A stretch of 12,969 nucleotides of DNA from the IMG/VR virus record IMGVR_UViG_2602041671_000010. One strand, 5' to 3'. The translations under genes were made by a program, and so were the position numbers. The DNA is from a virus (lineage: Duplodnaviria > Heunggongvirae > Uroviricota > Caudoviricetes). The notes beneath the pieces were generated by a model. It was not told the origin of the DNA. It made no database searches and saw only the letters and a list, made by a program, of their open reading frames with translations. Numbering within the stretch: the first letter of the stretch is position 1; every line of letters starts with the position of its first letter. Below, one piece after another: positions 1 through 12,969 of the stretch.

Positions 1-463
1 ATGTCGATATGGGGATTCCCATATCGGGAACCCTACCGGATTTTTTTCCGGTTAACAGTTAATCAGGCTGGTGGGCTTTACATACCCTTGATCACCGTAA
101 TGATGATCCAGATGTGCACCTTTTCCACCAATGGCGGAAAAGCTCCAACCGTAACGATGATCGCTATGGTTGCCTCGATGGTCTGCGTGGTCATTATGAC
201 CATTCAGCCAGTGACCTTAATCAGAATTTTTCGCTAAAAAATGACGTTGGCCACGTCATCCGGAAAGCACAAAATCACGTCGATTTTTAATGAACGGTTA
301 AACCGTCTTTTTGTCACGGTGTGTCACTGGTTGTCACTCTCCGTCACGATTGAGGTGGTGGTCATTCTGCCCGACCGCGCATTTTTGCGCTATCGGGAAT
401 ATAAAACAGTTACCGCCGTCATTCAGCCAGCGCAATTTTGAGCTTTGCTTTAATCTCAGTGAG

Positions 464-745
464 TTACCGCCGTAACCGCTCCGGCTTCTTCCAGTGGTAC
501 GTGATTTTCTCCTTCTCCCGATACATCTCCACGCGGCGACGGTATGCCAGCAACTCAAGGACTCTGGTTCGTATGTTGCGCATATCCACGCCGTTAAGCT
601 CAATACCATCACGGCGCATCACCTCAGCAACCACACGCGCATAATTTTCGGCGGTCACGCTGTCCGGCTGCGTGGCCTGTTCGTCAGCCTGCTGGCTGAT
701 TCCGGCAACGCGACGGATTAATCGCAGTAGTTCGGCTTCTGTCAT
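464..745 (-). CDS. hypothetical protein (93 aa) immediately downstream of terL
   Basis: ORF in track; ATG at 745 preceded by GAGGT Shine-Dalgarno about 7 nt upstream; 13 nt after the TerL stop; no recognisable motifs. Confidence 0.5.
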   Translation of the reverse strand: MTEAELLRLIRRVAGISQQADEQATQPDSVTAENYARVVAEVMRRDGIELNGVDMRNIRTRVLELLAYRRRVEMYREKEKITYHWKKPERLRR

Positions 746-758
746 GCTGCTGACCTCA

Positions 759-2420
759 TTACACCCCGCTAAATTCTTCCAGTTTCTGGCGGTGGCTGTC
801 GCTTATATCAAAAGCAAAATCCTCATGCTCTGCCTGGAATGTACCAAACGCCATCAGCGCCGCCACGCTCGGGTCTATCTTGTTCGGTGATTTTTTCTTG
901 TTCGGCTTGATATTGGCGTTCGCGTCACTCTGCATCACGACGTTACTCATCGACCAGGACAACACCGGATCGCCACGATGCACAATCACCCTGCGGTTAA
1001 CAAAAACTTCGAACGATTTCGCCGCCGGACTGAATCTGAGGTAGGTTTGCGGGAACGGCTCCACCTCAAAACCAGCCCCCTGTAATTGCGTCCTGAGATG
1101 CGTGGCGTTCCACGTATCAAAGCCCACCAGCCTGATATTAAATTTCTCCGCATCCTGCATGATGTCATCTCTGATCCGGTCGTAATCAATGCAGTCACCT
1201 GGCGTTGTGCGTATCCAGCCCGCTTTAGCCCACTGGCGATAGACAGCGCGGTTTTTATTGGCGGGGTTCTGTAGCTGGAACTCCGGCAGATAATGACGGG
1301 AAACCAGCATGATATTTTTACCGACCGGAAAGGCATAGCACACGCTGGAAATATCGCTGGTTGATGATAAGTCCAGCCCCGCGTAACACTCCTGCCCGTG
1401 TAAATCTTCCTCCGTGAACGTTCCGGCACACTCAGCCCATGCGCCGTTACCCATCCACGGGGTAGCCCCCTGGCACCAGATATTAAATCGCTTTGTCATC
1501 ATCTCCACCCATTGCGACGGAATACCCCGCGCTTTCTGGATGGTTGAGGCCAGTTTTTCACGATCCACGGAAACATCGATGTTAGGGTTAGCCTTTATCC
1601 ACATCGCCGGATCATCAACCTCGTTTTCGTCGTCCAGCTCGTAAATCAGCACAAAAATTGAATCGTTGACCTCTTCGCCGTCCAGGATCTGGCAGCAATA
1701 ATCATAGTGCTGTTTACAGGTTGAAACGACGTTACTGCCCGATGTGGTAATGGCAAATAACAGCCCTTCGGGACGTGCGCCCATCCCCAGCTCAAGCGCG
1801 GAATAAACGCCGTTATCGGGGTGTAGGTGGTATTCGTCCACGATGGAAAGGCTTGGGTTTGTGCCCTCGATGGTTGCCGCTTTTGCTGCCAGCGGCTTTA
1901 ACAGGCTGTTGCTTTTCGGGTGCATCACCTTGTGGGCCTGAATATTCACCCGCCTGCGTAACGGTCGGGATAAAAGGCACATCTGACGCGCATCATCAAA
2001 AACGATCCGCGCCTGGTCACGGCTCACCGCTGCGGTGTAAATATCCTGCTGCCCGTTCTCCATAATCAGAAACCAGTTAGCCAGAATCGCGGCGGTCGTG
2101 GATTTCGCATTTTTGCGCGGCACTTCGATAAAGGCGCTCGTGTATTTGCGCCGTCCGGTGGCCTTAACCTTAAAGCCGAGGATGCACGCAAAGGCGAACT
2201 GCTGCCACGGCTCCAGCTCAATGGGTCTGCCACGCATCGGCCCTTTTACGTGCAGGCACACCCTGGAAAAGGCAATAAACCGCTCCACAACCTCACGATC
2301 GAACGTGTAAAGGGGGCTTTCAAGGTCCGAAAAGTACCGTTTAACGGCCTGTTTCAGCCGTTTACAGGCCGGAATTTTGCCCGTTTTTACGTCTTCTGCG
2401 TACTTATTCCAGGCGGTCAA
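759..2420 (-). CDS. terL: terminase large subunit (553 aa)
   Basis: Long ORF of typical TerL size; P-loop-like segment VPRKNAKSTTAA near the N-terminus and acidic C-terminal half consistent with ATPase plus nuclease domains; start overlaps the TerS 3' end by 17 nt as in coupled terminase genes. Confidence 0.88.
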   Translation of the reverse strand: MTAWNKYAEDVKTGKIPACKRLKQAVKRYFSDLESPLYTFDREVVERFIAFSRVCLHVKGPMRGRPIELEPWQQFAFACILGFKVKATGRRKYTSAFIEVPRKNAKSTTAAILANWFLIMENGQQDIYTAAVSRDQARIVFDDARQMCLLSRPLRRRVNIQAHKVMHPKSNSLLKPLAAKAATIEGTNPSLSIVDEYHLHPDNGVYSALELGMGARPEGLLFAITTSGSNVVSTCKQHYDYCCQILDGEEVNDSIFVLIYELDDENEVDDPAMWIKANPNIDVSVDREKLASTIQKARGIPSQWVEMMTKRFNIWCQGATPWMGNGAWAECAGTFTEEDLHGQECYAGLDLSSTSDISSVCYAFPVGKNIMLVSRHYLPEFQLQNPANKNRAVYRQWAKAGWIRTTPGDCIDYDRIRDDIMQDAEKFNIRLVGFDTWNATHLRTQLQGAGFEVEPFPQTYLRFSPAAKSFEVFVNRRVIVHRGDPVLSWSMSNVVMQSDANANIKPNKKKSPNKIDPSVAALMAFGTFQAEHEDFAFDISDSHRQKLEEFSGV

Positions 2421-2760
2421 GCTCGTCCTCTTCTTCTGTTTCCGGTGGATTTTTACGGCGGCTTATCGGGTCAAAACCGAGCAAGGAGGCCATTTTTATC
2501 ATCACTCTTTCAGCGTCGGATTTTGCGCTTAATGCGGGGTTTCTGCTCTCGCCGCCCTGACTGTTAACAATGCTGAACCCGCGCGCCGCAAGGTCTGCAA
2601 CGGCTTTCCGGTAAATGGAGTAGTTGACACAATACAGTTCCAGATTGCTCCAGTCGGCGGGGGTCAGGTCTCCCCGTTCCGCAAGCTGCCGCGATTTTTC
2701 CCGCCACTGCTTCACGGCGATGTCATCCAGGTAGGCGGGGGCTTTCGGTGGTCTTGCCAT
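2404..2760 (-). CDS. terS: terminase small subunit, P27-like family (118 aa from ATG 2760; ORF track extends to 2805)
   Basis: N-terminus MARPPKAPAYL resembles the GRPPKP-type start I recall for P27-family TerS; lies directly upstream of and overlapping terL; neither candidate start has a clear SD, so the start is uncertain. Confidence 0.72.
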   Translation of the reverse strand: MARPPKAPAYLDDIAVKQWREKSRQLAERGDLTPADWSNLELYCVNYSIYRKAVADLAARGFSIVNSQGGESRNPALSAKSDAERVMIKMASLLGFDPISRRKNPPETEEEDELDRLE

Positions 2761-2884
2761 GCTTATTTTTTTCGCCAGATTATTTTTCAAAAAATTCCCG
2801 TGCATAAAAATTTGAGGAGGCGTTCGGTGCCCGGCGGGGTCGGGTTTGTCCTGAAAACGCCCCCCACCCCGTCATACAGCCTCA

Positions 2885-3067
2885 TCAGCGATTGCGGAAA
2901 CATTCCATAACCTCGCGGTCACGGTCGGTTAATCGCTTCGCTGTGATGCGTTCTGCGCGTCCTGACGCTTTATCTTTATGCCCTGTTTCCTGTGTCTTCC
3001 ATGCGTCACGCTGCCTTATAAGTCCACGGATAAGGCGGTTTTGTTCCCGCTCATTCATCAGCGTCAT
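2885..3067 (-). CDS. small basic hypothetical protein (60 aa) between HNH and terS; may not be real
   Basis: ATG at 3067 in the frame of track ORF 2885..3289; highly charged helical-looking sequence; weak RBS; sits in a 245-bp HNH-terS gap that may instead hold a cos site. Confidence 0.3.
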   Translation of the reverse strand: MTLMNEREQNRLIRGLIRQRDAWKTQETGHKDKASGRAERITAKRLTDRDREVMECFRNR

Positions 3068-3491
3068 ACATCCAGTTATTGCGGTTAGCGGCCCGTTCTT
3101 CCTCTTCACGAAATCCACCTGCGGCACGCTTGCTTTTTGTTGCCGGATCAAGCCATTTCGTTTTCTGGTTATGACACGCCTGGCACAATGGTTGATGGTT
3201 CCATTCGGGCCAGAAGAGAACATCATCACCGCCATTAATCGGGATAATGTGATCCACCACCACGGCGGGCGTATATATCCCCTTCTCAAGGCATCGCACG
3301 CATAACGGGTTTTTACTCAGATACATGGCGCGGTATTTGTCCCACTGTCTGGAATATCCACGCGCGCGGCGGTGTCCTCGTCTGGCATCCTCTGCACGCC
3401 ATGCCGCCCGCCTGTGCTCCTCACACTTGCCGGATTTAACGCGCCTGTTACAGCCTGGTTCTGTGCATCGTCTTAATGGTTGCCACGGCAT
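3051..3491 (-). CDS. HNH endonuclease (146 aa), terminase-associated
   Basis: Cys pairs and catalytic-type motif: CNRRV...C, CVRC, VDHIIPINGG, QPLCQACHNQK; located immediately upstream of terS-terL as in HK97-like cos phages; start overlaps the stop of the upstream connector gene. Confidence 0.88.
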   Translation of the reverse strand: MPWQPLRRCTEPGCNRRVKSGKCEEHRRAAWRAEDARRGHRRARGYSRQWDKYRAMYLSKNPLCVRCLEKGIYTPAVVVDHIIPINGGDDVLFWPEWNHQPLCQACHNQKTKWLDPATKSKRAAGGFREEEERAANRNNWMYDADE

Positions 3492-3787
3492 CAGTACACC
3501 CCCACATCACGGTAAGCCGTCCAGAGTGCGCCAATCGTCATGGGTACGCGTGTTTTTGCGTTATCCGCGACAATCTGGCGATTCTCATACAGGTGAGCGA
3601 TAAACATCATGCAGCCAATCTTTATGGCTGGCGTGAACTCCAGCCCGTCATCAAAGCGCCTGCCTATGTGTATCTGGCACGCCTCAAGCGATGCGGCAAT
3701 GTATCCGCTGATTAACTGGTCTTCCTCGTCTCCATCGATACGGCAATGGAGTTTCACTTCTTCCAGGGTGATAAGTTCTTCTGTCAT
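3491..3787 (-). CDS. head-tail connector protein, gp6-like (98 aa)
   Basis: Size, position between head closure gene and HNH, and overall sequence character typical of phage gp6-like connector proteins; assignment by recognition, not search. Confidence 0.65.
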   Translation of the reverse strand: MTEELITLEEVKLHCRIDGDEEDQLISGYIAASLEACQIHIGRRFDDGLEFTPAIKIGCMMFIAHLYENRQIVADNAKTRVPMTIGALWTAYRDVGVY

Positions 3788-4122
3788 TTTTCCGCGCCCT
3801 CACGACAAAGAATTTCAAGGCGTGTCCTGGCGACATCCGGCAACGGCTGCCCGATGATATTCAGTACACGCCCCGCCAGCGGCCCCGTACTGACCTTTAT
3901 CCGGCTGGTGGCGTTGATGTCCTTCCGGTACCGTATCCAGATCCTTACGGTACCAATCGCCAGCTCTGCGCCCGATGAAATGGCCTCCTTGCTGCTGATC
4001 ATGTTCACGCTTGCCCAGAGTGTGTGACCGTCCTCCCACGTTTCGAGTATTTCGCCCGTCATGGCTCTGGTCTGTTTCAGGGTCTGAATCGTTATCCTGT
4101 CACGCAGTCGCCCTATGTTCAT
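3784..4122 (-). CDS. head closure / head-tail joining protein (about 112 aa; likely start ATG 4122, track ORF extends to 4164)
   Basis: MNIGRLRDRITIQ N-terminus is typical of head-tail joining family proteins; ATG 4120-4122 overlaps the portal stop (ATGA-type overlap), whereas the track start would overlap portal by 46 nt. Confidence 0.68.
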   Translation of the reverse strand: MNIGRLRDRITIQTLKQTRAMTGEILETWEDGHTLWASVNMISSKEAISSGAELAIGTVRIWIRYRKDINATSRIKVSTGPLAGRVLNIIGQPLPDVARTRLEILCREGAEK

Positions 4123-5330
4123 TCCGGTTTTTCTCCCTCGCTGATTTTTACTTCCTGTTTCCATGCCTGACTGAACTCATCACCACCATCACGCGGTGAC
4201 AGTCCTTCACGTTCGCGGGCTTCGTTCGGGCACATAACGCCGGATTTGATGCCGCGCTCATAGGTGGCAAAGCGTTCGCCAGGTGTGGCCCGTAACAGGT
4301 CCGCGCTGTCAAACTCCACCTGATACCGGATACCAGGTACAGGCGAGGCCACCAGCAGGGCGTTTTTTATCTGCTGCTCAAAGTTCGCCAGCCACGGGCG
4401 CATCGTCATGGTGAGAAATGCGCGGCTTGCCTCGCTGAAATTGCTGTAGGTGCTGTTGCTGTATTCCTGCAAAAAAATCGGCGAGACGTTGAACATTCGG
4501 GCGATGTCTTCAATGGTAAAGCGACGGGAGGCCAGCCATTCAGCATCCTGATTACTCATGCCCAGCTGCTGATAGCTCATCCCCCCTTCAAGGATGGGCG
4601 TTTTTCCGGCGTTTCTGGCCCCTTTGTAGCGTTCCAGTGCGGCTAATGCCTGTTTGCCCTTCACGCCGTCCAGCCATTCGCCTGACGTGATAACCCCTGC
4701 CGCCATCATGCCATCACGCATCACGCTCGCGCCGTGGCGTTGTTGGGCCAGCCCAAGCCCCAGCGATTCGCGGCAGATGGTTACAGGTGAGCGCCCCATA
4801 AAGCCGTCATCCGTGGAGTAACGAAGGTGAAGTACTTCCCATGGTAAATAGTTGTGGGTGTTTCCGGTGTAGGCGTCAGTGATGCAATAGCGCCAGTTGT
4901 GTTCGCCTGTCTGCTCCACGTTCACCGACTGCGGCGGGTAAGGATGTAAAGCCGCCGGAAAACCATCACGCCCCCACTGAATAACCGCATAAGCATTACC
5001 GTTTAACAGGCAGTGGCGGATCATCATTCGCTTAAACTGGTAGGGAGTCTGCCACGCGTTCGGGCGCTCGTTGAGGATGTGATCGACCGGATGAGAATCA
5101 AGCCACTCGCGGGCCTCCTTCCCCTTCTCATTGCGTACCAGGTACAGGTAACACGGCATAGTAGCCACCGCCTCAGAGATGACCGTGACGGCGTTCATGA
5201 CGGCGGGCAGTGATTCCGCTGTCCCCGATGATACGTACTCACCCGCCCCCGTGTTCGATGTGCCAGCCAGCGCCATAAATTCATCAAGCGTCATGCTGCG
5301 CTGCTCTTTTTTTCTTCTGAAAGGCCACAT
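4119..5330 (-). CDS. portal protein, HK97-like family (403 aa)
   Basis: Size and position between prohead protease and head closure genes; sequence has the overall character of HK97-family portal proteins. Confidence 0.85.
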   Translation of the reverse strand: MWPFRRKKEQRSMTLDEFMALAGTSNTGAGEYVSSGTAESLPAVMNAVTVISEAVATMPCYLYLVRNEKGKEAREWLDSHPVDHILNERPNAWQTPYQFKRMMIRHCLLNGNAYAVIQWGRDGFPAALHPYPPQSVNVEQTGEHNWRYCITDAYTGNTHNYLPWEVLHLRYSTDDGFMGRSPVTICRESLGLGLAQQRHGASVMRDGMMAAGVITSGEWLDGVKGKQALAALERYKGARNAGKTPILEGGMSYQQLGMSNQDAEWLASRRFTIEDIARMFNVSPIFLQEYSNSTYSNFSEASRAFLTMTMRPWLANFEQQIKNALLVASPVPGIRYQVEFDSADLLRATPGERFATYERGIKSGVMCPNEAREREGLSPRDGGDEFSQAWKQEVKISEGEKPE

Positions 5331-5331
5331 A

Positions 5332-5904
5332 TCACACCCCCGCTAAATCCACCCACCAGCGGCGATTATCCGCACGCGGCATTTTTTCGGGGTGCTGCTC
5401 ATACAGGGAACGGCGGGCCAGCTCCACGCCGGAATCAGGGTAAGCCGGAACGGATGTAACGGTAATTTCGTACAGTTCCGCCACCAGCACGGTGCGCACG
5501 CATGGTTCTGTTGTGGTATCCCATACATCCTTACGGGAACGAAAGCCAAAGCTCATGCCGGATATATCACCACGTTTAACCAGTTCGATAACGTCCCGCC
5601 CTGTGCTGGTATCCGGTGGGGTCAGTTCAAAGCGTAACCCTGTTTCGTCCTCTTCCAGTTTCAGCGTGCCGGAACGGGTACGCCCCAGTAACATGCTGTG
5701 GTCATGCTCATACAGGCCGCGAACGTCATTACCCGCTGCAAGCCATTCAGTAAACGCTCCCCGCTGGAATTTTTCGTAAAACTCACCCCATAACAGTTCT
5801 GAAAGCTTATCCCAGCGAACAACGTAGCCCGTCAGCGTACCGGCTCCGCTGGTGGTGATTTCCGATGACCGGATTTCCATACTCTTCATAATTTTTTCAC
5901 CCAT
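5332..5904 (-). CDS. prohead maturation protease, HK97 family (about 185-190 aa; start 5904 or 5889)
   Basis: Small protein between capsid and portal genes, 2 nt before the portal ATG; size and position match the HK97 prohead protease; ATG 5889 has a better SD (GGTGA) than 5904. Confidence 0.82.
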   Translation of the reverse strand: MGEKIMKSMEIRSSEITTSGAGTLTGYVVRWDKLSELLWGEFYEKFQRGAFTEWLAAGNDVRGLYEHDHSMLLGRTRSGTLKLEEDETGLRFELTPPDTSTGRDVIELVKRGDISGMSFGFRSRKDVWDTTTEPCVRTVLVAELYEITVTSVPAYPDSGVELARRSLYEQHPEKMPRADNRRWWVDLAGV

Positions 5905-5933
5905 AAAACACTAAAGGGGCTTTTAAGCCCCTT
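5905..5933 (-). terminator. stem-loop between capsid and protease genes (GGGGC/GCCCC) with a U-rich tail; likely partial terminator or stabiliser
   Basis: Inverted repeat GGGGCTT/AAGCCCC at 5916-5931; on the minus-strand RNA it is followed by UUUAGUGUUUUAU. Confidence 0.5.
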
Positions 5934-5943
5934 CTGTATGCTG

Positions 5944-7100
5944 TTAATCGTCGTCCTGTGGCAGTTCCAGAATCTTGATCGCGTTCGAATCCACCACGCC
6001 ACCGCCTAAATATTTCTGCGTGAAAATTTTGATGAAGCCCGGCTCTGTGAGGTTGTCCGGTCTGGTGCGAACACCTGTTTCGTGATCAACAATGTAGTAA
6101 CCGCGCTTGAAGTCACCCAGGGCAATAACGTTATCAGGCATAAACTCCAGATATTCGACCGGAAGGCCCAGCAACGTATCAGGATCACCCGCCTGTAAAC
6201 GGTCGCGCCAGATGTAATCACCGTTCGCGTTCTTCACCTTCTGAAGTTTTGCCGCCGTCGTGGAGTTAACCACCCAGACCGCGTTTTTGCGGTATTTTTT
6301 ACGTAATGCAAATTTCAGGTCGATCAGCGGGTCCGCAGATGTCCACGCCAGAGATTCGGAAGGTTTAATTACCTGCAACGTACCAAAATCACGCTCTTTG
6401 TCGTTCTTCTCTGCACGGGGTACGGATAAAAAGCCTTTTGCTTTTTTGTCACCGTCGCCCACAACCAGATCGCTTTCTTCGGTTTCCGTGAAGGTGTCGC
6501 CAATCTCACCCGTCAGCCATGAAAGGATGTCCACATCGGAAAAATCCACGATTTCCTGTGTGGTGCGCGGGTACGCATAGACCGGATACAGCTTAATGCT
6601 CACCTCGTTAATCTGCGGGGTGCTGGTCTGTTCGCGTGCCTTACCCTCTTCACCGTGGTTAACGGTCGCACCGCCAGCGGAAACAAGCTGCTTAAACTCG
6701 TTGCTGCTGATTTTTTCACGGTACAGATGCGGCGCATGGTGGACTCATCCACCAGCATTCGCATGATTTCGGTGTTCAGTTCGGGGATAACGGTATAACC
6801 ACCATCAGCGGGAACGCCTGTACTTAATGCGCGGGTTTCACCTGTCAGAATGTAGCTGCGTAGTTCTGCGGGGTCAGTGGTCTGGCTGCTTTTACCTGGC
6901 TTGCTGCGCTCTTCGTCTGCAATGGCTTCAAGGCGGGAAATGTCTTTATCGAGGGATTCAGCTTTAGCGCGTAATTCGTCAAATTTTGCGCCCTCAGCAT
7001 CGTTAAGACTGCGGTTTTCTTTTTCCGCGTTCTCCAGCATGTCGCGCATCTGATTTTTAATGGCGGTTTTCTGCTGGCGTAATTCGATTATTCTCGGCAT
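5944..7100 (-). CDS. major capsid protein, HK97 fold, interrupted by a 1-nt frameshift in an A6 run (6711-6716); N-terminal coiled-coil delta domain
   Basis: N part (track ORF 6600..7145 from ATG 7100): coiled-coil then GETRALSTGVPADGGYTVIPELNTEIMRMLVDESTMRRICTV. C part (track ORF 5944..6603): my own translation of the same frame upstream of 6603 gives ISSNEFKQLVSAGGATVNHGEEG, continuing into LYPVYAYP...VVGDGDKKAKGFL, matching HK97-family conserved blocks. The two parts join if the run were A7. Confidence 0.8.
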
Positions 7101-7140
7101 AAAAAAAAGTCCTGGGGTTAAGTAAGGAACTCCAGGACGC
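7101..7140 (-). terminator. intrinsic terminator abutting the major capsid ATG
   Basis: Minus-strand RNA GCGUCCUGGAG-loop-CCCCAGGAC followed by U8, then AUG directly. Confidence 0.65.
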
Positions 7141-7321
7141 GGCAAAAACTCAACCGTTTTTCATAAGGGAATCAGCAATCGCACCGATCGTTTTCCCGCC
7201 TGGTAATGAATATTGGCGAGCACATTAACAGGCGGGAAAGTGGCCCCAGCGTCCTGGCACCACGGGCGAGAATAATCATGATTCAGTTCGGGTAAAATAT
7301 GCCGATCCGCTCAGTGAACAA
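7141..7321 (-). promoter_or_regulatory. candidate late promoter (-35 TTGTTC, 16-nt spacer, -10 TATTTT at 7294-7321) and roughly 185-nt structured leader
   Basis: Promoter-like hexamers read on the minus strand; leader contains an 11-bp stem (UUUCCCGCCUG/CAGGCGGGAAA) and a CCAGGACGC element complementary to the terminator 5' arm. Confidence 0.4.
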
Positions 7322-7360
7322 CGTGGAACAACCACGAACAAATAATTTACAAAAAATAAC

Positions 7361-7383
7361 AAAAAGCCGGATTGCTCCGGCTG
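7361..7383 (-). terminator. intrinsic terminator (GCCGGA-TTGC-TCCGGC plus U-run on the minus strand)
   Basis: Perfect 6-bp GC-rich stem with tetraloop; A5 on the plus strand equals a U-run 3' of the hairpin on the minus-strand RNA; downstream of ORF 7393..7617. Confidence 0.7.
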
Positions 7384-7392
7384 TATGGGTGC

Positions 7393-7617
7393 TCAGTCCC
7401 TGATCCCTTTCAGAAATTCTATCAATGCATCTGTCTGTTCAGGATTTACCGCCAGCATTTCACCGGATAGCGCGCAACGAACAAAACCATGATGATCCTT
7501 TTCAATCAGCGCCCCCGTTTCCAGGAATGCTCGGTAATCAGTGATGTTCATCGTCTCCATGTTGTCAGCATGGTATTTATCACGCTGTTTTAATATCTCA
7601 TCAAATTTCGTCGGCAT
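7393..7617 (-). CDS. hypothetical small protein (74 aa) in a terminator-insulated monocistronic unit
   Basis: ATG 7617 preceded by AGAGGA SD about 7 nt upstream; flanked on both sides by near-identical intrinsic terminators; no recognisable motifs. Confidence 0.6.
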   Translation of the reverse strand: MPTKFDEILKQRDKYHADNMETMNITDYRAFLETGALIEKDHHGFVRCALSGEMLAVNPEQTDALIEFLKGIRD

Positions 7618-7712
7618 TGTTTTTTCCTCTGTTGTGTCTGTTTGTTTCAGATAGTAACTATGCCGGACCGTGACGAAAAGCCAGTAGTGCGCCATACCAT
7701 TTCAAATGACGC

Positions 7713-7736
7713 AAAAAAAGCCGGATTGCTCCGGCT
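7713..7736 (-). terminator. intrinsic terminator, near-identical copy of the 7361..7383 hairpin
   Basis: AGCCGGA-TTGC-TCCGGCT with A7 on the plus strand (U7 tail on the minus RNA); downstream of ORF 7759..8007. Confidence 0.7.
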
Positions 7737-7758
7737 GCGTGGTGTGGTTCTGATATTC

Positions 7759-8007
7759 CTACTCAGCTAATTTGCTCAGCCCCATGTCTGCATAAGTGCG
7801 ATTTACTGCATTTCTCAGGTCTGCGTAGTTCTCCGTTGGCGGCTCCGGTGGCCTCTGTGCCTTCCTGGAACATTCCAGCCGTCGCATCGTAACCTGATGC
7901 CGTTCCTTGTCTGTCTCCACCAGTTGCATGACTTCACCCCATCGCGCCGACGCCCTCCGGTAAAAGCCTTTTGCCTCGAGTTCCTCCGCTATGCGGTCAT
8001 GTACCAT
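7759..8007 (-). CDS. hypothetical protein (82 aa from ATG 8007; track ORF extends to 8127)
   Basis: ATG 8007 has a GAGGGGG SD at good spacing and avoids overlap with ssb; upstream starts overlap ssb; followed by an intrinsic terminator. Confidence 0.5.
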   Translation of the reverse strand: MVHDRIAEELEAKGFYRRASARWGEVMQLVETDKERHQVTMRRLECSRKAQRPPEPPTENYADLRNAVNRTYADMGLSKLAE

Positions 8008-8017
8008 CGTCACCCCC

Positions 8018-8428
8018 TCAGAACGGAATACCGTCACCGTAAGGGTCATCGCCTCCCGCTGGTGGCTGATTACCCTGTGTGCCTGTGGTTTTGCGTCTGT
8101 TCCCGCCTGGACGTGCCGCGCGGGCACTGATTACGCTGTCTGCAATAACCTGATACCCCTGCCGTGTTTCCCCGTTCTGTCCGGTCCACTGGCTGATCTG
8201 CATGTTACCCGCCACGGTCAGGAGTTCACCTTTGCGGTGCCTTGCCAGTGCTTCGGCCTGTCTGCCAAATGCCAGGACGGATAACCACATCGTCACCGTT
8301 CCGTCATCTGCCTGGCTGCACGGAAGGGGGACCGCCATACTCGCCATCGTCATTTGTGTACCCTTGCTGGTGGTCTTTAACTGCGGGTCAGCCACCAGCC
8401 GCCCGTAAGCTGCAATTTGTGCTGTCAT
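8018..8428 (-). CDS. ssb: single-stranded DNA-binding protein (136 aa)
   Basis: OB-fold-like N-terminal region, Gly/Pro/Gln-rich linker and acidic C-terminal tail ending DDPYGDGIPF (compare the DDDIPF tail of bacterial SSB); GAGGTGG SD 4 nt upstream of ATG. Confidence 0.8.
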   Translation of the reverse strand: MTAQIAAYGRLVADPQLKTTSKGTQMTMASMAVPLPCSQADDGTVTMWLSVLAFGRQAEALARHRKGELLTVAGNMQISQWTGQNGETRQGYQVIADSVISARAARPGGNRRKTTGTQGNQPPAGGDDPYGDGIPF

Positions 8429-8505
8429 ATTGCCACCTCAGTGAAGCGATCCGGCGTTGTTCTTTTTCATCTTTTTCATCTCTTCCATCATTTTTTCAGT
8501 GAGCA

Positions 8506-8751
8506 TTACGCACTGAAAACCCATTTTTTGATGTCTACGGGTTTCATGCCTTTGTCAGTGGATATCACAGGCAGAATATCCTGATACACATCGCGGTCAG
8601 GGTAACTAAGCACACAAAGCGCCCATGATGCCACGGGTGAGGATCCTTCGTCTGTTTCAACCCACCAGCCTGGTGTAGCTGCGCTTATTTGCAGAATCGT
8701 GATCCGTCCGTTGTGCTTGTAAAATTTTTCACCAAATTTTGCTTCGCTCAT
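8506..8751 (-). CDS. hypothetical protein (81 aa)
   Basis: Strong SD (GGAGAGGTGG); ATGA overlap with the stop of the upstream ORF suggests translational coupling. Confidence 0.55.
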   Translation of the reverse strand: MSEAKFGEKFYKHNGRITILQISAATPGWWVETDEGSSPVASWALCVLSYPDRDVYQDILPVISTDKGMKPVDIKKWVFSA

Positions 8752-8990
8752 GATTCCACCTCTCCGGTTTTAACGTTGATTGTTGTTACCTGTTCCGCTT
8801 CGGCAATCTCCCGCTCTGTCAGCGTGGCAAAATTTGCCGCCGTCGTGGTCATGAATGCGCTTATCAGTTCGGGATGTGCTTTCGCGTATCCTTCCCCCGC
8901 GTGGCGGTCTATTACCCTGATTGCCACCTTTAAGGCGTGCTCTGTCATGTCTAACGCTTTATATTTCGGCCCTGTTCTGTCTCTGCGCAT
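8748..8990 (-). CDS. hypothetical protein (about 80 aa; track ORF starts at 9017)
   Basis: ATG 8990 preceded by GAGGAG SD at 9-nt spacing; the 5' end of the track ORF overlaps the iteron array. Confidence 0.5.
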   Translation of the reverse strand: MRRDRTGPKYKALDMTEHALKVAIRVIDRHAGEGYAKAHPELISAFMTTTAANFATLTEREIAEAEQVTTINVKTGEVES

Positions 8991-9000
8991 TTTGGTTATC

Positions 9001-9203
9001 TCCTCACTCATGCTCACTTTTACACCTCACTTTTTAAAGCGTCTCGCTTCGTCTCAGTTGATATTTTTTGATGCTTTATGTGCGTGTTTCATAAGGATTT
9101 TTTTACTCCTCACTTTTGAGCATGTATACAGGTGAGAAAGTGAGTAATCGTGTTAATATTTTGTAAAAACCTCACCATTACTCACTTTTGCTACTCACTT
9201 TTT
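9001..9203. repeat. iteron array, putative replication origin
   Basis: Five direct copies of CTCACTTTT (9013, 9026, 9109, 9181, 9194), two extra CTCAC cores (9003, 9171), an inverted pair GTGAGAAAGTGAG (9132-9144) and an AT-rich stretch (9055-9105), immediately 3' of the replication gene stop. Confidence 0.6.
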
Positions 9204-10599
9204 ACAGTGGTCCTACATCATCACCATCAATGTAAATCACGGCGTCTTTTTCCAGTTTGGCTAACCATCGCCGCATATTTTTCACGTCATACCCAAGCCG
9301 TTTCATGTCATCACGTAACAGCGGGATCGTGCACTTGTCGCCGTTCTGTGTGCGTGAACGGATGCACCCCCATAGTGCGGTATGGTTTTCCGTCTTGTTG
9401 CCTGCCTCCTCGATGCGCTCCAGTTCAACGGGAGGGCGCGGCTTATCCACCACCACCAGCGACGTGATTAACTCCCCGTCAGCGTCGGTAAACAGCTCCA
9501 CCACGCGTAAGTCATATGCGGCTTCTTTGAGTTCCTCCGCGTCCTTCATTTTGGTGCATGAGATAACCAGCGCTTCGCTTCCTGCGTCCTCCCTGCGTAT
9601 CCGGTATTCAGCATCCAGCGAAGCACGAAATGCACTGGAACCGCGCGCGCCTTTCGTCTCATCCTTGCCGGAATGGTGAACCACCAGCACCGTGGCCCCT
9701 GTGCGCCGTTTAAGCTCGTCACACCCACGGATAAACGCCCCCATATCACGGGAATCATTTTCATCATTGCCACCAAAGCAACGCGCCAGAGTATCAAGAA
9801 TAATCATGCGTACAGGTTTACCCGTTTCCCGCTCCACCTGACGGGCAGCGATAACCAGTTCATCAACATCAAGCGGGACAGCCGGAAAAACTGGACGGTT
9901 TACCAGATACAGATTTTTCACCTGCTCACCGTGCACAACCTCCCAGGCTTTTACACGACGCGGAACGCCGATACCGCCTTCACCAACCACATAGAGAACA
10001 GCGCCATGCGCCACCCTGCGGCCTCCCCACTGGCGGCCCGTGGAAACGTGACACGCCCACGAACCCGCAAGGAATGATTTATAGGAACCGCTTGCCCCGT
10101 ATATGCTGCATAGCGACGATGCCGGAATAATCCCCTTTACCACGTAATCTAATTGCGTGTCGTATCCGGCAGATCCAACGCTCATCGGTAGCGTGGTTTT
10201 TCGCTGGTGGTGTTCTTCCCCTGGCTTTTTCCCCCGCTCCCGTTCCAGATATTCGCGCCAGTTCTCCCGCTTCTGGCTGTGTATCCCTTCGGGGTAATAA
10301 TTCGCATCAGTTACGCCCGCCGCCGCCAGCTTGTGCGCAATGGCATTAATATTTGATGGCCTGATGTGGCCTGCCTTGTACAGCCGGACACAATAGCGCC
10401 CCTCGTCGATGATTCTCAGGTCTGCCAGTTCATCCAGTTGATCATCAGCCAGCACAATGGGAGGCACATTATCGCCAGCCAGTCGCCCGTCCTGTTCCTG
10501 CCACTGTTTCGCATGTGCCCACGCATCACTACCCGCAAAAATGATGACTTCGGTCATCTTGTCGTAAGGCTGTTTTTTTAAGTTCGGTGCGCTTTTCAT
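9202..10599 (-). CDS. replication protein: RecA-like P-loop ATPase (AAA_25/RepA-like), putative primase/helicase (465 aa)
   Basis: Deviant Walker A GASGSYKS, Walker B-like RMIILDT, HHSGK motif typical of RepA/DnaB-like ATPases; ATGA overlap with the upstream gene; iteron array immediately after its stop. Confidence 0.75.
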   Translation of the reverse strand: MKSAPNLKKQPYDKMTEVIIFAGSDAWAHAKQWQEQDGRLAGDNVPPIVLADDQLDELADLRIIDEGRYCVRLYKAGHIRPSNINAIAHKLAAAGVTDANYYPEGIHSQKRENWREYLERERGKKPGEEHHQRKTTLPMSVGSAGYDTQLDYVVKGIIPASSLCSIYGASGSYKSFLAGSWACHVSTGRQWGGRRVAHGAVLYVVGEGGIGVPRRVKAWEVVHGEQVKNLYLVNRPVFPAVPLDVDELVIAARQVERETGKPVRMIILDTLARCFGGNDENDSRDMGAFIRGCDELKRRTGATVLVVHHSGKDETKGARGSSAFRASLDAEYRIRREDAGSEALVISCTKMKDAEELKEAAYDLRVVELFTDADGELITSLVVVDKPRPPVELERIEEAGNKTENHTALWGCIRSRTQNGDKCTIPLLRDDMKRLGYDVKNMRRWLAKLEKDAVIYIDGDDVGPL

Positions 10600-10895
10600 T
10601 TCTTGCCCCTGAATCCGTTAATCATGTTTTTCATCTTCTGAATATTGGCGCGTGCTTTCTCCCTGCAGGTGGGCACGTTATGCGGCGCGGTCTGTACCAG
10701 AGAAAAATCACGCCGGAACTGATAAACAGGCATCACGCAATCATATTCGTAGCCTTCACGACGGTAGGTGATGCGCCGTTCTGCCACGCCTTTAATCGTT
10801 ACCGTACCGCCGTAGTTATCACGGAAAATATCGCCGGGGCGGATTTCAGGCCGAGAGAAGTCACTGGCAGTAAAGCCAGAATTTTTCTTTTTCAT
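10596..10895 (-). CDS. small conserved hypothetical protein (99 aa), possibly DUF4222-like
   Basis: ORF translationally coupled to the replication gene (ATGA overlap at 10596-10599); DUF4222 assignment is from memory of P4-like replication modules and is unverified. Confidence 0.45.
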   Translation of the reverse strand: MKKKNSGFTASDFSRPEIRPGDIFRDNYGGTVTIKGVAERRITYRREGYEYDCVMPVYQFRRDFSLVQTAPHNVPTCREKARANIQKMKNMINGFRGKK

Positions 10896-11086
10896 GGTTT
10901 TTATTTTCCTGTCAGTGATTCAAGTTTTATTCCGGCACGAATACAGGCCTCAGAAAAAAAGCCAGAGAACCAACAACCTCATTATTTCTAAGGCGGCATT
11001 GTGATTTCACTTTCCCTTTATCGAGAAATATCAAAACGCGTCCCGTATAATCTGACGGCACATTAAGAACTACAGGTAAGTGCGCT

Positions 11087-11281
11087 TCATAATTGTGCAT
11101 GGTGCGCCCCCTGACGAATACGGGCGGCGAACACAGCAACACAACCGTACGGGCAACGGTTACGCGCTTCGCGTTCCGTCCAGGCGGTTACGTGGATGAT
11201 TTGATGGTCTGACGCGCCAAAGGCAATAAAGCGCCAGATAAAGGCTGTTTGAGAATGTACGAGGGCAGGGGTAGTAGCCAT
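11087..11281 (-). CDS. Icd-like small protein (64 aa), paralog 2
   Basis: ATG 11281 with strong SD GAGGAGG 8 nt upstream; motifs TAFIWRF, TEREAR, VFAARI resemble what I recall of Icd-like host cell division inhibitor proteins. Confidence 0.5.
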   Translation of the reverse strand: MATTPALVHSQTAFIWRFIAFGASDHQIIHVTAWTEREARNRCPYGCVAVFAARIRQGAHHAQL

Positions 11282-11650
11282 GTTGGCAGCCTCCTCAGTG
11301 TGGTTAAGATAACCGCCACGCAAAAGGCTAATTTCGCTGGTGGCGGACTGTACAGGGTTAGCCTTACCGGACACTGAAGAAACCGGCGCGGATTGCTCCG
11401 CCCCCGTACAGCCCACCATTGATAAGGTGTGACTATGCGGCACAAAAAAACACGCGGGGCGCGTGCTGTGCGCTTCAGTTGTTTTCAGGAGGCTAATCCC
11501 GACACCCGTTTTATGAGGTGCGCGGGAATCATAGCTATTTTCGACACTGGCGATCAACTGGTTTTTTTCTCCGATATTCAGGGCCAGAAAACGCCACACA
11601 AAGGCAGTTTGTGTGTGTACAAGGTGTGGTATATGATTTACAGCAACCAT
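11282..11650 (-). CDS. Icd-like paralog 1; ATG 11650; no in-frame stop before paralog 2, so nominal product is the 187-aa read-through
   Basis: ATG 11650 with AGGAG SD 5 nt upstream; N-terminus LVHTQTAFVWRFLA parallels paralog 2; an intrinsic terminator-like hairpin (11441-11465) lies inside the reading frame. Confidence 0.4.
11441..11465 (-). terminator. terminator-like hairpin between the two Icd-like paralogs (CACGCG-CCC-CGCGUG plus U7)
   Basis: Minus-strand reading CACGCGCCCCGCGTGTTTTTTT; 6-bp stem with short loop followed by a T-run. Confidence 0.45.
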
Positions 11651-11740
11651 AACGGCTCCTAGTTTACGTTGTTGGTTAGAAGCCCCGTTACTGCTCCTAC
11701 AGTGCGGGGTTTCGTCGTTTCAACACCTTGCCTAAATAAG

Positions 11741-11792
11741 GTGTTGAACACCAATTTAAATCGAGGTGTTAAACACGTCAAGTGTTGAACAC
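11741..11792. promoter_or_regulatory. three inverted-repeat operator sites GTGTT-N-AACAC in the divergent control region, overlapping a candidate promoter for the RHH gene
   Basis: GTGTTGAACAC at 11741-11751 and 11782-11792, GTGTTAAACAC at 11766-11776; -35 TTGAAC (11785-11790) and -10 CATACT (11807-11812) at 16-nt spacing. Confidence 0.55.
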
Positions 11793-11841
11793 TTATTTTT
11801 TTCCTGCATACTGCATTTGTTTTTTATGAGGGGTGCTCAAC

Positions 11842-12021
11842 ATGGCGACAAAAGCAGTAAACGCAAAATCACAAACAGTTGCGGCAAGGGTTCCACATGA
11901 AGTTATGAACAATGTTGAGGCGGTAAAAATGCCCGGCGAAAGTACAGGGCAGTTTGTTACAGCTGCATTAAAGCGGGAAGTTGAATACCGCCAGCGTCGC
12001 AAGGCCAAAGAATCAGAATAA
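11842..12021 (+). CDS. Arc/Mnt-like ribbon-helix-helix DNA-binding protein (59 aa)
   Basis: ATG 11842 with GAGGGG SD 8 nt upstream; N-terminal beta-strand-like TVAARVPHEV followed by two short helices; upstream inverted-repeat operators. Confidence 0.6.
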   Translation: MATKAVNAKSQTVAARVPHEVMNNVEAVKMPGESTGQFVTAALKREVEYRQRRKAKESE

Positions 12022-12025
12022 TCAC

Positions 12026-12070
12026 CATCAGCGCCGTGGCGTGAGGTACTACGGCGCATTGCTTTACAGG
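12026..12070 (+). repeat. conserved 45-bp hairpin spacer, copy 1 (copy 2 at 12711..12755)
   Basis: CATCAGCGCCGTGGCGTGAGGTACTACGGCGCATTGCTTTACAGG; two-mismatch copy after the second RHH gene; contains a GCGCCGT/ACGGCGC stem. Confidence 0.6.
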
Positions 12071-12078
12071 GCAGTACC

Positions 12079-12306
12079 ATGACCAACAACACACTATCAC
12101 CAATACAAGACACGCAGACGCAAGAAGATGAAATCATTCGGCAAAGGCAGTTAGAAACCTGTGCTCGCCTTGAAGCCGAACTGGCTAATCCTCTGAATAT
12201 CCAACTAATACCGATAGAAATGAAACCTGGACTATTCGCGTTGGAGGCATTTTTAGCAAGCTGCCCACGGCGGCTAAAGTCCCGTAAGAATCGCCCGCCA
12301 GGATGA
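12079..12306 (+). CDS. hypothetical protein (75 aa) downstream of the first RHH gene
   Basis: ORF in track; preceded by a conserved 45-bp hairpin spacer; N-terminus MTNN parallels the second cassette's downstream gene (MTNK); weak SD. Confidence 0.45.
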   Translation: MTNNTLSPIQDTQTQEDEIIRQRQLETCARLEAELANPLNIQLIPIEMKPGLFALEAFLASCPRRLKSRKNRPPG

Positions 12307-12439
12307 GTACACAAAACCGAACTATGAAACGGATTATTCCGTTTCCGGGGCGTTTGTGTGTGTATAAAGAGTAAGCTATGCTCTTTTATAGCCATAATCG
12401 TTACCTCAATTAATGGTTTGGTTAGACGCCCCGTATGTG

Positions 12440-12476
12440 TTCCCATCACTGCGGGGCGTTGTTTTTTGTGCTAGTT
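12440..12476 (+). terminator. intrinsic terminator between the two plus-strand cassettes
   Basis: ACGCCCCG...CGGGGCGT 8-bp stem followed by TGTTTTTTGTG. Confidence 0.55.
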
Positions 12477-12482
12477 GTGTGT

Positions 12483-12508
12483 AATGTGTATATACACATA
12501 AACACATT
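12483..12508. promoter_or_regulatory. nested palindromic operator upstream of the second Arc-like gene
   Basis: 16-bp perfect palindrome ATGTGTATATACACAT (12484-12499) containing a TATATA -10-like element, flanked by outer inverted arms AATGTGT/ACACATT. Confidence 0.6.
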
Positions 12509-12526
12509 ATATGGAGTGTAATTGAC

Positions 12527-12706
12527 GTGTCAACACACAAAAATGAAAGGCGTGGTAATCCTCCTTTCCAGTTCCGTTTAGATCCTGACTTACGGGAAAA
12601 GATGGAAAAAGCACAACAACAAGACGGTGATGACTCTTTAGCAGCTTGGATAAAACGAATAATCCGAAAAGAATTACAGCAACGCGGTATTGAACCCAAA
12701 GAATAA
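12527..12706 (+). CDS. Arc-like ribbon-helix-helix repressor (59 aa, GTG start)
   Basis: Translation NPPFQFRLDPDLREKMEKAQQQDGDDSLAAWIKRIIRKELQQRG closely resembles the Arc repressor pattern (PQFNLRWPREVLDLVRK...); GGAG SD 10 nt upstream; 16-bp perfect palindrome just upstream; below the 60-aa cutoff so absent from the ORF track. Confidence 0.7.
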   Translation: MSTHKNERRGNPPFQFRLDPDLREKMEKAQQQDGDDSLAAWIKRIIRKELQQRGIEPKE

Positions 12707-12763
12707 AAAACATCAGCGCCGTGGCGTGAGGAACTCCGGCGCATTGCTTTACAGGTACACACA

Positions 12764-12969
12764 ATGACCAATAAAGAATCAACCAATACACCATCGCAAA
12801 AAACGAACAGAGAGCACGAAAATATGGCGCTCGAGCATGAATCAGAAAGATTCGCTCCATGCGCTTTTGTCCTTGATGAGTTTCTAAAAAAATATTCACG
12901 TTCTGAACGGATGAAAATGGCAGCACAATACGGCCCCAACAAGCAAGGTAATTGCCCACCAGCCTGATA
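12764..12969 (+). CDS. hypothetical protein, 3' end beyond the window (partial)
   Basis: ORF in track runs to the window edge; same position and MTN start as 12079..12306 in the first cassette. Confidence 0.4.

Follow-up and report, generated by a model that had tools for sequence, protein, structure and literature searches.

The window, the whole stretch of 12,969 nt analysed here, corresponds to the final 12,969 nt of the draft contig AUQB01000025.1 from the Shiga-toxigenic E. coli O104:H21 strain ATCC BAA-182. Only this contig (locus L017) combines the window-specific left end with the frameshifted T6 run, both described below. The features of the window are listed here, and identities refer to EcCIEDL933 of E. 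coli O157:H7 EDL933.

1–463, no strand: non-coding phoQ-side end of the island, beyond which the contig enters phoQ
464–745, minus: conserved terminal gene of 93 aa, function not assigned (phrog_1561); common to classical PICIs and cf-PICIs
759–2420, minus: TerL with ATPase and nuclease domains (PF03354, PF20441), 98.0% identical
2404–2760, minus: TerS of the P27 family (PF05119, TIGR01558), 100% identical, same WP_000113645.1
2761–2884, no strand: spacer rich in G+C that separates terS from the HNH-side genes (sequence)
2885–3067, minus: conserved hypothetical protein of 60 aa (phrog_3173), 100% identical to its homologue
3051–3491, minus: HNH endonuclease, packaging cofactor of HK97-type cos terminases (PF01844), 99.3% identical
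3491–3787, minus: gp6-like head-tail connector (PF05135, TIGR01560), 100% identical
3784–4122, minus: head completion/closure protein, "head-tail adaptor" in cf-PICI naming (PF05521, TIGR01563), 100% identical
4119–5330, minus: portal (PF04860, E=2e-90), 99.5% identical
5332–5904, minus: prohead serine protease S78 (PF04586), 96.8% identical
5944–7100, minus: HK97-type major capsid protein, frame broken (PF05065 on both fragments; TIGR01554)
7101–7392, minus: spacer 5' of the capsid operon with a terminator hairpin at 7365–7382 (sequence, motif statistics, terminator scan)
7393–7617, minus: hypothetical protein of 74 aa (phrog_1957), 93.2% identical
7759–8007, minus: PerC-family transcriptional activator (PF06069, E=1e-35)
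8018–8428, minus: SSB (PF00436), 82.4% identical to the EcCIEDL933 SSB
8438–9011, minus: two small conserved hypothetical genes of 104 and 87 aa (phrog_27268, phrog_1231)
9013–9200, no strand: iteron replication origin, six AAGTGAG (five direct, one inverted) around an A+T-rich stretch
9202–10599, minus: RepA-like replication initiator/helicase, AAA_25 (PF13481, E=5e-44; PHROG helicase-primase matches)
10596–10895, minus: DUF4222 protein (PF13973)
10901–11281, minus: hypothetical gene of 66 aa and Icd-like gene (11087–11281; NF033153)
11336–11521, minus: C4/CI-like RNA (11336–11423; Rfam RF01695, 75.4 bits) and isrK/seqA-like element (11445–11521; RF01394, 61.8 bits), both above the gathering thresholds
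11741–11792, no strand: three operator-like GTGTTCAACAC palindromes in the spacer from which the leftward operon and the plus-strand YlcI/YnfO-family gene diverge
11842–12021, plus: YlcI/YnfO family gene (NF041551)
12527–12706, plus: Arc-like gene of 59 aa (PHROG match; phrog_949/phrog_228 for the plus-strand small genes)
12764–12967, plus: gene of 67 aa (PHROG match, as above)

The original prediction had described a minus-strand series of a replication protein, an iteron origin, SSB, capsid, protease, portal, head closure, connector, HNH, TerS and TerL. All of these could be identified on that strand and in that order, with a RepA-type helicase as replication protein and a protease of the S78 type; each gene matched the expected family in Pfam or NCBIfam, and the origin is borne out by the iteron counts. 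The absence of tail, baseplate and lysis genes also holds, as no match to these families was found among the window ORFs (PHROGs, Pfam). The limits proposed for the unit, 464–10895, do enclose the genes, but the unit continues in both directions into the non-coding part 1–463 and the Icd, C4 RNA and operator region 10896–12969. The predicted major capsid gene is present, but it was overlooked that its reading frame is split in the window by a frameshift. The order of capsid, portal and terminase, which had seemed unusual, equals the hallmark order published for proteobacterial phage-inducible chromosomal islands of the capsid-forming type (cf-PICIs), which is capsid-protease-portal-connectors, then hnh-terS-terL (10.1101/2022.09.08.507074).

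With E=7e-255 the capsid protein matches PDB 9gyi ("Major head protein"), a capsid whose structure has been solved. The DNA of cf-PICIs has cohesive cos ends (10.1101/2025.02.11.637232), and by its position the spacer 2761–2884 is a candidate cos region.

AAGTGAG occurs six times in the window, versus 1.0 expected by chance, and every copy is located within the 188-nt spacer immediately 3' of rep; none of 200 shuffles reached six. The iteron origin at 9013–9200 is real. The N-terminal domain of Rep is common to PICI primases, and the DUF4222 gene is found just 5' of rep in every one of these islands.

In the regulatory region the GTGTTCAACAC palindromes give 6 strand-hits versus 0.31 expected, and two 75-nt repeats (repeat family D2) accompany the plus-strand small genes at 11842–12967. 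The C4- and isrK-family profiles are described to pick up relatives of P4 CI and seqA (PMC10111431). Read in this way, 11336–11521 is assigned to putative P4-type immunity RNA elements. In the annotation the two elements are masked by an "Ash pseudogene".

Draft quality and terminal region

With closed genomes of the same clone, from the outbreak of 1994, the window agrees by 99.5%. Between window positions 731 and 12969 there is no substitution over 12.2 kb, and the only differences from the closed genome are four one-base deletions, all of which fall in homopolymer runs of 7 or more bases (4 of 15 such runs). One of them is located in the T6 run at 6705–6710 and splits the capsid gene into the ORFs 6600–7145 and 5944–6603. 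If one T is restored, a capsid protein of 385 aa results; its identity is 100% with the closed-genome protein and 99.2% with the protein of EcCIEDL933. One-base losses also cut the gene of 104 aa at ~8523 and the gene of 66 aa at ~10953.

If the deletions were real, the O104:H21 copy would be unable to make capsids, and the element would be a dead, decayed cf-PICI. Gene calling on the source contig did not find a capsid gene either, which agrees with the two ORFs seen in the window. We nevertheless consider decay improbable. Ion Torrent data are known for homopolymer undercalls, and all four indels are of exactly that kind. In the closed genomes of the otherwise identical clone the capsid gene and both small genes are intact. 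The draft was sequenced by Ion Torrent PGM at 30x coverage (PMC3790099). As one of four such deletions relative to an otherwise identical closed genome, the capsid frameshift is therefore very probably a sequencing error.

The phoQ-side end of the window carries two GTTACCGCCGT-bearing repeats (~401–432 and 455–486, repeat family D7), and the ORF 1–237 has no protein family match. The exact protein of 93 aa is the last gene in many classical PICIs. Positions 419–745, which include this allele, are 100% identical to a caiT-integrated PICI of the same clone but agree with the true cf-PICI copy by only ~87%; this segment is probably an assembly chimera with the second island of the same genome.

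Island limits and class of the element

Because the contig ends at position 12969, integrase, AlpA and att repeats lie outside the window. Past terL and the gene of 93 aa, the source contig continues directly to phoQ-phoP-purB, and phoQ is reached 208 nt beyond window position 1. The phoQ-side att repeat lies ~53–130 nt outside the same position. The other side is given by the closed sister genomes; these alone show alpA, int and the right-hand att repeat, which the window's contig lacks. There the window is followed by three small genes, alpA (PF05930), a tyrosine integrase and then roxA, with nothing else in between. In these genomes the island comprises 15.2 kb between phoQ and roxA and is bounded by 75-nt att direct repeats (11874–11948 and 27024–27098 in locus L001); neither tail nor lysis genes are encoded from phoQ to roxA. 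The original prediction had named tail or lysis genes adjoining terL or the regulators as the observation that would argue for an ordinary prophage; the flanks hold instead the genes given above.

The same architecture, a compact island of 15 kb with intact ORFs, integrase, AlpA, Rep and origin, and att repeats, is present in 59 complete E. coli genomes for the O104:H21 variant and in 101 for the EcCIEDL933 variant.

Membership was judged by the SatelliteFinder model and by Alqurainy et al. Portal, adaptor and connector are the markers which set cf-PICIs apart from PICIs, and the PICI model forbids these genes (PMC10085698). All three are encoded in the window (PF04860, PF05521, PF05135), and an assignment to the classical PICIs was rejected. 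The element has its own HK97-type capsid and maturation protease (PF05065, PF04586, TIGR01554), with a capsid frame that is broken in the draft and intact in the closed genomes. It also has its own packaging enzymes HNH, TerS and TerL (PF01844, PF05119, PF03354, PF20441), and the ORFs of the window follow the hallmark gene order. SatelliteFinder uses five pri-rep profiles; the replication module was recognized here by the family of the RepA-like AAA_25 helicase and by the iteron origin. The "forbidden" tail and holin/lysis components are absent within the island limits, which are phoQ on the source contig and roxA in the sister genomes. An assignment to the temperate tailed prophages was also rejected, as tail and lysis modules are not contiguous with the head module.

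Comparison with known satellites and phages

The prototype cf-PICI is EcCIEDL933; experiments have shown that it makes its own small capsids and depends on the tails of helpers (Alqurainy et al., 10.1101/2022.09.08.507074). Both islands occupy the same roxA/phoQ site, share the gene order and are of similar size (15.2 kb for O104:H21, 15.4 kb for EcCIEDL933). From the gene of 93 aa through SSB (window 462–8439) the DNA is 95.7% identical. The head and packaging proteins are 96.8–100% identical, with 100% for the two tail-docking proteins, and a value of 92% applies to the integrase/alpA end of the sister genome. The difference is confined to the replication and regulation module. EcCIEDL933 encodes a DUF927 primase-helicase of 710 aa and carries TAACCCGC-type iterons, whereas the O104:H21 island has a RepA-like AAA_25 helicase of 465 aa, only 21% identical, and AAGTGAG iterons. 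Only the DNA for the N-terminal end of Rep and DUF4222 (window 10234–10905, 76% identity) aligns to the EcCIEDL933 replication gene. Between alpA and rep the O104:H21 island has the C4/isrK RNAs, a duplicated icd start, the operator palindromes and the plus-strand small genes; an Rfam scan found no C4/isrK elements in EcCIEDL933.

Classical E. coli PICIs of the EcCICFT073 type, such as the roxA/phoQ island of O157:H7 ECP17-46 (L006) and the caiT island of O104:H21 (L023), share with the cf-PICI the type of integrase and AlpA, the att-end motif and a set of DUF4222, SSB, PerC and the terminal gene of 93 aa. The ECP17-46 island is located at the same site, and its RepA and DUF4222 module is 90% identical. 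However, classical PICIs encode only a capsid-remodelling gene similar to Phage_cap_E, a gene for head decoration and a TerS of the Nu1 type and use helper capsids, while the O104:H21 island encodes portal, protease, HK97 capsid, connectors, HNH and TerL.

HK97-like cos siphoviruses with HNH-assisted terminases (HK97, HK106) have the same kind of HK97-fold capsid with S78 protease, portal, gp6-like connector, head closure and P27-type TerS/TerL with HNH. In contrast to these phages the island lacks genes for tail, lysis and lysogeny switch, and its gene order is rearranged. The capsids are T=7 in the phages, and T=4 with 47.5 nm in the prototype, for which tail specificity is set by adaptor and connector (He et al., 10.1101/2025.02.11.637232). 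At the protein level most phage homologues are less than 40% similar (10.1101/2022.09.08.507074).

Satellite P4 resembles the island by C4- and isrK-family RNA elements 5' of an icd-like gene and by an AlpA homologue (Vis/AlpA-type regulator) which adjoins int. It differs by replication via the alpha primase-helicase. P4 does not make a capsid protein itself; it remodels the capsids of P2.

The earlier reading as a satellite with its own small capsid and borrowed helper tails is supported by the near identity of the head and packaging proteins to those of the experimentally characterised EcCIEDL933. We are highly confident that the window represents the inner 13 kb of a 15.2 kb cf-PICI between phoQ and roxA, a mosaic sister of EcCIEDL933, which would follow a helper-induced cycle with its own capsid; the frameshifts and the odd allele of the gene of 93 aa would be draft artefacts. 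It is very improbable that the element is the remnant of an HK97-like prophage that lost tail and lysis genes by deletion, with head genes persisting as relics that serve no satellite life style. In favour of this reading, the genes for head and packaging belong to phage types and are labelled as phage genes in RefSeq. However, the recurrence of the compact architecture with intact ORFs in so many complete genomes speaks against a remnant. None of the records in the phage collection covers at least 80% of the module, and the two best-annotated among the top matches are themselves "phage" records of 15.3–16.5 kb. The near-identical module of EcCIEDL933 is moreover functional, and all of its genes are required for transfer (10.1101/2022.09.08.507074). 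An ordinary prophage with tail and lysis modules just outside would be compatible with the window alone, since it ends at the contig end, but with phoQ-phoP-purB on one side and only alpA and int before roxA on the other this explanation can be dismissed almost entirely.

Proposed life cycle

For the O104:H21 cf-PICI, induction, helper phage and transfer are deduced from its identity to EcCIEDL933 (96.8–100% protein). Going by the annotation or the EcCIEDL933 work, a helper phage would turn on alpA outside the window, the island would be excised by its own tyrosine integrase, and replication would start from the AAGTGAG iteron origin with its own RepA-like helicase and SSB. The following steps are modelled on what was shown for EcCIEDL933. 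The late operon would provide the HK97-fold capsid protein, which would be trimmed by S78 and assembled on the island portal into small T=4 heads of ~47 nm. The only DNA cut and packaged by HNH, TerS and TerL would be unit-length cos DNA of the island. Head closure protein and gp6-like connector would complete the head, which would then take the tails of siphovirus helpers of the HK106 type.

A possible link between the first and the later steps is a 10-bp-phased ACAA repeat. Its core ACAACGTGRAACAA is found at both att ends and in the int-alpA spacer of these islands, and ACAA repeats with the same phasing occur in the capsid-operon spacer of the window (ACAACGTGGAACAA at 7318–7331). Among the compared loci that span this spacer, cf-PICIs have an extra exact copy of the core ~220 nt 5' of the capsid operon, and none was found 5' of the capsid-like gene in classical PICIs. 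It is conceivable, though rather unlikely, that the repeat is a Vis/AlpA-type binding array or that the internal copy is an att-like scar. As a binding array it would allow AlpA to tie excision directly to the activation of the capsid operon; as a scar it would point to an origin of cf-PICIs in which an element with a head module was joined to a PICI at its att site. To our knowledge neither idea is found in the literature compared here.

The cf-PICI family and the EcCIEDL933 lineage are already described, and the O104:H21 island is of this known kind, a near-twin of the prototype. Since its replication and regulatory modules differ from those of the prototype, its induction logic and helper range could differ as well.

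Gene content and relation to the prototype island

The genes on the minus strand of the window were assigned by Pfam as follows.

Pfam assignments of minus-strand genes (window positions)
759-2420, minus, TerL
2404-2760, minus, TerS, P27-type
3051-3491, minus, HNH protein
3491-3787, minus, gp6-like connector
3784-4122, minus, head completion protein
4119-5330, minus, portal
5332-5904, minus, S78 prohead protease
5944-7100, minus, HK97-type capsid protein
7759-8007, minus, PerC-family activator
8018-8428, minus, SSB
9202-10599, minus, RepA-like AAA_25 helicase, 465 aa
10596-10895, minus, DUF4222

The assignments are backed by NCBIfam and agree with the gene run of the original prediction, which had read the window as a capsid-forming satellite. 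An iteron origin had been proposed as well. AAGTGAG occurs six times in the window, against one copy expected by chance, and every copy lies in the 188-nt spacer directly downstream of rep; none of 200 shuffles reached six. The iteron origin is therefore regarded as real.

Hidden tail or lysis roles of the small unassigned ORFs were considered and rejected. In PHROGs, Pfam and PADLOC these ORFs gave no match to tail, baseplate, holin or endolysin families, but only to families of unknown function or regulatory families. No credible defence system was found in them by PADLOC, the sole match (Cas8g, E=6e-4) being noise, and the window contains no tRNAs.

The replication genes and the capsid operon are set apart by two copies of one terminator hairpin (AGCCGGAGCAATCCGGCT and a T run) on the minus strand, at 7365-7382 and 7719-7736, which follow PerC and the 74-aa gene (7393-7617). 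The PerC-family activator gene (7759-8007) is located on an island of a Shiga-toxigenic strain. One study connects PerC-like proteins of another E. coli PICI with control of the LEE pathogenicity island (PMC11773190).

In its integration site and its near-identical head module the island corresponds to EcCIEDL933, the prototype capsid-forming PICI (cf-PICI) of E. coli O157:H7 EDL933, and it is already known. EcCIEDL933 is integrated at exactly the same roxA/phoQ site in EDL933, and window 462-8439 is 95.7% identical to it at the DNA level. TerS, a 60-aa protein, the connector and the head closure protein are 100% identical in protein sequence, followed by portal (99.5%), HNH protein (99.3%), capsid protein (99.2%), TerL (98.0%) and protease (96.8%). 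The capsid protein also matches PDB 9gyi ("Major head protein", 385 aa) with E=7e-255. The gene order, which had been noted as unusual for a phage, is the published hallmark of Proteobacteria cf-PICIs (10.1101/2022.09.08.507074).

In contrast, similarity falls to 21% for the replication gene. EcCIEDL933 encodes a 710-aa DUF927 primase-helicase and carries TAACCCGC-type iterons, whereas the present island has the 465-aa RepA-type helicase and AAGTGAG iterons. Repeats bearing GTTACCGCCGT or GTTACCGCGCC are located in the non-coding island end after the 93-aa terminal gene, with two copies here (401-432 and 455-486) and more in EcCIEDL933 (about 1900-2240 of its locus L005).

Source contig, frameshifts and island boundaries

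The exact TerL of the window was found at ten places, and only one of them, contig AUQB01000025.1 (L017; GCA_000464915.1, 78,827 nt), has both the T6 run in the capsid gene and the peculiar left end of the window. The window is the final 12,969 nt of this contig, both ending together, and window position x corresponds to L017 12421-x. The AUQB assembly is a de novo assembly of 30x Ion Torrent PGM data from E. coli O104:H21 ATCC BAA-182, of the 1994 Montana outbreak (PMC3790099).

As reference for the window we took the closed genome of outbreak strain 94-3024 (NZ_CP009106.2); ATCC BAA-178, also closed (NZ_CP023541.1), gives the same 99.5% match. Over window 731-12969 there are no substitutions and four one-base deletions (6705-6710, ~8523, ~10953 and ~11795), all in homopolymers of at least seven bases, so that four of the 15 such runs are affected. 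The deletions break the ORFs of the capsid protein (~6710), a 104-aa protein (~8523) and a 66-aa protein (~10953). Restoring one T yields a 385-aa capsid protein identical to that of the closed genome. As all four lie in homopolymers and the source is a 30x Ion Torrent assembly, the frameshifts are in all likelihood errors of sequencing. For the capsid gene, a genuine or programmed frameshift was rejected: the relatives have a T7 run within an uninterrupted ORF, and all four indels are homopolymer undercalls in an Ion Torrent draft. Only if the deletions were real would the island be truly decayed, which we consider improbable.

A divergence of 5% is confined to window 419-745 and is likewise an artefact. 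Window 1-900 has no match above 93.9% in complete genomes, which led us to trace 419-745 to a second island. This segment, comprising the 93-aa gene (464-745) and its 3' flank, is 100% identical to NZ_CP009106.2 805,171-805,497, the terminal gene of a classical PICI in caiT, but shares only about 87% identity with the genuine copy of the phoQ/roxA locus. It is probably a collapsed-repeat chimera, in which the assembler mixed two paralogues. The seemingly broken capsid gene and the unusual terminal allele serve as a warning, both being most likely artefacts of a draft assembly.

That the island is a prophage remnant is highly improbable, since its compact architecture is kept intact in complete E. 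coli genomes, 59 with this variant and 101 with the EcCIEDL933 variant, and no record of the phage collection has the module together with tails. To find a complete phage related to the head module, 50,697 phage records were searched by blastn ("distant"); six records matched, none covering at least 80%. In the two best annotated among the top matches, LR881103.1 (16,548 nt) and OR544139.1 (15,321 nt), the portal, capsid and terminase genes are related to the island module; both records are probably cf-PICIs deposited as phages.

An ordinary prophage with tail genes beyond the window is excluded by the flanks, phoQ on the source contig and roxA in the closed genomes. On the terL side, the contig continues through an att-like repeat to the phoQ stop codon, 208 nt beyond window position 1, and then to phoP, purB, hflD and mnmA. 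On the other side, the closed genomes contain three small plus-strand genes, an AlpA-family gene (PF05930) and a tyrosine integrase, followed by roxA. Neither next to terL nor beyond the regulators does a tail or lysis module occur, while integrase and att, for which a search of the flanks had been proposed, are both present in closed genomes of the same clone. Imperfect 75-nt direct repeats at 11874-11948 and 27024-27098 of L001, a closed-genome locus of this clone, give an island of ~15.2 kb.

Mosaic island structure and regulatory elements

In the O157:H7 strain ECP17-46, this att site is occupied by a classical PICI whose RepA and DUF4222 module is 90% identical to the one described here; 576 complete E. 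coli genomes contain at least 80% of the module. With this recurrence and the EcCIEDL933-like head module, the island is, judged by sequence, a mosaic of a classical-PICI-type replication module and a prototype cf-PICI head module. It is published that PICIs and cf-PICIs have the left half in common (PMC10085698). The O104:H21 clone has both kinds of island, the classical PICI being located in caiT (L023, NZ_CP009106.2 804,800-815,700). The replication gene of this classical PICI is of the DUF927 type as in EcCIEDL933, whereas the cf-PICI of the same strain has the RepA type; the modules are therefore swapped in comparison to the O157:H7 islands.

Rfam identified a C4-family RNA (11336-11423, minus strand, 75.4 bits) and an isrK-family element (11445-11521, minus strand, 61.8 bits) directly upstream of the icd-like gene (11087-11281), beneath an ORF annotated as "Ash pseudogene". 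EcCIEDL933 has neither match. According to a published survey, both profiles pick up P4 CI and seqA relatives in certain Gram-negative PICIs (PMC10111431), and the pair looks like a P4-type CI RNA/seqA immunity element. The 187-aa "Ash" ORF (11087-11650) was rejected as spurious over most of its length, as it overlaps both RNA matches and fuses two icd-like starts.

The palindrome GTGTTCAACAC occurs in three copies (0.31 expected) at 11741-11792, in the spacer separating the leftward icd-rep operon from a plus-strand gene of the YlcI/YnfO family. This operator-like layout suggests a divergent repressor switch without counterpart in the prototype. A perfect sigma-70 consensus promoter (TTGACA-16-TATAAT, 12/12; 12533-12506, minus strand) faces the icd/rep side in a region where RefSeq annotates only small plus-strand genes.

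A 10-bp-phased ACAA repeat with the core ACAACGTGRAACAA marks the two att ends and the spacer between int and alpA, with eight sites in L001 where 0.66 are expected.

Positions of the ACAA repeat
7318-7361, window
11918-11931, L001
25691-25724, L001
27068-27144, L001

Among the fetched loci covering the spacer in front of the capsid gene, those of cf-PICIs have an extra exact ACAACGTGRAACAA copy ~220 nt upstream of this gene; in those of classical PICIs, no copy lies upstream of the capsid-like gene. It may be a binding array of the AlpA/Vis type or of the integrase arm type, or else an att-like scar.

Proposed mechanism and significance

For EcCIEDL933 it was shown that every head and packaging gene is required for transfer of the island and not of the helper, that small island-derived capsids contain island DNA only, that transfer is lost with helper tail mutants and not with helper capsid mutants, and that induction requires alpA (10.1101/2022.09.08.507074). 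Its T=4 capsid measures 47.5 nm across, the capsid protein is matured by proteolysis, and adaptor and connector set the tail fit, HK106 tails being used and HK022 tails not (10.1101/2025.02.11.637232). The near-identity to this island supports the predicted satellite with its own capsid and helper tails, which we infer here from the prototype. Since adaptor and connector are identical in sequence, the tail specificity would be the same. The island would further excise, and RepA would replicate it from the AAGTGAG iterons, a candidate cos may lie in the 2761-2884 spacer, and the extra regulatory elements may have a role in the island.

Descriptions of the cf-PICI family, which has hundreds of members, date from 2022-23, and one survey counts 969 cf-PICIs, in 13% of Enterobacteriaceae genomes (PMC10085698). 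Family, gene order, mechanism and capsid structure are all published already. The element is common, as the 59 and 101 genomes with the two variants indicate, and as a discovery it is of little consequence. Its value is that of a clean positive control, in which a cf-PICI was rightly recognised from sequence alone, and of a documented example of module swapping, in which the prototype head module is joined to a RepA/iteron replication module known also from a classical PICI at that att site.

Follow-up and report, generated by a model that had tools for sequence, protein, structure and literature searches.

Positions 2780-2870 of the window, by which we mean the whole stretch of viral DNA analysed here (12,969 nucleotides, IMG/VR record IMGVR_UViG_2602041671_000010), very probably constitute the cos site of an Escherichia coli capsid-forming PICI (cf-PICI) closely related to EcCIEDL933. 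A preliminary description of this DNA had proposed a cos site between the HNH endonuclease gene and terS. The proposal is borne out by a match with mapped cos sites, by the contig termini of a relative, by the point at which the record of KpCIDSM30104 breaks and by purifying selection on the blocks that make up the site.

The cf-PICIs are recently described, widespread satellites that form capsids of their own and restrict packaging to themselves. The window is such an element and a close relative of EcCIEDL933. It shares 99.5% identity with an island located between phoQ and roxA of E. coli 94-3024. The annotation of that island, with which the Pfam and PHROG assignments agree, comprises int, regulators and a RepA-type helicase (replication module), and also capsid, protease, portal and connector genes, then HNH, terS and terL; tail and lysis genes are absent. 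This content of integration, replication, capsid and packaging genes without tail or lysis genes identifies the architecture as that of a cf-PICI. Family and architecture are the same as in EcCIEDL933 and KpCIDSM30104 (Alqurainy et al. 2022 preprint; He et al. 2025 preprint). The prototype EcCIEDL933 originates from O157:H7 strains, and copies in O157:H7 strains are 98% identical to the window across 2404-3491. The genes of the window that are relevant here are all encoded on the minus strand:

5944-7145, minus strand: major capsid gene, split here into two ORFs
5332-5904, minus strand: prohead protease
4119-5330, minus strand: portal
3784-4164, minus strand: head closure
3491-3787, minus strand: head-tail connector
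3051-3491, minus strand: HNH endonuclease, 146 aa (Pfam HNH PF01844, E = 1.8e-8; phrog_144, E = 8e-45; RefSeq CDS)
2885-3058, minus strand: small gene, 57 aa (phrog_3173, E = 6e-37; RefSeq CDS)
2404-2760, minus strand: terS, P27 family, 118 aa from the ATG at 2760 (Pfam Terminase_4, E = 1.3e-23; TIGR01558, E = 1.9e-16)
759-2420, minus strand: terL, 553 aa (Pfam TerL_ATPase and TerL_nuclease; phrog_9, E = 9e-178)

As the preliminary description had stated, the HNH gene adjoins terS and terL; the minus-strand order is HNH (3051-3491), cos core (2780-2870), terS (2404-2760) and terL (759-2420). An HNH gene adjoining terS/terL marks cos-type HK97-like systems.

The local annotation was corrected in that the start of terS was moved and a small ORF was accepted as a real gene. 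The interval 2806-3050, previously read as a 245-bp gap, is not a gap: it holds the conserved gene 2885-3058, and terS starts at 2760, not at 2805. The ATG at 2805 sits within a conserved, non-coding cos block, the corresponding triplet is ACG in 27 of 32 relatives, and in all relatives terS starts at the conserved ATGGCAAGACCACC, which is position 2760 in the window and also the RefSeq start; the ATG at 2805 is therefore not the start of terS. The small gene had been regarded as a weak 60-aa ORF and a possible artefact of the GC-rich block. This explanation has to be abandoned, as the gene is conserved, affiliates with phrog_3173 over its full length and is a RefSeq CDS. With 2885-3058 coding and terS beginning at 2760, the non-coding interval is reduced to 2761-2884 (124 nt).

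The small gene belongs to the same operon and lies immediately upstream of cos, its start overlapping the HNH stop (ATGAATGA). Among the relatives, 86 distinct variants of the protein were found, which differ by an in-frame 7-aa indel and have M(N/T)E...R(D/E)RE(V/L)(M/R)ECFRNR in common (MNEREQ...ECFRNR in the window copy). The protein is basic, and its AF2 model consists of two helices with a disordered linker (pLDDT 77). It yielded no match in Pfam or NCBIfam, and its homologues are named only 'hypothetical protein'. The gene is missing from the Xenorhabdus, Aeromonas, Citrobacter and Symbiopectobacterium lineages, which retain the cos blocks. Near the island end, directly 3' of terL, is a 93-aa hypothetical ORF (464-745, minus strand; RefSeq WP_000133415.1). 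In the packaging module of EcCIEDL933, a mutant in 'hypothetical gene 1792' has severely reduced transfer (cf-PICI preprint); gene 1792 could correspond to the small ORF at 2885-3058 or to the 93-aa ORF at 464-745. In phage HK97 (NC_002167.1, 39100-39732; locus L127), the HNH gene and cos likewise enclose an unannotated ORF, about 68 aa long, at about 294-500 of that locus. The ATG of this ORF overlaps with the stop codon of the HNH gene (ATGA), and its sequence is unrelated to the cf-PICI small ORF.

Conservation of the interval was followed in 33 loci, one genome per species, which were collected by the TerS protein alone, so that the upstream DNA played no part in their selection; 32 sequences entered the identity figures. 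All 33 loci have the same layout, except for one that is truncated and one that carries a deletion. The segments of the interval are listed below with their mean pairwise identities:

2858-2870, minus strand: G-block GGGGTGGGGGGCG, upstream cos element; identity 0.80, with GGGTGGGGG nearly invariant in 32 loci
2845-2857, minus strand: conserved left part of the spacer, TTTTCAGGACAAA; identity 0.69
2832-2844, minus strand: variable spacer segment, 13 nt; identity 0.39
2827-2831, minus strand: GGCAC, last duplex bases of the predicted right genome end; identity 0.86
2817-2826, minus strand: predicted 10-nt 3' cohesive end, the C-rich 10-mer 5'-CGAACGCCTC-3'; identity 0.79
2804-2816, minus strand: CTCAAATTTTTAT, +1 to +13 of the predicted left end; identity 0.89, the highest of all blocks
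2780-2803, minus strand: GCACGGGAATTTTTTGAAAAATAA, +14 to +37, predicted TerS site (cosB-like); identity 0.80
2761-2779, minus strand: terS leader and ribosome-binding region; identity 0.50, with indels that are not multiples of three

In the terS comparison, mean pairwise identity amounted to 0.85 at codon positions 1 and 2 and to 0.49 at position 3. The cos blocks, at 0.79-0.89 in the 32 loci, are thus under a constraint equal to that on the replacement sites of terS, which points to strong purifying selection. In all 102 distinct cos cores the G-block and the 10-mer are 30-33 nt apart, and in 88 of them exactly 31 nt; the length of the spacer matters and its sequence does not. Across the cf-PICIs (cos cores of loci L004-L305), the 10-mer occurs in 23 variants of the pattern C(G/A)NCNGCC(C/T)C between nearly fixed flanks. 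The 10-mer of the window, CGAACGCCTC, is three or four positions away from the commonest cf-PICI 10-mers, CACCCGCCCC and CGCCCGCCCC. The composite motif GGGTGGGGG-N38-48-CTCAAATTTTT has a single occurrence in the window (2806-2869, minus strand) and was found in none of 200 dinucleotide-preserving shuffles. The GC-rich block GGCGTTCGGTGCCCGGCGGGGTCGGG to which attention had been drawn occupies plus-strand positions 2819-2844 (22 of 26 positions G or C), but represents only part of the site. It spans eight of the ten overhang bases, GGCAC and the non-conserved spacer, and the best-conserved elements, namely the G-block, CTCAAATTTTT and the T/A-tract block, flank it on both sides.

Conserved non-coding blocks directly upstream of terS that contain A/T tracts, as these do, might also be a promoter, a terminator or an RNA structure controlling terS/terL, with cos located elsewhere. 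We consider this highly improbable. Neither a sigma-70-like promoter nor an intrinsic terminator was found on the coding strand between 2400 and 3500, folding 2761-2884 as RNA gave a z-score of -0.78, a stability equalled or exceeded by 49 of 200 shuffles, and the interval has no Rfam match at E <= 1. The segment proximal to the start codon, 2761-2779, is poorly conserved, and a control element would leave both the contig termini of the relative and the match with mapped cos sites unexplained.

The preliminary description had recommended a comparison with the cos sites of HK97-like phages, and the window matches the layout and spacing of the cos sites of SfI, SfV, ST64B and HK97. The Shigella and Salmonella phages SfI, SfV, SfII, SfIV and ST64B possess a P27-family TerS with an adjacent HNH protein, and their order of HNH, cos, terS and terL is that of the window. 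The TerS of the window is 36% identical to that of SfV (E = 4e-21) and its HNH protein 37% identical to the SfV homolog (E = 6e-17). At the circularised junctions of SfI, SfV and ST64B, GGGGAGGGGCGGG is followed by 31 nt, TGCCCGCCCC, (G/C)TCG(T/A)(T/A)TTTTTAT and ACCCGCGAAAAATGAAA, that is, by a C-rich 10-mer, a T-tract and a block consisting of a GC-core plus A-tract. The window reads GGGGTGGGGGGCG, 31 nt, CGAACGCCTC, CTCAAATTTTTAT and GCACGGGAATTTTTTGAAAAATAA, with the order and the 31-nt spacing of SfI and ST64B. Directly after the 10-mer, SfI continues with GTCGTTTTTTTAT, SfV with ATCG... and ST64B with CTCGAATTTTTAT; CCCGCCCCCTCGAATTTTTAT of ST64B differs at two positions from the cf-PICI consensus CCCGCCCCCTCAAATTTTTAC. 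For SfI, run-off sequences obtained from virion DNA and compared with the prophage left a 10-nt gap, 5'-TGCCCGCCCC-3', which is the cohesive end, and according to the same authors the cos of SfV is identical apart from one base (PMC3636060). Because its position equals that of the mapped SfI end, CGAACGCCTC (2826-2817) is predicted as the cohesive end of the window element. The window differs from the SfI-type phages in its 10-mer, CGAACGCCTC, and in the block at +14 to +37, which is ACCCGCGAAAAATGAAATTTAA in these phages and GCACGGGAATTTTTTGAAAAATAA in the window. Moreover, the SfI-type phages are complete phages of 37-41 kb without a small ORF between HNH and cos, whereas the window element is a satellite of about 15 kb that has one.

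In HK97, cos lies between the HNH gene (gp74) and terS (gp1), with TerL being gp2, and consists of the G-block GGGCAGGGGGGGGG, 32 nt, CGCCGCCAAA and then the left end GTTTGAATTTAACGCTAACCCGATTTTTTT. This phage has 10-nt 3' overhangs, a minimal TerS site at +15 to +29 and a cleavage reaction stimulated by gp74 (PMC11331095, PMC9410871). The HK97 TerS site and the block at +14 to +37 of the window occupy the same offset and both combine a GC-rich core with an A/T tract behind it, the SfI counterpart being ACCCGCGAAAAATGAAA. Neither the HK97 overhang CGCCGCCAAA nor its flanks match the window, and the cos sites of HK97 and of the cf-PICIs are different at most positions. No sequence similarity was detected between the TerS of the window and HK97 gp1, and Pfam Terminase_4 does not match gp1. 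A transfer of the HK97 TerS-DNA contacts by protein homology was consequently rejected in favour of a purely positional analogy.

The cos of lambda follows the same three-part logic, with cosQ upstream for termination, cosN for nicking and cosB for TerS binding beside the terminase genes. The lambda overhang is 12 nt long and 5', its TerS is of the gpNu1 type, with R sites and IHF, and lambda is not known to use an HNH protein. A lambda-type cos was considered for the window and rejected in view of the P27 (Terminase_4) TerS, the presence of an HNH gene and the ends of the relative's contig, at which the 10-mer is absent rather than duplicated.

This contig, IMG/VR 3300022664_000095 (15,518 bp), represents a related, complete element of cf-PICI size that was available in two pieces, L207 followed by L069. 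It begins exactly at CTCAAATTTTTACGCACGG (i.e. CTCAAATTTTT) and ends exactly with ...CAAGCCGCAAGGCAC (...GGCAC). In integrated relatives exactly CACCCGCCCC stands between these ends, and this is the only sequence missing from the contig. L207 plus L069 aligns contiguously to the record vB_KppS-Ant across the join, and the reverse join, aligned to an integrated Klebsiella copy, has about 10 gap positions; since the order of the pieces is confirmed by these alignments, the termini are true contig ends. A 3' overhang trimmed off by end repair would explain why the 10-mer is gone from both ends, whereas a 5' overhang would have been filled in and kept. The ten nucleotides missing in this one contig and the match with SfI and HK97 suggest indirectly that the cohesive end has a 3' overhang of 10 nt.

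The assembly behind the record vB_KppS-Ant (LR881103, 16,548 bp) came from a lysate grown on Klebsiella pneumoniae DSM 30104; like contig 3300022664_000095, it appears to derive from packaged DNA. The record shares more than 99% identity with part of the DSM 30104 chromosome, which identifies it as the cf-PICI KpCIDSM30104. KpCIDSM30104 is efficiently packaged and forms cohesive-end concatemers (cf-PICI preprint). The record ends with ...GGGGTGGGGGAGGTTTTCAGGAC (...TTTTCAGGAC) and starts with ACGAAAAGG..., 22 nt before terS. Relative to the chromosome of the same strain (ATCC 13883, L129) it lacks 65 nt, consisting of 21 nt, CACCCGCCCC and 34 nt. The missing stretch thus brackets the 10-mer, and the assembly breaks around the predicted cut. 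The same record (L002, LR881103.1, 'Escherichia phage vB_KppS-Ant') is called a filamentous ssDNA phage in its source paper; its genes, among them int, primase, capsid, portal, HNH, terS and terL, are those of the cf-PICI KpCIDSM30104. Following terL, it carries a 2.3-kb gene annotated as tape measure protein that the E. coli window does not have.

A metagenome scan for contigs starting at the site returned 57 further matches, none of them terminal, and a scan of viral contigs with the E. coli-type pattern returned no contig starting at the site; neither scan yielded a particle-derived sequence of the window element. Other loci that end near the motif (L018, L050, L090, L101 and L121) were evaluated as physical ends and discarded: L018 and L216 tile without a gap, L101 and L121 appear to be cut at gene boundaries, and the ends of L018 and L090 may be breaks in draft assemblies. 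Only L207 plus L069 passed the check as true termini.

These ends also bear on where the strands are cut. Nicks within the variable spacer (about 2832-2844) instead of the C-rich 10-mer are very unlikely, even if the SfV record NC_003444 starts 17 nt upstream of SfI +1, within the spacer-equivalent region, and the spacers of many lineages, C-rich and then G-containing, display a loose two-fold symmetry. The SfI study maps the 10-nt gap directly, and the SfV cos is the same but for one base (PMC3636060). Furthermore, the termini of contig 3300022664_000095 flank the 10-mer and not the spacer, and targets of a nuclease are expected to be conserved, while the spacer is the least conserved segment. 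The GenBank start of SfV was itself tried as a nick position and set aside, as it is contradicted by the SfI mapping (PMC3636060). A covarying spacer hairpin (CCCG..CGGG, CCTC..GAGG) was considered and is doubtful: in every lineage C-rich sequence is followed by a stretch with G, which gives short pairings anyway, and the alignment of this segment is unreliable.

Headful (pac) packaging, in which the region would be a pac recognition site without fixed ends, is barely credible for this element. Recognition sites proximal to TerS are found in pac phages as well, but the HNH gene adjoins terS/terL here, the mark of cos-type HK97-like systems, DNA concatemers joined via cohesive ends are reported for the cf-PICI KpCIDSM30104, and contig 3300022664_000095 has unique ends from which precisely the 10-mer is missing.

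For a cos site of this anatomy, packaging of the island might proceed as follows. After induction the island would excise and replicate as concatemers, as is known for the cf-PICI family. Its P27-family TerS would bind the block from +14 to +37 (2780-2803), just 3' of the cut, with its GC-core and T/A-tract; the assignment of this putative TerS site draws on position and conservation only, because sequence similarity between the TerS of the window and HK97 gp1 is not detectable. Aided by the HNH protein, TerL would nick both strands 10 nt apart, at 2816/2817 on the minus strand and at 2826/2827 on the plus strand. These predicted nick positions are transferred from relatives by homology, and HNH and TerL presumably share the two nicks between them. 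The result would be a 10-nt 3' cohesive end, 5'-CGAACGCCTC-3', on the gene-sense strand, as judged from homologues with observed ends. Packaging would then proceed from terS/terL around the element and stop at the next cos. The G-block, 31 nt (about three helical turns) upstream, probably serves in termination or positions the nuclease, a role suggested by its location, which resembles that of lambda cosQ. In EcCIEDL933, mutants in hnh, terS and terL lose transfer (cf-PICI preprint).

The preliminary description had also suggested that the specificity of the satellite could reside in this site. Packaging of EcCIEDL933 and of the HK97-type helper HK106 is mutually exclusive (cf-PICI preprint), and transfer of cf-PICIs needs their own HNH, TerS and TerL (EcCIEDL933/KpCIDSM30104 preprints). 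A contribution of the cos site to specificity is plausible on comparative grounds, as cos and TerS both differ from those of HK97-type helpers. A further-reaching and rather doubtful reading is that the cos core acts as a lineage-specific packaging address, in which the 10-mer, the block at +14 to +37 and the 57-aa protein (possibly the product of gene 1792) would jointly set the pairing of terminase and DNA. If this were true, several cf-PICIs and HNH-type helpers could share a cell without cross-packaging, and the small protein would be a new satellite-specific cos accessory factor.

The location of the cos site reveals no new mechanism. The HNH-terS arrangement of cos and the cohesive ends of cf-PICIs were already known, and in their searchable text the cf-PICI preprints (Alqurainy et al. 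2022; He et al. 2025) neither locate nor dissect the cos site; the base-level placement and the block structure are hence a modest addition. A cos core defined at base level provides the packaging exclusivity of cf-PICIs with a defined DNA target, for which about 2761-2884 would be the minimal fragment. The signature of G-block, 31 nt, C-rich 10-mer and CTCAAATTTTT can be used to recognise satellite genome ends in viromes and to orient assemblies.

The major capsid gene of the window consists of two ORFs, 6600-7145 and 5944-6603. They are separated by a 1-nt deletion in a homopolymer, the plus-strand T-run after position 6710, which is T6 in the window and T7 in E. coli 94-3024; the capsid CDS of the latter island is intact (1158 nt). 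The frameshift is either a true pseudogene, in which case the satellite is defective, or a homopolymer sequencing error. As the major capsid gene is frameshifted, the window copy may make no particles.

In Shigella flexneri SFBU1023 (CP182556.1; locus L128), the region homologous to about 2740-2845 of the window carries a deletion that fuses the cos spacer ...CAGGACAAACCCGA to codon 8 of terS. Two direct repeats, CCCCGCC, apparently gave rise to this deletion between them. The start of terS is lost, together with the predicted cohesive end and the cos blocks downstream, leaving an immobilised remnant.

Follow-up and report, generated by a model that had tools for sequence, protein, structure and literature searches.

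The major capsid gene of a capsid-forming PICI changes frame at an A6 run, probably through a homopolymer under-call

The window carries the packaging module of a capsid-forming PICI

The window, a stretch of 12,969 nucleotides held in IMG/VR as record IMGVR_UViG_2602041671_000010, has all of its genes on the minus strand. All seven packaging genes have Pfam matches and are arranged in the order capsid, protease, portal, connectors, hnh, terS, and terL. Leaving aside the capsid gene, every gene of this cf-PICI packaging module (759 to 5904, minus strand) is intact, as follows:

5332-5904, minus strand: prohead protease (S78); Pfam match, intact
4119-5330, minus strand: portal; Pfam match, intact
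3784-4164, minus strand: head closure protein; Pfam match, intact
3491-3787, minus strand: head-tail connector, gp6-like; Pfam match, intact
3051-3491, minus strand: HNH endonuclease; Pfam match, intact
2404-2805, minus strand: TerS, P27-type; Pfam match, intact
759-2420, minus strand: TerL; Pfam match, intact

Upstream of the capsid gene are genes for PerC, SSB, an AAA_25 RepA-type helicase, DUF4222, and Ash. The last of these is a single ORF of 187 aa at 11087-11650 (minus strand) with a match to Phage_ASH; for the identical sequence in Escherichia coli 94-3024, RefSeq has an Icd-like protein and an "incomplete" ash pseudogene, an inconsistency of annotation that is unrelated to the homopolymer sites described below.

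The near-identical locus in the chromosome of strain 94-3024 extends the picture beyond the window, in that Phage_AlpA and a tyrosine integrase lie just past what corresponds to the right end of the window. In the 15.2-kb stretch of that locus, the island spans from the integrase, which runs from ~14.8 kb to beyond the stretch, to the gene after terL at ~1.5 kb, and phoQ is located at its flank. No tail genes are annotated in this island. The gene order of proteobacterial cf-PICIs, of which EcCIEDL933 is the prototype, was defined previously (Alqurainy et al., bioRxiv 10.1101/2022.09.08.507074). EcCIEDL933 in E. coli O157:H7 EDL933 shares with the window the order from capsid to TerL, has int, alpA, and a replication module upstream, and is likewise without tail genes. 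Based on this gene content and order, the element is predicted to be a known cf-PICI of the EcCIEDL933 type, and we suggest that the island in the window is best annotated as an intact EcCIEDL933-type cf-PICI. Only for EcCIEDL933 has it been described that small capsids are formed, fitted with tails of the helper phage, and transferred (bioRxiv 10.1101/2022.09.08.507074). The capsid region is without a match in the INPHARED phage collection, a result more in line with a satellite than with a phage.

Among the relatives, the 94-3024 locus (L001) and the loci L002, L015, L016, and L017 have one packaging module in common and differ in their replication modules, which comprise an AAA_25 RepA helicase, DUF927, or a D5_N/DUF5906 primase. 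This packaging module is present at at least two chromosomal sites, one by phoQ and one by mdtJI and an AI-2 transporter gene. The window differs from other cf-PICI relatives in having the AAA_25 RepA-type module, located by phoQ in 94-3024, whereas the others have D5_N or DUF927 primases and are found at other sites. Such variety of replication modules and sites is the modular mosaicism expected of PICIs.

The reading frame of the capsid gene changes at an A6 run

The plus strand reads T6 at 6711-6716, which corresponds to A6 on the coding (minus) strand of the capsid gene. The parts of the gene on either side of this run are as follows:

6711-7100, minus strand: the first 130 capsid codons (MPRIIEL...CTVKK), read in the frame set by the ATG at 7100
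6711-6716, minus strand: A6 homopolymer, the point at which the capsid frame shifts; all relatives that share the flanks have A7
6600-6710, minus strand: end of the N-terminal ORF, read out of frame over 36 nonsense codons and a stop, probably resulting from the missing A
5944-6711, minus strand: capsid codons 131-385 (ISSNEFKQLV...LPQDDD) and stop, in the -1 frame

The N-terminal ORF starts with the ATG at 7100 and contains 130 sense codons (MPRIIELRQQ...MRRICTVKK, minus strand); after A6, 36 more codons follow out of frame before the stop at 6600-6602, giving a truncated product of 166 aa. The -1 frame (...REKISSNEFKQLVSAGGATV...) is open to a stop at 5944-5946 (minus strand), and this C-terminal frame, continuing from the A6 run, reads ...REKISSNEFKQLVSAGGATVNHGEEGK... 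The parts 6711-7100 and 5944-6711 overlap by a single base, which is the missing A. The earlier note had placed the change of frame in the capsid gene at the A6 run at 6711-6716 from a hand translation, and both its coordinates and its translation are correct. In the Pfam profile Phage_capsid (PF05065), the N-terminal ORF covers positions 1-33, while the 219-aa C-terminal ORF covers positions 71-279; two colinear halves of one Pfam domain are not a chance pattern.

One additional A yields an HK97-fold major capsid protein

The earlier note had also proposed that one extra A would restore a capsid protein of about 385 aa, and this holds: the joined 385-aa protein matches PF05065 from 1 to 279 of 280 in one stretch (E=1.2e-61), with 209 bits compared with a gathering cut-off of 24.2. 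The alignment to HK97-family capsids that it had proposed as a check gives a full-length match not only to the profile but also to a protein of known structure, as the repaired protein aligns over residues 1-385 to residues 1-385 of the PDB chain 9gyi_B ("Major head protein"; E=7e-255, ~99% identical). The two differ at three residues over the full length and are identical across the junction (CTVKKISSNEFKQLV). The HK97-family capsids 6tb9 and 6tba (RcGTA and HK97-family) match the repaired protein at ~1e-46. The gene for the prohead protease, which matches Peptidase_S78 with E=9e-48, adjoins the capsid gene downstream (5332-5904, minus strand). The PF05065 fold and an adjacent S78 prohead protease are features that the window has in common with HK97 gp5-type capsids. 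By profile, by structure, and by the adjacent protease, the repaired product is an HK97-fold major capsid protein.

The window differs from the E. coli O104:H21 94-3024 chromosome by run contractions

An alignment to the chromosome of E. coli O104:H21 94-3024 (NZ_CP009106.2) spans the entire window. From 731 to 12969, there are 0 substitutions in 12,243 aligned bases, and the only differences are four one-base deletions. All four are contractions of A/T runs in the window (7 to 6, 7 to 6, 8 to 7, and 8 to 7):

6711-6716, plus strand T7 to T6: contraction 1, breaks the capsid gene
8524-8529, plus strand T7 to T6: contraction 2, frameshifts a 104-aa hypothetical gene (~8437-8751, minus strand)
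10954-10960, plus strand A8 to A7: contraction 3, frameshifts a 66-aa hypothetical gene (minus strand)
11796-11802, plus strand T8 to T7 relative to 94-3024: contraction 4, intergenic

The capsid, 104-aa, and 66-aa ORFs, each of them intact in relatives, are disrupted by three of the four contractions. Among the 8-runs, two out of three are contracted, and among the ~12 7-runs, two are; runs shorter than 7 are unaffected. Natural relatives of the island have 44-178 substitutions per 2-5 homopolymer indels when compared with 94-3024, which argues that four indels with 0 substitutions would be a base-calling pattern and not natural divergence. By rough arithmetic from the ratios in the relatives, the chance of four indels without a substitution is ~(1/17)^4, or about 1e-5.

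The remainder of the alignment, at the left end of the window, has a different composition:

17-730, no strand assigned: left end, a mosaic of two loci by its alleles relative to the 94-3024 chromosome

In positions 17-76 and 422-730, the alleles are those of a paralogous locus at ~805 kb in NZ_CP009106.2, and in positions 82-418 and 746 onward, they are those of the cf-PICI locus at 1.97 Mb; window positions 419-745 are 100% identical to the ~805-kb locus. The latter adjoins the cai operon and belongs to another small element with genes for TerS, head decoration, and major capsid proteins. A Logan contig of the sequencing run SRR927598 does not contain the mosaic, so that a consensus of a collapsed repeat in the draft assembly fits better than a real recombinant. 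The left-end mosaic is probably such a collapsed-repeat consensus, which would be one more sign that the window derives from a draft, and we do not favor the view that it arose by real gene conversion.

Relatives have A7 at the capsid run

Of 5,426 complete E. coli genomes, 358 have the capsid gene, and the A6-bearing 81-mer has no exact match among these 358 genomes. In all 100 matches listed, there is one base more than in the query; 40 rows came from the full-gene search, while the 81-mer ranking supplied its 12 best and 60 spaced evenly along it, with some genomes repeated. Both EDL933, in whose chromosome this capsid gene has the additional base, and Sakai are among the genomes listed. 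RefSeq annotates the capsid gene as one 385-aa protein in all 100 genomes listed. Similarly, the plus strand reads T7 in nine of nine IMG/VR contigs with the same flanks. One of the IMG/VR loci, L010, is identical to 94-3024 across 10.7 kb save for one gap, which is not one of homopolymer length, and has the longer run at all three of the contraction sites that it covers. Taking the four contraction sites together, the longer run is present in all flank-matched relatives, the one exception being T7 at 11796 in L015, an assembly in which many genes are broken. A scan of GTDB species representatives and metagenome contigs for the T6 or T7 pattern found neither allele and is uninformative either way.

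Many family members (L015-L019) read GTG AAG AAA ATC where others read GTG AAA AAA ATC. A7 is therefore not conserved in the capsid family, and AAGAAAA is a synonymous variant of the two Lys codons.

Because a 219-aa C-terminal ORF is also found in five other assemblies (L015-L019), a recurrent break at the A6 run was considered; this candidate was rejected, since the breaks in these assemblies are at other positions, namely, a C4 to C3 contraction near 6620, a T3 to T2 contraction near 6696, and a run of N in a scaffold. The loci in question read AAGAAAA at the site of the A6 run of the window. In three of the five (L015, L016, and L019), other genes of the module are split as well, and L018 is interrupted by the scaffold N run.

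The A6 allele is found in two read sets from 2013

The exact truncated product of 166 aa is on record only in the Logan assemblies of SRR927597 and SRR927598, two runs from 2013; look-ups of the exact products of the two other truncated small ORFs gave nothing on record. Compared with 94-3024, the contigs from SRR927597/8 have 0 substitutions over 3.7 kb and 7.1 kb. Both have private run-length errors, which are an A3 to A2 contraction that splits terL in one contig and an A8 to A9 expansion at 7101-7108 in the other. These discordant errors argue that run-length calling in those reads is unreliable.

Our search of the literature for the accessions SRR927597 and SRR927598 found no paper; published sequencing histories exist for the strains from which we believe the runs derive. 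CFSAN002236 and CFSAN002237 (O104:H21, Montana outbreak) first appeared as drafts sequenced on Ion Torrent PGM to 30x and assembled with CLC (PMC3790099), and their SRA experiments are SRX319158 and SRX319159 (PMC4393859). CFSAN002236 is ATCC BAA-178, which is CDC 1994-3024. The sequence CP009106.2 was finished by PacBio and checked with Ion Torrent (PMC4393859). According to a paper on a proficiency test, which names the strain and not the accession (PMC6113870), a reference genome of CFSAN002236 was obtained by PacBio and polished by Pilon with 2x250 Illumina reads; we take this genome to be CP023541.1. Both CP009106.2 and CP023541.1 read A7. From sequence identity, dates, and consecutive accessions, we infer that SRR927597/8 are runs of CFSAN002236/7 and that the window was taken from a draft of the O104:H21 Montana outbreak strains made with Ion Torrent reads.

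The frame break is best explained as a sequencing error

We favor, with a probability of about 0.9, that A6 is a one-base homopolymer under-call and that the capsid gene is intact in the organism. According to this model, the true sequence would be A7 (GTG AAA AAA ATC) and would encode an intact 385-aa HK97-fold capsid of a cf-PICI; flow-based sequencing (Ion Torrent PGM or 454) would have dropped one A, and the error would have been carried into the draft consensus. This explanation is preferred because the window differs from the finished genome only by homopolymer contractions and because its relatives all have A7. Under-calling of long homopolymers is the characteristic error of flow sequencing, and systematic under-calls of 7-mers are usual on flow platforms. 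The same A6 call is present in the window and in both runs SRR927597/8, which suggests that the error would be systematic and not random; a real shared allele would fit this observation too. The differences in the window are like the errors of flow sequencing (Ion Torrent PGM, 454) in that they affect run length only, are under-calls, and are concentrated in runs of at least 7, the platform behind the window being one that we infer. Homopolymer-length errors of flow-based platforms are described in PMC3711422 and PMC5001236.

The earlier note had left a homopolymer error, an inactivating mutation, and slippage side by side without ranking; of these, the homopolymer error is now strongly favored, while the other two are disfavored. 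It had also named A7 at the read level as evidence that would point to an assembly error; the nearest substitute for such evidence is that A7 is found in two finished genomes of what is apparently the same strain and in all the other relatives. Relative to EcCIEDL933, the sole difference relevant to the frame break would be the missing A, which we put down to sequencing. The frame break is probably best explained as something other than a new biological feature. We suggest that the capsid frameshift and the three other contractions in the window be treated as draft-assembly errors and that no pseudogenes be called from them; the useful outcome is a corrected annotation of the capsid gene and of the two small ORFs.

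The strongest of the alternatives, although an unlikely one, is a genuine and recent A7 to A6 frameshift by replication slippage that would inactivate the only capsid gene of the island and leave it immobilized and without small capsids of its own. Long A/T runs are natural hot spots of slippage, the A6 allele is present in the window and two read sets, and frameshifted capsid genes are found in other assemblies of the cf-PICI family. The last point is weakened by the finding that the split capsid genes of L015-L019 break elsewhere, with other genes split in three of the five and the N run in L018. More directly, a recent mutation does not account for 0 substitutions alongside four homopolymer contractions in 12.2 kb, nor for the further and mutually inconsistent homopolymer errors in the assemblies of SRR927597/8; moreover, two finished genomes of the apparently identical strain have A7, and A6 is found in none of the 358 other genomes. 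What a real break would entail is clear, since mutations in the packaging module of the prototype, the capsid gene included, abolish transfer (bioRxiv 10.1101/2022.09.08.507074). If the break were real, the satellite would have lost, or put under the control of slippage, the protein that gives it independence from the capsid of its helper.

Such control by slippage has still less in its favor. We consider it very unlikely that A6 is real and that the A7 tract acts as a slippage-prone on/off switch of the capsid, or that the gene is rescued by slippage, and the same applies to the other long A/T runs.

More improbable again is that A6 is real and recoded at a low level, either by a -1 slip of the P-site tRNA-Lys on AAA AAA T or by the addition of an A by RNA polymerase. 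The candidate slip site would be GTGAAAAAATCAGC, and either route would give the exact wild-type sequence ...TVKKISS... at a reduced level. The arrangement of the frames is compatible with this idea, as the C-terminal frame is -1 relative to the N-terminal frame and a -1 slip on the second AAA would restore the wild-type sequence. However, the shift site is not conserved: no programmed -1 or slippage site, and no need for a shift, is found in the homologues, all of which are in frame with A7 or with AAGAAAA, and the latter interrupts the run. In addition, the 0 frame reads GTG AAA AAA TCA, in which a G precedes the run (G|AAA|AAA|T), so the site is not a full X XXY YYZ heptamer; furthermore, the fold predicted for a 106-nt segment that takes in the run and the sequence downstream of it is no more stable than those of shuffled sequences (z = -0.68). 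For transcriptional slippage to be efficient in E. coli, a run of ~8-9 or more is needed. Inefficient recoding would also fit poorly with the need for hundreds of copies of the major capsid protein in each particle. The programmed frameshifts known from the structural modules of tailed phages are in the tail assembly chaperone (such as G/GT) and not in the major capsid gene; the capsid gene of the window has no homologue that conserves a shift. The sequences compared give no evidence of programmed slippage at the capsid A6 run.

That the two ORFs are two separate genes is refuted, because nothing beyond ORF calls in error-containing assemblies speaks for it, the ORFs are colinear parts of one Pfam domain and of one solved 385-aa chain, and the homologues, which the earlier note had said would refute its reading if they were two separate genes, are single 385-aa proteins in the RefSeq annotation of all 100 genomes listed.

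Terminator-like hairpins lie upstream of the packaging module

On the coding strand, three terminator-like sites precede the packaging module. Two are identical hairpins at 7719-7736 and 7365-7382 (minus strand), each consisting of AGCCGGAGCAATCCGGCT followed by a T run; they lie on either side of a 74-aa hypothetical ORF (7393-7617) that is located between perC and the capsid gene. The third is a hairpin at 7109-7138 (minus strand; GUCCUGG...CCAGGAC, -14.1 kcal/mol, z = -4.08), which is followed by a U8 run at 7101-7108 and then directly by the capsid ATG at 7100. This hairpin is terminator-like, and its 3' arm contains the only AGGA able to serve as a Shine-Dalgarno sequence. The length of the U run at 7101-7108 is naturally variable among relatives, being 7 or 8, and is 9 in one noisy contig. 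The hairpin at 7109-7138 together with the U8 run may serve the packaging operon as a terminator with a regulatory role or as an element that controls translation.

Follow-up and report, generated by a model that had tools for sequence, protein, structure and literature searches.

The capsid locus and its leader

The window, which is the whole 12,969-nucleotide stretch of DNA analysed here (IMG/VR record IMGVR_UViG_2602041671_000010), is a capsid-forming phage-inducible chromosomal island (cf-PICI) of the EcCIEDL933 type, the prototype cf-PICI EcCIEDL933 being the same kind of element, and its genes are read on the minus strand. The region of interest is identical to an annotated locus of E. 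coli 94-3024 located between roxA and phoQ. Its genes are int, an AlpA-type regulator, ash/icd, the RepA helicase, SSB, PerC and a small hypothetical protein, followed by capsid, protease, portal, head closure, connector, HNH, TerS and TerL. The annotated identical locus thus has the composition of a cf-PICI, with a length of around 15 kb, int, alpA, replication genes, an HK97-type capsid gene and packaging genes, and with neither tail nor lysis genes. The cf-PICIs are unusual in that they build their own capsids and release tail-less particles, and they have been reported to make these capsids without a helper phage; the control of the packaging operon is previously undescribed, and the main cf-PICI papers make no mention of a promoter or terminator for it.

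The capsid gene of the window is frameshifted by a 1-nt deletion in an A7 run. The window copy may be defective, or the run may have been read in error, and in view of the frameshift this copy may not be under selection. The leader preceding the gene is 98% identical in O157:H7 strains, and the leader element, widespread in E. coli, was found in 360 of 5426 complete genomes. A second conserved hairpin, terminator-like and with a U-run, is located 3′ of the capsid gene. The features of the locus, all on the minus strand and given in the direction of reading, are as follows.

7617–7396, minus strand: gene of a small protein, phrog_1957, just upstream of the promoter
7382–7365, minus strand: intrinsic terminator of the upstream gene, AGCCGGAGCAAUCCGGCU followed by a U-run (terminator scan)
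7353–7316, minus strand: conserved TTTGTAAATTA and three TTGTTC repeats, a putative activator array (repeats and conservation)
7296–7291, minus strand: putative −35-like hexamer TTTACC (aligned with TTTACA of the relative L094)
7274–7269, minus strand: putative −10-like hexamer TATTCT, five nucleotides 5′ of H1
7263–7240, minus strand: H1, the 5′-terminal hairpin GUGGUG-CCAG-GACG-CUGG-GGCCAC, switch segments 1 and 2 (−15.6 kcal/mol)
7257–7249, minus strand: segment 'a', CCAGGACGC, candidate antiterminator/anti-sequestor strand within H1 and including its GACG loop (inverted repeat)
7239–7192, minus strand: H2, 11 + 5 bp with a 14-nt loop (−22.6 kcal/mol)
7191–7141, minus strand: linker between H2 and segment 'b'
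7140–7132, minus strand: segment 'b', GCGUCCUGG, in the 5′ arm of H3, alternative partner of 'a'
7138–7109, minus strand: H3, terminator/sequestor hairpin GUCCUGG...CCAGGAC (−13.9 kcal/mol)
7108–7101, minus strand: U8 tract directly 3′ of H3, adjoining the capsid ATG
7100–7098, minus strand: capsid start codon (RefSeq annotation of the identical locus; the N-terminus aligns with those of relatives)

Upstream of the promoter, the terminator at 7382–7365, of which a second copy of the sequence is found at 7736–7719, is predicted to insulate the capsid promoter against upstream transcription. The putative activator array is composed of TTTGTAAATTA at 7353–7343 and three exact TTGTTC repeats at 7341–7316 with a 10-bp period, the triple being unique in the window (0.01 expected by chance). 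The array lies at about −90 to −54 relative to the putative transcription start and is conserved upstream of related capsid genes. Phased TTGT arrays are also found at both island ends, in the int–alpA spacer and upstream of the small gene that precedes the leader, with 11 phased sites observed against 0.14 expected. Their distribution, which is as expected for such sites, suggests binding sites of an AlpA-like recombination-directionality/regulatory protein, or integrase arm sites, and points to control of the capsid promoter by a DNA-binding protein of the island, possibly AlpA. The assignment of the arrays to AlpA fits published work, according to which induction depends on alpA and overexpressed alpA drives the reproduction of EcCIEDL933. 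The arrays link the capsid promoter to the sites of the island's recombination/regulatory protein.

The sequence-only reading of this DNA had proposed a promoter at 7321–7294 (TTGTTC-16-TATTTT) followed by a leader of roughly 185 nt. This promoter scores 7/12, its −10 hexamer is not conserved and its '−35' hexamer is the third TTGTTC repeat. Related capsid loci were collected from genomes and from IMG/VR, and the 330 nt upstream of each capsid ATG were compared. A −10-like hexamer was found 5–6 nt 5′ of H1 in every leader class (TATCTT, TATGTT and TAAATT, with TATTCT in the window), and GTTTAC is conserved among the type A relatives. In L094 the promoter scanner calls TTTACA-16-TATGTT, ending 5 nt before H1. 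In L095, an E. coli variant, the homology to the window begins exactly at H1, and the unrelated DNA upstream contains TTGCGA-16-TATAAT (10/12), ending 6 nt before H1. Because the promoters of L094 and L095 end 5–6 nt before H1, the start is placed at H1, and we infer that transcription starts at around 7263–7261, which shortens the leader to approximately 163 nt.

The leader folds into three hairpins. The H2 stem UUUCCCGCCUG/CAGGCGGGAAA extends to 17-nt arms with one mismatch, and the 11-bp stem noted earlier between the two complementary elements proved to be part of this longer hairpin. Segment 'a' is, as had been claimed, a perfect 9-nt complement of segment 'b', with a duplex energy of −17.1 kcal/mol. 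The hairpin and U8 tract that had been read as a terminator abutting the capsid ATG are likewise present; the same reading held that the ATG has no Shine–Dalgarno (SD) sequence, whereas the 3′ arm of H3, CCAGGAC (7115–7109), includes the SD-like AGGA (7113–7110), 9 nt 5′ of the AUG. The leader is more stable than its shuffled versions (z = −4.95), none of 200 of which reached its stability. When the 163-nt leader was dinucleotide-shuffled 2000 times, perfect inverted repeats of 9 nt or longer arose with P = 0.037 and those of 11 nt or longer with P = 0.0015; the real leader contains both. Another 11-nt complement, between 7277–7267 and codons 2–5, was set aside, as it lies 5′ of the putative start and is not kept in three relatives (L002, L015 and L018). 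The linker contains a predicted small hairpin (7189–7170) and a mini-ORF of four codons (AUG 7164–7162, UGA 7152–7150), for neither of which was support found outside the window lineage.

Leader family and alternative pairing in related elements

The leader of the window is a divergent member of a large family. A homologous leader was found in more than 120 related elements, 120–146 nt upstream of the capsid ATG. The exact H1 core is present in at least 120 IMG/VR contigs, with one copy per contig, and in 119 of 120 contigs it stands at this distance from a related capsid ATG, the remaining contig ending too early. The family layout is H1, a hypervariable but always paired H2, and H3 beside the start codon. 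Class I, with 48 of the 78 distinct upstream regions, has the order H1 (GUGGCACUCAGACGUGAGCCGCCAC), a 0–3 nt spacer, a long H2 whose sequence and shape take many unrelated forms, a pyrimidine-rich linker with GCGCUGG at its end, and an H3 of the form GGUUUC[A]CGU...ACGGAAACC, with the AUG 5–6 nt further downstream; counterparts of the small hairpin and mini-ORF of the window linker are absent from class I leaders. A few relatives have a short unstructured leader behind a promoter of the same type.

The relationship between the window and class I was examined with a covariance model built from class I leaders alone, with no E. coli-type sequence. Its only significant match in the window is 7269–7083 (21.6 bits, E = 8e-5), where H1 and H2 align in register and H3 is too diverged to align. 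The H1 of the window is homologous to that of class I; the inner stem is CCAG/CUGG in the window and CUCA/UGAG in class I, and the GACG loop is common to both. Among 85 distinct class I leaders, 97.4% of the cells assigned to pairs are paired, compared with 37–50% in slid controls. Compensatory changes were found in eight of eight basal pairs of H2, and double changes in three of nine pairs of H1; in H3 no double compensatory change was found within these 85 leaders, the only variation of this hairpin being U–A to U–G. The presence of G–U pairs on the sense strand indicates that the structure forms in RNA of the same sense as the capsid gene. H1 is invariant over its 25 nt, whereas the capsid proteins share only around 65–75% identity with the query capsid.

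Searches against Rfam 15 with the whole window (E ≤ 1) returned only C4 and isrK, both elsewhere in the window, and searches with the leader alone (E ≤ 10) gave no match over H1–H3 for either the window or a class I relative. No match to the window leader was found among phage GenBank records; the class I leader matched three such records only, the best being a 16.5-kb cf-PICI-like 'phage'. The H1 sequence was not found in the literature search. The leader is filed here as a previously undescribed cis-regulatory family specific to cf-PICI-type capsid operons, and is a candidate for a new Rfam family of cis-regulatory RNAs.

The complementarity between H1 and H3 co-varies in three sequence-distinct lineages, so that the conservation anticipated by the sequence-only reading for its terminator/antiterminator pairing was indeed found. 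In class I the alternative pair is AGACGUGA/UCACGUCU, where AGACGUGA comprises the last base of the inner 5′ strand of H1, the loop and most of the inner 3′ strand. As UCACGUCU overlaps the 5′ strand of H3, the alternative pairing excludes H3, and the alternative helix reaches about 12 bp when extended by the conserved linker GCGCUGG. In L069 and L086 one position is altered in all three partners, A–U becoming C–G in H1 and U–A becoming G–C in the alternative helix. In class II, to which the window belongs, the pair is CCAGGACGC/GCGUCCUGG; the flanks of the shared GACG/CGUC core are wholly different from those of class I and are still complementary (CCAG-GACG-C and G-CGUC-CUGG). Class III, the Gilliamella type, has unrelated sequences: here AGCGCAGAUAUG, located in the 3′ strand of a long 5′ hairpin, matches CAUAUCUCGCU, whose other pairing partner is AGAUAUG, a segment containing the start codon. 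Long-range pairing onto the ribosome-binding region is also found in the minor classes L046, L051 and L052. The four bases of the H1 loop have no partner inside H1, yet they are invariant in IMG/VR save for one variant, GACG to GGCG, which retains a G–U pair with 'b'. About four independent covariation events can be counted in the alternative helix. With single sequences, the duplex statistics of H1 and the 3′ region are weak (z from −1 to −3.8), and the case for the alternative pairing therefore rests on block covariation in a few lineages. The family provides a clean natural example of block covariation over three pairing partners.

Equilibrium ensembles were computed at nascent lengths for the window RNA starting at 7263. 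H1 is predicted to dominate up to 130 nt. From 133 to 147 nt, when 'b' has been made and the 3′ arm of H3 has not, the long-range a:b helix has a predicted probability of approximately 0.98, and from 154 nt onwards H1 + H3 has a probability of approximately 1. For the full-length leader, the energy is −64.3 kcal/mol with H1 + H3, compared with −55.8 kcal/mol with the alternative helix enforced, and the alternative pairing, which the sequence-only reading had rightly recognized, is thus favoured only while the RNA is nascent. The same length-dependent behaviour is predicted for class I leaders. Such predicted folding is the signature of a kinetically decided attenuator with a closed end state, the open one being accessible during transcription only, or where some factor stabilizes it. 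Since the leader is fully OFF at equilibrium, high capsid expression needs a further factor.

Two outputs can be considered for H3. In the window it has the form of an intrinsic terminator, with a 7-bp stem containing five G–C pairs, three further base pairs beyond a mismatch, and then U8. On account of its A–C mismatch and an apical region of 16 nt, which becomes an 8-nt loop should the three extra pairs form, it was not flagged by the terminator scanner; the H3 of the near-identical variant L095, whose U-run is C + U7, was flagged as terminator-like. In L024 and L095 a CC-to-UU change in the 3′ arm of H3 keeps or extends the pairing through G–U and A–U pairs, giving 11 contiguous pairs, which is consistent with selection on the RNA hairpin. 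A run of U7–U8 directly precedes the ATG in all 14 distinct class II (E. coli/Shigella-type) leaders and in none of the 64 others; where the U-run is missing, H3 or the corresponding class III structure can act only by blocking the start of translation. Because the U-run is confined to the E. coli/Shigella lineage, the ancestral, family-wide output is most plausibly translational, and the core function is probably sequestration of the translation start, with termination added in the E. coli lineage. The terminator form proposed earlier stands for the E. coli lineage; as the core function of the family, termination is not supported, 64 of the 78 leaders having no U-run.

Proposed switch and rival explanations

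The reading that we prefer, with a probability of roughly 0.55, is that the leader is a cis-acting four-segment RNA switch of the capsid/packaging operon with the states described here; the conserved leader with its two exclusive folds is probably an on/off gate for capsid production. Transcription would start at around 7263 from a weak promoter (−35 at 7296–7291 and −10 at 7274–7269), with the phased TTGTTC repeats upstream probably bound by an island protein such as AlpA. In the OFF state H1 (7263–7240) and H3 (7138–7109) would both form, the AGGA would be buried in H3, and H3 with U8 would act as an intrinsic terminator and end transcripts just before the AUG. In the ON state CCAGGACGC, from the 5′ strand of H1 and the GACG loop, would pair with GCGUCCUGG, in the 5′ arm of H3, and this long-range helix would enclose H2, block H3 and free the ribosome-binding region. 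The choice would probably be kinetic, with the ON helix most stable only in the nascent RNA and the H1 loop serving as the nucleation site, and a factor that opened H1, or held it, could tip the balance. Termination in vivo and the direction of regulation are what we infer from the structures, conservation, covariation and energetics established above.

Several candidate triggers were considered for this switch, and no trigger was found among them. The C4-like and isrK-like RNAs of the island are not significantly complementary to the leader (z = −1.7 and −1.5, respectively), and the only other 10-nt complement of H1 in the island (8279–8270) is at chance level. No ops, Q-type pause or nut-like element is conserved in the leaders. 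RfaH/ops was rejected: GGCGGTAG occurs in the leader of one relative only (L046) and is absent from the other leaders, and it is common in the coding DNA of these loci (116 matches against 58 expected, all loci). Leader-peptide attenuation was also rejected, as the mini-ORF at 7164–7150 has no SD sequence and is not conserved, and there is none over segment 1. No Rfam aptamer matches the leader and the conserved positions are explained by pairing, but a ligand may still take part.

A static structure that does not switch would account for part of these observations and is considered unlikely. H1 would be a 5′ stabilizer, H2 a spacer, and H3 with U8 a constitutive partial terminator/insulator and translation damper, and the a:b complementarity would arise only from the CCAGGAC shared by 'a' and the 3′ arm of H3. 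The predicted equilibrium, at which H1 + H3 alone is populated, and the modest single-sequence duplex z-scores agree with it, as does the conserved post-capsid hairpin with its U-run, which shows that the operon uses fixed attenuating hairpins. However, class I, the L069 type, class II and class III have each arrived at the a:b complementarity with sequences of their own, the H1 loop, otherwise without a partner, does not vary among more than 120 contigs bar one pairing-preserving change, and the conserved linker GCGCUGG lengthens the alternative helix. Somewhat poorer odds are given to the leader being an operator, in which a protein binding H1 or H3 sets the state, which amounts to a protein-trigger version of the switch; the candidates are phrog_1957, a ProQ/FinO-like protein, the capsid/scaffold, or the host proteins Hfq, ProQ or CsrA. 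An operator would explain the invariance of the 25-nt H1 beside the diverged capsids, although this invariance can also be explained by the two pairing partners of each nucleotide. Of the 77 structured-leader loci, 47 have a phrog_1957 gene no more than 2.5 kb upstream, compared with 1 of 11 loci with other leaders, and L094, L033 and L034 have a ProQ/FinO-family gene at its position; on the other hand, phrog_1957 is absent upstream in around 40% of the structured-leader loci, and its protein has no recognizable fold or family, with no Pfam, NCBIfam or PDB relative.

The sequence-only reading had favoured control of the head module by a helper phage, on the pattern of a late promoter and terminator under antitermination control. 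Antitermination by a helper-phage factor (Q-, N- or similar) that turns on the head module would suit the layout of promoter, leader of around 160 nt and terminator, which resembles that of lambda PR′–tR′, and the terminator-like hairpin 3′ of the capsid gene. We regard it as very unlikely, because capsids are reported without a helper and alpA overexpression was used to drive the reproduction of EcCIEDL933, because the first 25 nt contain no conserved −10-like pause element and the leader no boxA/boxB, and because most relatives have no terminator at this position; no NANNNT pause hexamer is conserved in the invariant class I H1, and the window has GACGCT only. A put-like RNA formed by H1–H2, altering RNA polymerase in cis so that it reads through H3/U8 and the post-capsid hairpin, appears even less probable. 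The two stem-loops at the 5′ end of the transcript, about 72 nt in total and 0–3 nt apart, are similar to HK022 putL (PMC9378689), and terminator-like hairpins do lie further down the operon, but put needs specific non-canonical pairs in stem II and H2 is hypervariable in sequence, length and topology; moreover, the HK022 early region gave no match to the family model (best score 6.9 bits, E = 0.41), and the conserved a:b complementarity would be left unexplained. The poorest prospects of all are those of a trans-acting small RNA, the terminated RNA of approximately 163 nt, which could bind Hfq. Its 3′ end would be of the Hfq type and the element is widespread in E. coli, as given above; yet the U-run is confined to one lineage, the element is immediately 5′ of the capsid ATG in every case, and no target complementarity was found within the island.

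Returning to the four-segment switch, it is possible, and we put this forward tentatively, that the leaders represent a new widespread class of self-contained four-segment kinetic switch that gates the production of satellite capsids, its long-range helix, nucleated by the H1 loop, exposing the start of capsid translation and, for E. coli, overriding a terminator, and that is set by a factor which might be an island protein like phrog_1957, a FinO/ProQ-type chaperone or the speed of RNA polymerase. If this is true, cf-PICIs would gain a helper-independent post-initiation checkpoint on their own capsid production. The leader offers a concrete mutable element for studying how capsid synthesis is silenced and then released.

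Comparison with known regulatory systems

The lambda PR′–qut–tR′ region is similar to the present locus in having a leader of around 160–190 nt and an intrinsic terminator ahead of the late/structural genes. It differs in that no conserved sigma-dependent pause element is present here and no Q gene is annotated in the island, in that a helper is not needed for expression, and in that the terminator is absent in most relatives. In HK022 put RNA, too, the transcript opens with a pair of neighbouring stem-loops of about 70 nt, and both stems have non-canonical pairs and a conserved sequence (PMC9378689). In the present family, in contrast, H2 is hypervariable and the conserved partner of H1 is downstream RNA and not RNA polymerase; the part of HK022 that was searched with the leader family model, 24–32 kb, gave no match.

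In riboswitch expression platforms, as in the E. coli-type leader, one hairpin serves as both terminator and SD sequestor and competes with an antiterminator helix, and the sequence is more conserved than the adjacent gene. The leader differs from them in having no recognizable aptamer, its conserved nucleotides resulting largely from double pairing constraints. The leader of the MS2 maturation gene and hok mRNA share with it a 5′ segment that competes for pairing near the ribosome-binding site, an active fold that is transient after synthesis and an equilibrium fold that is closed, whereas their sequence, context and architecture are unrelated, and in the present family one lineage has a terminator in addition, and the leader is not known to undergo processing.

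The trp, his and pyrBI leaders of enterobacteria are the classical four-segment transcription attenuators. Unlike in trp-type attenuators, segment 1 of the capsid leader begins at the putative transcription start, and there is hence no leader peptide; its 2:3 helix is formed across 108 nt, with a large variable hairpin inside, and in most relatives the 3:4 hairpin has no U-run and can act on translation only. As in trp-type attenuators, the leader can form three exclusive helices, 1:2 (H1), 2:3 (the antiterminator) and 3:4 (the terminator with its U-run), the terminator is placed directly before the first structural gene, and the decision would be taken in the nascent RNA.

Repeat arrays and genes upstream of the capsid promoter

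TTGT repeats spaced 10 bp apart form arrays at the capsid promoter, at both ends of the island, in the int-alpA spacer and 5' of the phrog_1957 gene, the small ORF just upstream of the capsid promoter. Their positions in the window and in L001, a locus otherwise identical to it, are listed with those of the phrog_1957 gene and its flanking terminators.

Window 7316-7353, minus strand: TTGT array, 10-bp period, at the capsid promoter
L001 1606-1639, 2973-3026, 16366-16389 and 16756-16779: TTGT arrays, 10-bp period
L001 9046-9079, equivalent to window 7619-7652: TTGT array, 10-bp period
Window 7396-7617, minus strand: gene for a phrog_1957-family small protein, 74 aa counted from the annotated ATG
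Window 7361-7388 and 7715-7742: 28-nt terminator sequence, present once on either side of the phrog_1957 gene

The number of phased TTGT sites observed was 11, compared with 0.14 expected, and the arrays look like binding sites for one island protein, which may be AlpA/RDF or the integrase arm domain.

The phrog_1957 protein has no known function. Its gene lies just 5' of the capsid promoter in 47 of the 77 elements with a structured leader (the folded RNA preceding the capsid ATG), whereas this is the case for only one of the 11 elements without such a leader. Since the related loci L014 and L016, which do not contain the gene, carry only one terminator, the phrog_1957 gene seems to be a cassette that was acquired or deleted between the terminator repeats. 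In some related cf-PICIs (L094, at 3190-3732, and also L033 and L034) a ProQ/FinO-family RNA chaperone gene is found 5' of the structured capsid leader, at the position occupied by PerC in the window; in L094 the phrog_1957 gene sits between this gene and the leader.

Elements in and around the capsid gene

Window 7267-7277 and 7086-7096: 11-nt perfect complement between the -10 region and capsid codons 2-5
Window 7150-7164, minus strand: four-codon mini-ORF, AUG AAA AAC GGU UGA
Window 5913-5934, minus strand: G+C-rich hairpin GAAGGGGCUUAAAAGCCCCUUU between the capsid and protease genes

The 11-nt complement, which several close variants do not keep, would be present only in transcripts starting upstream of the inferred promoter, in which the start region would then be buried. 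Between the end of the mini-ORF and the 5' arm of the terminator hairpin are 9 nt. The mini-ORF lacks an SD and is without a counterpart among the other leader classes, and in variant L025 its frame is kept with different codons.

Within the capsid gene, a homopolymer at approximately 6710-6716 (minus strand) is A6 in the window and A7 in L001, and the capsid frame in the window is shifted after approximately codon 130, giving a 166-aa product. The A6/A7 difference could mean that the gene is a pseudogene, that the homopolymer was misread in sequencing or that the run is slippery.

The hairpin directly 3' of the capsid stop is followed by a U-rich stretch. Nearly all relatives have an equivalent hairpin, GGGGC-tetraloop-GCCCC, with a U-run after it. 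The element probably acts as a partial terminator or as a stabiliser, and would thereby set how much capsid is made relative to the downstream products.

C4 and isrK RNAs

Window 11336-11423 and 11445-11521, minus strand: C4 antisense RNA and isrK, Rfam matches
Window 12506-12533, minus strand: sigma-70 promoter TTGACA-16-TATAAT, perfect consensus (12/12)

Approximately 1 kb separates the isrK/C4 RNAs from the consensus promoter, which lies upstream of them and reads in their direction. Both Rfam matches exceed the gathering score (75.4 bits for C4 antisense RNA and 61.8 bits for isrK) and lie beneath an annotated 'ash family' pseudogene, upstream of icd; they indicate a predicted RNA immunity module of the P1/P4 type in the satellite.

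Follow-up and report, generated by a model that had tools for sequence, protein, structure and literature searches.

A small gene between two copies of a predicted terminator at the early/late boundary of an Escherichia coli capsid-forming PICI: evidence for a position-conserved, naturally dispensable satellite gene

The stretch of DNA analyzed here (the window; 12,969 nucleotides, IMG/VR virus record IMGVR_UViG_2602041671_000010) carries a block of genes that all lie on the minus strand, including a gene for a 74-aa protein, orf74 (7393..7617), and the two terminator-like hairpins on either side of it. Along that strand, an Ash-like gene, a DUF4222 gene and the genes for a RepA/AAA_25 helicase and SSB are followed by a pchE-like gene for a PerC-family regulator (7759..8007; Pfam PF06069, E = 3e-35, and RefSeq annotation), orf74 and the gene for an HK97-type major capsid protein (5944..7100), downstream of which come genes for an S78 prohead protease, a portal protein, head closure and connector proteins, an HNH protein, a P27-family TerS and TerL. 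This order agrees with an earlier note on the sequence, which had placed the small gene between replication genes and the head operon. A copy of the element that is 98% identical to the window overall is found in E. coli FORC_041 (L001), where it forms an island of ~14.5 kb (cf-PICIs measure ~15 kb) flanked by phoQ and roxA, with a tyrosine integrase gene and an AlpA-type HTH gene adjoining roxA in the RefSeq annotation. Published descriptions of capsid-forming PICIs (cf-PICIs; 10.1101/2022.09.08.507074; 10.1101/2025.02.11.637232) provide the grounds for assigning the element to a type: the int, alpA and replication genes lie co-oriented at one end (int and the AlpA-type gene being those of the FORC_041 island), and the element has head and packaging genes of its own, from the HK97-type capsid to TerL, with no tail or lysis genes in the annotation of either the window block or that island. 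By its gene content, the element is an E. coli cf-PICI, a satellite of the EcCIEDL933/OI-51 type; helper-phage-dependent induction and transfer have been demonstrated by experiment only for EcCIEDL933 itself (10.1101/2022.09.08.507074).

EcCIEDL933 (O-island 51, CP-933C or Sp7 of E. coli O157:H7) shares with this element both the order and the families of its genes, namely int, alpA, RgdR/DUF4222, a replicase, SSB, PerC (pchE), a small ORF, the HK97 capsid (gene 1786 or ECs1590), protease, portal, connectors, HNH, the small ORF 1792, TerS and TerL, and the stretch from PerC through orf74 to the capsid gene in O157 strains is ~92.6% identical to the window. The window differs from it in having a RepA-helicase replication module, alleles of its own and a frameshifted capsid gene. 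Judged by gene order, the O157 Sakai counterpart of orf74 is ECs1589, which directly precedes capsid gene 1786 in the numbering of EcCIEDL933. The published one-by-one mutagenesis of EcCIEDL933 addressed the packaging module from the capsid gene onward, in which orf74 is not counted, and we found no characterization of the 74-aa gene in the literature searched. Two identifications with known genes were considered and rejected. The hypothetical gene 1792 of the mutant series cannot be orf74 because the numbering, with 1786 for the capsid gene, assigns 1792 to another small ORF, located between HNH and TerS; nor is orf74 RgdR (ECs1581), whose homologue in the window is the basic DUF4222 protein of 99 aa (10596-10895, minus strand). 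RgdR is known from OI-51 as a regulator that controls LEE/type III secretion and motility, and its window allele has R-P-G-D at the place for which the functionally important RGD motif (residues 20-22) has been reported. The capsid gene, intact in FORC_041, is split in the window into ORFs at 6600-7145 and 5944-6603 by a T-run at ~6711 that has six Ts as against seven in FORC_041; the window copy is either a pseudogene or affected by a homopolymer sequencing error.

The orf74 gene starts with the ATG at 7617-7615 and ends with the TGA at 7395-7393. As the earlier note had stated, without naming the strand, the gene has its own Shine-Dalgarno sequence: on the minus strand, the motif AGAGGA (7630-7625), rated good, lies 7 nt 5' of the ATG. 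RefSeq annotates the identical 225-bp CDS in a strain with the same sequence across the region. An N-terminal extension (100 aa) is not used, as all homologues begin at the methionine encoded by the ATG at 7617. Comparison of orf74 alleles yields pN/pS values of 0.09-0.20 in the more diverged pairs (all but the closest pair), which indicates that orf74 is a real gene under purifying selection. Its leader of 94 nt, which includes the Shine-Dalgarno sequence (7618..7711, minus strand), is ~93% conserved between E. coli alleles. In many strains, RefSeq places a frameshifted 'trigger factor' pseudogene within this leader (L002:9509-9624, corresponding to ~7640-7700 of the window); this has the look of a false annotation of the in-frame sequence by which the ORF can be lengthened upstream.

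The two repeats that bracket orf74 share the 23-mer AAAAAGCCGGATTGCTCCGGCTG, present in the window at 7361-7383 and 7715-7737 and nowhere else; the copies show 0 mismatches, and 200 shuffled sequences contained no match (none expected by chance). Outside the 23-mer, the similarity continues imperfectly for a few more bases. On the minus strand, both copies form a stem AGCCGGA/TCCGGCT (7 bp, 5 of them GC) with the loop GCAA, followed by a T-tract, and the two hairpins fold at -15.7 and -12.8 kcal/mol (z = -4.7 and -3.3). The upstream copy, T1 (7712..7737; hairpin 7736-7719, T7 at 7718-7712), starts 22 nt past the stop codon of the PerC gene, and the downstream copy, T2 (7350..7383; hairpin 7382-7365, followed by T5GTTAT6 at 7364-7350), starts 10 nt past that of orf74. 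As a GC-rich hairpin and a U-tract come shortly after a same-strand stop codon in both cases, the two copies qualify as canonical predicted Rho-independent (intrinsic) terminators, T1 of the PerC gene and T2 of orf74, so that the bracketing of the ORF by two near-identical terminators described in the earlier note is borne out. Every E. coli PICI examined, whether or not it contains orf74, has a hairpin of the T1 type 3' of PerC, one with a third type of head module (L035) among them. In classical PICIs, a third copy with the loop variant GAAA is found on the coding strand (L016:6733-6748 and L017:6735-6750) between the head/decoration genes and the next downstream gene, which encodes TerS in L016 and a hypothetical protein in L017; one hairpin is thus reused at several module boundaries of a single island.

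No sigma-70-like promoter was detected at 6500-8600 by a consensus scan, nor did a looser scan of the segment between T1 and the ATG (at least 8/12 matches to the -35/-10 boxes, with A2 and T6) yield a candidate; weak, atypical or activator-dependent promoters are beyond the reach of such a scan. Given that no promoter was found, the unit consists of a gene and a terminator rather than a promoter, a gene and a terminator.

This unit, orf74 plus one copy of the terminator, measures 354 bp. To delineate its distribution, 5426 complete E. coli genomes were compared with a 1081-bp query extending from the 5' end of the capsid gene through orf74 and PerC to the 3' end of the SSB gene, the cassette included; 925 of them contained a match, and the matches fell into discrete classes. 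Full-length matches represent cf-PICIs with orf74 (211 genomes), and matches in two pieces lacking ~350 bp represent cf-PICIs without it (~120 genomes, a figure extrapolated from 8 of 60 evenly spaced match rows). Matches that begin at query base 312 (window 7361) come from classical PICIs with orf74, and those that begin at base 665 (window 7714) from classical PICIs without orf74, CFT073 among them. Both BLAST breakpoints, 7361 and 7714, fall within a base or two of the edges of the repeats, 7361 being the outer edge of the downstream 23-mer. The interior of the cassette was detected in 541 of the 5426 genomes, at 594 places, nearly all with 93-100% identity.

Individual islands bear out the earlier portrayal of the gene as a self-contained, discrete unit. 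The cf-PICI of strain 25-07338 (L015), whose flanks are 99.2% identical to those in the window, is shorter by exactly 354 bp, with PerC followed by the capsid leader and a single hairpin; a second empty cf-PICI, in strain CFSAN061761 (L036), has a primase-type replication backbone. In the classical PICI of O157:H7 TR01 (L016), orf74 lies between two hairpins and is followed by an unrelated head module of the EcCICFT073 type, and CFT073 (L017) has a head module of this same type with a single hairpin and no orf74. The unit is thereby present or absent among islands that are otherwise 94-99% identical. Given that the 354-bp unit can be present or absent and is joined to unrelated head modules at the hairpins, the shared hairpin appears to act as a recombination module junction. 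From the breakpoints, we infer that the unit really is a cassette that has been gained, lost and swapped between satellites at the terminators, and we conclude that the hairpin is probably the standard terminator of the early block, doubling as the module junction for the 354-bp unit as well as for whole head modules. The exact route is less clear: the L015 junction (CACC|ATACA) coincides with the 5' edge of the hairpin, outside the perfect 23-mer, so that simple homologous exchange inside the repeat is not proven, and these data would fit insertion and deletion of the unit equally well. Mosaic lambdoid phages carry short linker or boundary sequences at the junctions of their modules. The arrangement described here is similar in that a short shared sequence, in this case a hairpin of ~23-30 bp, is located at the junctions of exchangeable modules and recurs after PerC, after orf74 and a third time inside classical PICIs; it differs in that the shared sequence is a functional-looking terminator and in that exchange is deduced from breakpoints. 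The existence of apparently intact islands without the gene, together with the transfer of EcCICFT073, which lacks orf74, at about 1e5 (PMC6092414), indicates that orf74 is naturally dispensable.

A first homology search with orf74 retrieved only close relatives in E. coli. Comparison with protein family profiles shows that orf74 belongs to phrog_1957 (E = 1.5e-39; residues 1-74 aligned with profile positions 1-74 of 82), a family of unassigned function, and ORFs found at the same position in cf-PICIs that were retrieved via the capsid protein, from Rosenbergiella (L004), Citrobacter (L005) and Gilliamella (L007), proved to be homologues. They share 31-42% identity with the window protein, as compared with 66-74% for the capsid proteins of the same pairs of islands, which means that orf74 changes at about double the rate of the capsid protein. 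A search with the alignment of homologues recovered 86 clusters from Klebsiella, Enterobacter, Citrobacter, Serratia, Pectobacterium, Kosakonia, Morganella, Gilliamella and other Enterobacterales, and an exhaustive profile search raised the family to 143 representatives at 50% identity, with all 75 of those tested matching phrog_1957. A tblastn search of 50,697 phage genomes with orf74 returned no match, and the family appears, from these searches, to be confined to satellites and prophage-like regions.

The position of these homologues is conserved. They occupy the early/late boundary, after a replication gene and before the HK97 capsid operon, both on metagenomic contigs and in the cf-PICIs of Rosenbergiella, Citrobacter, Gilliamella, Klebsiella/Enterobacter and Morganella; the pre-capsid position is held in cf-PICIs of at least seven other genera, none of which has PerC. 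In L004 and L025, the homologue directly follows SSB; in L004 and L022, only 13-19 nt separate its start from the gene upstream, and in L007 and L018 it comes directly after iteron-like repeats. Exceptions are an Erwinia island without a homologue (L006), a Pectobacterium satellite (L031) in which a homologue is present and the next 5 kb contain no capsid gene, and the most distant members of the family (L027/28), which lie in phage-like early regions near primase genes. These homologues speak against a recent arrival of foreign cargo; the earlier note had described a unit with the layout of accessory cargo, dropped in between two modules. That note had also named universal conservation at this position, combined with a known structural or replication role, as the finding that would tell against its view; orf74 turns out to be widespread rather than universal, and no role has been assigned to it. 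Taken together, the sequence comparisons portray orf74 as a long-standing, position-conserved gene of the satellite backbone that probably became mobile in E. coli by means of the duplicated backbone terminator.

The same distribution raises the question of which unit was the newcomer. Among the loci examined, PerC is confined to E. coli and Shigella, so that PerC with its terminator is at least as likely as orf74 to be the later insertion. Conceivably, the ancestral order was SSB, orf74, terminator and head leader; the insertion of PerC with its terminator then created the repeat, and the empty sites are secondary deletions. Homologues of orf74 in genera without PerC, directly after SSB in the two islands just mentioned, are as expected under this scenario, and so are the role of the PerC-terminator as the junction to three different head modules and the 5 nt directly 5' of the hairpin in L015, which are of the T2 type, as would be the case in a deletion product. 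None of the E. coli islands examined here had SSB directly followed by orf74 and lacked PerC, and the junction data are equally well explained by insertion of the cassette. All in all, we regard this history as a serious contender, a little short of an even chance; it concerns the past of the locus alone and is compatible with the explanation of orf74 that we favor below.

The proximity to replication genes could also be taken literally, with orf74 being a factor for copy-number control, an accessory of the origin or a partner of SSB. Indeed, the gene always comes after the replication block, in some islands directly after SSB or the origin-like iterons, is retained in the satellite that has no nearby capsid gene, and neighbors primase genes in the phage-like contigs. 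The replication genes that accompany it, however, belong to three unrelated types (RepA/AAA_25, D5_N/DUF5906 and a Toprim-type 783-aa primase), which makes a specific partnership unlikely, and the replicating island of CFT073 lacks orf74 altogether. A replication-associated role is therefore very unlikely in our estimate. The iteron-like repeats themselves, GGTGAACAC, GTATTCACC and GTGTTCACC, are located at ~5220-5500 in L007 and ~4710-4990 in L018, downstream of the primase gene and upstream of the orf74 homologue, and presumably mark the replication origin of these islands.

With a GC content of 44%, compared with 51-59% in the neighboring genes, the orf74 cassette could be taken for a recent acquisition. 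This interpretation was rejected: in all nine islands analyzed (the window, L004, L005, L007, L018, L022, L025, L029 and L032), the orf74 homologue falls short of the island's own capsid and replication genes by 7-15 GC points, so that the offset is family-wide, and the GC content of the family still tracks that of the host despite this persistent offset. The observation bears directly on the possibility that orf74 is a true moron or accessory cargo, that is, a recently acquired, self-expressed gene for anti-defense, superinfection exclusion or host modulation that is active from the resident island. Like the morons of lambdoid prophages, which are units of promoter, gene and terminator, orf74 is a single small gene with its own Shine-Dalgarno sequence and terminator, situated between two backbone modules, present or absent at a precise site among close relatives and lower in GC than its neighbors; moreover, its product is small and acidic, as are many anti-defense proteins. 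Unlike them, it has no detectable promoter of its own and has an extra terminator upstream, and its family is fixed at the same position across genera, behaving as part of the backbone and evolving under purifying selection rather than in the manner of an arms race. Thus, of the features that mark a moron, the downstream terminator (T2) and the presence or absence at a precise site stand, and the promoter and the foreign origin do not: the scans, the homologues in distant islands and the family-wide GC offset all speak against these. We consider that orf74 is unlikely to be a moron in the strict sense.

Recognizable defense genes in these islands are found elsewhere. Where extra genes are present, they sit between the orf74 homologue and the capsid leader. 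Published work on cf-PICIs (10.1101/2025.02.11.637232) calls the region ahead of the packaging operon variable and anticipates immune systems in it, an expectation that by itself would suit a moron-like orf74; the cargo region following the homologue is, by its position, this same variable region. Two opposite-strand genes at L018:5288-6845 (also in L019-L021) match the PADLOC models PDC-M18A/B (E = 6e-72 and 3e-25), and this pair served as the positive control in the PADLOC search in which orf74 had no match. Since the defense cargo of L018 lies downstream of the homologue, the latter flanks the hotspot and is not part of its content. Different cargo occupies the same spot in L006 (4577-5685), L032 (5405-6307) and the Citrobacter cf-PICI L005 (5307-5717); in the last of these, the opposite strand encodes a 136-aa ORF composed of tandem TSRQGTDGRV-like repeats that has no match in PADLOC.

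At the level of the protein, the earlier impression that orf74 has no recognizable motif holds. Pfam searches with orf74 produced only sub-threshold noise (DUF1398 and PDF2_C at E ~0.09), the 75 relatives share no Pfam family, and NCBIfam gave no match. The best profile match to PDB sequences, N.BspD6I (E = 0.016 over a 38-residue stretch), was treated as noise. The proteins of the family are acidic, with a median pI of 5.0 and a net negative charge in 93% of the 75 members, and the conserved residues are Y28, D41, H43, A56, Q61, L65, I66 and L69. AlphaFold2, run on an alignment of 41 sequences, predicts with high confidence (pLDDT 90) a compact, small alpha/beta fold consisting of three N-terminal helices, a three-stranded sheet and a C-terminal helix. 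Fold comparison returned no match, wHTH, other DNA-binding and RNA-binding folds included, and an acidic protein of this kind does not fit the basic surface of DNA-binding regulators. The homology and structure analysis suggested at the outset has thus supplied a family and a confident model, although neither a known fold nor a functional family. On the evidence as a whole, a structural, enzymatic or DNA-binding role seems unlikely; the acidity and small size of the protein tentatively point to a protein-binding accessory factor that acts early after induction.

A more specific version of this idea is that phrog_1957 is a new-fold, satellite-specific effector of the early-to-late transition that binds a helper-phage or host protein, with the terminator-bounded layout providing a dedicated route for the exchange of such effectors between PICI backbones. 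If so, the effector could favor the morphogenesis of the satellite over that of the helper or counter host defense on entry; we regard this version as speculative and rather improbable. The gene for Ppi of the SaPIs, the phage packaging interference protein, has the replication origin on one side and the morphogenesis operon on the other. As a small satellite protein encoded in this location, it is a positional analogue of orf74, and for a helper-binding role an analogue in position only; the comparison is weakened by the report that EcCIEDL933 does not interfere with its helper.

Among the explanations considered, the one that accounts for most of these observations, and to which we would assign roughly an even chance, is that orf74 is a conserved, dispensable early gene of the satellite that is bounded by a duplicated backbone terminator and probably encodes a protein-binding accessory factor. 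In the cf-PICIs of many Enterobacterales, phrog_1957 supplies the last gene of the early/replication block, located before the head operon or before the defense-cargo hotspot that precedes it. The presence of a Shine-Dalgarno sequence without a recognizable promoter, along with homologues that abut the upstream early genes, makes it most likely that orf74 is expressed together with the early genes; the spacing of 13-19 nt in distant islands likewise suggests co-transcription of the homologue with the early block. As long as the island is uninduced, both orf74 and the head operon would be silenced by T1 and T2, and upon induction by a helper phage, orf74 would be expressed with the early genes via read-through or antitermination of T1. 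AlpA of the PICIs activates island genes (PMC6092414), and Pseudomonas AlpA is a processive antiterminator (PMC7969949; PMC9371919); by extrapolation from this homologue, AlpA might provide for antitermination across both T1 and T2 on induction. The orf74 protein would then bind a protein of the helper phage, the host or the island, acting as a dispensable fitness factor. The deep conservation of position could equally mean that orf74 has a core role whose loss is tolerated by laboratory strains.

The terminator-flanked orf74 represents modular exchange within a known family of satellites and not a new kind of system. It is of interest because cf-PICIs are recently described, widespread satellites that move between species and whose genes outside the packaging module are largely unstudied. 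The exchange of a 354-bp unit at a reused hairpin offers a concrete, testable example of module shuffling in satellites, and orf74, as a conserved, dispensable and uncharacterized gene at the early/late boundary that lies outside the published mutant series, is a clear candidate for deletion and interaction studies in the EcCIEDL933 system.

Directly downstream of T2 lies the leader of the head operon (7101..7352, minus strand), which begins with TTGTAAATTAT (7352-7342). A leader of ~220-250 nt is conserved upstream of the capsid genes in the window and in the cf-PICIs L004, L005, L006, L018, L025, L029 and L032. A nested RNA structure of 24 pairs is predicted for it, in which 90.6% of the alignment cells are paired, as against 31-42% with slid partners, and compensatory changes are observed at 11 pairs, as against 1-5 in the slid controls. 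In the E. coli leader, GCGTCCTGG (7140-7132) has two alternative pairing partners, CCAGGACGC (7257-7249) and CCAGGAC (7115-7109), the latter followed by T8 directly ahead of the capsid ATG; these alternative pairings look like the layout of an attenuator. An Rfam search of 6900-7900 yielded nothing significant, and the leader, which is probably more novel than the terminator-flanked gene, may represent a previously undescribed element that regulates the late operons of satellites in cis.

Given that such a covariation-supported leader calls for some trans-acting input, and that orf74 is nearly always the last gene ahead of the capsid operon, the gene might encode a regulator of the head module or an assembly cofactor that acts, for example, on the structured leader or in procapsid assembly. 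The two are separable in both directions, however: the leader and an intact head operon exist without orf74 in L015, L036 and L006, and orf74 exists without this leader or operon in L016, L031 and L027/28. The gene also lies outside the packaging module of the mutant study, and its acidic product matches no wHTH or RNA-binding fold, so that we find a role of this kind quite unlikely.

In small variants, TTGTAAATTAT opens the leader in every cf-PICI examined (L004-L007, L018, L022, L025, L029 and L032, with only a loose match in L007), the short metagenomic contig L026 being the exception. It directly follows the orf74 homologue, the terminator of the homologue or the cargo genes, and could be a promoter element or the binding site of a regulator.

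Follow-up and report, generated by a model that had tools for sequence, protein, structure and literature searches.

The locus at positions 11087 to 11650 on the (-) strand of the window, i.e. the whole 12,969-nt stretch of viral DNA that was analysed, is very likely, as judged from sequence comparison, an RNA immunity cassette of the P4 type and the P1 immI type, carried by a capsid-forming PICI-like satellite and laid out as an eta/kil-like nested frame. As an antisense-RNA immunity switch it appears to be real but ordinary: the system is already known and well described, can be identified by curated models of Rfam and NCBIfam, and has previously been reported in Gram-negative PICIs, and the locus introduces no new kind of phage or satellite regulation. 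The initial annotation had described tandem Icd-like paralogs fused in frame with a terminator between them, an observation that was partly confirmed and an interpretation that was partly supported. The value of the present reading is largely one of annotation, in that a 187-aa 'Ash/Icd fusion' or 'ash family pseudogene' next to an Icd-like gene can be read as a P4/P1-type RNA immunity switch heading the replication operon of the satellite, and recognising the switch explains the embedded terminator and hairpins.

Open frames, RNA genes and target boxes

The long open frame (11087..11650, -), identified from the ORF list and profile matches as the counterpart of P4 eta, has 187 codons and spans an inner promoter, two RNA genes and an icd/kil-like gene. 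It starts at ATG 11650, 5 nt after the Shine-Dalgarno sequence AGGAG (SD1, 11660-11656, -), and continues without a stop past a second, in-frame ATG at 11281, which lies 8 nt after GGAGG (SD2, 11294-11290, -); the strong ribosome-binding site at each start and the absence of a stop codon between them were both as first described. The ORF region agrees at every base with the finished E. coli 94-3024 genome, and the four homopolymer indels that distinguish the window from that genome all lie outside the long ORF, so that an assembly error does not account for the in-frame reading.

Nested in frame within the long ORF is the icd/kil-like gene (64 aa, 11087..11281, -), for which the proposed Icd-like identity of the downstream unit was upheld: the last 64 aa alone match NCBIfam NF033153 with 62.4 bits against a cut-off of 25, across profile positions 1-48 of 48, and the same profile on the whole ORF scores 65.8 bits and covers aa 137-180 only. 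Variable sites in this gene number 8/10/25 of 62 by codon position, a third-position excess, and PGAP labels it in E. coli 94-3024 as 'host cell division inhibitor Icd-like protein'. The property expected of an Icd-like protein is a block to host cell division, seen as filamentation, or killing when it is expressed. The same strand continues (9202..11100, from ORFs and profiles) with a small ORF at 11100-10927, a DUF4222 gene at 10895-10596 and a RepA/AAA_25 helicase gene at 10599-9202, and their close spacing and overlaps suggest a single operon with the cassette.

Upstream of the icd-like gene, two Rfam families were detected above their gathering scores, each matched over its full length. 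The first is an IsrK / P4 SeqA-like leader RNA (RF01394, 11445..11521, -; 61.8 bits, gathering 50), which holds the boxes a1 (11496-11490) and b1 (11479-11473) and ends in an intrinsic terminator with its stem at 11467-11449 and a U-run at 11450-11444 (U7). Scan and fold thus recovered, at 11467-11444 (-), the terminator-like hairpin noted earlier inside the frame. The IsrK fold has by itself a weak z-score of -1.4, and assignment to the family draws on the gathering score, the promoter directly 5' of the match and the intrinsic terminator at its 3' end. The second is a C4 / P4 CI-type antisense RNA (RF01695, 11336..11423, -; 75.4 bits, gathering 45), matched in full length over model positions 1-87 of 87. 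Its parts are hairpin 1 (11401-11388), which is the GGATTGCTCC hairpin that had also been seen within the frame, the b' loop (11382-11371) and the a' junction (11365-11358).

The C4 fold is exactly the Rfam consensus, with a minimum free energy of -47.1 kcal/mol and a z-score of -5.5. In ten gap-free copies, P4 among them, to which pair counting was confined, all 270 of 270 pair cells (27 pairs) are standard, and 11 of the 27 pairs are altered on both sides, a level of compensatory change matched by 0 of 500 shuffles; in slid-partner controls pairing falls to 34-51% of cells. A mixed alignment of first- and second-cassette C4 copies was not structure-consistent and was dropped.

For comparison across relatives, 94 loci were gathered with the Icd-like protein as the sole query (a 7-sequence alignment) and reduced at 93% identity to 37 clusters, 13 of which have isrK and C4 upstream of icd. 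The downstream target region of the window (11290..11331, -), assigned by complementarity and co-variation, comprises box a2 (11331-11324) and box b2 (11301-11290), the latter overlapping SD2 of the icd-like gene; b' is complementary to b2 over 12 nt including the icd SD, and a' to a2 over 8 nt. RNAduplex on long segments discriminated poorly, and matrices of contiguous complementarity were used instead. By this measure a' and b' are complementary over 7-12 nt to a1/b1 and a2/b2 of their own locus in every one of the 13 loci, and complementarity to loci of other specificity is mostly 4-6 nt, with a maximum of 8. The recognition elements vary, with five a' types and six b' types among the 13 loci, and all six boxes co-vary among the related islands. 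Immunity specificity should be predictable from the a'/b' boxes, and E. coli islands carry several types of these. Together, the two RNAs above gathering and the co-varying boxes are consistent with the second option of the initial annotation, that structures between the copies would regulate the output of the second gene.

The 54-nt spacer between C4 and icd (11282-11335) also folds on its own, with a2 paired to the icd SD region (-19 kcal/mol, z=-2.8), and in this model the spacer hairpin would hide the icd SD in cis, besides the antisense pairing.

A consensus scan placed the inner promoter, the analogue of P4 PLE, at 11528..11557 (-), with a -35 box TTGATC (11557-11552), an 18-nt spacer and a -10 box TATGAT (11533-11528). 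The isrK match begins 7 nt downstream of the end of the -10 box, and its first base is the predicted transcription start at ~11521. Every one of the 12 class-A clusters (L004 excluded) retains an intact -10 box, and 11 retain the -35 box, which reads TTGCTC in L033. The same scan yielded a candidate outer sigma70-type promoter at 11753..11781 (-), composed of TTGACG (11781-11776), a 17-nt spacer and TAAATT (11758-11753) and set among GTGTTNAACAC palindromes located by a repeat finder at 11741-11751, 11766-11776 and 11782-11792. The palindromes resemble operators of a small repressor, and the site at 11781-11753 is a putative regulated outer promoter.

Several further features were observed around this region. 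Partial GTGTTNAACAC copies occur at 11719-11729 and 11833-11842, extending the repeat region to 11719-11842, and the palindromes also flank the start of a divergent 62-aa YlcI/YnfO-like gene (11833-12021, +). The segment from SD1 to the ATG, TAGGAGCCGTTATGG (11661-11647, -), recurs 38 nt upstream as TAGGAGCAGTAACGG (11699-11685), which lies in the loop of a CCCCG/CGGGG hairpin and has ACG in place of ATG. A third C4 target was sought at SD1: upstream complementarity to a' came to just 5 nt, the best upstream match to b' was 8 nt at 11726-11719, ~60 nt upstream of SD1, and the duplex energy of C4 with the ORF-start region was not better than that of shuffles.

Translation of the long frame

Between the isrK start and the icd ATG, the variable sites of 12 related loci are distributed 44/41/47 by codon position, i.e. 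with no periodicity, and compensatory stem changes rewrite the encoded peptide completely. Both observations favour the strongest of the alternatives, which holds that the 64-aa Icd/Kil-like gene alone is translated, that G+C-rich RNAs of fixed length rarely hold stop codons, and that the 'Ash family protein' is an artefact. The lack of stops over the RNAs in frame +1 as well, seen in 4 of the 12 class-A clusters (L004 excluded), the 1-nt deletion that breaks the long frame in L004, and the PGAP call of the Ash part as a pseudogene point the same way. This alternative is nonetheless considered somewhat unlikely, given that 12 of the 13 clusters have no stop in the icd frame across the two RNAs and none of the 13 has frame +2 open, that upstream segments of three or more kinds, each with an SD and an ATG, continue in frame into the cassette, and that an indel between isrK and C4 is 3 nt long and leaves the frame intact. 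Further, SD1 and ATG 11650 were inherited from a bona fide icd start and are followed by no stop, meaning that transcripts from the outer promoter would be translated through, and translation of P4 Eta is reported in the account given in PMC10111431. The fixed lengths of C4 (88 nt) and of the spacer (54 nt) imply that the frame is kept by descent, so that openness is weak evidence. The reading preferred here is that the long frame is translatable and probably kept open, with its middle part constrained as RNA.

A second alternative is that the 187-aa product is a functional protein, either a Bro-network or Ash-type regulator or a long isoform of Icd, in which the RNAs are merely embedded. The Pfam family PF10554 (Phage_ASH) matches aa 40-133 with 44.3 bits, above its gathering score of 26, and Phage_ASH is treated as a Bro-network domain in PMC10111431. 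Predicted proteins of 166-205 aa with the same Ash and Icd layout are moreover common, and indeed the usual form, among database homologues, which goes some way towards the single protein of 180-190 aa that the initial annotation had said would count against two separate genes if it were the norm. However, the stretch matched by Phage_ASH (nt 11533-11252) is the one occupied by the -10 box, isrK, C4, a2/b2 and the first 10 icd codons, and protein-type evolution of the Ash segment was not found in the 12 loci, where it lacks the third-position excess that icd has in the same alignment. The peptide also alters radically wherever RNA specificity or stems alter, leaving a functional 187-aa protein very improbable. 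PF10554 may largely be a translation of the RNA cassette, and its matches are to be treated with caution as protein evidence.

The absence of codon periodicity in the middle of the frame suggests that translation, if any, is probably important as a process rather than for the protein it makes. Whether that process is a bypass like that of P4 Eta is, by analogy, about evenly balanced. For the window element, the start of transcription, use of the terminator, processing of C4 and repression are likewise predictions drawn from the better-known systems. By analogy with P1 and P4, the inner promoter of a resident element would yield short leader transcripts. C4 would be processed from these, RNase P/PNPase being the enzymes associated with this step in the C4 family, and would pair with a1/b1 and a2/b2, repressing downstream expression by a block to translation of the Icd-like gene and by premature termination, with the consequence that the downstream DUF4222-RepA replication genes would stay silent. 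When the outer, operator-flanked promoter fires, ribosomes that start from ATG 11650 might translate the whole cassette, their passage keeping the RNA unfolded and the targets occupied and so allowing read-through, as reported for P4 Eta in the summary cited below; the amino-acid sequence of the middle part would then not itself be selected. These latter steps have roughly an even chance of being correct.

In L021, L023, L024, L033, L045 and other loci, the icd frame was also observed to be open for 200-500 codons upstream of icd, through the operator region (upstream of 1100). These frames were considered as long Bro-type proteins and rejected, since their translations are of low complexity and RHH/YlcI-type genes lie on the opposite strand. 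In those + strand genes variable sites are concentrated at third codon positions (26/17/38 and 5/4/31 for positions 1/2/3), which identifies the upstream frames as shadow ORFs, often in the icd frame, and PGAP annotates the + strand.

Origin of the upstream unit and tandem cassettes

The long frame begins with what is left of an Icd-like 5' end (11567..11650, -; codons 1-28, MVAVNHIPHLVHTQTAFVWRFLAL...), recognised by BLASTP against the downstream copy and forming a direct repeat of the 5' end of the real icd-like gene. In a single BLASTP comparison, 18 of 42 N-terminal residues of the two units are identical (E=3e-9). The likeness ends after ~40 residues, such that some 28-40 N-terminal residues of the first copy remain Icd-like, and ORF residues 44-123 are, by Rfam scan, the translated promoter and two RNA genes. 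No match to NF033153 was found at E<=1 in the first 123 aa, i.e. in the first unit (11650-11282). The claim of two homologous small genes consequently holds for the N-termini and fails for the remainder, since NF033153 matches aa 137-180 only, and the Icd-like character ascribed to the upstream unit is that of a remnant rather than a gene.

The origin of the remnant is indicated by L068 and L094, which have a single intact 65-aa Icd-like gene started by the same SD and ATG as SD1 and ATG 11650. Their upstream region and first 28 codons are 91% identical to window positions 11709-11567, and the rest of their icd gene matches window positions 11264-11124 at 82%, giving one hybrid icd. From this comparison the window amounts to icd codons 1-28, followed by the cassette and a complete icd, and the cassette is bracketed by direct repeats of the icd 5' end, with no lost stop or frameshift of the kind first suggested for the upstream copy. 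The least probable of the alternatives, namely two complete tandem Icd-like paralogs joined by an accidental 187-aa fusion with a terminator between them, draws on the similar N-termini, the strong SD at both starts and the tandem full-length Icd-like genes that related islands do have, but is scarcely tenable given that the 80 codons beyond the shared N-terminus are promoter and Rfam RNAs, that the first 123 aa are without an NF033153 match, that L068 and L094 show a cassette between repeats, and that the same frame is open in P4 and most relatives.

Tandem arrangements of a different kind were found in L020, L021 and L024 (about 1258-2143), which contain two successive cassettes, isrK-C4-icd and then a1b1-C4-icd. 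The second Icd-like paralogue is ~45% identical to the first, the two C4 RNAs of these islands differ in sequence type, and in L024 a c4-a1b1 match precedes the second C4. Icd-like genes separated by C4 RNAs thus appear to be a trait of the family.

A possible, though tentative, joint explanation for these observations has three parts, which taken together are less probable than not: a portable, repeat-bounded module, a ribosome-driven bypass of immunity, and a Pfam family that is a shadow of an RNA. In the first part, homologous recombination between the icd 5'-end repeats would insert or delete the cassette (promoter, IsrK, C4 and targets), with L068/L094-type loci being cassette-less recombinants. 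In the second, the operator-controlled outer promoter in cf-PICIs would use translation from the remnant icd start to bypass RNA immunity, and in the third, PF10554 'Ash' would be largely the protein-space shadow of the RNA cassette.

Comparison with known systems and the host island

The closest counterpart is P4, in which the C4 and isrK profiles detect CI and seqA, and the same profiles match GN-PICIs (PMC10111431). Applied here, they gave P4 matches of 60.8 bits for isrK (8692-8615, a site that also gives a sub-threshold c4-a1b1 match) and 74.9 bits for C4 (8507-8420). A 214-codon frame of P4 (8168..8812) spans isrK, C4 and the Icd-like C-terminus, and the old 'cI ORF' of P4 matches Phage_ASH and then NF033153, arranged as in the window. 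The two therefore share the order isrK, C4 and Icd-like C-terminus within a long frame that includes promoter and RNAs, and in both the cassette heads the replication operon. According to PMC10111431, which cites Forti 1999 for these points, P4 eta contains a constitutive promoter, Kil is a truncated Eta, and translation of Eta from an upstream promoter prevents termination; the nested eta/kil pair is attributed there to Forti et al. 1999. The window has the corresponding elements, i.e. a promoter, a seqA-like leader, a CI-like RNA and an in-frame, separately initiated Icd/Kil-like gene.

There are also differences from P4. The long frame of the window has its own SD and ATG, derived from the icd 5' end, whereas P4 eta is reported to be coupled to an upstream vis/alpA-like gene. 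Coupling to such an upstream gene was not found in the window, where a stop lies 23 codons before the ATG and the neighbour (11833-12021) is divergent and YlcI/YnfO-like. The recognition boxes differ in sequence from those of P4, implying a different immunity specificity, the isrK-C4 spacer is 21 nt in the window and 107 nt in P4, and the replication gene is a RepA/AAA_25 helicase in the window and an alpha primase in P4.

The likeness to P1/P7 immI lies in a C4 RNA whose a'/b' match a1/b1 upstream and a2/b2 downstream, with b2 over the icd ribosome-binding site, and in a small Icd protein as the first gene. The boxes a1b1, a'b' and a2b2 of the window thus follow both the P1 C4 logic and the seqA/seqB/seqC logic of P4 CI. 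In a P1-like phage, C4, a 54-nt spacer and icd succeed one another with ~70% DNA identity across isrK, C4 and the icd 5' end, and the C4-to-ATG spacing of 54 nt is common to the window, P4 and this phage; no match of the isrK model reaches gathering in the P1-like locus. The Kil/Icd protein is 31% identical to P1-like Icd over 72 aligned columns. In contrast to P1/P7 immI, the window has no antirepressor (ant) after icd, and small ORFs and replication genes follow instead.

A third relative is the isrK-orf45-anrP region of Gifsy-1 in Salmonella (PMC4825925), which has a promoter-proximal 77-nt IsrK with an intrinsic terminator, a processed C4-like RNA (STnc1160) and a small ORF conserved in nucleotide sequence and not in peptide. 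The same source describes IsrK as a structural homologue of SeqA, summarises termination mediated by CI, seqA and seqC, and gives Hfq binding and trans-activation of the downstream ORF as experimental properties of IsrK. In Gifsy-1, by contrast with the window, IsrK activates orf45/anrP translation in trans and an antiterminator regulator is encoded downstream.

Over its whole length the window shares 99.5% identity with an island that lies between roxA and phoQ in E. coli 94-3024. The island contains int, an HTH/AlpA-type gene, divergent small RHH/YlcI-type genes, the cassette, DUF4222, the RepA/AAA_25 helicase, SSB and PerC, along with a PGAP-annotated packaging set of capsid, protease, portal, connectors, HNH, TerS and TerL, and no tail genes. 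Such gene content defines capsid-forming PICIs (bioRxiv 10.1101/2022.09.08.507074), a paper that does not describe an RNA immunity cassette, and the host element, known here from its genes, looks like a capsid-forming PICI of the EcCIEDL933 family.

Relative to the E. coli 94-3024 island, the window has four single-base deletions, at 6716, 8529, 10960 and 11802, all in homopolymers, which suggests sequencing errors or recent pseudogenisation. Through the deletion at 6716 the major capsid gene is broken into two ORFs, 6600-7145 and 5944-6603, and the deletion at 10960 alters the C-terminus of the small ORF after icd. A PerC-family activator gene (7759-8127, -; Pfam PF06069, 120.7 bits) lies between the replication and capsid modules.

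Follow-up and report, generated by a model that had tools for sequence, protein, structure and literature searches.

The window, as we call the whole stretch of 12,969 nucleotides analysed here, is by its gene content a capsid-forming PICI (cf-PICI) satellite of E. coli. An E. coli island 99.9% identical to it carries genes for an integrase, an HTH (alpA-type) regulator, the RepA helicase, capsid, portal, terminase and HNH, and it lies between phoQ and roxA according to RefSeq. When we set the RefSeq annotation of the 99.9% identical island against the description in the cf-PICI paper, we found the gene set of the EcCIEDL933 type, with int, alpA and rep together with the element's own capsid, portal, protease, connector, terminase and HNH genes, all in one direction. 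Two tandem cassettes lie between alpA and the icd/ash-replication-capsid operon, both on the strand opposite to that operon, and each combines a ribbon-helix-helix (RHH) gene with a gene for a small protein that we call D. Their features, including predicted leftward (PL) and rightward (PR) promoters, are as follows.

11679–11713, plus strand: hairpin 1, −21.9 kcal/mol (z −4.4), with a T-rich tail; terminator-like on the plus strand.
11741–11792: operator set 1, GTGTTGAACAC at 11741–11751, GTGTTAAACAC at 11766–11776 and GTGTTGAACAC at 11782–11792.
11753–11781, minus strand: PL1, predicted leftward promoter, TTGACG-17-TAAATT, 9/12 in a consensus scan.
11785–11812, plus strand: PR1, predicted rightward promoter, TTGAAC-16-CATACT, read from the sequence.
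11842–12021, plus strand: RHH1 (type R2), 59 aa, Arc-like RHH of the YlcI/YnfO family.
12022–12078, plus strand: spacer 1, 57 nt, with a stem-loop at 12031–12057 and a CAGG Shine-Dalgarno-like site.
12079–12306, plus strand: D of cassette 1 (type D75a), 75 aa, starting MTNN.
12425–12460, plus strand: hairpin 2, −23.3 kcal/mol (z −3.8), followed by the T-run GTTGTTTTTTGTG.
12482–12509: operator set 2, inverted repeat TAATGTGT...ACACATTA (12482–12493/12498–12509).
12506–12533, minus strand: PL2, predicted leftward promoter, TTGACA-16-TATAAT, 12/12 in a consensus scan.
12527–12706, plus strand: RHH2 (type R13), 59 aa, GTG start, Arc-like RHH.
12707–12763, plus strand: spacer 2, 57 nt, with a stem-loop at 12716–12742.
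12764–12967, plus strand: D of cassette 2 (type D67), 67 aa, starting MTNK.

An earlier note on this DNA had listed a plus-strand hairpin, a palindromic operator, a 59-aa RHH gene, a GCGCCG stem and an ORF starting MTN for each cassette, and all of these parts were found in their places; the spacer, given there as 45 bp, measures 57 nt in both cassettes. The layout is conserved, as that note had also stated; our comparison set comprised 129 pattern-derived cassettes.

Both spacers contain the stem GCGCCG/CGGCGC, and they share a conserved block of 56 nt (51/56 identical), while similarity of ~84% stretches over about 75–93 nt and reaches the opening codons of the ORF that follows. In 124/124 cassettes the spacer measures 57 nt, and RHH and D always share one frame across it. 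Covariation within the 129 pattern-derived copies is invalid as evidence for the stem because the search pattern fixed it; three divergent pattern-free copies were used instead, and in these the pairing is kept through G.U pairs that are workable only on the plus strand. Stop-codon readthrough or recoding as a way of joining RHH to D was discarded, given that 20/124 spacers hold further in-frame stops and that the RHH stop is TAA in 121/124. We also discarded the idea that C4 or isrK RNA targets the spacer or the hairpins, where only 8–10-nt complementarities at chance level were found; the isrK complementarity that we judge meaningful is against the icd ribosome-binding site.

Hairpin 1 folds at −16.6 kcal/mol on the minus strand versus −21.9 on the plus strand, and among variants from related loci 36/36 fold, the plus strand is more stable in 35/36, and compensatory changes are present. 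Hairpin 2 is likely the terminator of cassette 1, and the source island carries a strong plus-strand terminator ~70 nt downstream of D67, beyond the window end. Single-cassette islands keep a plus-strand terminator upstream of PR, an observation that we count against the reading preferred below.

The RHH genes are Arc-like, as had been proposed: the fold search returned RHH proteins exclusively, and among PDB sequences the family profile matches Arc best, at a marginal E=0.049. RHH1 scores 59.7 bits against NCBIfam NF041551 (YlcI_YnfO_N), above the curated cutoff of 30, matches phrog_949 (E=6.5e-22) and is annotated as YlcI/YnfO in RefSeq. RHH2 reaches 20.0 bits against the same model (E=5e-4), below the 30-bit cutoff; judged by alignment, it belongs with the YlcI/YnfO family but forms a distinct branch, and it matches phrog_228, 'Arc-like repressor', at E=1.5e-6. 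No BLASTP similarity was detected between RHH1 and RHH2, though the family alignment groups both in one family. In that alignment the turn before helix B (GES/GET/GD(D/T)S) is conserved, and the strand ends on an invariant Arg while its other residues differ from type to type. An AF2 model of RHH2 (pLDDT 79, exceeding 90 over residues 20–52) places an extended segment at residues 13–19 and helices at 20–33 and 38–52. All 38 of its 38 Foldseek matches in the PDB are RHH proteins (NikR, Arc, CopG, CopA, MazE9, AmrZ, PutA), superposing at rmsd 0.7–1.0 over 35–39 residues with weak E-values, which we attribute to the shortness of the protein. Across Enterobacterales, homologs 80–90% identical to RHH2 are found in the same satellite setting, and a tblastn search of deposited phage genomes with RHH1 returned no match.

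Each RHH gene is preceded by repeats that would suit RHH binding and that change with RHH type, in keeping with the palindromic operators claimed earlier. Operator set 1 comprises three 11-bp palindromes, GTGTT(G/A)AACAC, starting at 11741, 11766 and 11782; scanning both strands with one mismatch allowed gave 6 matches against 0.48 expected (equalled in 0/200 shuffles), these being the three sites counted on both strands, all within the set. Operator set 2 contains a perfect 16-bp palindrome, ATGTGTATATACACAT, at 12484–12499 (read from the sequence), and a looser operator pattern matched once at this set. The R2 repeats recur with R2 elsewhere, other types carry other repeats, and in Yersinia and Serratia islands the set 2 motif is again found with the RHH type of cassette 2. 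PL1 overlaps operators 2 and 3 and has its predicted start site in operator 1, near 11745, and the −35 motif CGTCAA is conserved in sequence and position across YlcI-type cassettes. In five YlcI-type representatives (R2, R5, R11, R12, R15) a −10 element (TATACT/CATACT) lies at a conserved distance from the RHH start. The predicted start site of PL2 falls within the palindrome, near 12499, and its −35 overlaps the RHH2 start codon, where TGTCAACA is conserved in three unrelated RHH types. The promoters are consensus matches, and several PL −10 boxes are weak.

The strand opposite the cassettes is itself open, and it carries the following features.

12406–12969, minus strand: ORF A, eta-like part 1, antisense to cassette 2.
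11793–12449, minus strand: ORF B, eta-like part 2, an icd-like N-terminal remnant fused in frame to the cassette 1 antisense.
12351–12395, minus strand: 5' remnant of an icd-like gene, MAIKEHSLLFIHTQT..., whose Shine-Dalgarno site overlaps the stop of the upstream minus ORF.
11087–11650, minus strand: ORF C, with an icd-like start, the isrK/C4 RNA gene region and a complete Icd-like domain.
11445–11521, in ORF C: isrK RNA gene, Rfam 61.8 bits, above the gathering threshold.
11336–11423, in ORF C: C4 RNA gene, Rfam 75.4 bits, above the gathering threshold.

In the source island ORF A encodes 250 aa and begins at an ATG 52 nt after the alpA stop, outside the window. ORF B stops in operator 3; some other R2-type islands have TTG for TTA and no operator stop in this phase, and there the frame continues past the hairpin. 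ORF C matches NCBIfam phage_ICD_like at residues 137–180 and Pfam Phage_ASH at residues 40–133, and the Pfam 'Ash' family may be explained as translation of the RNA-gene region. Cassette 1 has an RHH gene as well as C4/isrK RNAs. The antisense frame of the window is thus split into three ORFs, with one stop 143 nt before the next start.

Among the related cassettes the minus frame that shares wobble positions with RHH and D has no stop (0) anywhere in RHH, spacer or D, whatever the type. Within the operator DNA it holds 2 stops, against 131 for the two remaining minus phases (P=9e-21), and a synonymous-shuffle test of its openness gave combined P values of 1e-6.7 to 1e-13. Its median open length is 1020 nt; it passes the hairpin in 84/128 instances and ends with an Icd-like C-terminus in 69/129 related cassettes. 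For most of 116 instances the first ATG of the frame lies within ~60 nt of the alpA stop (or overlaps it), frequently preceded by a strong Shine-Dalgarno site. The same antisense overlap is seen in Serratia and Yersinia. The encoded peptide changes completely with RHH type, and these comparisons show that evolution keeps the frame stop-free though its peptide is not conserved. A search of the minus RNA for rut-like C-rich/G-poor stretches found only modest ones, which counts against the reading preferred below. The literature that we searched does not describe cassettes embedded antisense in a stop-free frame.

Codon-position statistics were uninformative as to the coding strand of D, since the open minus frame shares its wobble positions and third-position statistics therefore cannot separate the strands; we used an analysis of synonymous switches instead. 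Multi-position synonymous codon switches preserve the D motif P..FAL[ED].F[LV], across which conservation is lower for the minus-frame peptide than for the plus-frame one (0.33 vs 0.46). D75a has homologs of the same length that are 57–66% identical, and D67 matches phrog_21027 (E=2.2e-12); D75a and D67 find each other by BLASTP only at E=0.3, and a family alignment places both in one family. D is thus one real, narrow family of small helical proteins, for which a homolog search returned only 12 clusters among 1.84 billion representatives. The possibility, named in the earlier note, that the downstream ORFs lack coding signal or conservation or are fragments of a larger gene is not borne out: they are real and conserved, and are not pieces of a larger gene.

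It is accordingly hardly credible that the plus-strand RHH and D ORFs are unexpressed shadows of a minus-strand gene. The shared wobble positions do defeat third-position statistics, and D is missing from the annotation in some RefSeq records, including D (75 aa, cassette 1) in that of the 99.9% identical island; however, the RHH proteins have fold and family matches and the GxS/T turn, operators change with RHH type, Shine-Dalgarno sites, starts and terminators are conserved, and the switches described above preserve the D motif. RHH and D proteins are absent from the supplements of an O157 small-gene Ribo-seq paper. The converse proposal, that the long minus ORF encodes a functional, hypervariable protein of the Eta/Bro-network kind and is not just kept open for translation, could draw on the strong selection for openness, on the start and Shine-Dalgarno site after alpA, and on the classing of P4 eta among Bro-network genes (PMC10111431). 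We regard it as unlikely, as the minus-frame product has no domain match outside its Icd-like end, is rewritten with each RHH type, is Cys/Ser/Arg-rich in the manner of antisense translation, and is the less conserved of the two peptides in the D motif.

The AF2 model of D is helical, highly charged and largely of low confidence (pLDDT 67), with the motif helix at 78–91. The profile and structure searches that had been suggested for the downstream ORFs gave no match in Pfam, NCBIfam, PADLOC, PDB sequences or, by Foldseek, PDB folds; a hit of D67 to Cas8g at 17.6 bits, against a curated cutoff of 125, was judged spurious. Scanning the species representatives of a genome collection with the single D protein found nothing, and tblastn of D67 against deposited phage genomes gave no match. 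Serratia islands keep an 86–88% identical RHH without D, and Yersinia islands carry a membrane peptide in its place. A toxin or antirepressor role for D is unsupported, since there is no family or fold match and no co-variation with RHH, and D is absent or replaced in other genera. Our guess is that D is a regulator or adaptor acting through its conserved helix.

The cassettes are probably not toxin-antitoxin pairs. A type II system, with RHH as DNA-binding antitoxin and D as a new toxin, would suit an RHH-first bicistronic unit with promoter palindromes on a mobile element, and RHH2 weakly matches VapB/HicB-type antitoxin models. We nonetheless consider it very unlikely: D resembles no toxin family, defence model or fold and is modelled as a highly charged, largely low-confidence helical protein; the 59-aa RHH forms leave only ~10 residues after helix B; RHH is kept where D is lost or exchanged; and RHH and D reassort freely, with no inheritance as cognate pairs.

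The extent of this reassortment bears on the origin of the tandem pair. The 129 related cassettes contain at least 15 RHH types, each with its own operator repeats, and at least 7 D types, and each RHH type pairs with 1–5 different D types; the two reassort freely across a spacer of invariant length. The reshuffling takes place at conserved joints, namely the hairpin, spacer and 5' end of icd, and other islands hold other cassette combinations in tandem. The description of the module as a diversifying unit of regulatory or immunity type was well founded; duplication followed by divergence was not, as the pair instead joins two of the at least 15 RHH alleles and two of the 7 D alleles. Because RHH and D types reassort freely across a fixed-length spacer, the pair in the window is a chimera of two alleles, and of the switches of two islands. 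We compared the translation of the minus ORF at 11793–12449 with the icd-like starts at 11650 and 11283, and on this comparison the icd-like remnant at 12351–12395 marks the recombination joint between the cassettes. A deletion between satellites integrated in tandem may have produced the chimera. Collectively, the earlier picture of a regulatory module with Arc-like RHH genes and real ORFs stands, its duplication does not, and a toxin or antirepressor role for the ORFs finds no support; the island context and the antisense frame had been missed. Nor did that description place the cassettes in a cf-PICI switch zone that has C4/isrK RNAs and predicted leftward promoters.

A close parallel is phage P4, in which eta is coupled to an alpA homolog and contains an internal constitutive promoter, Kil is a truncated Eta, and translation prevents termination (PMC10111431). 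The P4 sequence shows a 214-aa ORF that has kil as its final part and overlaps vis at the 3' end of the latter. Both elements place directly after an alpA/vis-type gene a long ORF, which ends as a small protein of the cell-division-inhibitor type in P4 (Kil) and in about half of the related cassettes (Icd-like); both have an internal promoter inside that ORF, predicted here, and C4/isrK (CI/seqA-type) RNAs in the leader; and translating the long ORF, a known route past termination in P4, is proposed as such here. They differ in that the eta region has no annotated plus-strand gene, and its plus ORFs show no RHH-like sequence on reading, whereas the long ORF here contains at least one RHH+D operon in antisense orientation. 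The internal promoter is silenced by a small RNA in P4 and, we predict, by a protein here, and in the window the frame consists of three coupled or adjacent ORFs.

The immI regions of phages offer a second comparison: in P22 the RHH repressors Arc and Mnt control the ant operon, and in P1/P7 immI has the order c4 RNA-icd-ant. Small Arc-like RHH repressors, palindromic operators, closely spaced opposed promoters and a controlled operon that starts with icd/ash-type genes and a C4 RNA are all shared, the promoters and their control being predicted here. The present proteins, however, are of the YlcI/YnfO family with only the marginal Arc similarity given above, and the locus differs in its satellite replication and capsid operon, its additional D and its antisense-embedded layout. 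YlcI/YnfO are proteins of the E. coli K-12 cryptic prophages DLP12 and Qin, and RHH1 scores above the cutoff of the YlcI_YnfO_N model. In K-12 their genes neighbour lambdoid-prophage terminase genes and are not part of a satellite's switch zone, and our literature search found no paper characterising YlcI or YnfO. The master repressors Stl/Rpr of Gram-positive PICIs (SaPIs) resemble the RHH genes in being encoded opposite to the replication-packaging operon at a regulatory junction, but the fold here is RHH.

Taken together, the region is best read, with a probability of roughly 60%, as an immunity switch of Arc-like type lying within an anti-termination ORF. Each cassette would be a rightward operon of PR, Arc-like RHH, a 57-nt stem-loop spacer, D and a terminator, and an RHH dimer would bind its own type-specific palindromes. 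As the palindromes overlap PR, RHH would be autoregulated, and as they overlap PL, which faces the icd-like/ash, replication and capsid genes, RHH would keep PL shut in the quiescent island. PL, which is predicted to be strong in cassette 2, would be the counterpart of the constitutive PLE promoter of P4. By analogy with P4, translation of the minus frame may protect AlpA-driven late transcripts from Rho-dependent termination on their way to the lytic operon, a role that may be weakened in the window because the antisense frame is cut into three ORFs.

The cassettes might alternatively serve heteroimmunity or exclusion, in which case a resident RHH would shut PL of any same-type satellite that enters, and tandem arrays would broaden the range. 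Many operator/RHH specificities circulate within one species, heterotypic arrays recur, and up to 7 copies of the conserved spacer occur per genome; however, every cassette adjoins its own PL in cis, for which self-repression is the simplest reading, and we consider heteroimmunity rather improbable as an explanation. The two roles are compatible.

A bolder and tentative extension of the embedded switch is that RHH is the Gram-negative PICI master repressor, the counterpart of Stl, which would be bypassed or inactivated on helper infection, and that the RHH gene and the anti-termination ORF form an obligate two-strand unit. RHH would hold the strong internal promoter shut until bypassed by AlpA-driven convergent transcription through the RHH gene or by helper anti-repressors, and expression of each strand would silence the other. 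If true, this would explain both the diversification of RHH and the heterotypic arrays.

Gram-negative PICIs are reported to be induced through AlpA, and their master repressor has long been sought; a divergently read, autoregulated RHH repressor would fit this gap. About 31% of complete E. coli genomes carry copies of the conserved spacer, and many Enterobacterales have RHH2 homologs, so that the repressor question can be tested directly. In the 5,426 E. coli genomes there are 2,757 spacer-containing places. The locus also offers a clean natural example of coding on two strands, in which one frame would be selected for the protein it encodes, the opposite one solely for staying free of stops. 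It shares with the long antisense overlapping genes of E. coli O157:H7 and Pseudomonas an overlap of hundreds of codons and evidence of selection, but differs from them in that openness is kept without peptide conservation, for which translation-dependent anti-termination offers an established mechanism. Gene prediction here picks the wrong one of the two strands or misses both: in some records RefSeq leaves RHH and/or D without annotation, and it labels the antisense frame a pseudogene. The locus could also serve as an example for models of how overlapping reading frames are maintained.

The window is 99.9% identical to an E. coli chromosomal island between phoQ and roxA. This source island encodes on one strand integrase, alpA-type HTH, RepA helicase, SSB, PerC, capsid, protease, portal, connectors, HNH and terminase, a gene set that, compared with the description of capsid-forming PICIs (cf-PICIs), is theirs. 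Window positions 1-11000, the cf-PICI body, encode on the minus strand the large and small terminase, HNH, connectors, portal, HK97-type protease, major capsid protein, PerC-family regulator, SSB, RepA-type helicase (9202-10599) and DUF4222 (10596-10895). A sub-threshold Rfam match to the eukaryotic snoRNA GlsR14 (10539-10615, plus; 20 bits, gathering score 90) was judged to be chance. The only opposite-strand genes of the island are those of two cassettes between alpA and the icd/ash genes, and sequence reading with ORF listing upheld the earlier note's description of these as tandem units with identical part order, each comprising a ribbon-helix-helix gene (RHH1, RHH2) and a small downstream gene (D75a, D67; collectively D).

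Parts of the two cassettes
11679-11713, plus: hairpin 1, fold z -4.4 versus shuffles
11741, 11766 and 11782: operator set 1, three palindromes GTGTT(G/A)AACAC (sequence reading)
11842-12021, plus: RHH1 ORF, 59 aa (ORF listing)
12022-12078, plus: spacer 1, 57 nt, GCGCCG/CGGCGC stem at 12031-12057
12079-12306, plus: D75a ORF, 75 aa, MTNN start (ORF listing)
12425-12460, plus: hairpin 2, fold z -3.8 versus shuffles
12484-12499: operator 2, perfect 16-bp palindrome (sequence reading)
12527-12706, plus: RHH2 ORF, 59 aa (ORF listing)
12707-12763, plus: spacer 2, 57 nt, same spacer as cassette 1, stem at 12716-12742
12764-12967, plus: D67 ORF, 67 aa, MTNK start (ORF listing)

The conserved GCGCCG-stem spacer claimed earlier was confirmed, and its block (51/56 identity, continuing into the small ORF's opening codons) is the sole long DNA similarity between the units; BLASTP similarity was absent both between RHH1 and RHH2 and between D75a and D67. 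RHH1 passes the NCBIfam YlcI/YnfO model (59.7 bits) and RHH2 fails it (20 bits), matching instead a PHROG named Arc-like repressor. The Arc-like assignment is supported: searched against PDB sequences, a profile of the 15 RHH types scored best with P22 Arc, aligned along its full length (E=0.049), and Foldseek of the RHH2 AF2 model (pLDDT 79; an extended segment, then two confident helices) against the PDB returned RHH proteins in 38/38 matches. Homologs 80-90% identical to RHH2 occur in Serratia, Yersinia, Klebsiella, Pantoea, Pectobacterium, Xenorhabdus and others, and in six examined loci from Serratia and Yersinia the gene is flanked on one side by alpA, accompanied or not by a Bro/AntA-type gene, and on the other by a primase gene.

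Among 5,426 complete E. coli genomes, 1,682 carry the spacer, which is found at 2,757 places in all. We compared 129 cassettes, drawn from a pattern scan of viral contigs (120 loci) and the window's own two copies, and observed a spacer of 57 nt in 124/124, an RHH-type protein upstream in every case (at least 15 types, diverging chiefly in the N-terminal strand and first helix) and a 57-75-aa protein of 7 types downstream. These types combine in many ways, one RHH type occurring with five small-protein types, and tandem arrays of other combinations recur, with at least three RHH cassettes in one genome. A duplication that then diverged, as had been suggested, is thus not what the mixed combinations and other arrays show. 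Moreover, cassette 2 is accompanied by the start of an icd-like gene, ~15 codons long (12395-12351, minus), so the joined unit spanned an icd 5' end to the small-ORF end. Because types reassort, other arrays recur and the icd 5' end travels with cassette 2, the comparison identifies the window's tandem pair as chimeric, made of two alleles that plausibly came together when DNA between tandemly integrated islands was deleted. The icd-like N-terminus (M..HTQT/HSQTAF.WRF) is found in three minus-strand copies, at 12395, 11650 and 11283, two of them truncated; the three look like scars of repeated recombination at the icd 5' end. Some RHH alleles (types R1, R3 and R7) reach 101-106 aa, an additional helical stretch at the C-terminus (AEGSGENPL...AREELQRRK) preceding the conserved tail.

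Grouping the upstream regions by RHH type revealed a common plan in YlcI-type cassettes: hairpin, type-specific repeats, a conserved CGTCAA (TTGACG on the minus strand), a T-rich stretch, a conserved TATACT and usually one more repeat copy. The claimed palindromic operator was recovered in each cassette, and across cassettes repeat sequence and RHH type change together. Within the window, the cassette-1 palindrome pattern is confined to operator 1 (6 matches, both strands counted, versus 0.48 expected). The repeats would cover the spacer and start site of a predicted leftward promoter, PL, and the start of a predicted rightward promoter, PR, and the predicted positions are conserved relative to the RHH start.

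Predicted PL promoters (consensus matches)
11781-11753, minus: cassette 1, TTGACG-17-TAAATT
12533-12506, minus: cassette 2, perfect TTGACA-16-TATAAT, whose predicted start site coincides with the palindrome and whose -35 overlaps the start codon of RHH2

D75a and D67 align as one family: they begin with MTN, vary in the middle and share the motif ERFAPCAFALExFL / P..FALExFL. This motif is kept across deep branches through synonymous switches (among them Leu CTT/TTG/TTA/CTC, Ala GCC/GCG/GCT, Pro CCA/CCT/CCG, Phe TTT/TTC), and over the same stretch the opposite-frame peptide varies. Since the switches preserve the motif while the opposite-frame peptide changes, D is a coding gene, and the possibility that the downstream ORFs lack coding signal or conservation can be set aside. 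The family is tiny (12 clusters among 1.84 billion representatives), and profile, sequence and structure searches returned no match to a family, defence system, PDB sequence or fold, in keeping with the earlier note's failure to recognise a toxin or antirepressor family. Its AF2 model is helical, with only the motif helix confident. D is missing from Serratia islands carrying the same RHH, and in three Yersinia loci (L127-L129, 4205-4378) a 57-aa predicted membrane peptide replaces it. Free reassortment, together with the loss or replacement of D where RHH is kept, argues against a cognate toxin-antitoxin pair. The C-terminus of the Yersinia peptide (SSIEPKG) repeats the RHH tail (GIEPKG/EIELKG), and the spacer there is only 24 nt, without the GCGCCG hairpin. 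One E. coli record (P0012), an 83-aa protein annotated 'AlpA family', fuses the C-terminal 25 residues of D75a to AlpA sequence, implying a rearrangement that puts both on one strand in some genome.

The plus-strand hairpin claimed for each cassette was likewise found, folding more strongly than shuffles. All 36 of its sequence variants fold, with compensatory changes and a T-rich tail after, and 35/36 are steadier on the plus strand (mean -23.5 vs -17.6 kcal/mol). Hairpin 2 has a suitable position for terminating cassette-1 transcription. Downstream of cassette 2, the source island has a strong plus-strand terminator (13-bp stem, U7 tail) ~70 nt beyond the D67 stop (L001 15639-15671; window-equivalent 13038-13070, past the window end); it falls in the 5' part of the minus ORF, where the encoded peptide KKAAPIWSRL is conserved between islands. 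The spacer stem, invariant by construction in the pattern-derived set, keeps its pairing in three divergent copies found without the pattern, via G.U pairs available only to the plus strand and with a single mismatch in two. Its tail is only moderately U-rich, and we read the stem as an intercistronic stem-loop that may set the RHH:D ratio, as partial terminator or 3' stabiliser. RHH and D always share a plus frame, separated solely by the RHH stop in 104/124 spacers; fusion by readthrough is unlikely given further stops in the other 20/124.

On the minus strand, gene-calling programs and RefSeq annotate long ORFs or 'Icd-like/ash' pseudogenes that cover the cassettes, and we asked whether chance could account for them. 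The minus frame sharing wobble positions with the RHH and D frames has a median open length of 1,020 nt, passes the hairpin in 84/128 cases and is stop-free over RHH, spacer and D in all 15 RHH types, save one D copy in an R10-type cassette; the other two minus phases carry 1-7 stops per element. Synonymous shuffles of the coding parts gave combined probabilities of 1e-6.7 to 1e-13. Within the operator/promoter DNA, noncoding on the plus strand, the open phase holds 2 stops versus 131 in the other two (15 type representatives; binomial P=9e-21). The encoded peptide changes wholly with RHH type and has no domain besides an Icd-like end, with which the frame terminates in 69/129 cases (299-765 codons stop to stop). 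For the majority of 116 cases, the frame's first ATG either overlaps the alpA stop or sits no more than ~60 nt from it, often behind a strong Shine-Dalgarno. The window's frame is in three eta-like pieces, ORFs A, B and C.

Minus-strand ORFs and RNA genes
stop at 12406, minus: ORF A; in the source island its start lies 52 nt past alpA, and the Shine-Dalgarno belonging to the next start (12395) overlaps the ORF A stop
stop at 11793, minus: ORF B, icd remnant and antisense of cassette 1
11650 to 11087, minus: ORF C, 187 aa, holding isrK and C4 and ending as Icd-like
11445-11521, minus: isrK RNA (Rfam 61.8 bits)
11336-11423, minus: C4 antisense RNA (Rfam 75.4 bits)

The isrK and C4 genes lie just left of cassette 1 and upstream of the Icd-like gene, a leader of the same type as the P1 immI and P4 immunity leaders. 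The loop of isrK is complementary in sequence to the ribosome-binding site of the icd-like gene (AGGAGGCT, 11295-11288). A Pfam Phage_ASH match (residues 40-133 of ORF C) covers the isrK and C4 coding stretch, and the 'Ash protein family' may represent the translated RNA-gene region of an eta-like ORF, comparable to the old P4 'cI gene product' ORF. A promoter-like TTGGCA-16-TAAGAT (11283-11310, plus) faces right, on the strand opposite the icd-like start and the C4 and isrK genes; its transcript would end at hairpin 1, which might be the reason for a plus-strand terminator upstream of the RHH promoter.

In P4, eta is a long gene coupled to vis, the homolog of alpA; the constitutive promoter PLE and the CI/seqA RNAs lie within eta, kil forms its end, and its translation allows late transcripts to escape termination (PMC10111431). 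The island matches this layout with a long ORF after alpA, a predicted internal promoter and RNAs, and in about half of the related cassettes the frame also has an Icd-like end. The eta ORF is visible in the P4 sequence, on whose opposite strand we saw no RHH-like gene on reading. The RHH fold, C4/isrK, Icd-like genes, AlpA control and eta/kil are already known; the PICI papers examined and a full-text search ('ribbon-helix-helix' with 'phage-inducible chromosomal island') gave no description of a hypervariable RHH/operator switch in Gram-negative PICIs, of the small partner gene with its fixed-length spacer, or of an RHH operon embedded antisense in an eta-like frame.

From the comparative anatomy we propose that in the quiescent island PR would make RHH and D, with RHH shutting PL and curbing its own synthesis. 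By analogy with P4, and from the stop-codon statistics, we further propose that upon helper infection AlpA-dependent transcription would come in from the right, and that ribosomes translating the stop-free frame would shield this transcript across the cassettes into the icd, replication and capsid genes. Convergent transcription might at the same time, we conjecture, lower RHH synthesis and free PL.

Follow-up and report, generated by a model that had tools for sequence, protein, structure and literature searches.

A predicted ribbon-helix-helix repressor and its candidate operators in the control region of a capsid-forming PICI

The window analysed here, a stretch of 12,969 nucleotides of tailed-virus DNA, contains a short control region in which three copies of one 11-bp inverted repeat lie between divergent genes. 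Two questions arise from this arrangement: which protein reads the repeats, and which of the two divergent transcription units does that protein control? A sequence-only reading of the same DNA had placed the repeats between a leftward Icd-like/replication operon and a rightward ribbon-helix-helix (RHH) gene, and had interpreted them as a genetic switch in which repressor occupancy sets the balance between the two units. The best reading of the evidence presented below is that the RHH gene and the repeats constitute an autoregulated repressor-operator module that would silence the replication operon of the island. The three sites are considered to be operators for the adjacent 59-aa RHH protein and, with it, to make up a self-contained specificity cassette, with a probability of about 0.75. 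The control region that houses it belongs to a capsid-forming phage-inducible chromosomal island (cf-PICI).

The sites, their promoters and the adjacent protein

Exact copies of GTGTTNAACAC are located at positions 11741-11751, 11766-11776 and 11782-11792, with G, A and G, respectively, at the centre. The trio fits within 52 bp, with successive centres 25 and 16 bp apart, and is flanked by the start of the first leftward ORF (ATG on the complement of 11648-11650) and by the rightward 59-aa gene (11842-12021). No other match exists anywhere in the window, even when one mismatch is allowed. Only 0.02 exact matches are expected per window and three were never reached in 200 dinucleotide-preserving shuffles, which excludes a chance origin of the cluster and bears out the earlier description of three inverted repeats. 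The interval originally given for the cluster began at 11717 and thereby took in a half-site, TTCAACACCTT (11719-11729), which together with the left half of the first full site makes up a perfect inverted repeat. This half-site was considered as a fourth operator and dropped, as it is not conserved in two loci of the same class (L002 and L032), so that only the three full sites are retained from that interval.

All three sites lie on or beside predicted promoter elements. The predicted leftward promoter, PL (11753-11781, minus strand), has a -35 element TTGACG at 11781-11776, a 17-nt spacer and a -10 element TAAATT at 11758-11753, with 9 of 12 positions matching the consensus. The predicted promoter of the RHH gene, PR (11785-11812, plus strand), consists of TTGAAC at 11785-11790, a 16-nt spacer and CATACT at 11807-11812. 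Both promoters and their start sites, expected near 11746 (leftward) and near 11819 (rightward), are inferred from sequence. The first site, O1 (GTGTTGAACAC, 11741-11751), begins one base downstream of the leftward -10 element and covers the predicted leftward start. The second, O2 (GTGTTAAACAC, 11766-11776), occupies the spacer of PL and shares base 11776 with its -35 element. The third, O3' (GTGTTGAACAC, 11782-11792), lies one base beyond the leftward -35 element and contains the -35 element of PR, consistent with the earlier proposal that one repeat overlaps the rightward -35.

The rightward gene (11842-12021, plus strand) encodes a YlcI/YnfO-family protein of 59 aa and predicted RHH repressor, whose beta-strand would extend from K9 to V17 (KSQTVAARV). 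The protein matches the NCBIfam model NF041551 (YlcI/YnfO) at 59.7 bits (cutoff 30, E 2e-16), and an identical protein in RefSeq is named after this family, for which literature searches returned no functional study. Two features of RHH proteins are present: a predicted N-terminal beta-strand followed by two helices, as judged by fold comparison, and a G-x-S/T turn (G32-E33-S34-T35), in which S34 is invariant and G32 is found in at least 90% of 43 homologues. A significant match to a curated RHH sequence profile was not obtained. The protein has no Pfam family at E <= 0.01, with sub-threshold hints to the RHH-type families CB_ParB_C and PSK_trans_fac, and the small ORFs neighbouring the RHH gene have no Pfam family either. 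A sequence-profile search of the PDB gave irrelevant matches alone (E 0.3), and a Foldseek search of the PDB with the monomer model gave nothing below E 5. Direct comparison by hhalign aligned the protein with Arc (E 1e-3, probability 22%) and CopG (E 2e-3, probability 15%), in a register that places T12, A14 and R16 opposite the base-contacting residues Q9, N11 and R13 of Arc. The AlphaFold model, built with the 43 homologues, contains two confident helices around the conserved GEST turn. The N-terminal strand came out as a low-confidence helix in this model, which is that of a monomer; the strand forms only in the dimer. The protein is accordingly treated as a predicted RHH fold.

The genomic context identifies the element that carries this control region. 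Several E. coli strains carry chromosomal islands with 99.9% identity to the window, and in strain 94-3024 the island is integrated between phoQ and roxA. Read from right to left, the 94-3024 island consists of a tyrosine integrase and an AlpA-family regulator, three small rightward genes and a long leftward operon. This operon contains, in order, an 'ash' pseudogene and genes for an Icd-like protein, DUF4222, a RepA-type helicase, SSB, PerC, capsid, protease, portal, head closure, connector, HNH and the small and large terminase subunits. The integrase and AlpA genes stand together at one end of the full island (L001), just outside the window, and are recognised by Pfam as Phage_integrase with an arm-binding domain and as Phage_AlpA (65 bits). 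The island also carries its own capsid-to-terminase set (Pfam Phage_capsid and TerL) within about 15 kb (RefSeq, L001 3062-17605) and has no tail genes. Gene order is the same as in the prototype EcCIEDL933 and agrees with the published account of cf-PICIs. Both islands adjoin roxA, and the replication protein is a RepA-type AAA_25 helicase here versus a DUF927 protein in EDL933. When the whole window is compared with phages by megablast, matches are limited to parts of the terminase, portal and other packaging genes, at 75-81% identity. By its gene content the window is part of a capsid-forming PICI, which apparently occupies the EcCIEDL933 attachment site. Induction and mobilisation by a helper phage, with phage tails only, is an experimentally defined trait of cf-PICIs.

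Agreement between sites and protein across loci

Homologues of the RHH protein were collected, together with 29 loci from genomes of GTDB species. The analysis covered 27 of these, and 22 loci were aligned; the genera of the aligned loci include Escherichia, Edwardsiella, Pectobacterium, Kosakonia, Serratia, Xenorhabdus and Proteus. Most loci share one scaffold, in which a hairpin with a T-run is followed by O1, approximately 12-14 nt, O2, an invariant TCAA, an AT-rich stretch, TATACT, a site O3, a ribosome-binding site and the ATG of the RHH gene. Across many genera of Enterobacterales, about 30 loci have sites at approximately -102, -77 and either -61 or -32 relative to this ATG. The O1 position (-102) is occupied by a locus-specific 11-mer in most related loci that retain the control region, and the O2 position (-77) in nearly all loci, followed each time by TCAA. 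The leftward promoter is found in the same place in all 22 aligned loci as TTGAnn, a 17-18 nt spacer and TAnnnT. A TATACT-like -10 element for PR, of which CATACT is the window version, stands about 30 nt upstream of the ATG in 22 of 22; the -35 element of PR, weak in most loci, is a better one in the window type. The extra -61 site (O3') is confined to one class of loci (the window, L002, L006 and L032a, and in degenerate form L003), and the window type has lost the ancestral, start-site-proximal -32 site, on which most loci rely for autoregulation.

The sequence of the sites changes from locus to locus in a coordinated manner. The outer TG...CA of the 11-mer is almost invariant; the core varies between loci, and the copies within one locus match. 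The arrangement of O1 and O2 around the invariant TTGA of the -35 element is the best-conserved feature of the region, and the 11-mer core is its most variable part. Each locus's own 11-mer, with at most one mismatch, is confined to the fixed positions within 3 kb on either side, with a single exception 820 nt downstream in L012 (one mismatch).

Grouped by core, the sites fall into 12 operator classes that correspond one-to-one with variants of residues 11-15 in the predicted beta-strand of the RHH protein. The window class, QT[VLI]AA, has the site GTGTTRAACAC. Strands that begin with lysine are paired with GTGTCAGCCAC (KKLEA), GTGTCAGACAC (KKIDV) and GTGTCSGACAC (KRFDV). Among strands with QK, the sites are GTGGASTCCAC (QK[VL]Q[AT]), [GC]TGGA[GT]T[AC]CA[GC] (QKIQA), CTGGCACCCAG (QKMSA) and GTGRYGGACAC (QKTSV). 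The remaining classes pair QSVTA with GTGTAAGACAC, QMTTV with GTGAAATACAC, QALRA with GTGGTCTACAC and QSLKS with GTGTGGYCCAC. The recognition code is not a simple one, since QKTSV and QKMSA both have K12 and S14 and yet differ in their sites, and the covariation of sites and protein is partly confounded by the common ancestry of neighbouring DNA. Residues 11-15 lie in the predicted strand and vary with the site core, which lends indirect support to the RHH mode of binding, in which a dimer would place a two-stranded beta-sheet in the major groove of short repeated sites.

The loci of four RHH variants had been left out of the first comparison and served as a held-out set. An E. coli RHH protein with the KKLEA strand was predicted to be accompanied by the site known from Xenorhabdus, and GTGTCAGCCAC is indeed present at -102, -77 and -32. 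Outside this strand the E. coli protein and the Xenorhabdus proteins differ. The other three variants, with the new strands QALRA, QSLKS and KKIDV, are each accompanied by a new 11-mer at the same three positions.

A concerted change of all copies in a locus requires a locus-specific reader, and this bears on the proposal that the repeats are read by a protein of the host or the helper phage, or have a chance or structural origin with no regulatory role. Helper phages do trigger these islands, and a phage-encoded DNA-binding protein is therefore conceivable as the reader. No homologue of the RHH protein was found in 50,697 phage records by tblastn, however, so that no helper-phage counterpart is seen. 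A host factor is difficult to reconcile with sites that differ among islands of one species at one attachment site, and chance is excluded by the shuffles described above. All of these alternatives are very unlikely.

Natural exchanges between islands separate the RHH gene from its neighbours as the possible source of site specificity. The island of E. coli 2014C-3097 is 100% identical to the window at 10925-11688 and 12005-12950, and only 44-80% identical across 11689-12004. The replaced segment runs from the hairpin loop, which forms the left boundary of the exchanged cassette, through the sites to codon 54 of the RHH gene. The 2014C-3097 protein (WP_000190551.1) has the strand QSVTA, and its sites read GTGTAAGACAC, GTGTCTTACAC and tTGTCTTACAC. 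A second exchange is provided by an island of Edwardsiella hoshinae, which has only approximately 11700-12000 in common with the window (77-100% identity), on an unrelated backbone. These cases show that sites and RHH gene have been exchanged as one cassette, and both swaps support the RHH protein as the binder of the sites.

The same comparison weighs against the sites being read by another protein of the island, such as AlpA, RepA (with the repeats as iterons of an origin), the Icd-like protein or the product of a small downstream ORF. AlpA is the sole regulator experimentally shown to control these islands, clustered short repeats can be iterons, and the full island contains a one-mismatch copy of the site, GTGCTTAACAC, on the GTG start codon of the alpA-like gene (L001 15991-16001). 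In 2014C-3097, however, the Icd-like, DUF4222, RepA, second RHH, small-ORF and AlpA proteins, all encoded within 2.5 kb, are identical to those of the window and the sites are nevertheless different, so none of these proteins specifies the sites. The iteron/origin and AlpA-site readings were rejected on the strength of this allelic swap. Moreover, the RHH gene is the only one common to all loci with a site array, which AlpA, RepA, the Icd-like gene and the others are not, and a location on promoter hexamers at fixed positions is untypical of origins. Nor is the near-match at alpA taken as a sign of regulation: other loci lack an equivalent, 29 kb of sequence would contain about 1.2 such matches at random, and it is probably a coincidence. 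Overall, it is highly improbable that an island protein other than the adjacent RHH protein reads the sites.

Cassettes of this kind also occur in series. In E. coli UC4224, a cassette of the window type is succeeded by a second YlcI/YnfO cassette, which has GTGAAATACAC sites of its own, and in total three tandem repressor-type cassettes, the third of them Arc-like, stand between the replication operon and alpA (L032 2944-5415). This arrangement suggests that cassettes can be stacked by recombination at the leader and C-terminal sequences common to them. Ahead of the third UC4224 cassette is a long stretch consisting almost entirely of C, which may be an assembly artefact.

A few homologues depart from the common scaffold. 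In L004, L005 and L021 the part with O1, O2 and the leftward promoter is missing; L004 and L005 retain only a TATACT-proximal, site-like cTGTCGAACAG, and the upstream region of L021 is unrelated, so the RHH gene also occurs outside the divergent arrangement. In Xenorhabdus japonica (L022, upstream of 3001), a single hybrid site, GGTGCCAGCCACC, lies between the leader and the ribosome-binding site, which looks as if recombination between O1 and O3 had deleted both promoters.

Proposed control of the leftward operon

The position of the sites indicates how the RHH protein would act. With O1 and O2 in the core of PL, binding would repress the Icd-like, replication and packaging operon, and with the third site on the promoter of the RHH gene, binding there would lead to autorepression. 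In the proposed mechanism, RHH dimers on O1, at the leftward start site, and on O2, in the spacer beside the -35 element, would exclude RNA polymerase from PL and keep the Icd-like, RepA replication and packaging genes silent during the integrated state. Occupancy of the third site, on the -35 element of PR, would add negative autoregulation. The earlier interpretation is supported, with refinements: RHH operators in the divergent control region are borne out by their fixed positions, the agreement of copies within a locus, the pairing of core and strand and the swap between near-identical islands. Two of the three sites are inside the PL core, however, and the layout therefore points to repression of the leftward operon combined with autorepression more than to a switch that balances the two units.

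Release from repression can be proposed from the layout of the island. The gene alpA is oriented leftward toward the RHH gene, so that one possibility is AlpA-dependent transcription through the cassette. The best guess is that such leftward transcription would start at the int-alpA end and run antisense through the RHH gene; an alternative guess is that a helper-phage antirepressor would lift repression. Binding of the RHH protein to the sites, the direction of regulation and the manner of its relief are all inferred here.

The leftward unit that PL would serve begins with a leader, after which come the RNA elements isrK and C4 and then an Icd-like gene, all on the minus strand. The first ORF (11087-11650), annotated in RefSeq as an 'ash family protein' pseudogene, starts with an N-terminal Icd-like remnant (MVAVNHIPHLVHTQTAF...). 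Within it are isrK (11521-11445; Rfam 61.8 bits, gathering 50), the C4 antisense RNA (11423-11336; 75.4 bits, gathering 45) and the Icd-like gene (11281-11087; NCBIfam phage_ICD_like, 62.4 bits), and the ORF reads as a fusion of the Icd-like remnant, the RNA elements and a complete Icd-like gene. The genes for DUF4222 and the RepA helicase (Pfam DUF4222 and AAA_25) follow further left of 11087. With C4 and isrK both above gathering and upstream of an icd-like gene, the unit has the composition of P1/P4-type RNA immunity. A promoter scan also identified a second promoter-like site, TTGATC-18-TATGAT (11557-11528), that ends 7 nt before the start of the isrK model and from which part of the leftward unit could be expressed outside the control of the operators. 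By analogy with P4, this suggests a two-promoter layout with RNA immunity as a second layer of control.

A narrower role for the RHH protein would be that of a local autoregulator, insulator or antitoxin-like regulator of its own small operon only, with the replication operon under isrK/C4 RNA immunity and AlpA. Several observations make this role unlikely. Two of the three sites are in the core of the leftward promoter rather than at the RHH promoter, and it is the setting of O1 and O2 around the -35 of PL that is most strongly conserved. The gene downstream of RHH is not conserved between loci, which makes a toxin-antitoxin pair unlikely. Finally, isrK and C4 are absent from the 20 other RHH-cassette loci searched, all of which retain the operator-promoter arrangement, so that the RNA elements are an add-on in the controlled operon, outside the operator cassette. 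Repression of the leftward operon by the RHH protein thus remains the preferred reading.

Autoregulated RHH repressors with several short operators on divergent promoters are a well-known kind, represented by Arc/Mnt, CopG and omega. At P22 immI, the RHH repressors Arc and Mnt act at the divergent promoters Pant and Pmnt, with one 21-bp Arc operator, and ant is the gene controlled. The sequence similarity of the window protein to Arc is marginal, as the hhalign values above indicate, and the present arrangement differs in having three separate 11-bp sites and in that the Icd-like, replication and packaging genes of a satellite, instead of ant, would be controlled. The plasmid RHH repressors CopG (pMV158) and omega (pSM19035) use a different repeat unit from the 11-bp, GTG-N5-CAC-like one found here, where the family is YlcI/YnfO and the element is an integrated satellite. 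What is new is the YlcI/YnfO family, the satellite context and the cassette behaviour.

Among satellites, the closest parallel in layout is the stl-str region of SaPIs and other Gram-positive PICIs. Stl (Rpr) is a larger, unrelated protein of helix-turn-helix type that is inactivated by binding a phage protein. Its gene is likewise divergent from a replication/packaging operon, with operators in the intergenic region; the candidate described here differs in being a 59-aa RHH protein, and integrase and alpA have the same orientation as the main operon. The leftward unit of the window also resembles immI of P4 and P1 (CI/C4 antisense RNA, seqA/isrK and icd) in its order of isrK-like, C4-like and Icd-like elements, and the combination of a regulated upstream promoter with a promoter next to the RNA element resembles PLL and PLE of P4. 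The operon promoter is under the C1 repressor in P1 and under Vis and Delta in P4, neither of which involves an RHH protein.

The published work on PICIs provides the background for this candidate. Gram-positive PICIs are silent under a master repressor of the Stl type, which keeps them quiescent until helper phages inactivate it. For Gram-negative PICIs, the existence of a repressor is termed "unclear" in the literature. AlpA is reported to be required for induction of the prototype, with helper phages switching alpA on, and the published cf-PICI work explains induction by the activator AlpA alone, with no mention of a repressor or operator. A published survey treats isrK and C4 as relatives of P4 seqA and CI and records them in Gram-negative PICIs. 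Searches of the literature on YlcI/YnfO, on PICI with ribbon-helix-helix and on cf-PICI with repressor found no description of the module reported here.

Additional elements and the cassette region of EcCIEDL933

A GC-rich hairpin followed by a T-rich run (11679-11713, plus strand, with a tail to approximately 11721) lies between the operators and the first leftward ORF. Compensatory changes occur in 13 of its 22 predicted pairs across 20 loci. The alignment contains 33 G.U cells and no A.C cells when read on the plus strand, which indicates that the hairpin is selected on that strand. The structure resembles a terminator for a short RNA transcribed rightward, which would be antisense to the first leftward Icd-like ORF at its ribosome-binding site and start codon. 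An E-value search of 11500-12969 against Rfam assigned no family to the hairpin. A plus-strand promoter for the RNA was sought and none was identified; the conserved upstream bases double as codons, on the other strand, for the conserved TQTRP motif of the Icd-like protein.

A second, paralogous cassette is present farther right (12482-12706, plus strand). It comprises an Arc-like 59-aa ORF (12527-12706, containing ...PPFQFRLDPDL...) with a weak match to NF041551 (E 5e-4), a predicted leftward promoter and a palindrome at 12482-12509. The promoter, TTGACA-16-TATAAT (12533-12506), agrees with the consensus at 12 of 12 positions, and the start codon of the ORF adjoins its -35 element. Transcription from this promoter, were it not repressed, would cross the first RHH gene in the antisense direction, heading for the replication operon. 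The leader region 11560-11720 is repeated at 12340-12470, and the second cassette region (12337-12969) also holds a 67-aa ORF. A GC-rich stem-loop, GCGCCGT...ACGGCGC, follows both RHH-type genes (12027-12056 and 12714-12745) and the EDL933 homologue as well. Each copy stands just before a small ORF starting MTN or MTD and may be a terminator or a processing site.

A related region can be recognised in the prototype island. Downstream of alpA in EcCIEDL933, RefSeq annotates a hypothetical ORF of 247 aa (L033 42170-42913; NZ_CP008957.1 1682169-1682912), known as a 'variable gene of unknown function'. The opposite strand contains a 63-aa Arc-like ORF (SPQFRMRISPELKEQF..., L033 42613-42804; complement of about 1682612-1682803 in NZ_CP008957.1) homologous to window 12527-12706 and a 62-aa ORF (L033 42382-42570) homologous to window 12764-12967. 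RefSeq annotates the small ORFs in 94-3024 and the long antisense ORF in EDL933. The sequences available for a coding-strand comparison of this region, based on the codon positions of substitutions, are highly diverged and indel-rich. The main-operon promoter of EcCIEDL933 has the -35 element TTGACA, and its -10 region is flanked by two GTGGTCACC sites, located in the spacer and at the start site; next come the leader and the MVAVNHIPHLVHTQT ORF known from the window. A divergent small-repressor arrangement therefore seems to be general in this group.

From these elements a wider proposal can be made, tentatively and with the odds against it: YlcI/YnfO-type RHH cassettes may supply the master repressor, or immunity determinant, that has been missing from Gram-negative PICIs and cf-PICIs. 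The cassettes would be exchangeable, would comprise at least 12 specificities and would in some islands be stacked in tandem, each locking a promoter aimed at the replication operon, with a related cassette unannotated in EcCIEDL933. AlpA would then induce the island by overriding the cassettes, for example through convergent antisense transcription across the RHH gene. If this is true, satellites that pass from genus to genus would fall into immunity or incompatibility groups set by their cassettes.

The candidate Gram-negative PICI repressor is now concrete, consisting of a 59-aa protein and three 11-bp sites on the predicted promoter of the replication and packaging genes, and the natural allelic swaps predict which protein would pair with which DNA site. 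For the uncharacterised YlcI/YnfO family this constitutes a first functional hypothesis. The comparisons further suggest that the variable region downstream of alpA, including that of EcCIEDL933, contains specificity cassettes on the strand opposite to the current annotation.

A more distant YlcI/YnfO-family gene is located in a lambdoid prophage of EDL933 (L033 8983-9168, minus strand), where it is divergent from, and 41 bp away from, an HNH endonuclease-TerS-TerL cluster. This position hints that the family may regulate prophage packaging genes too.
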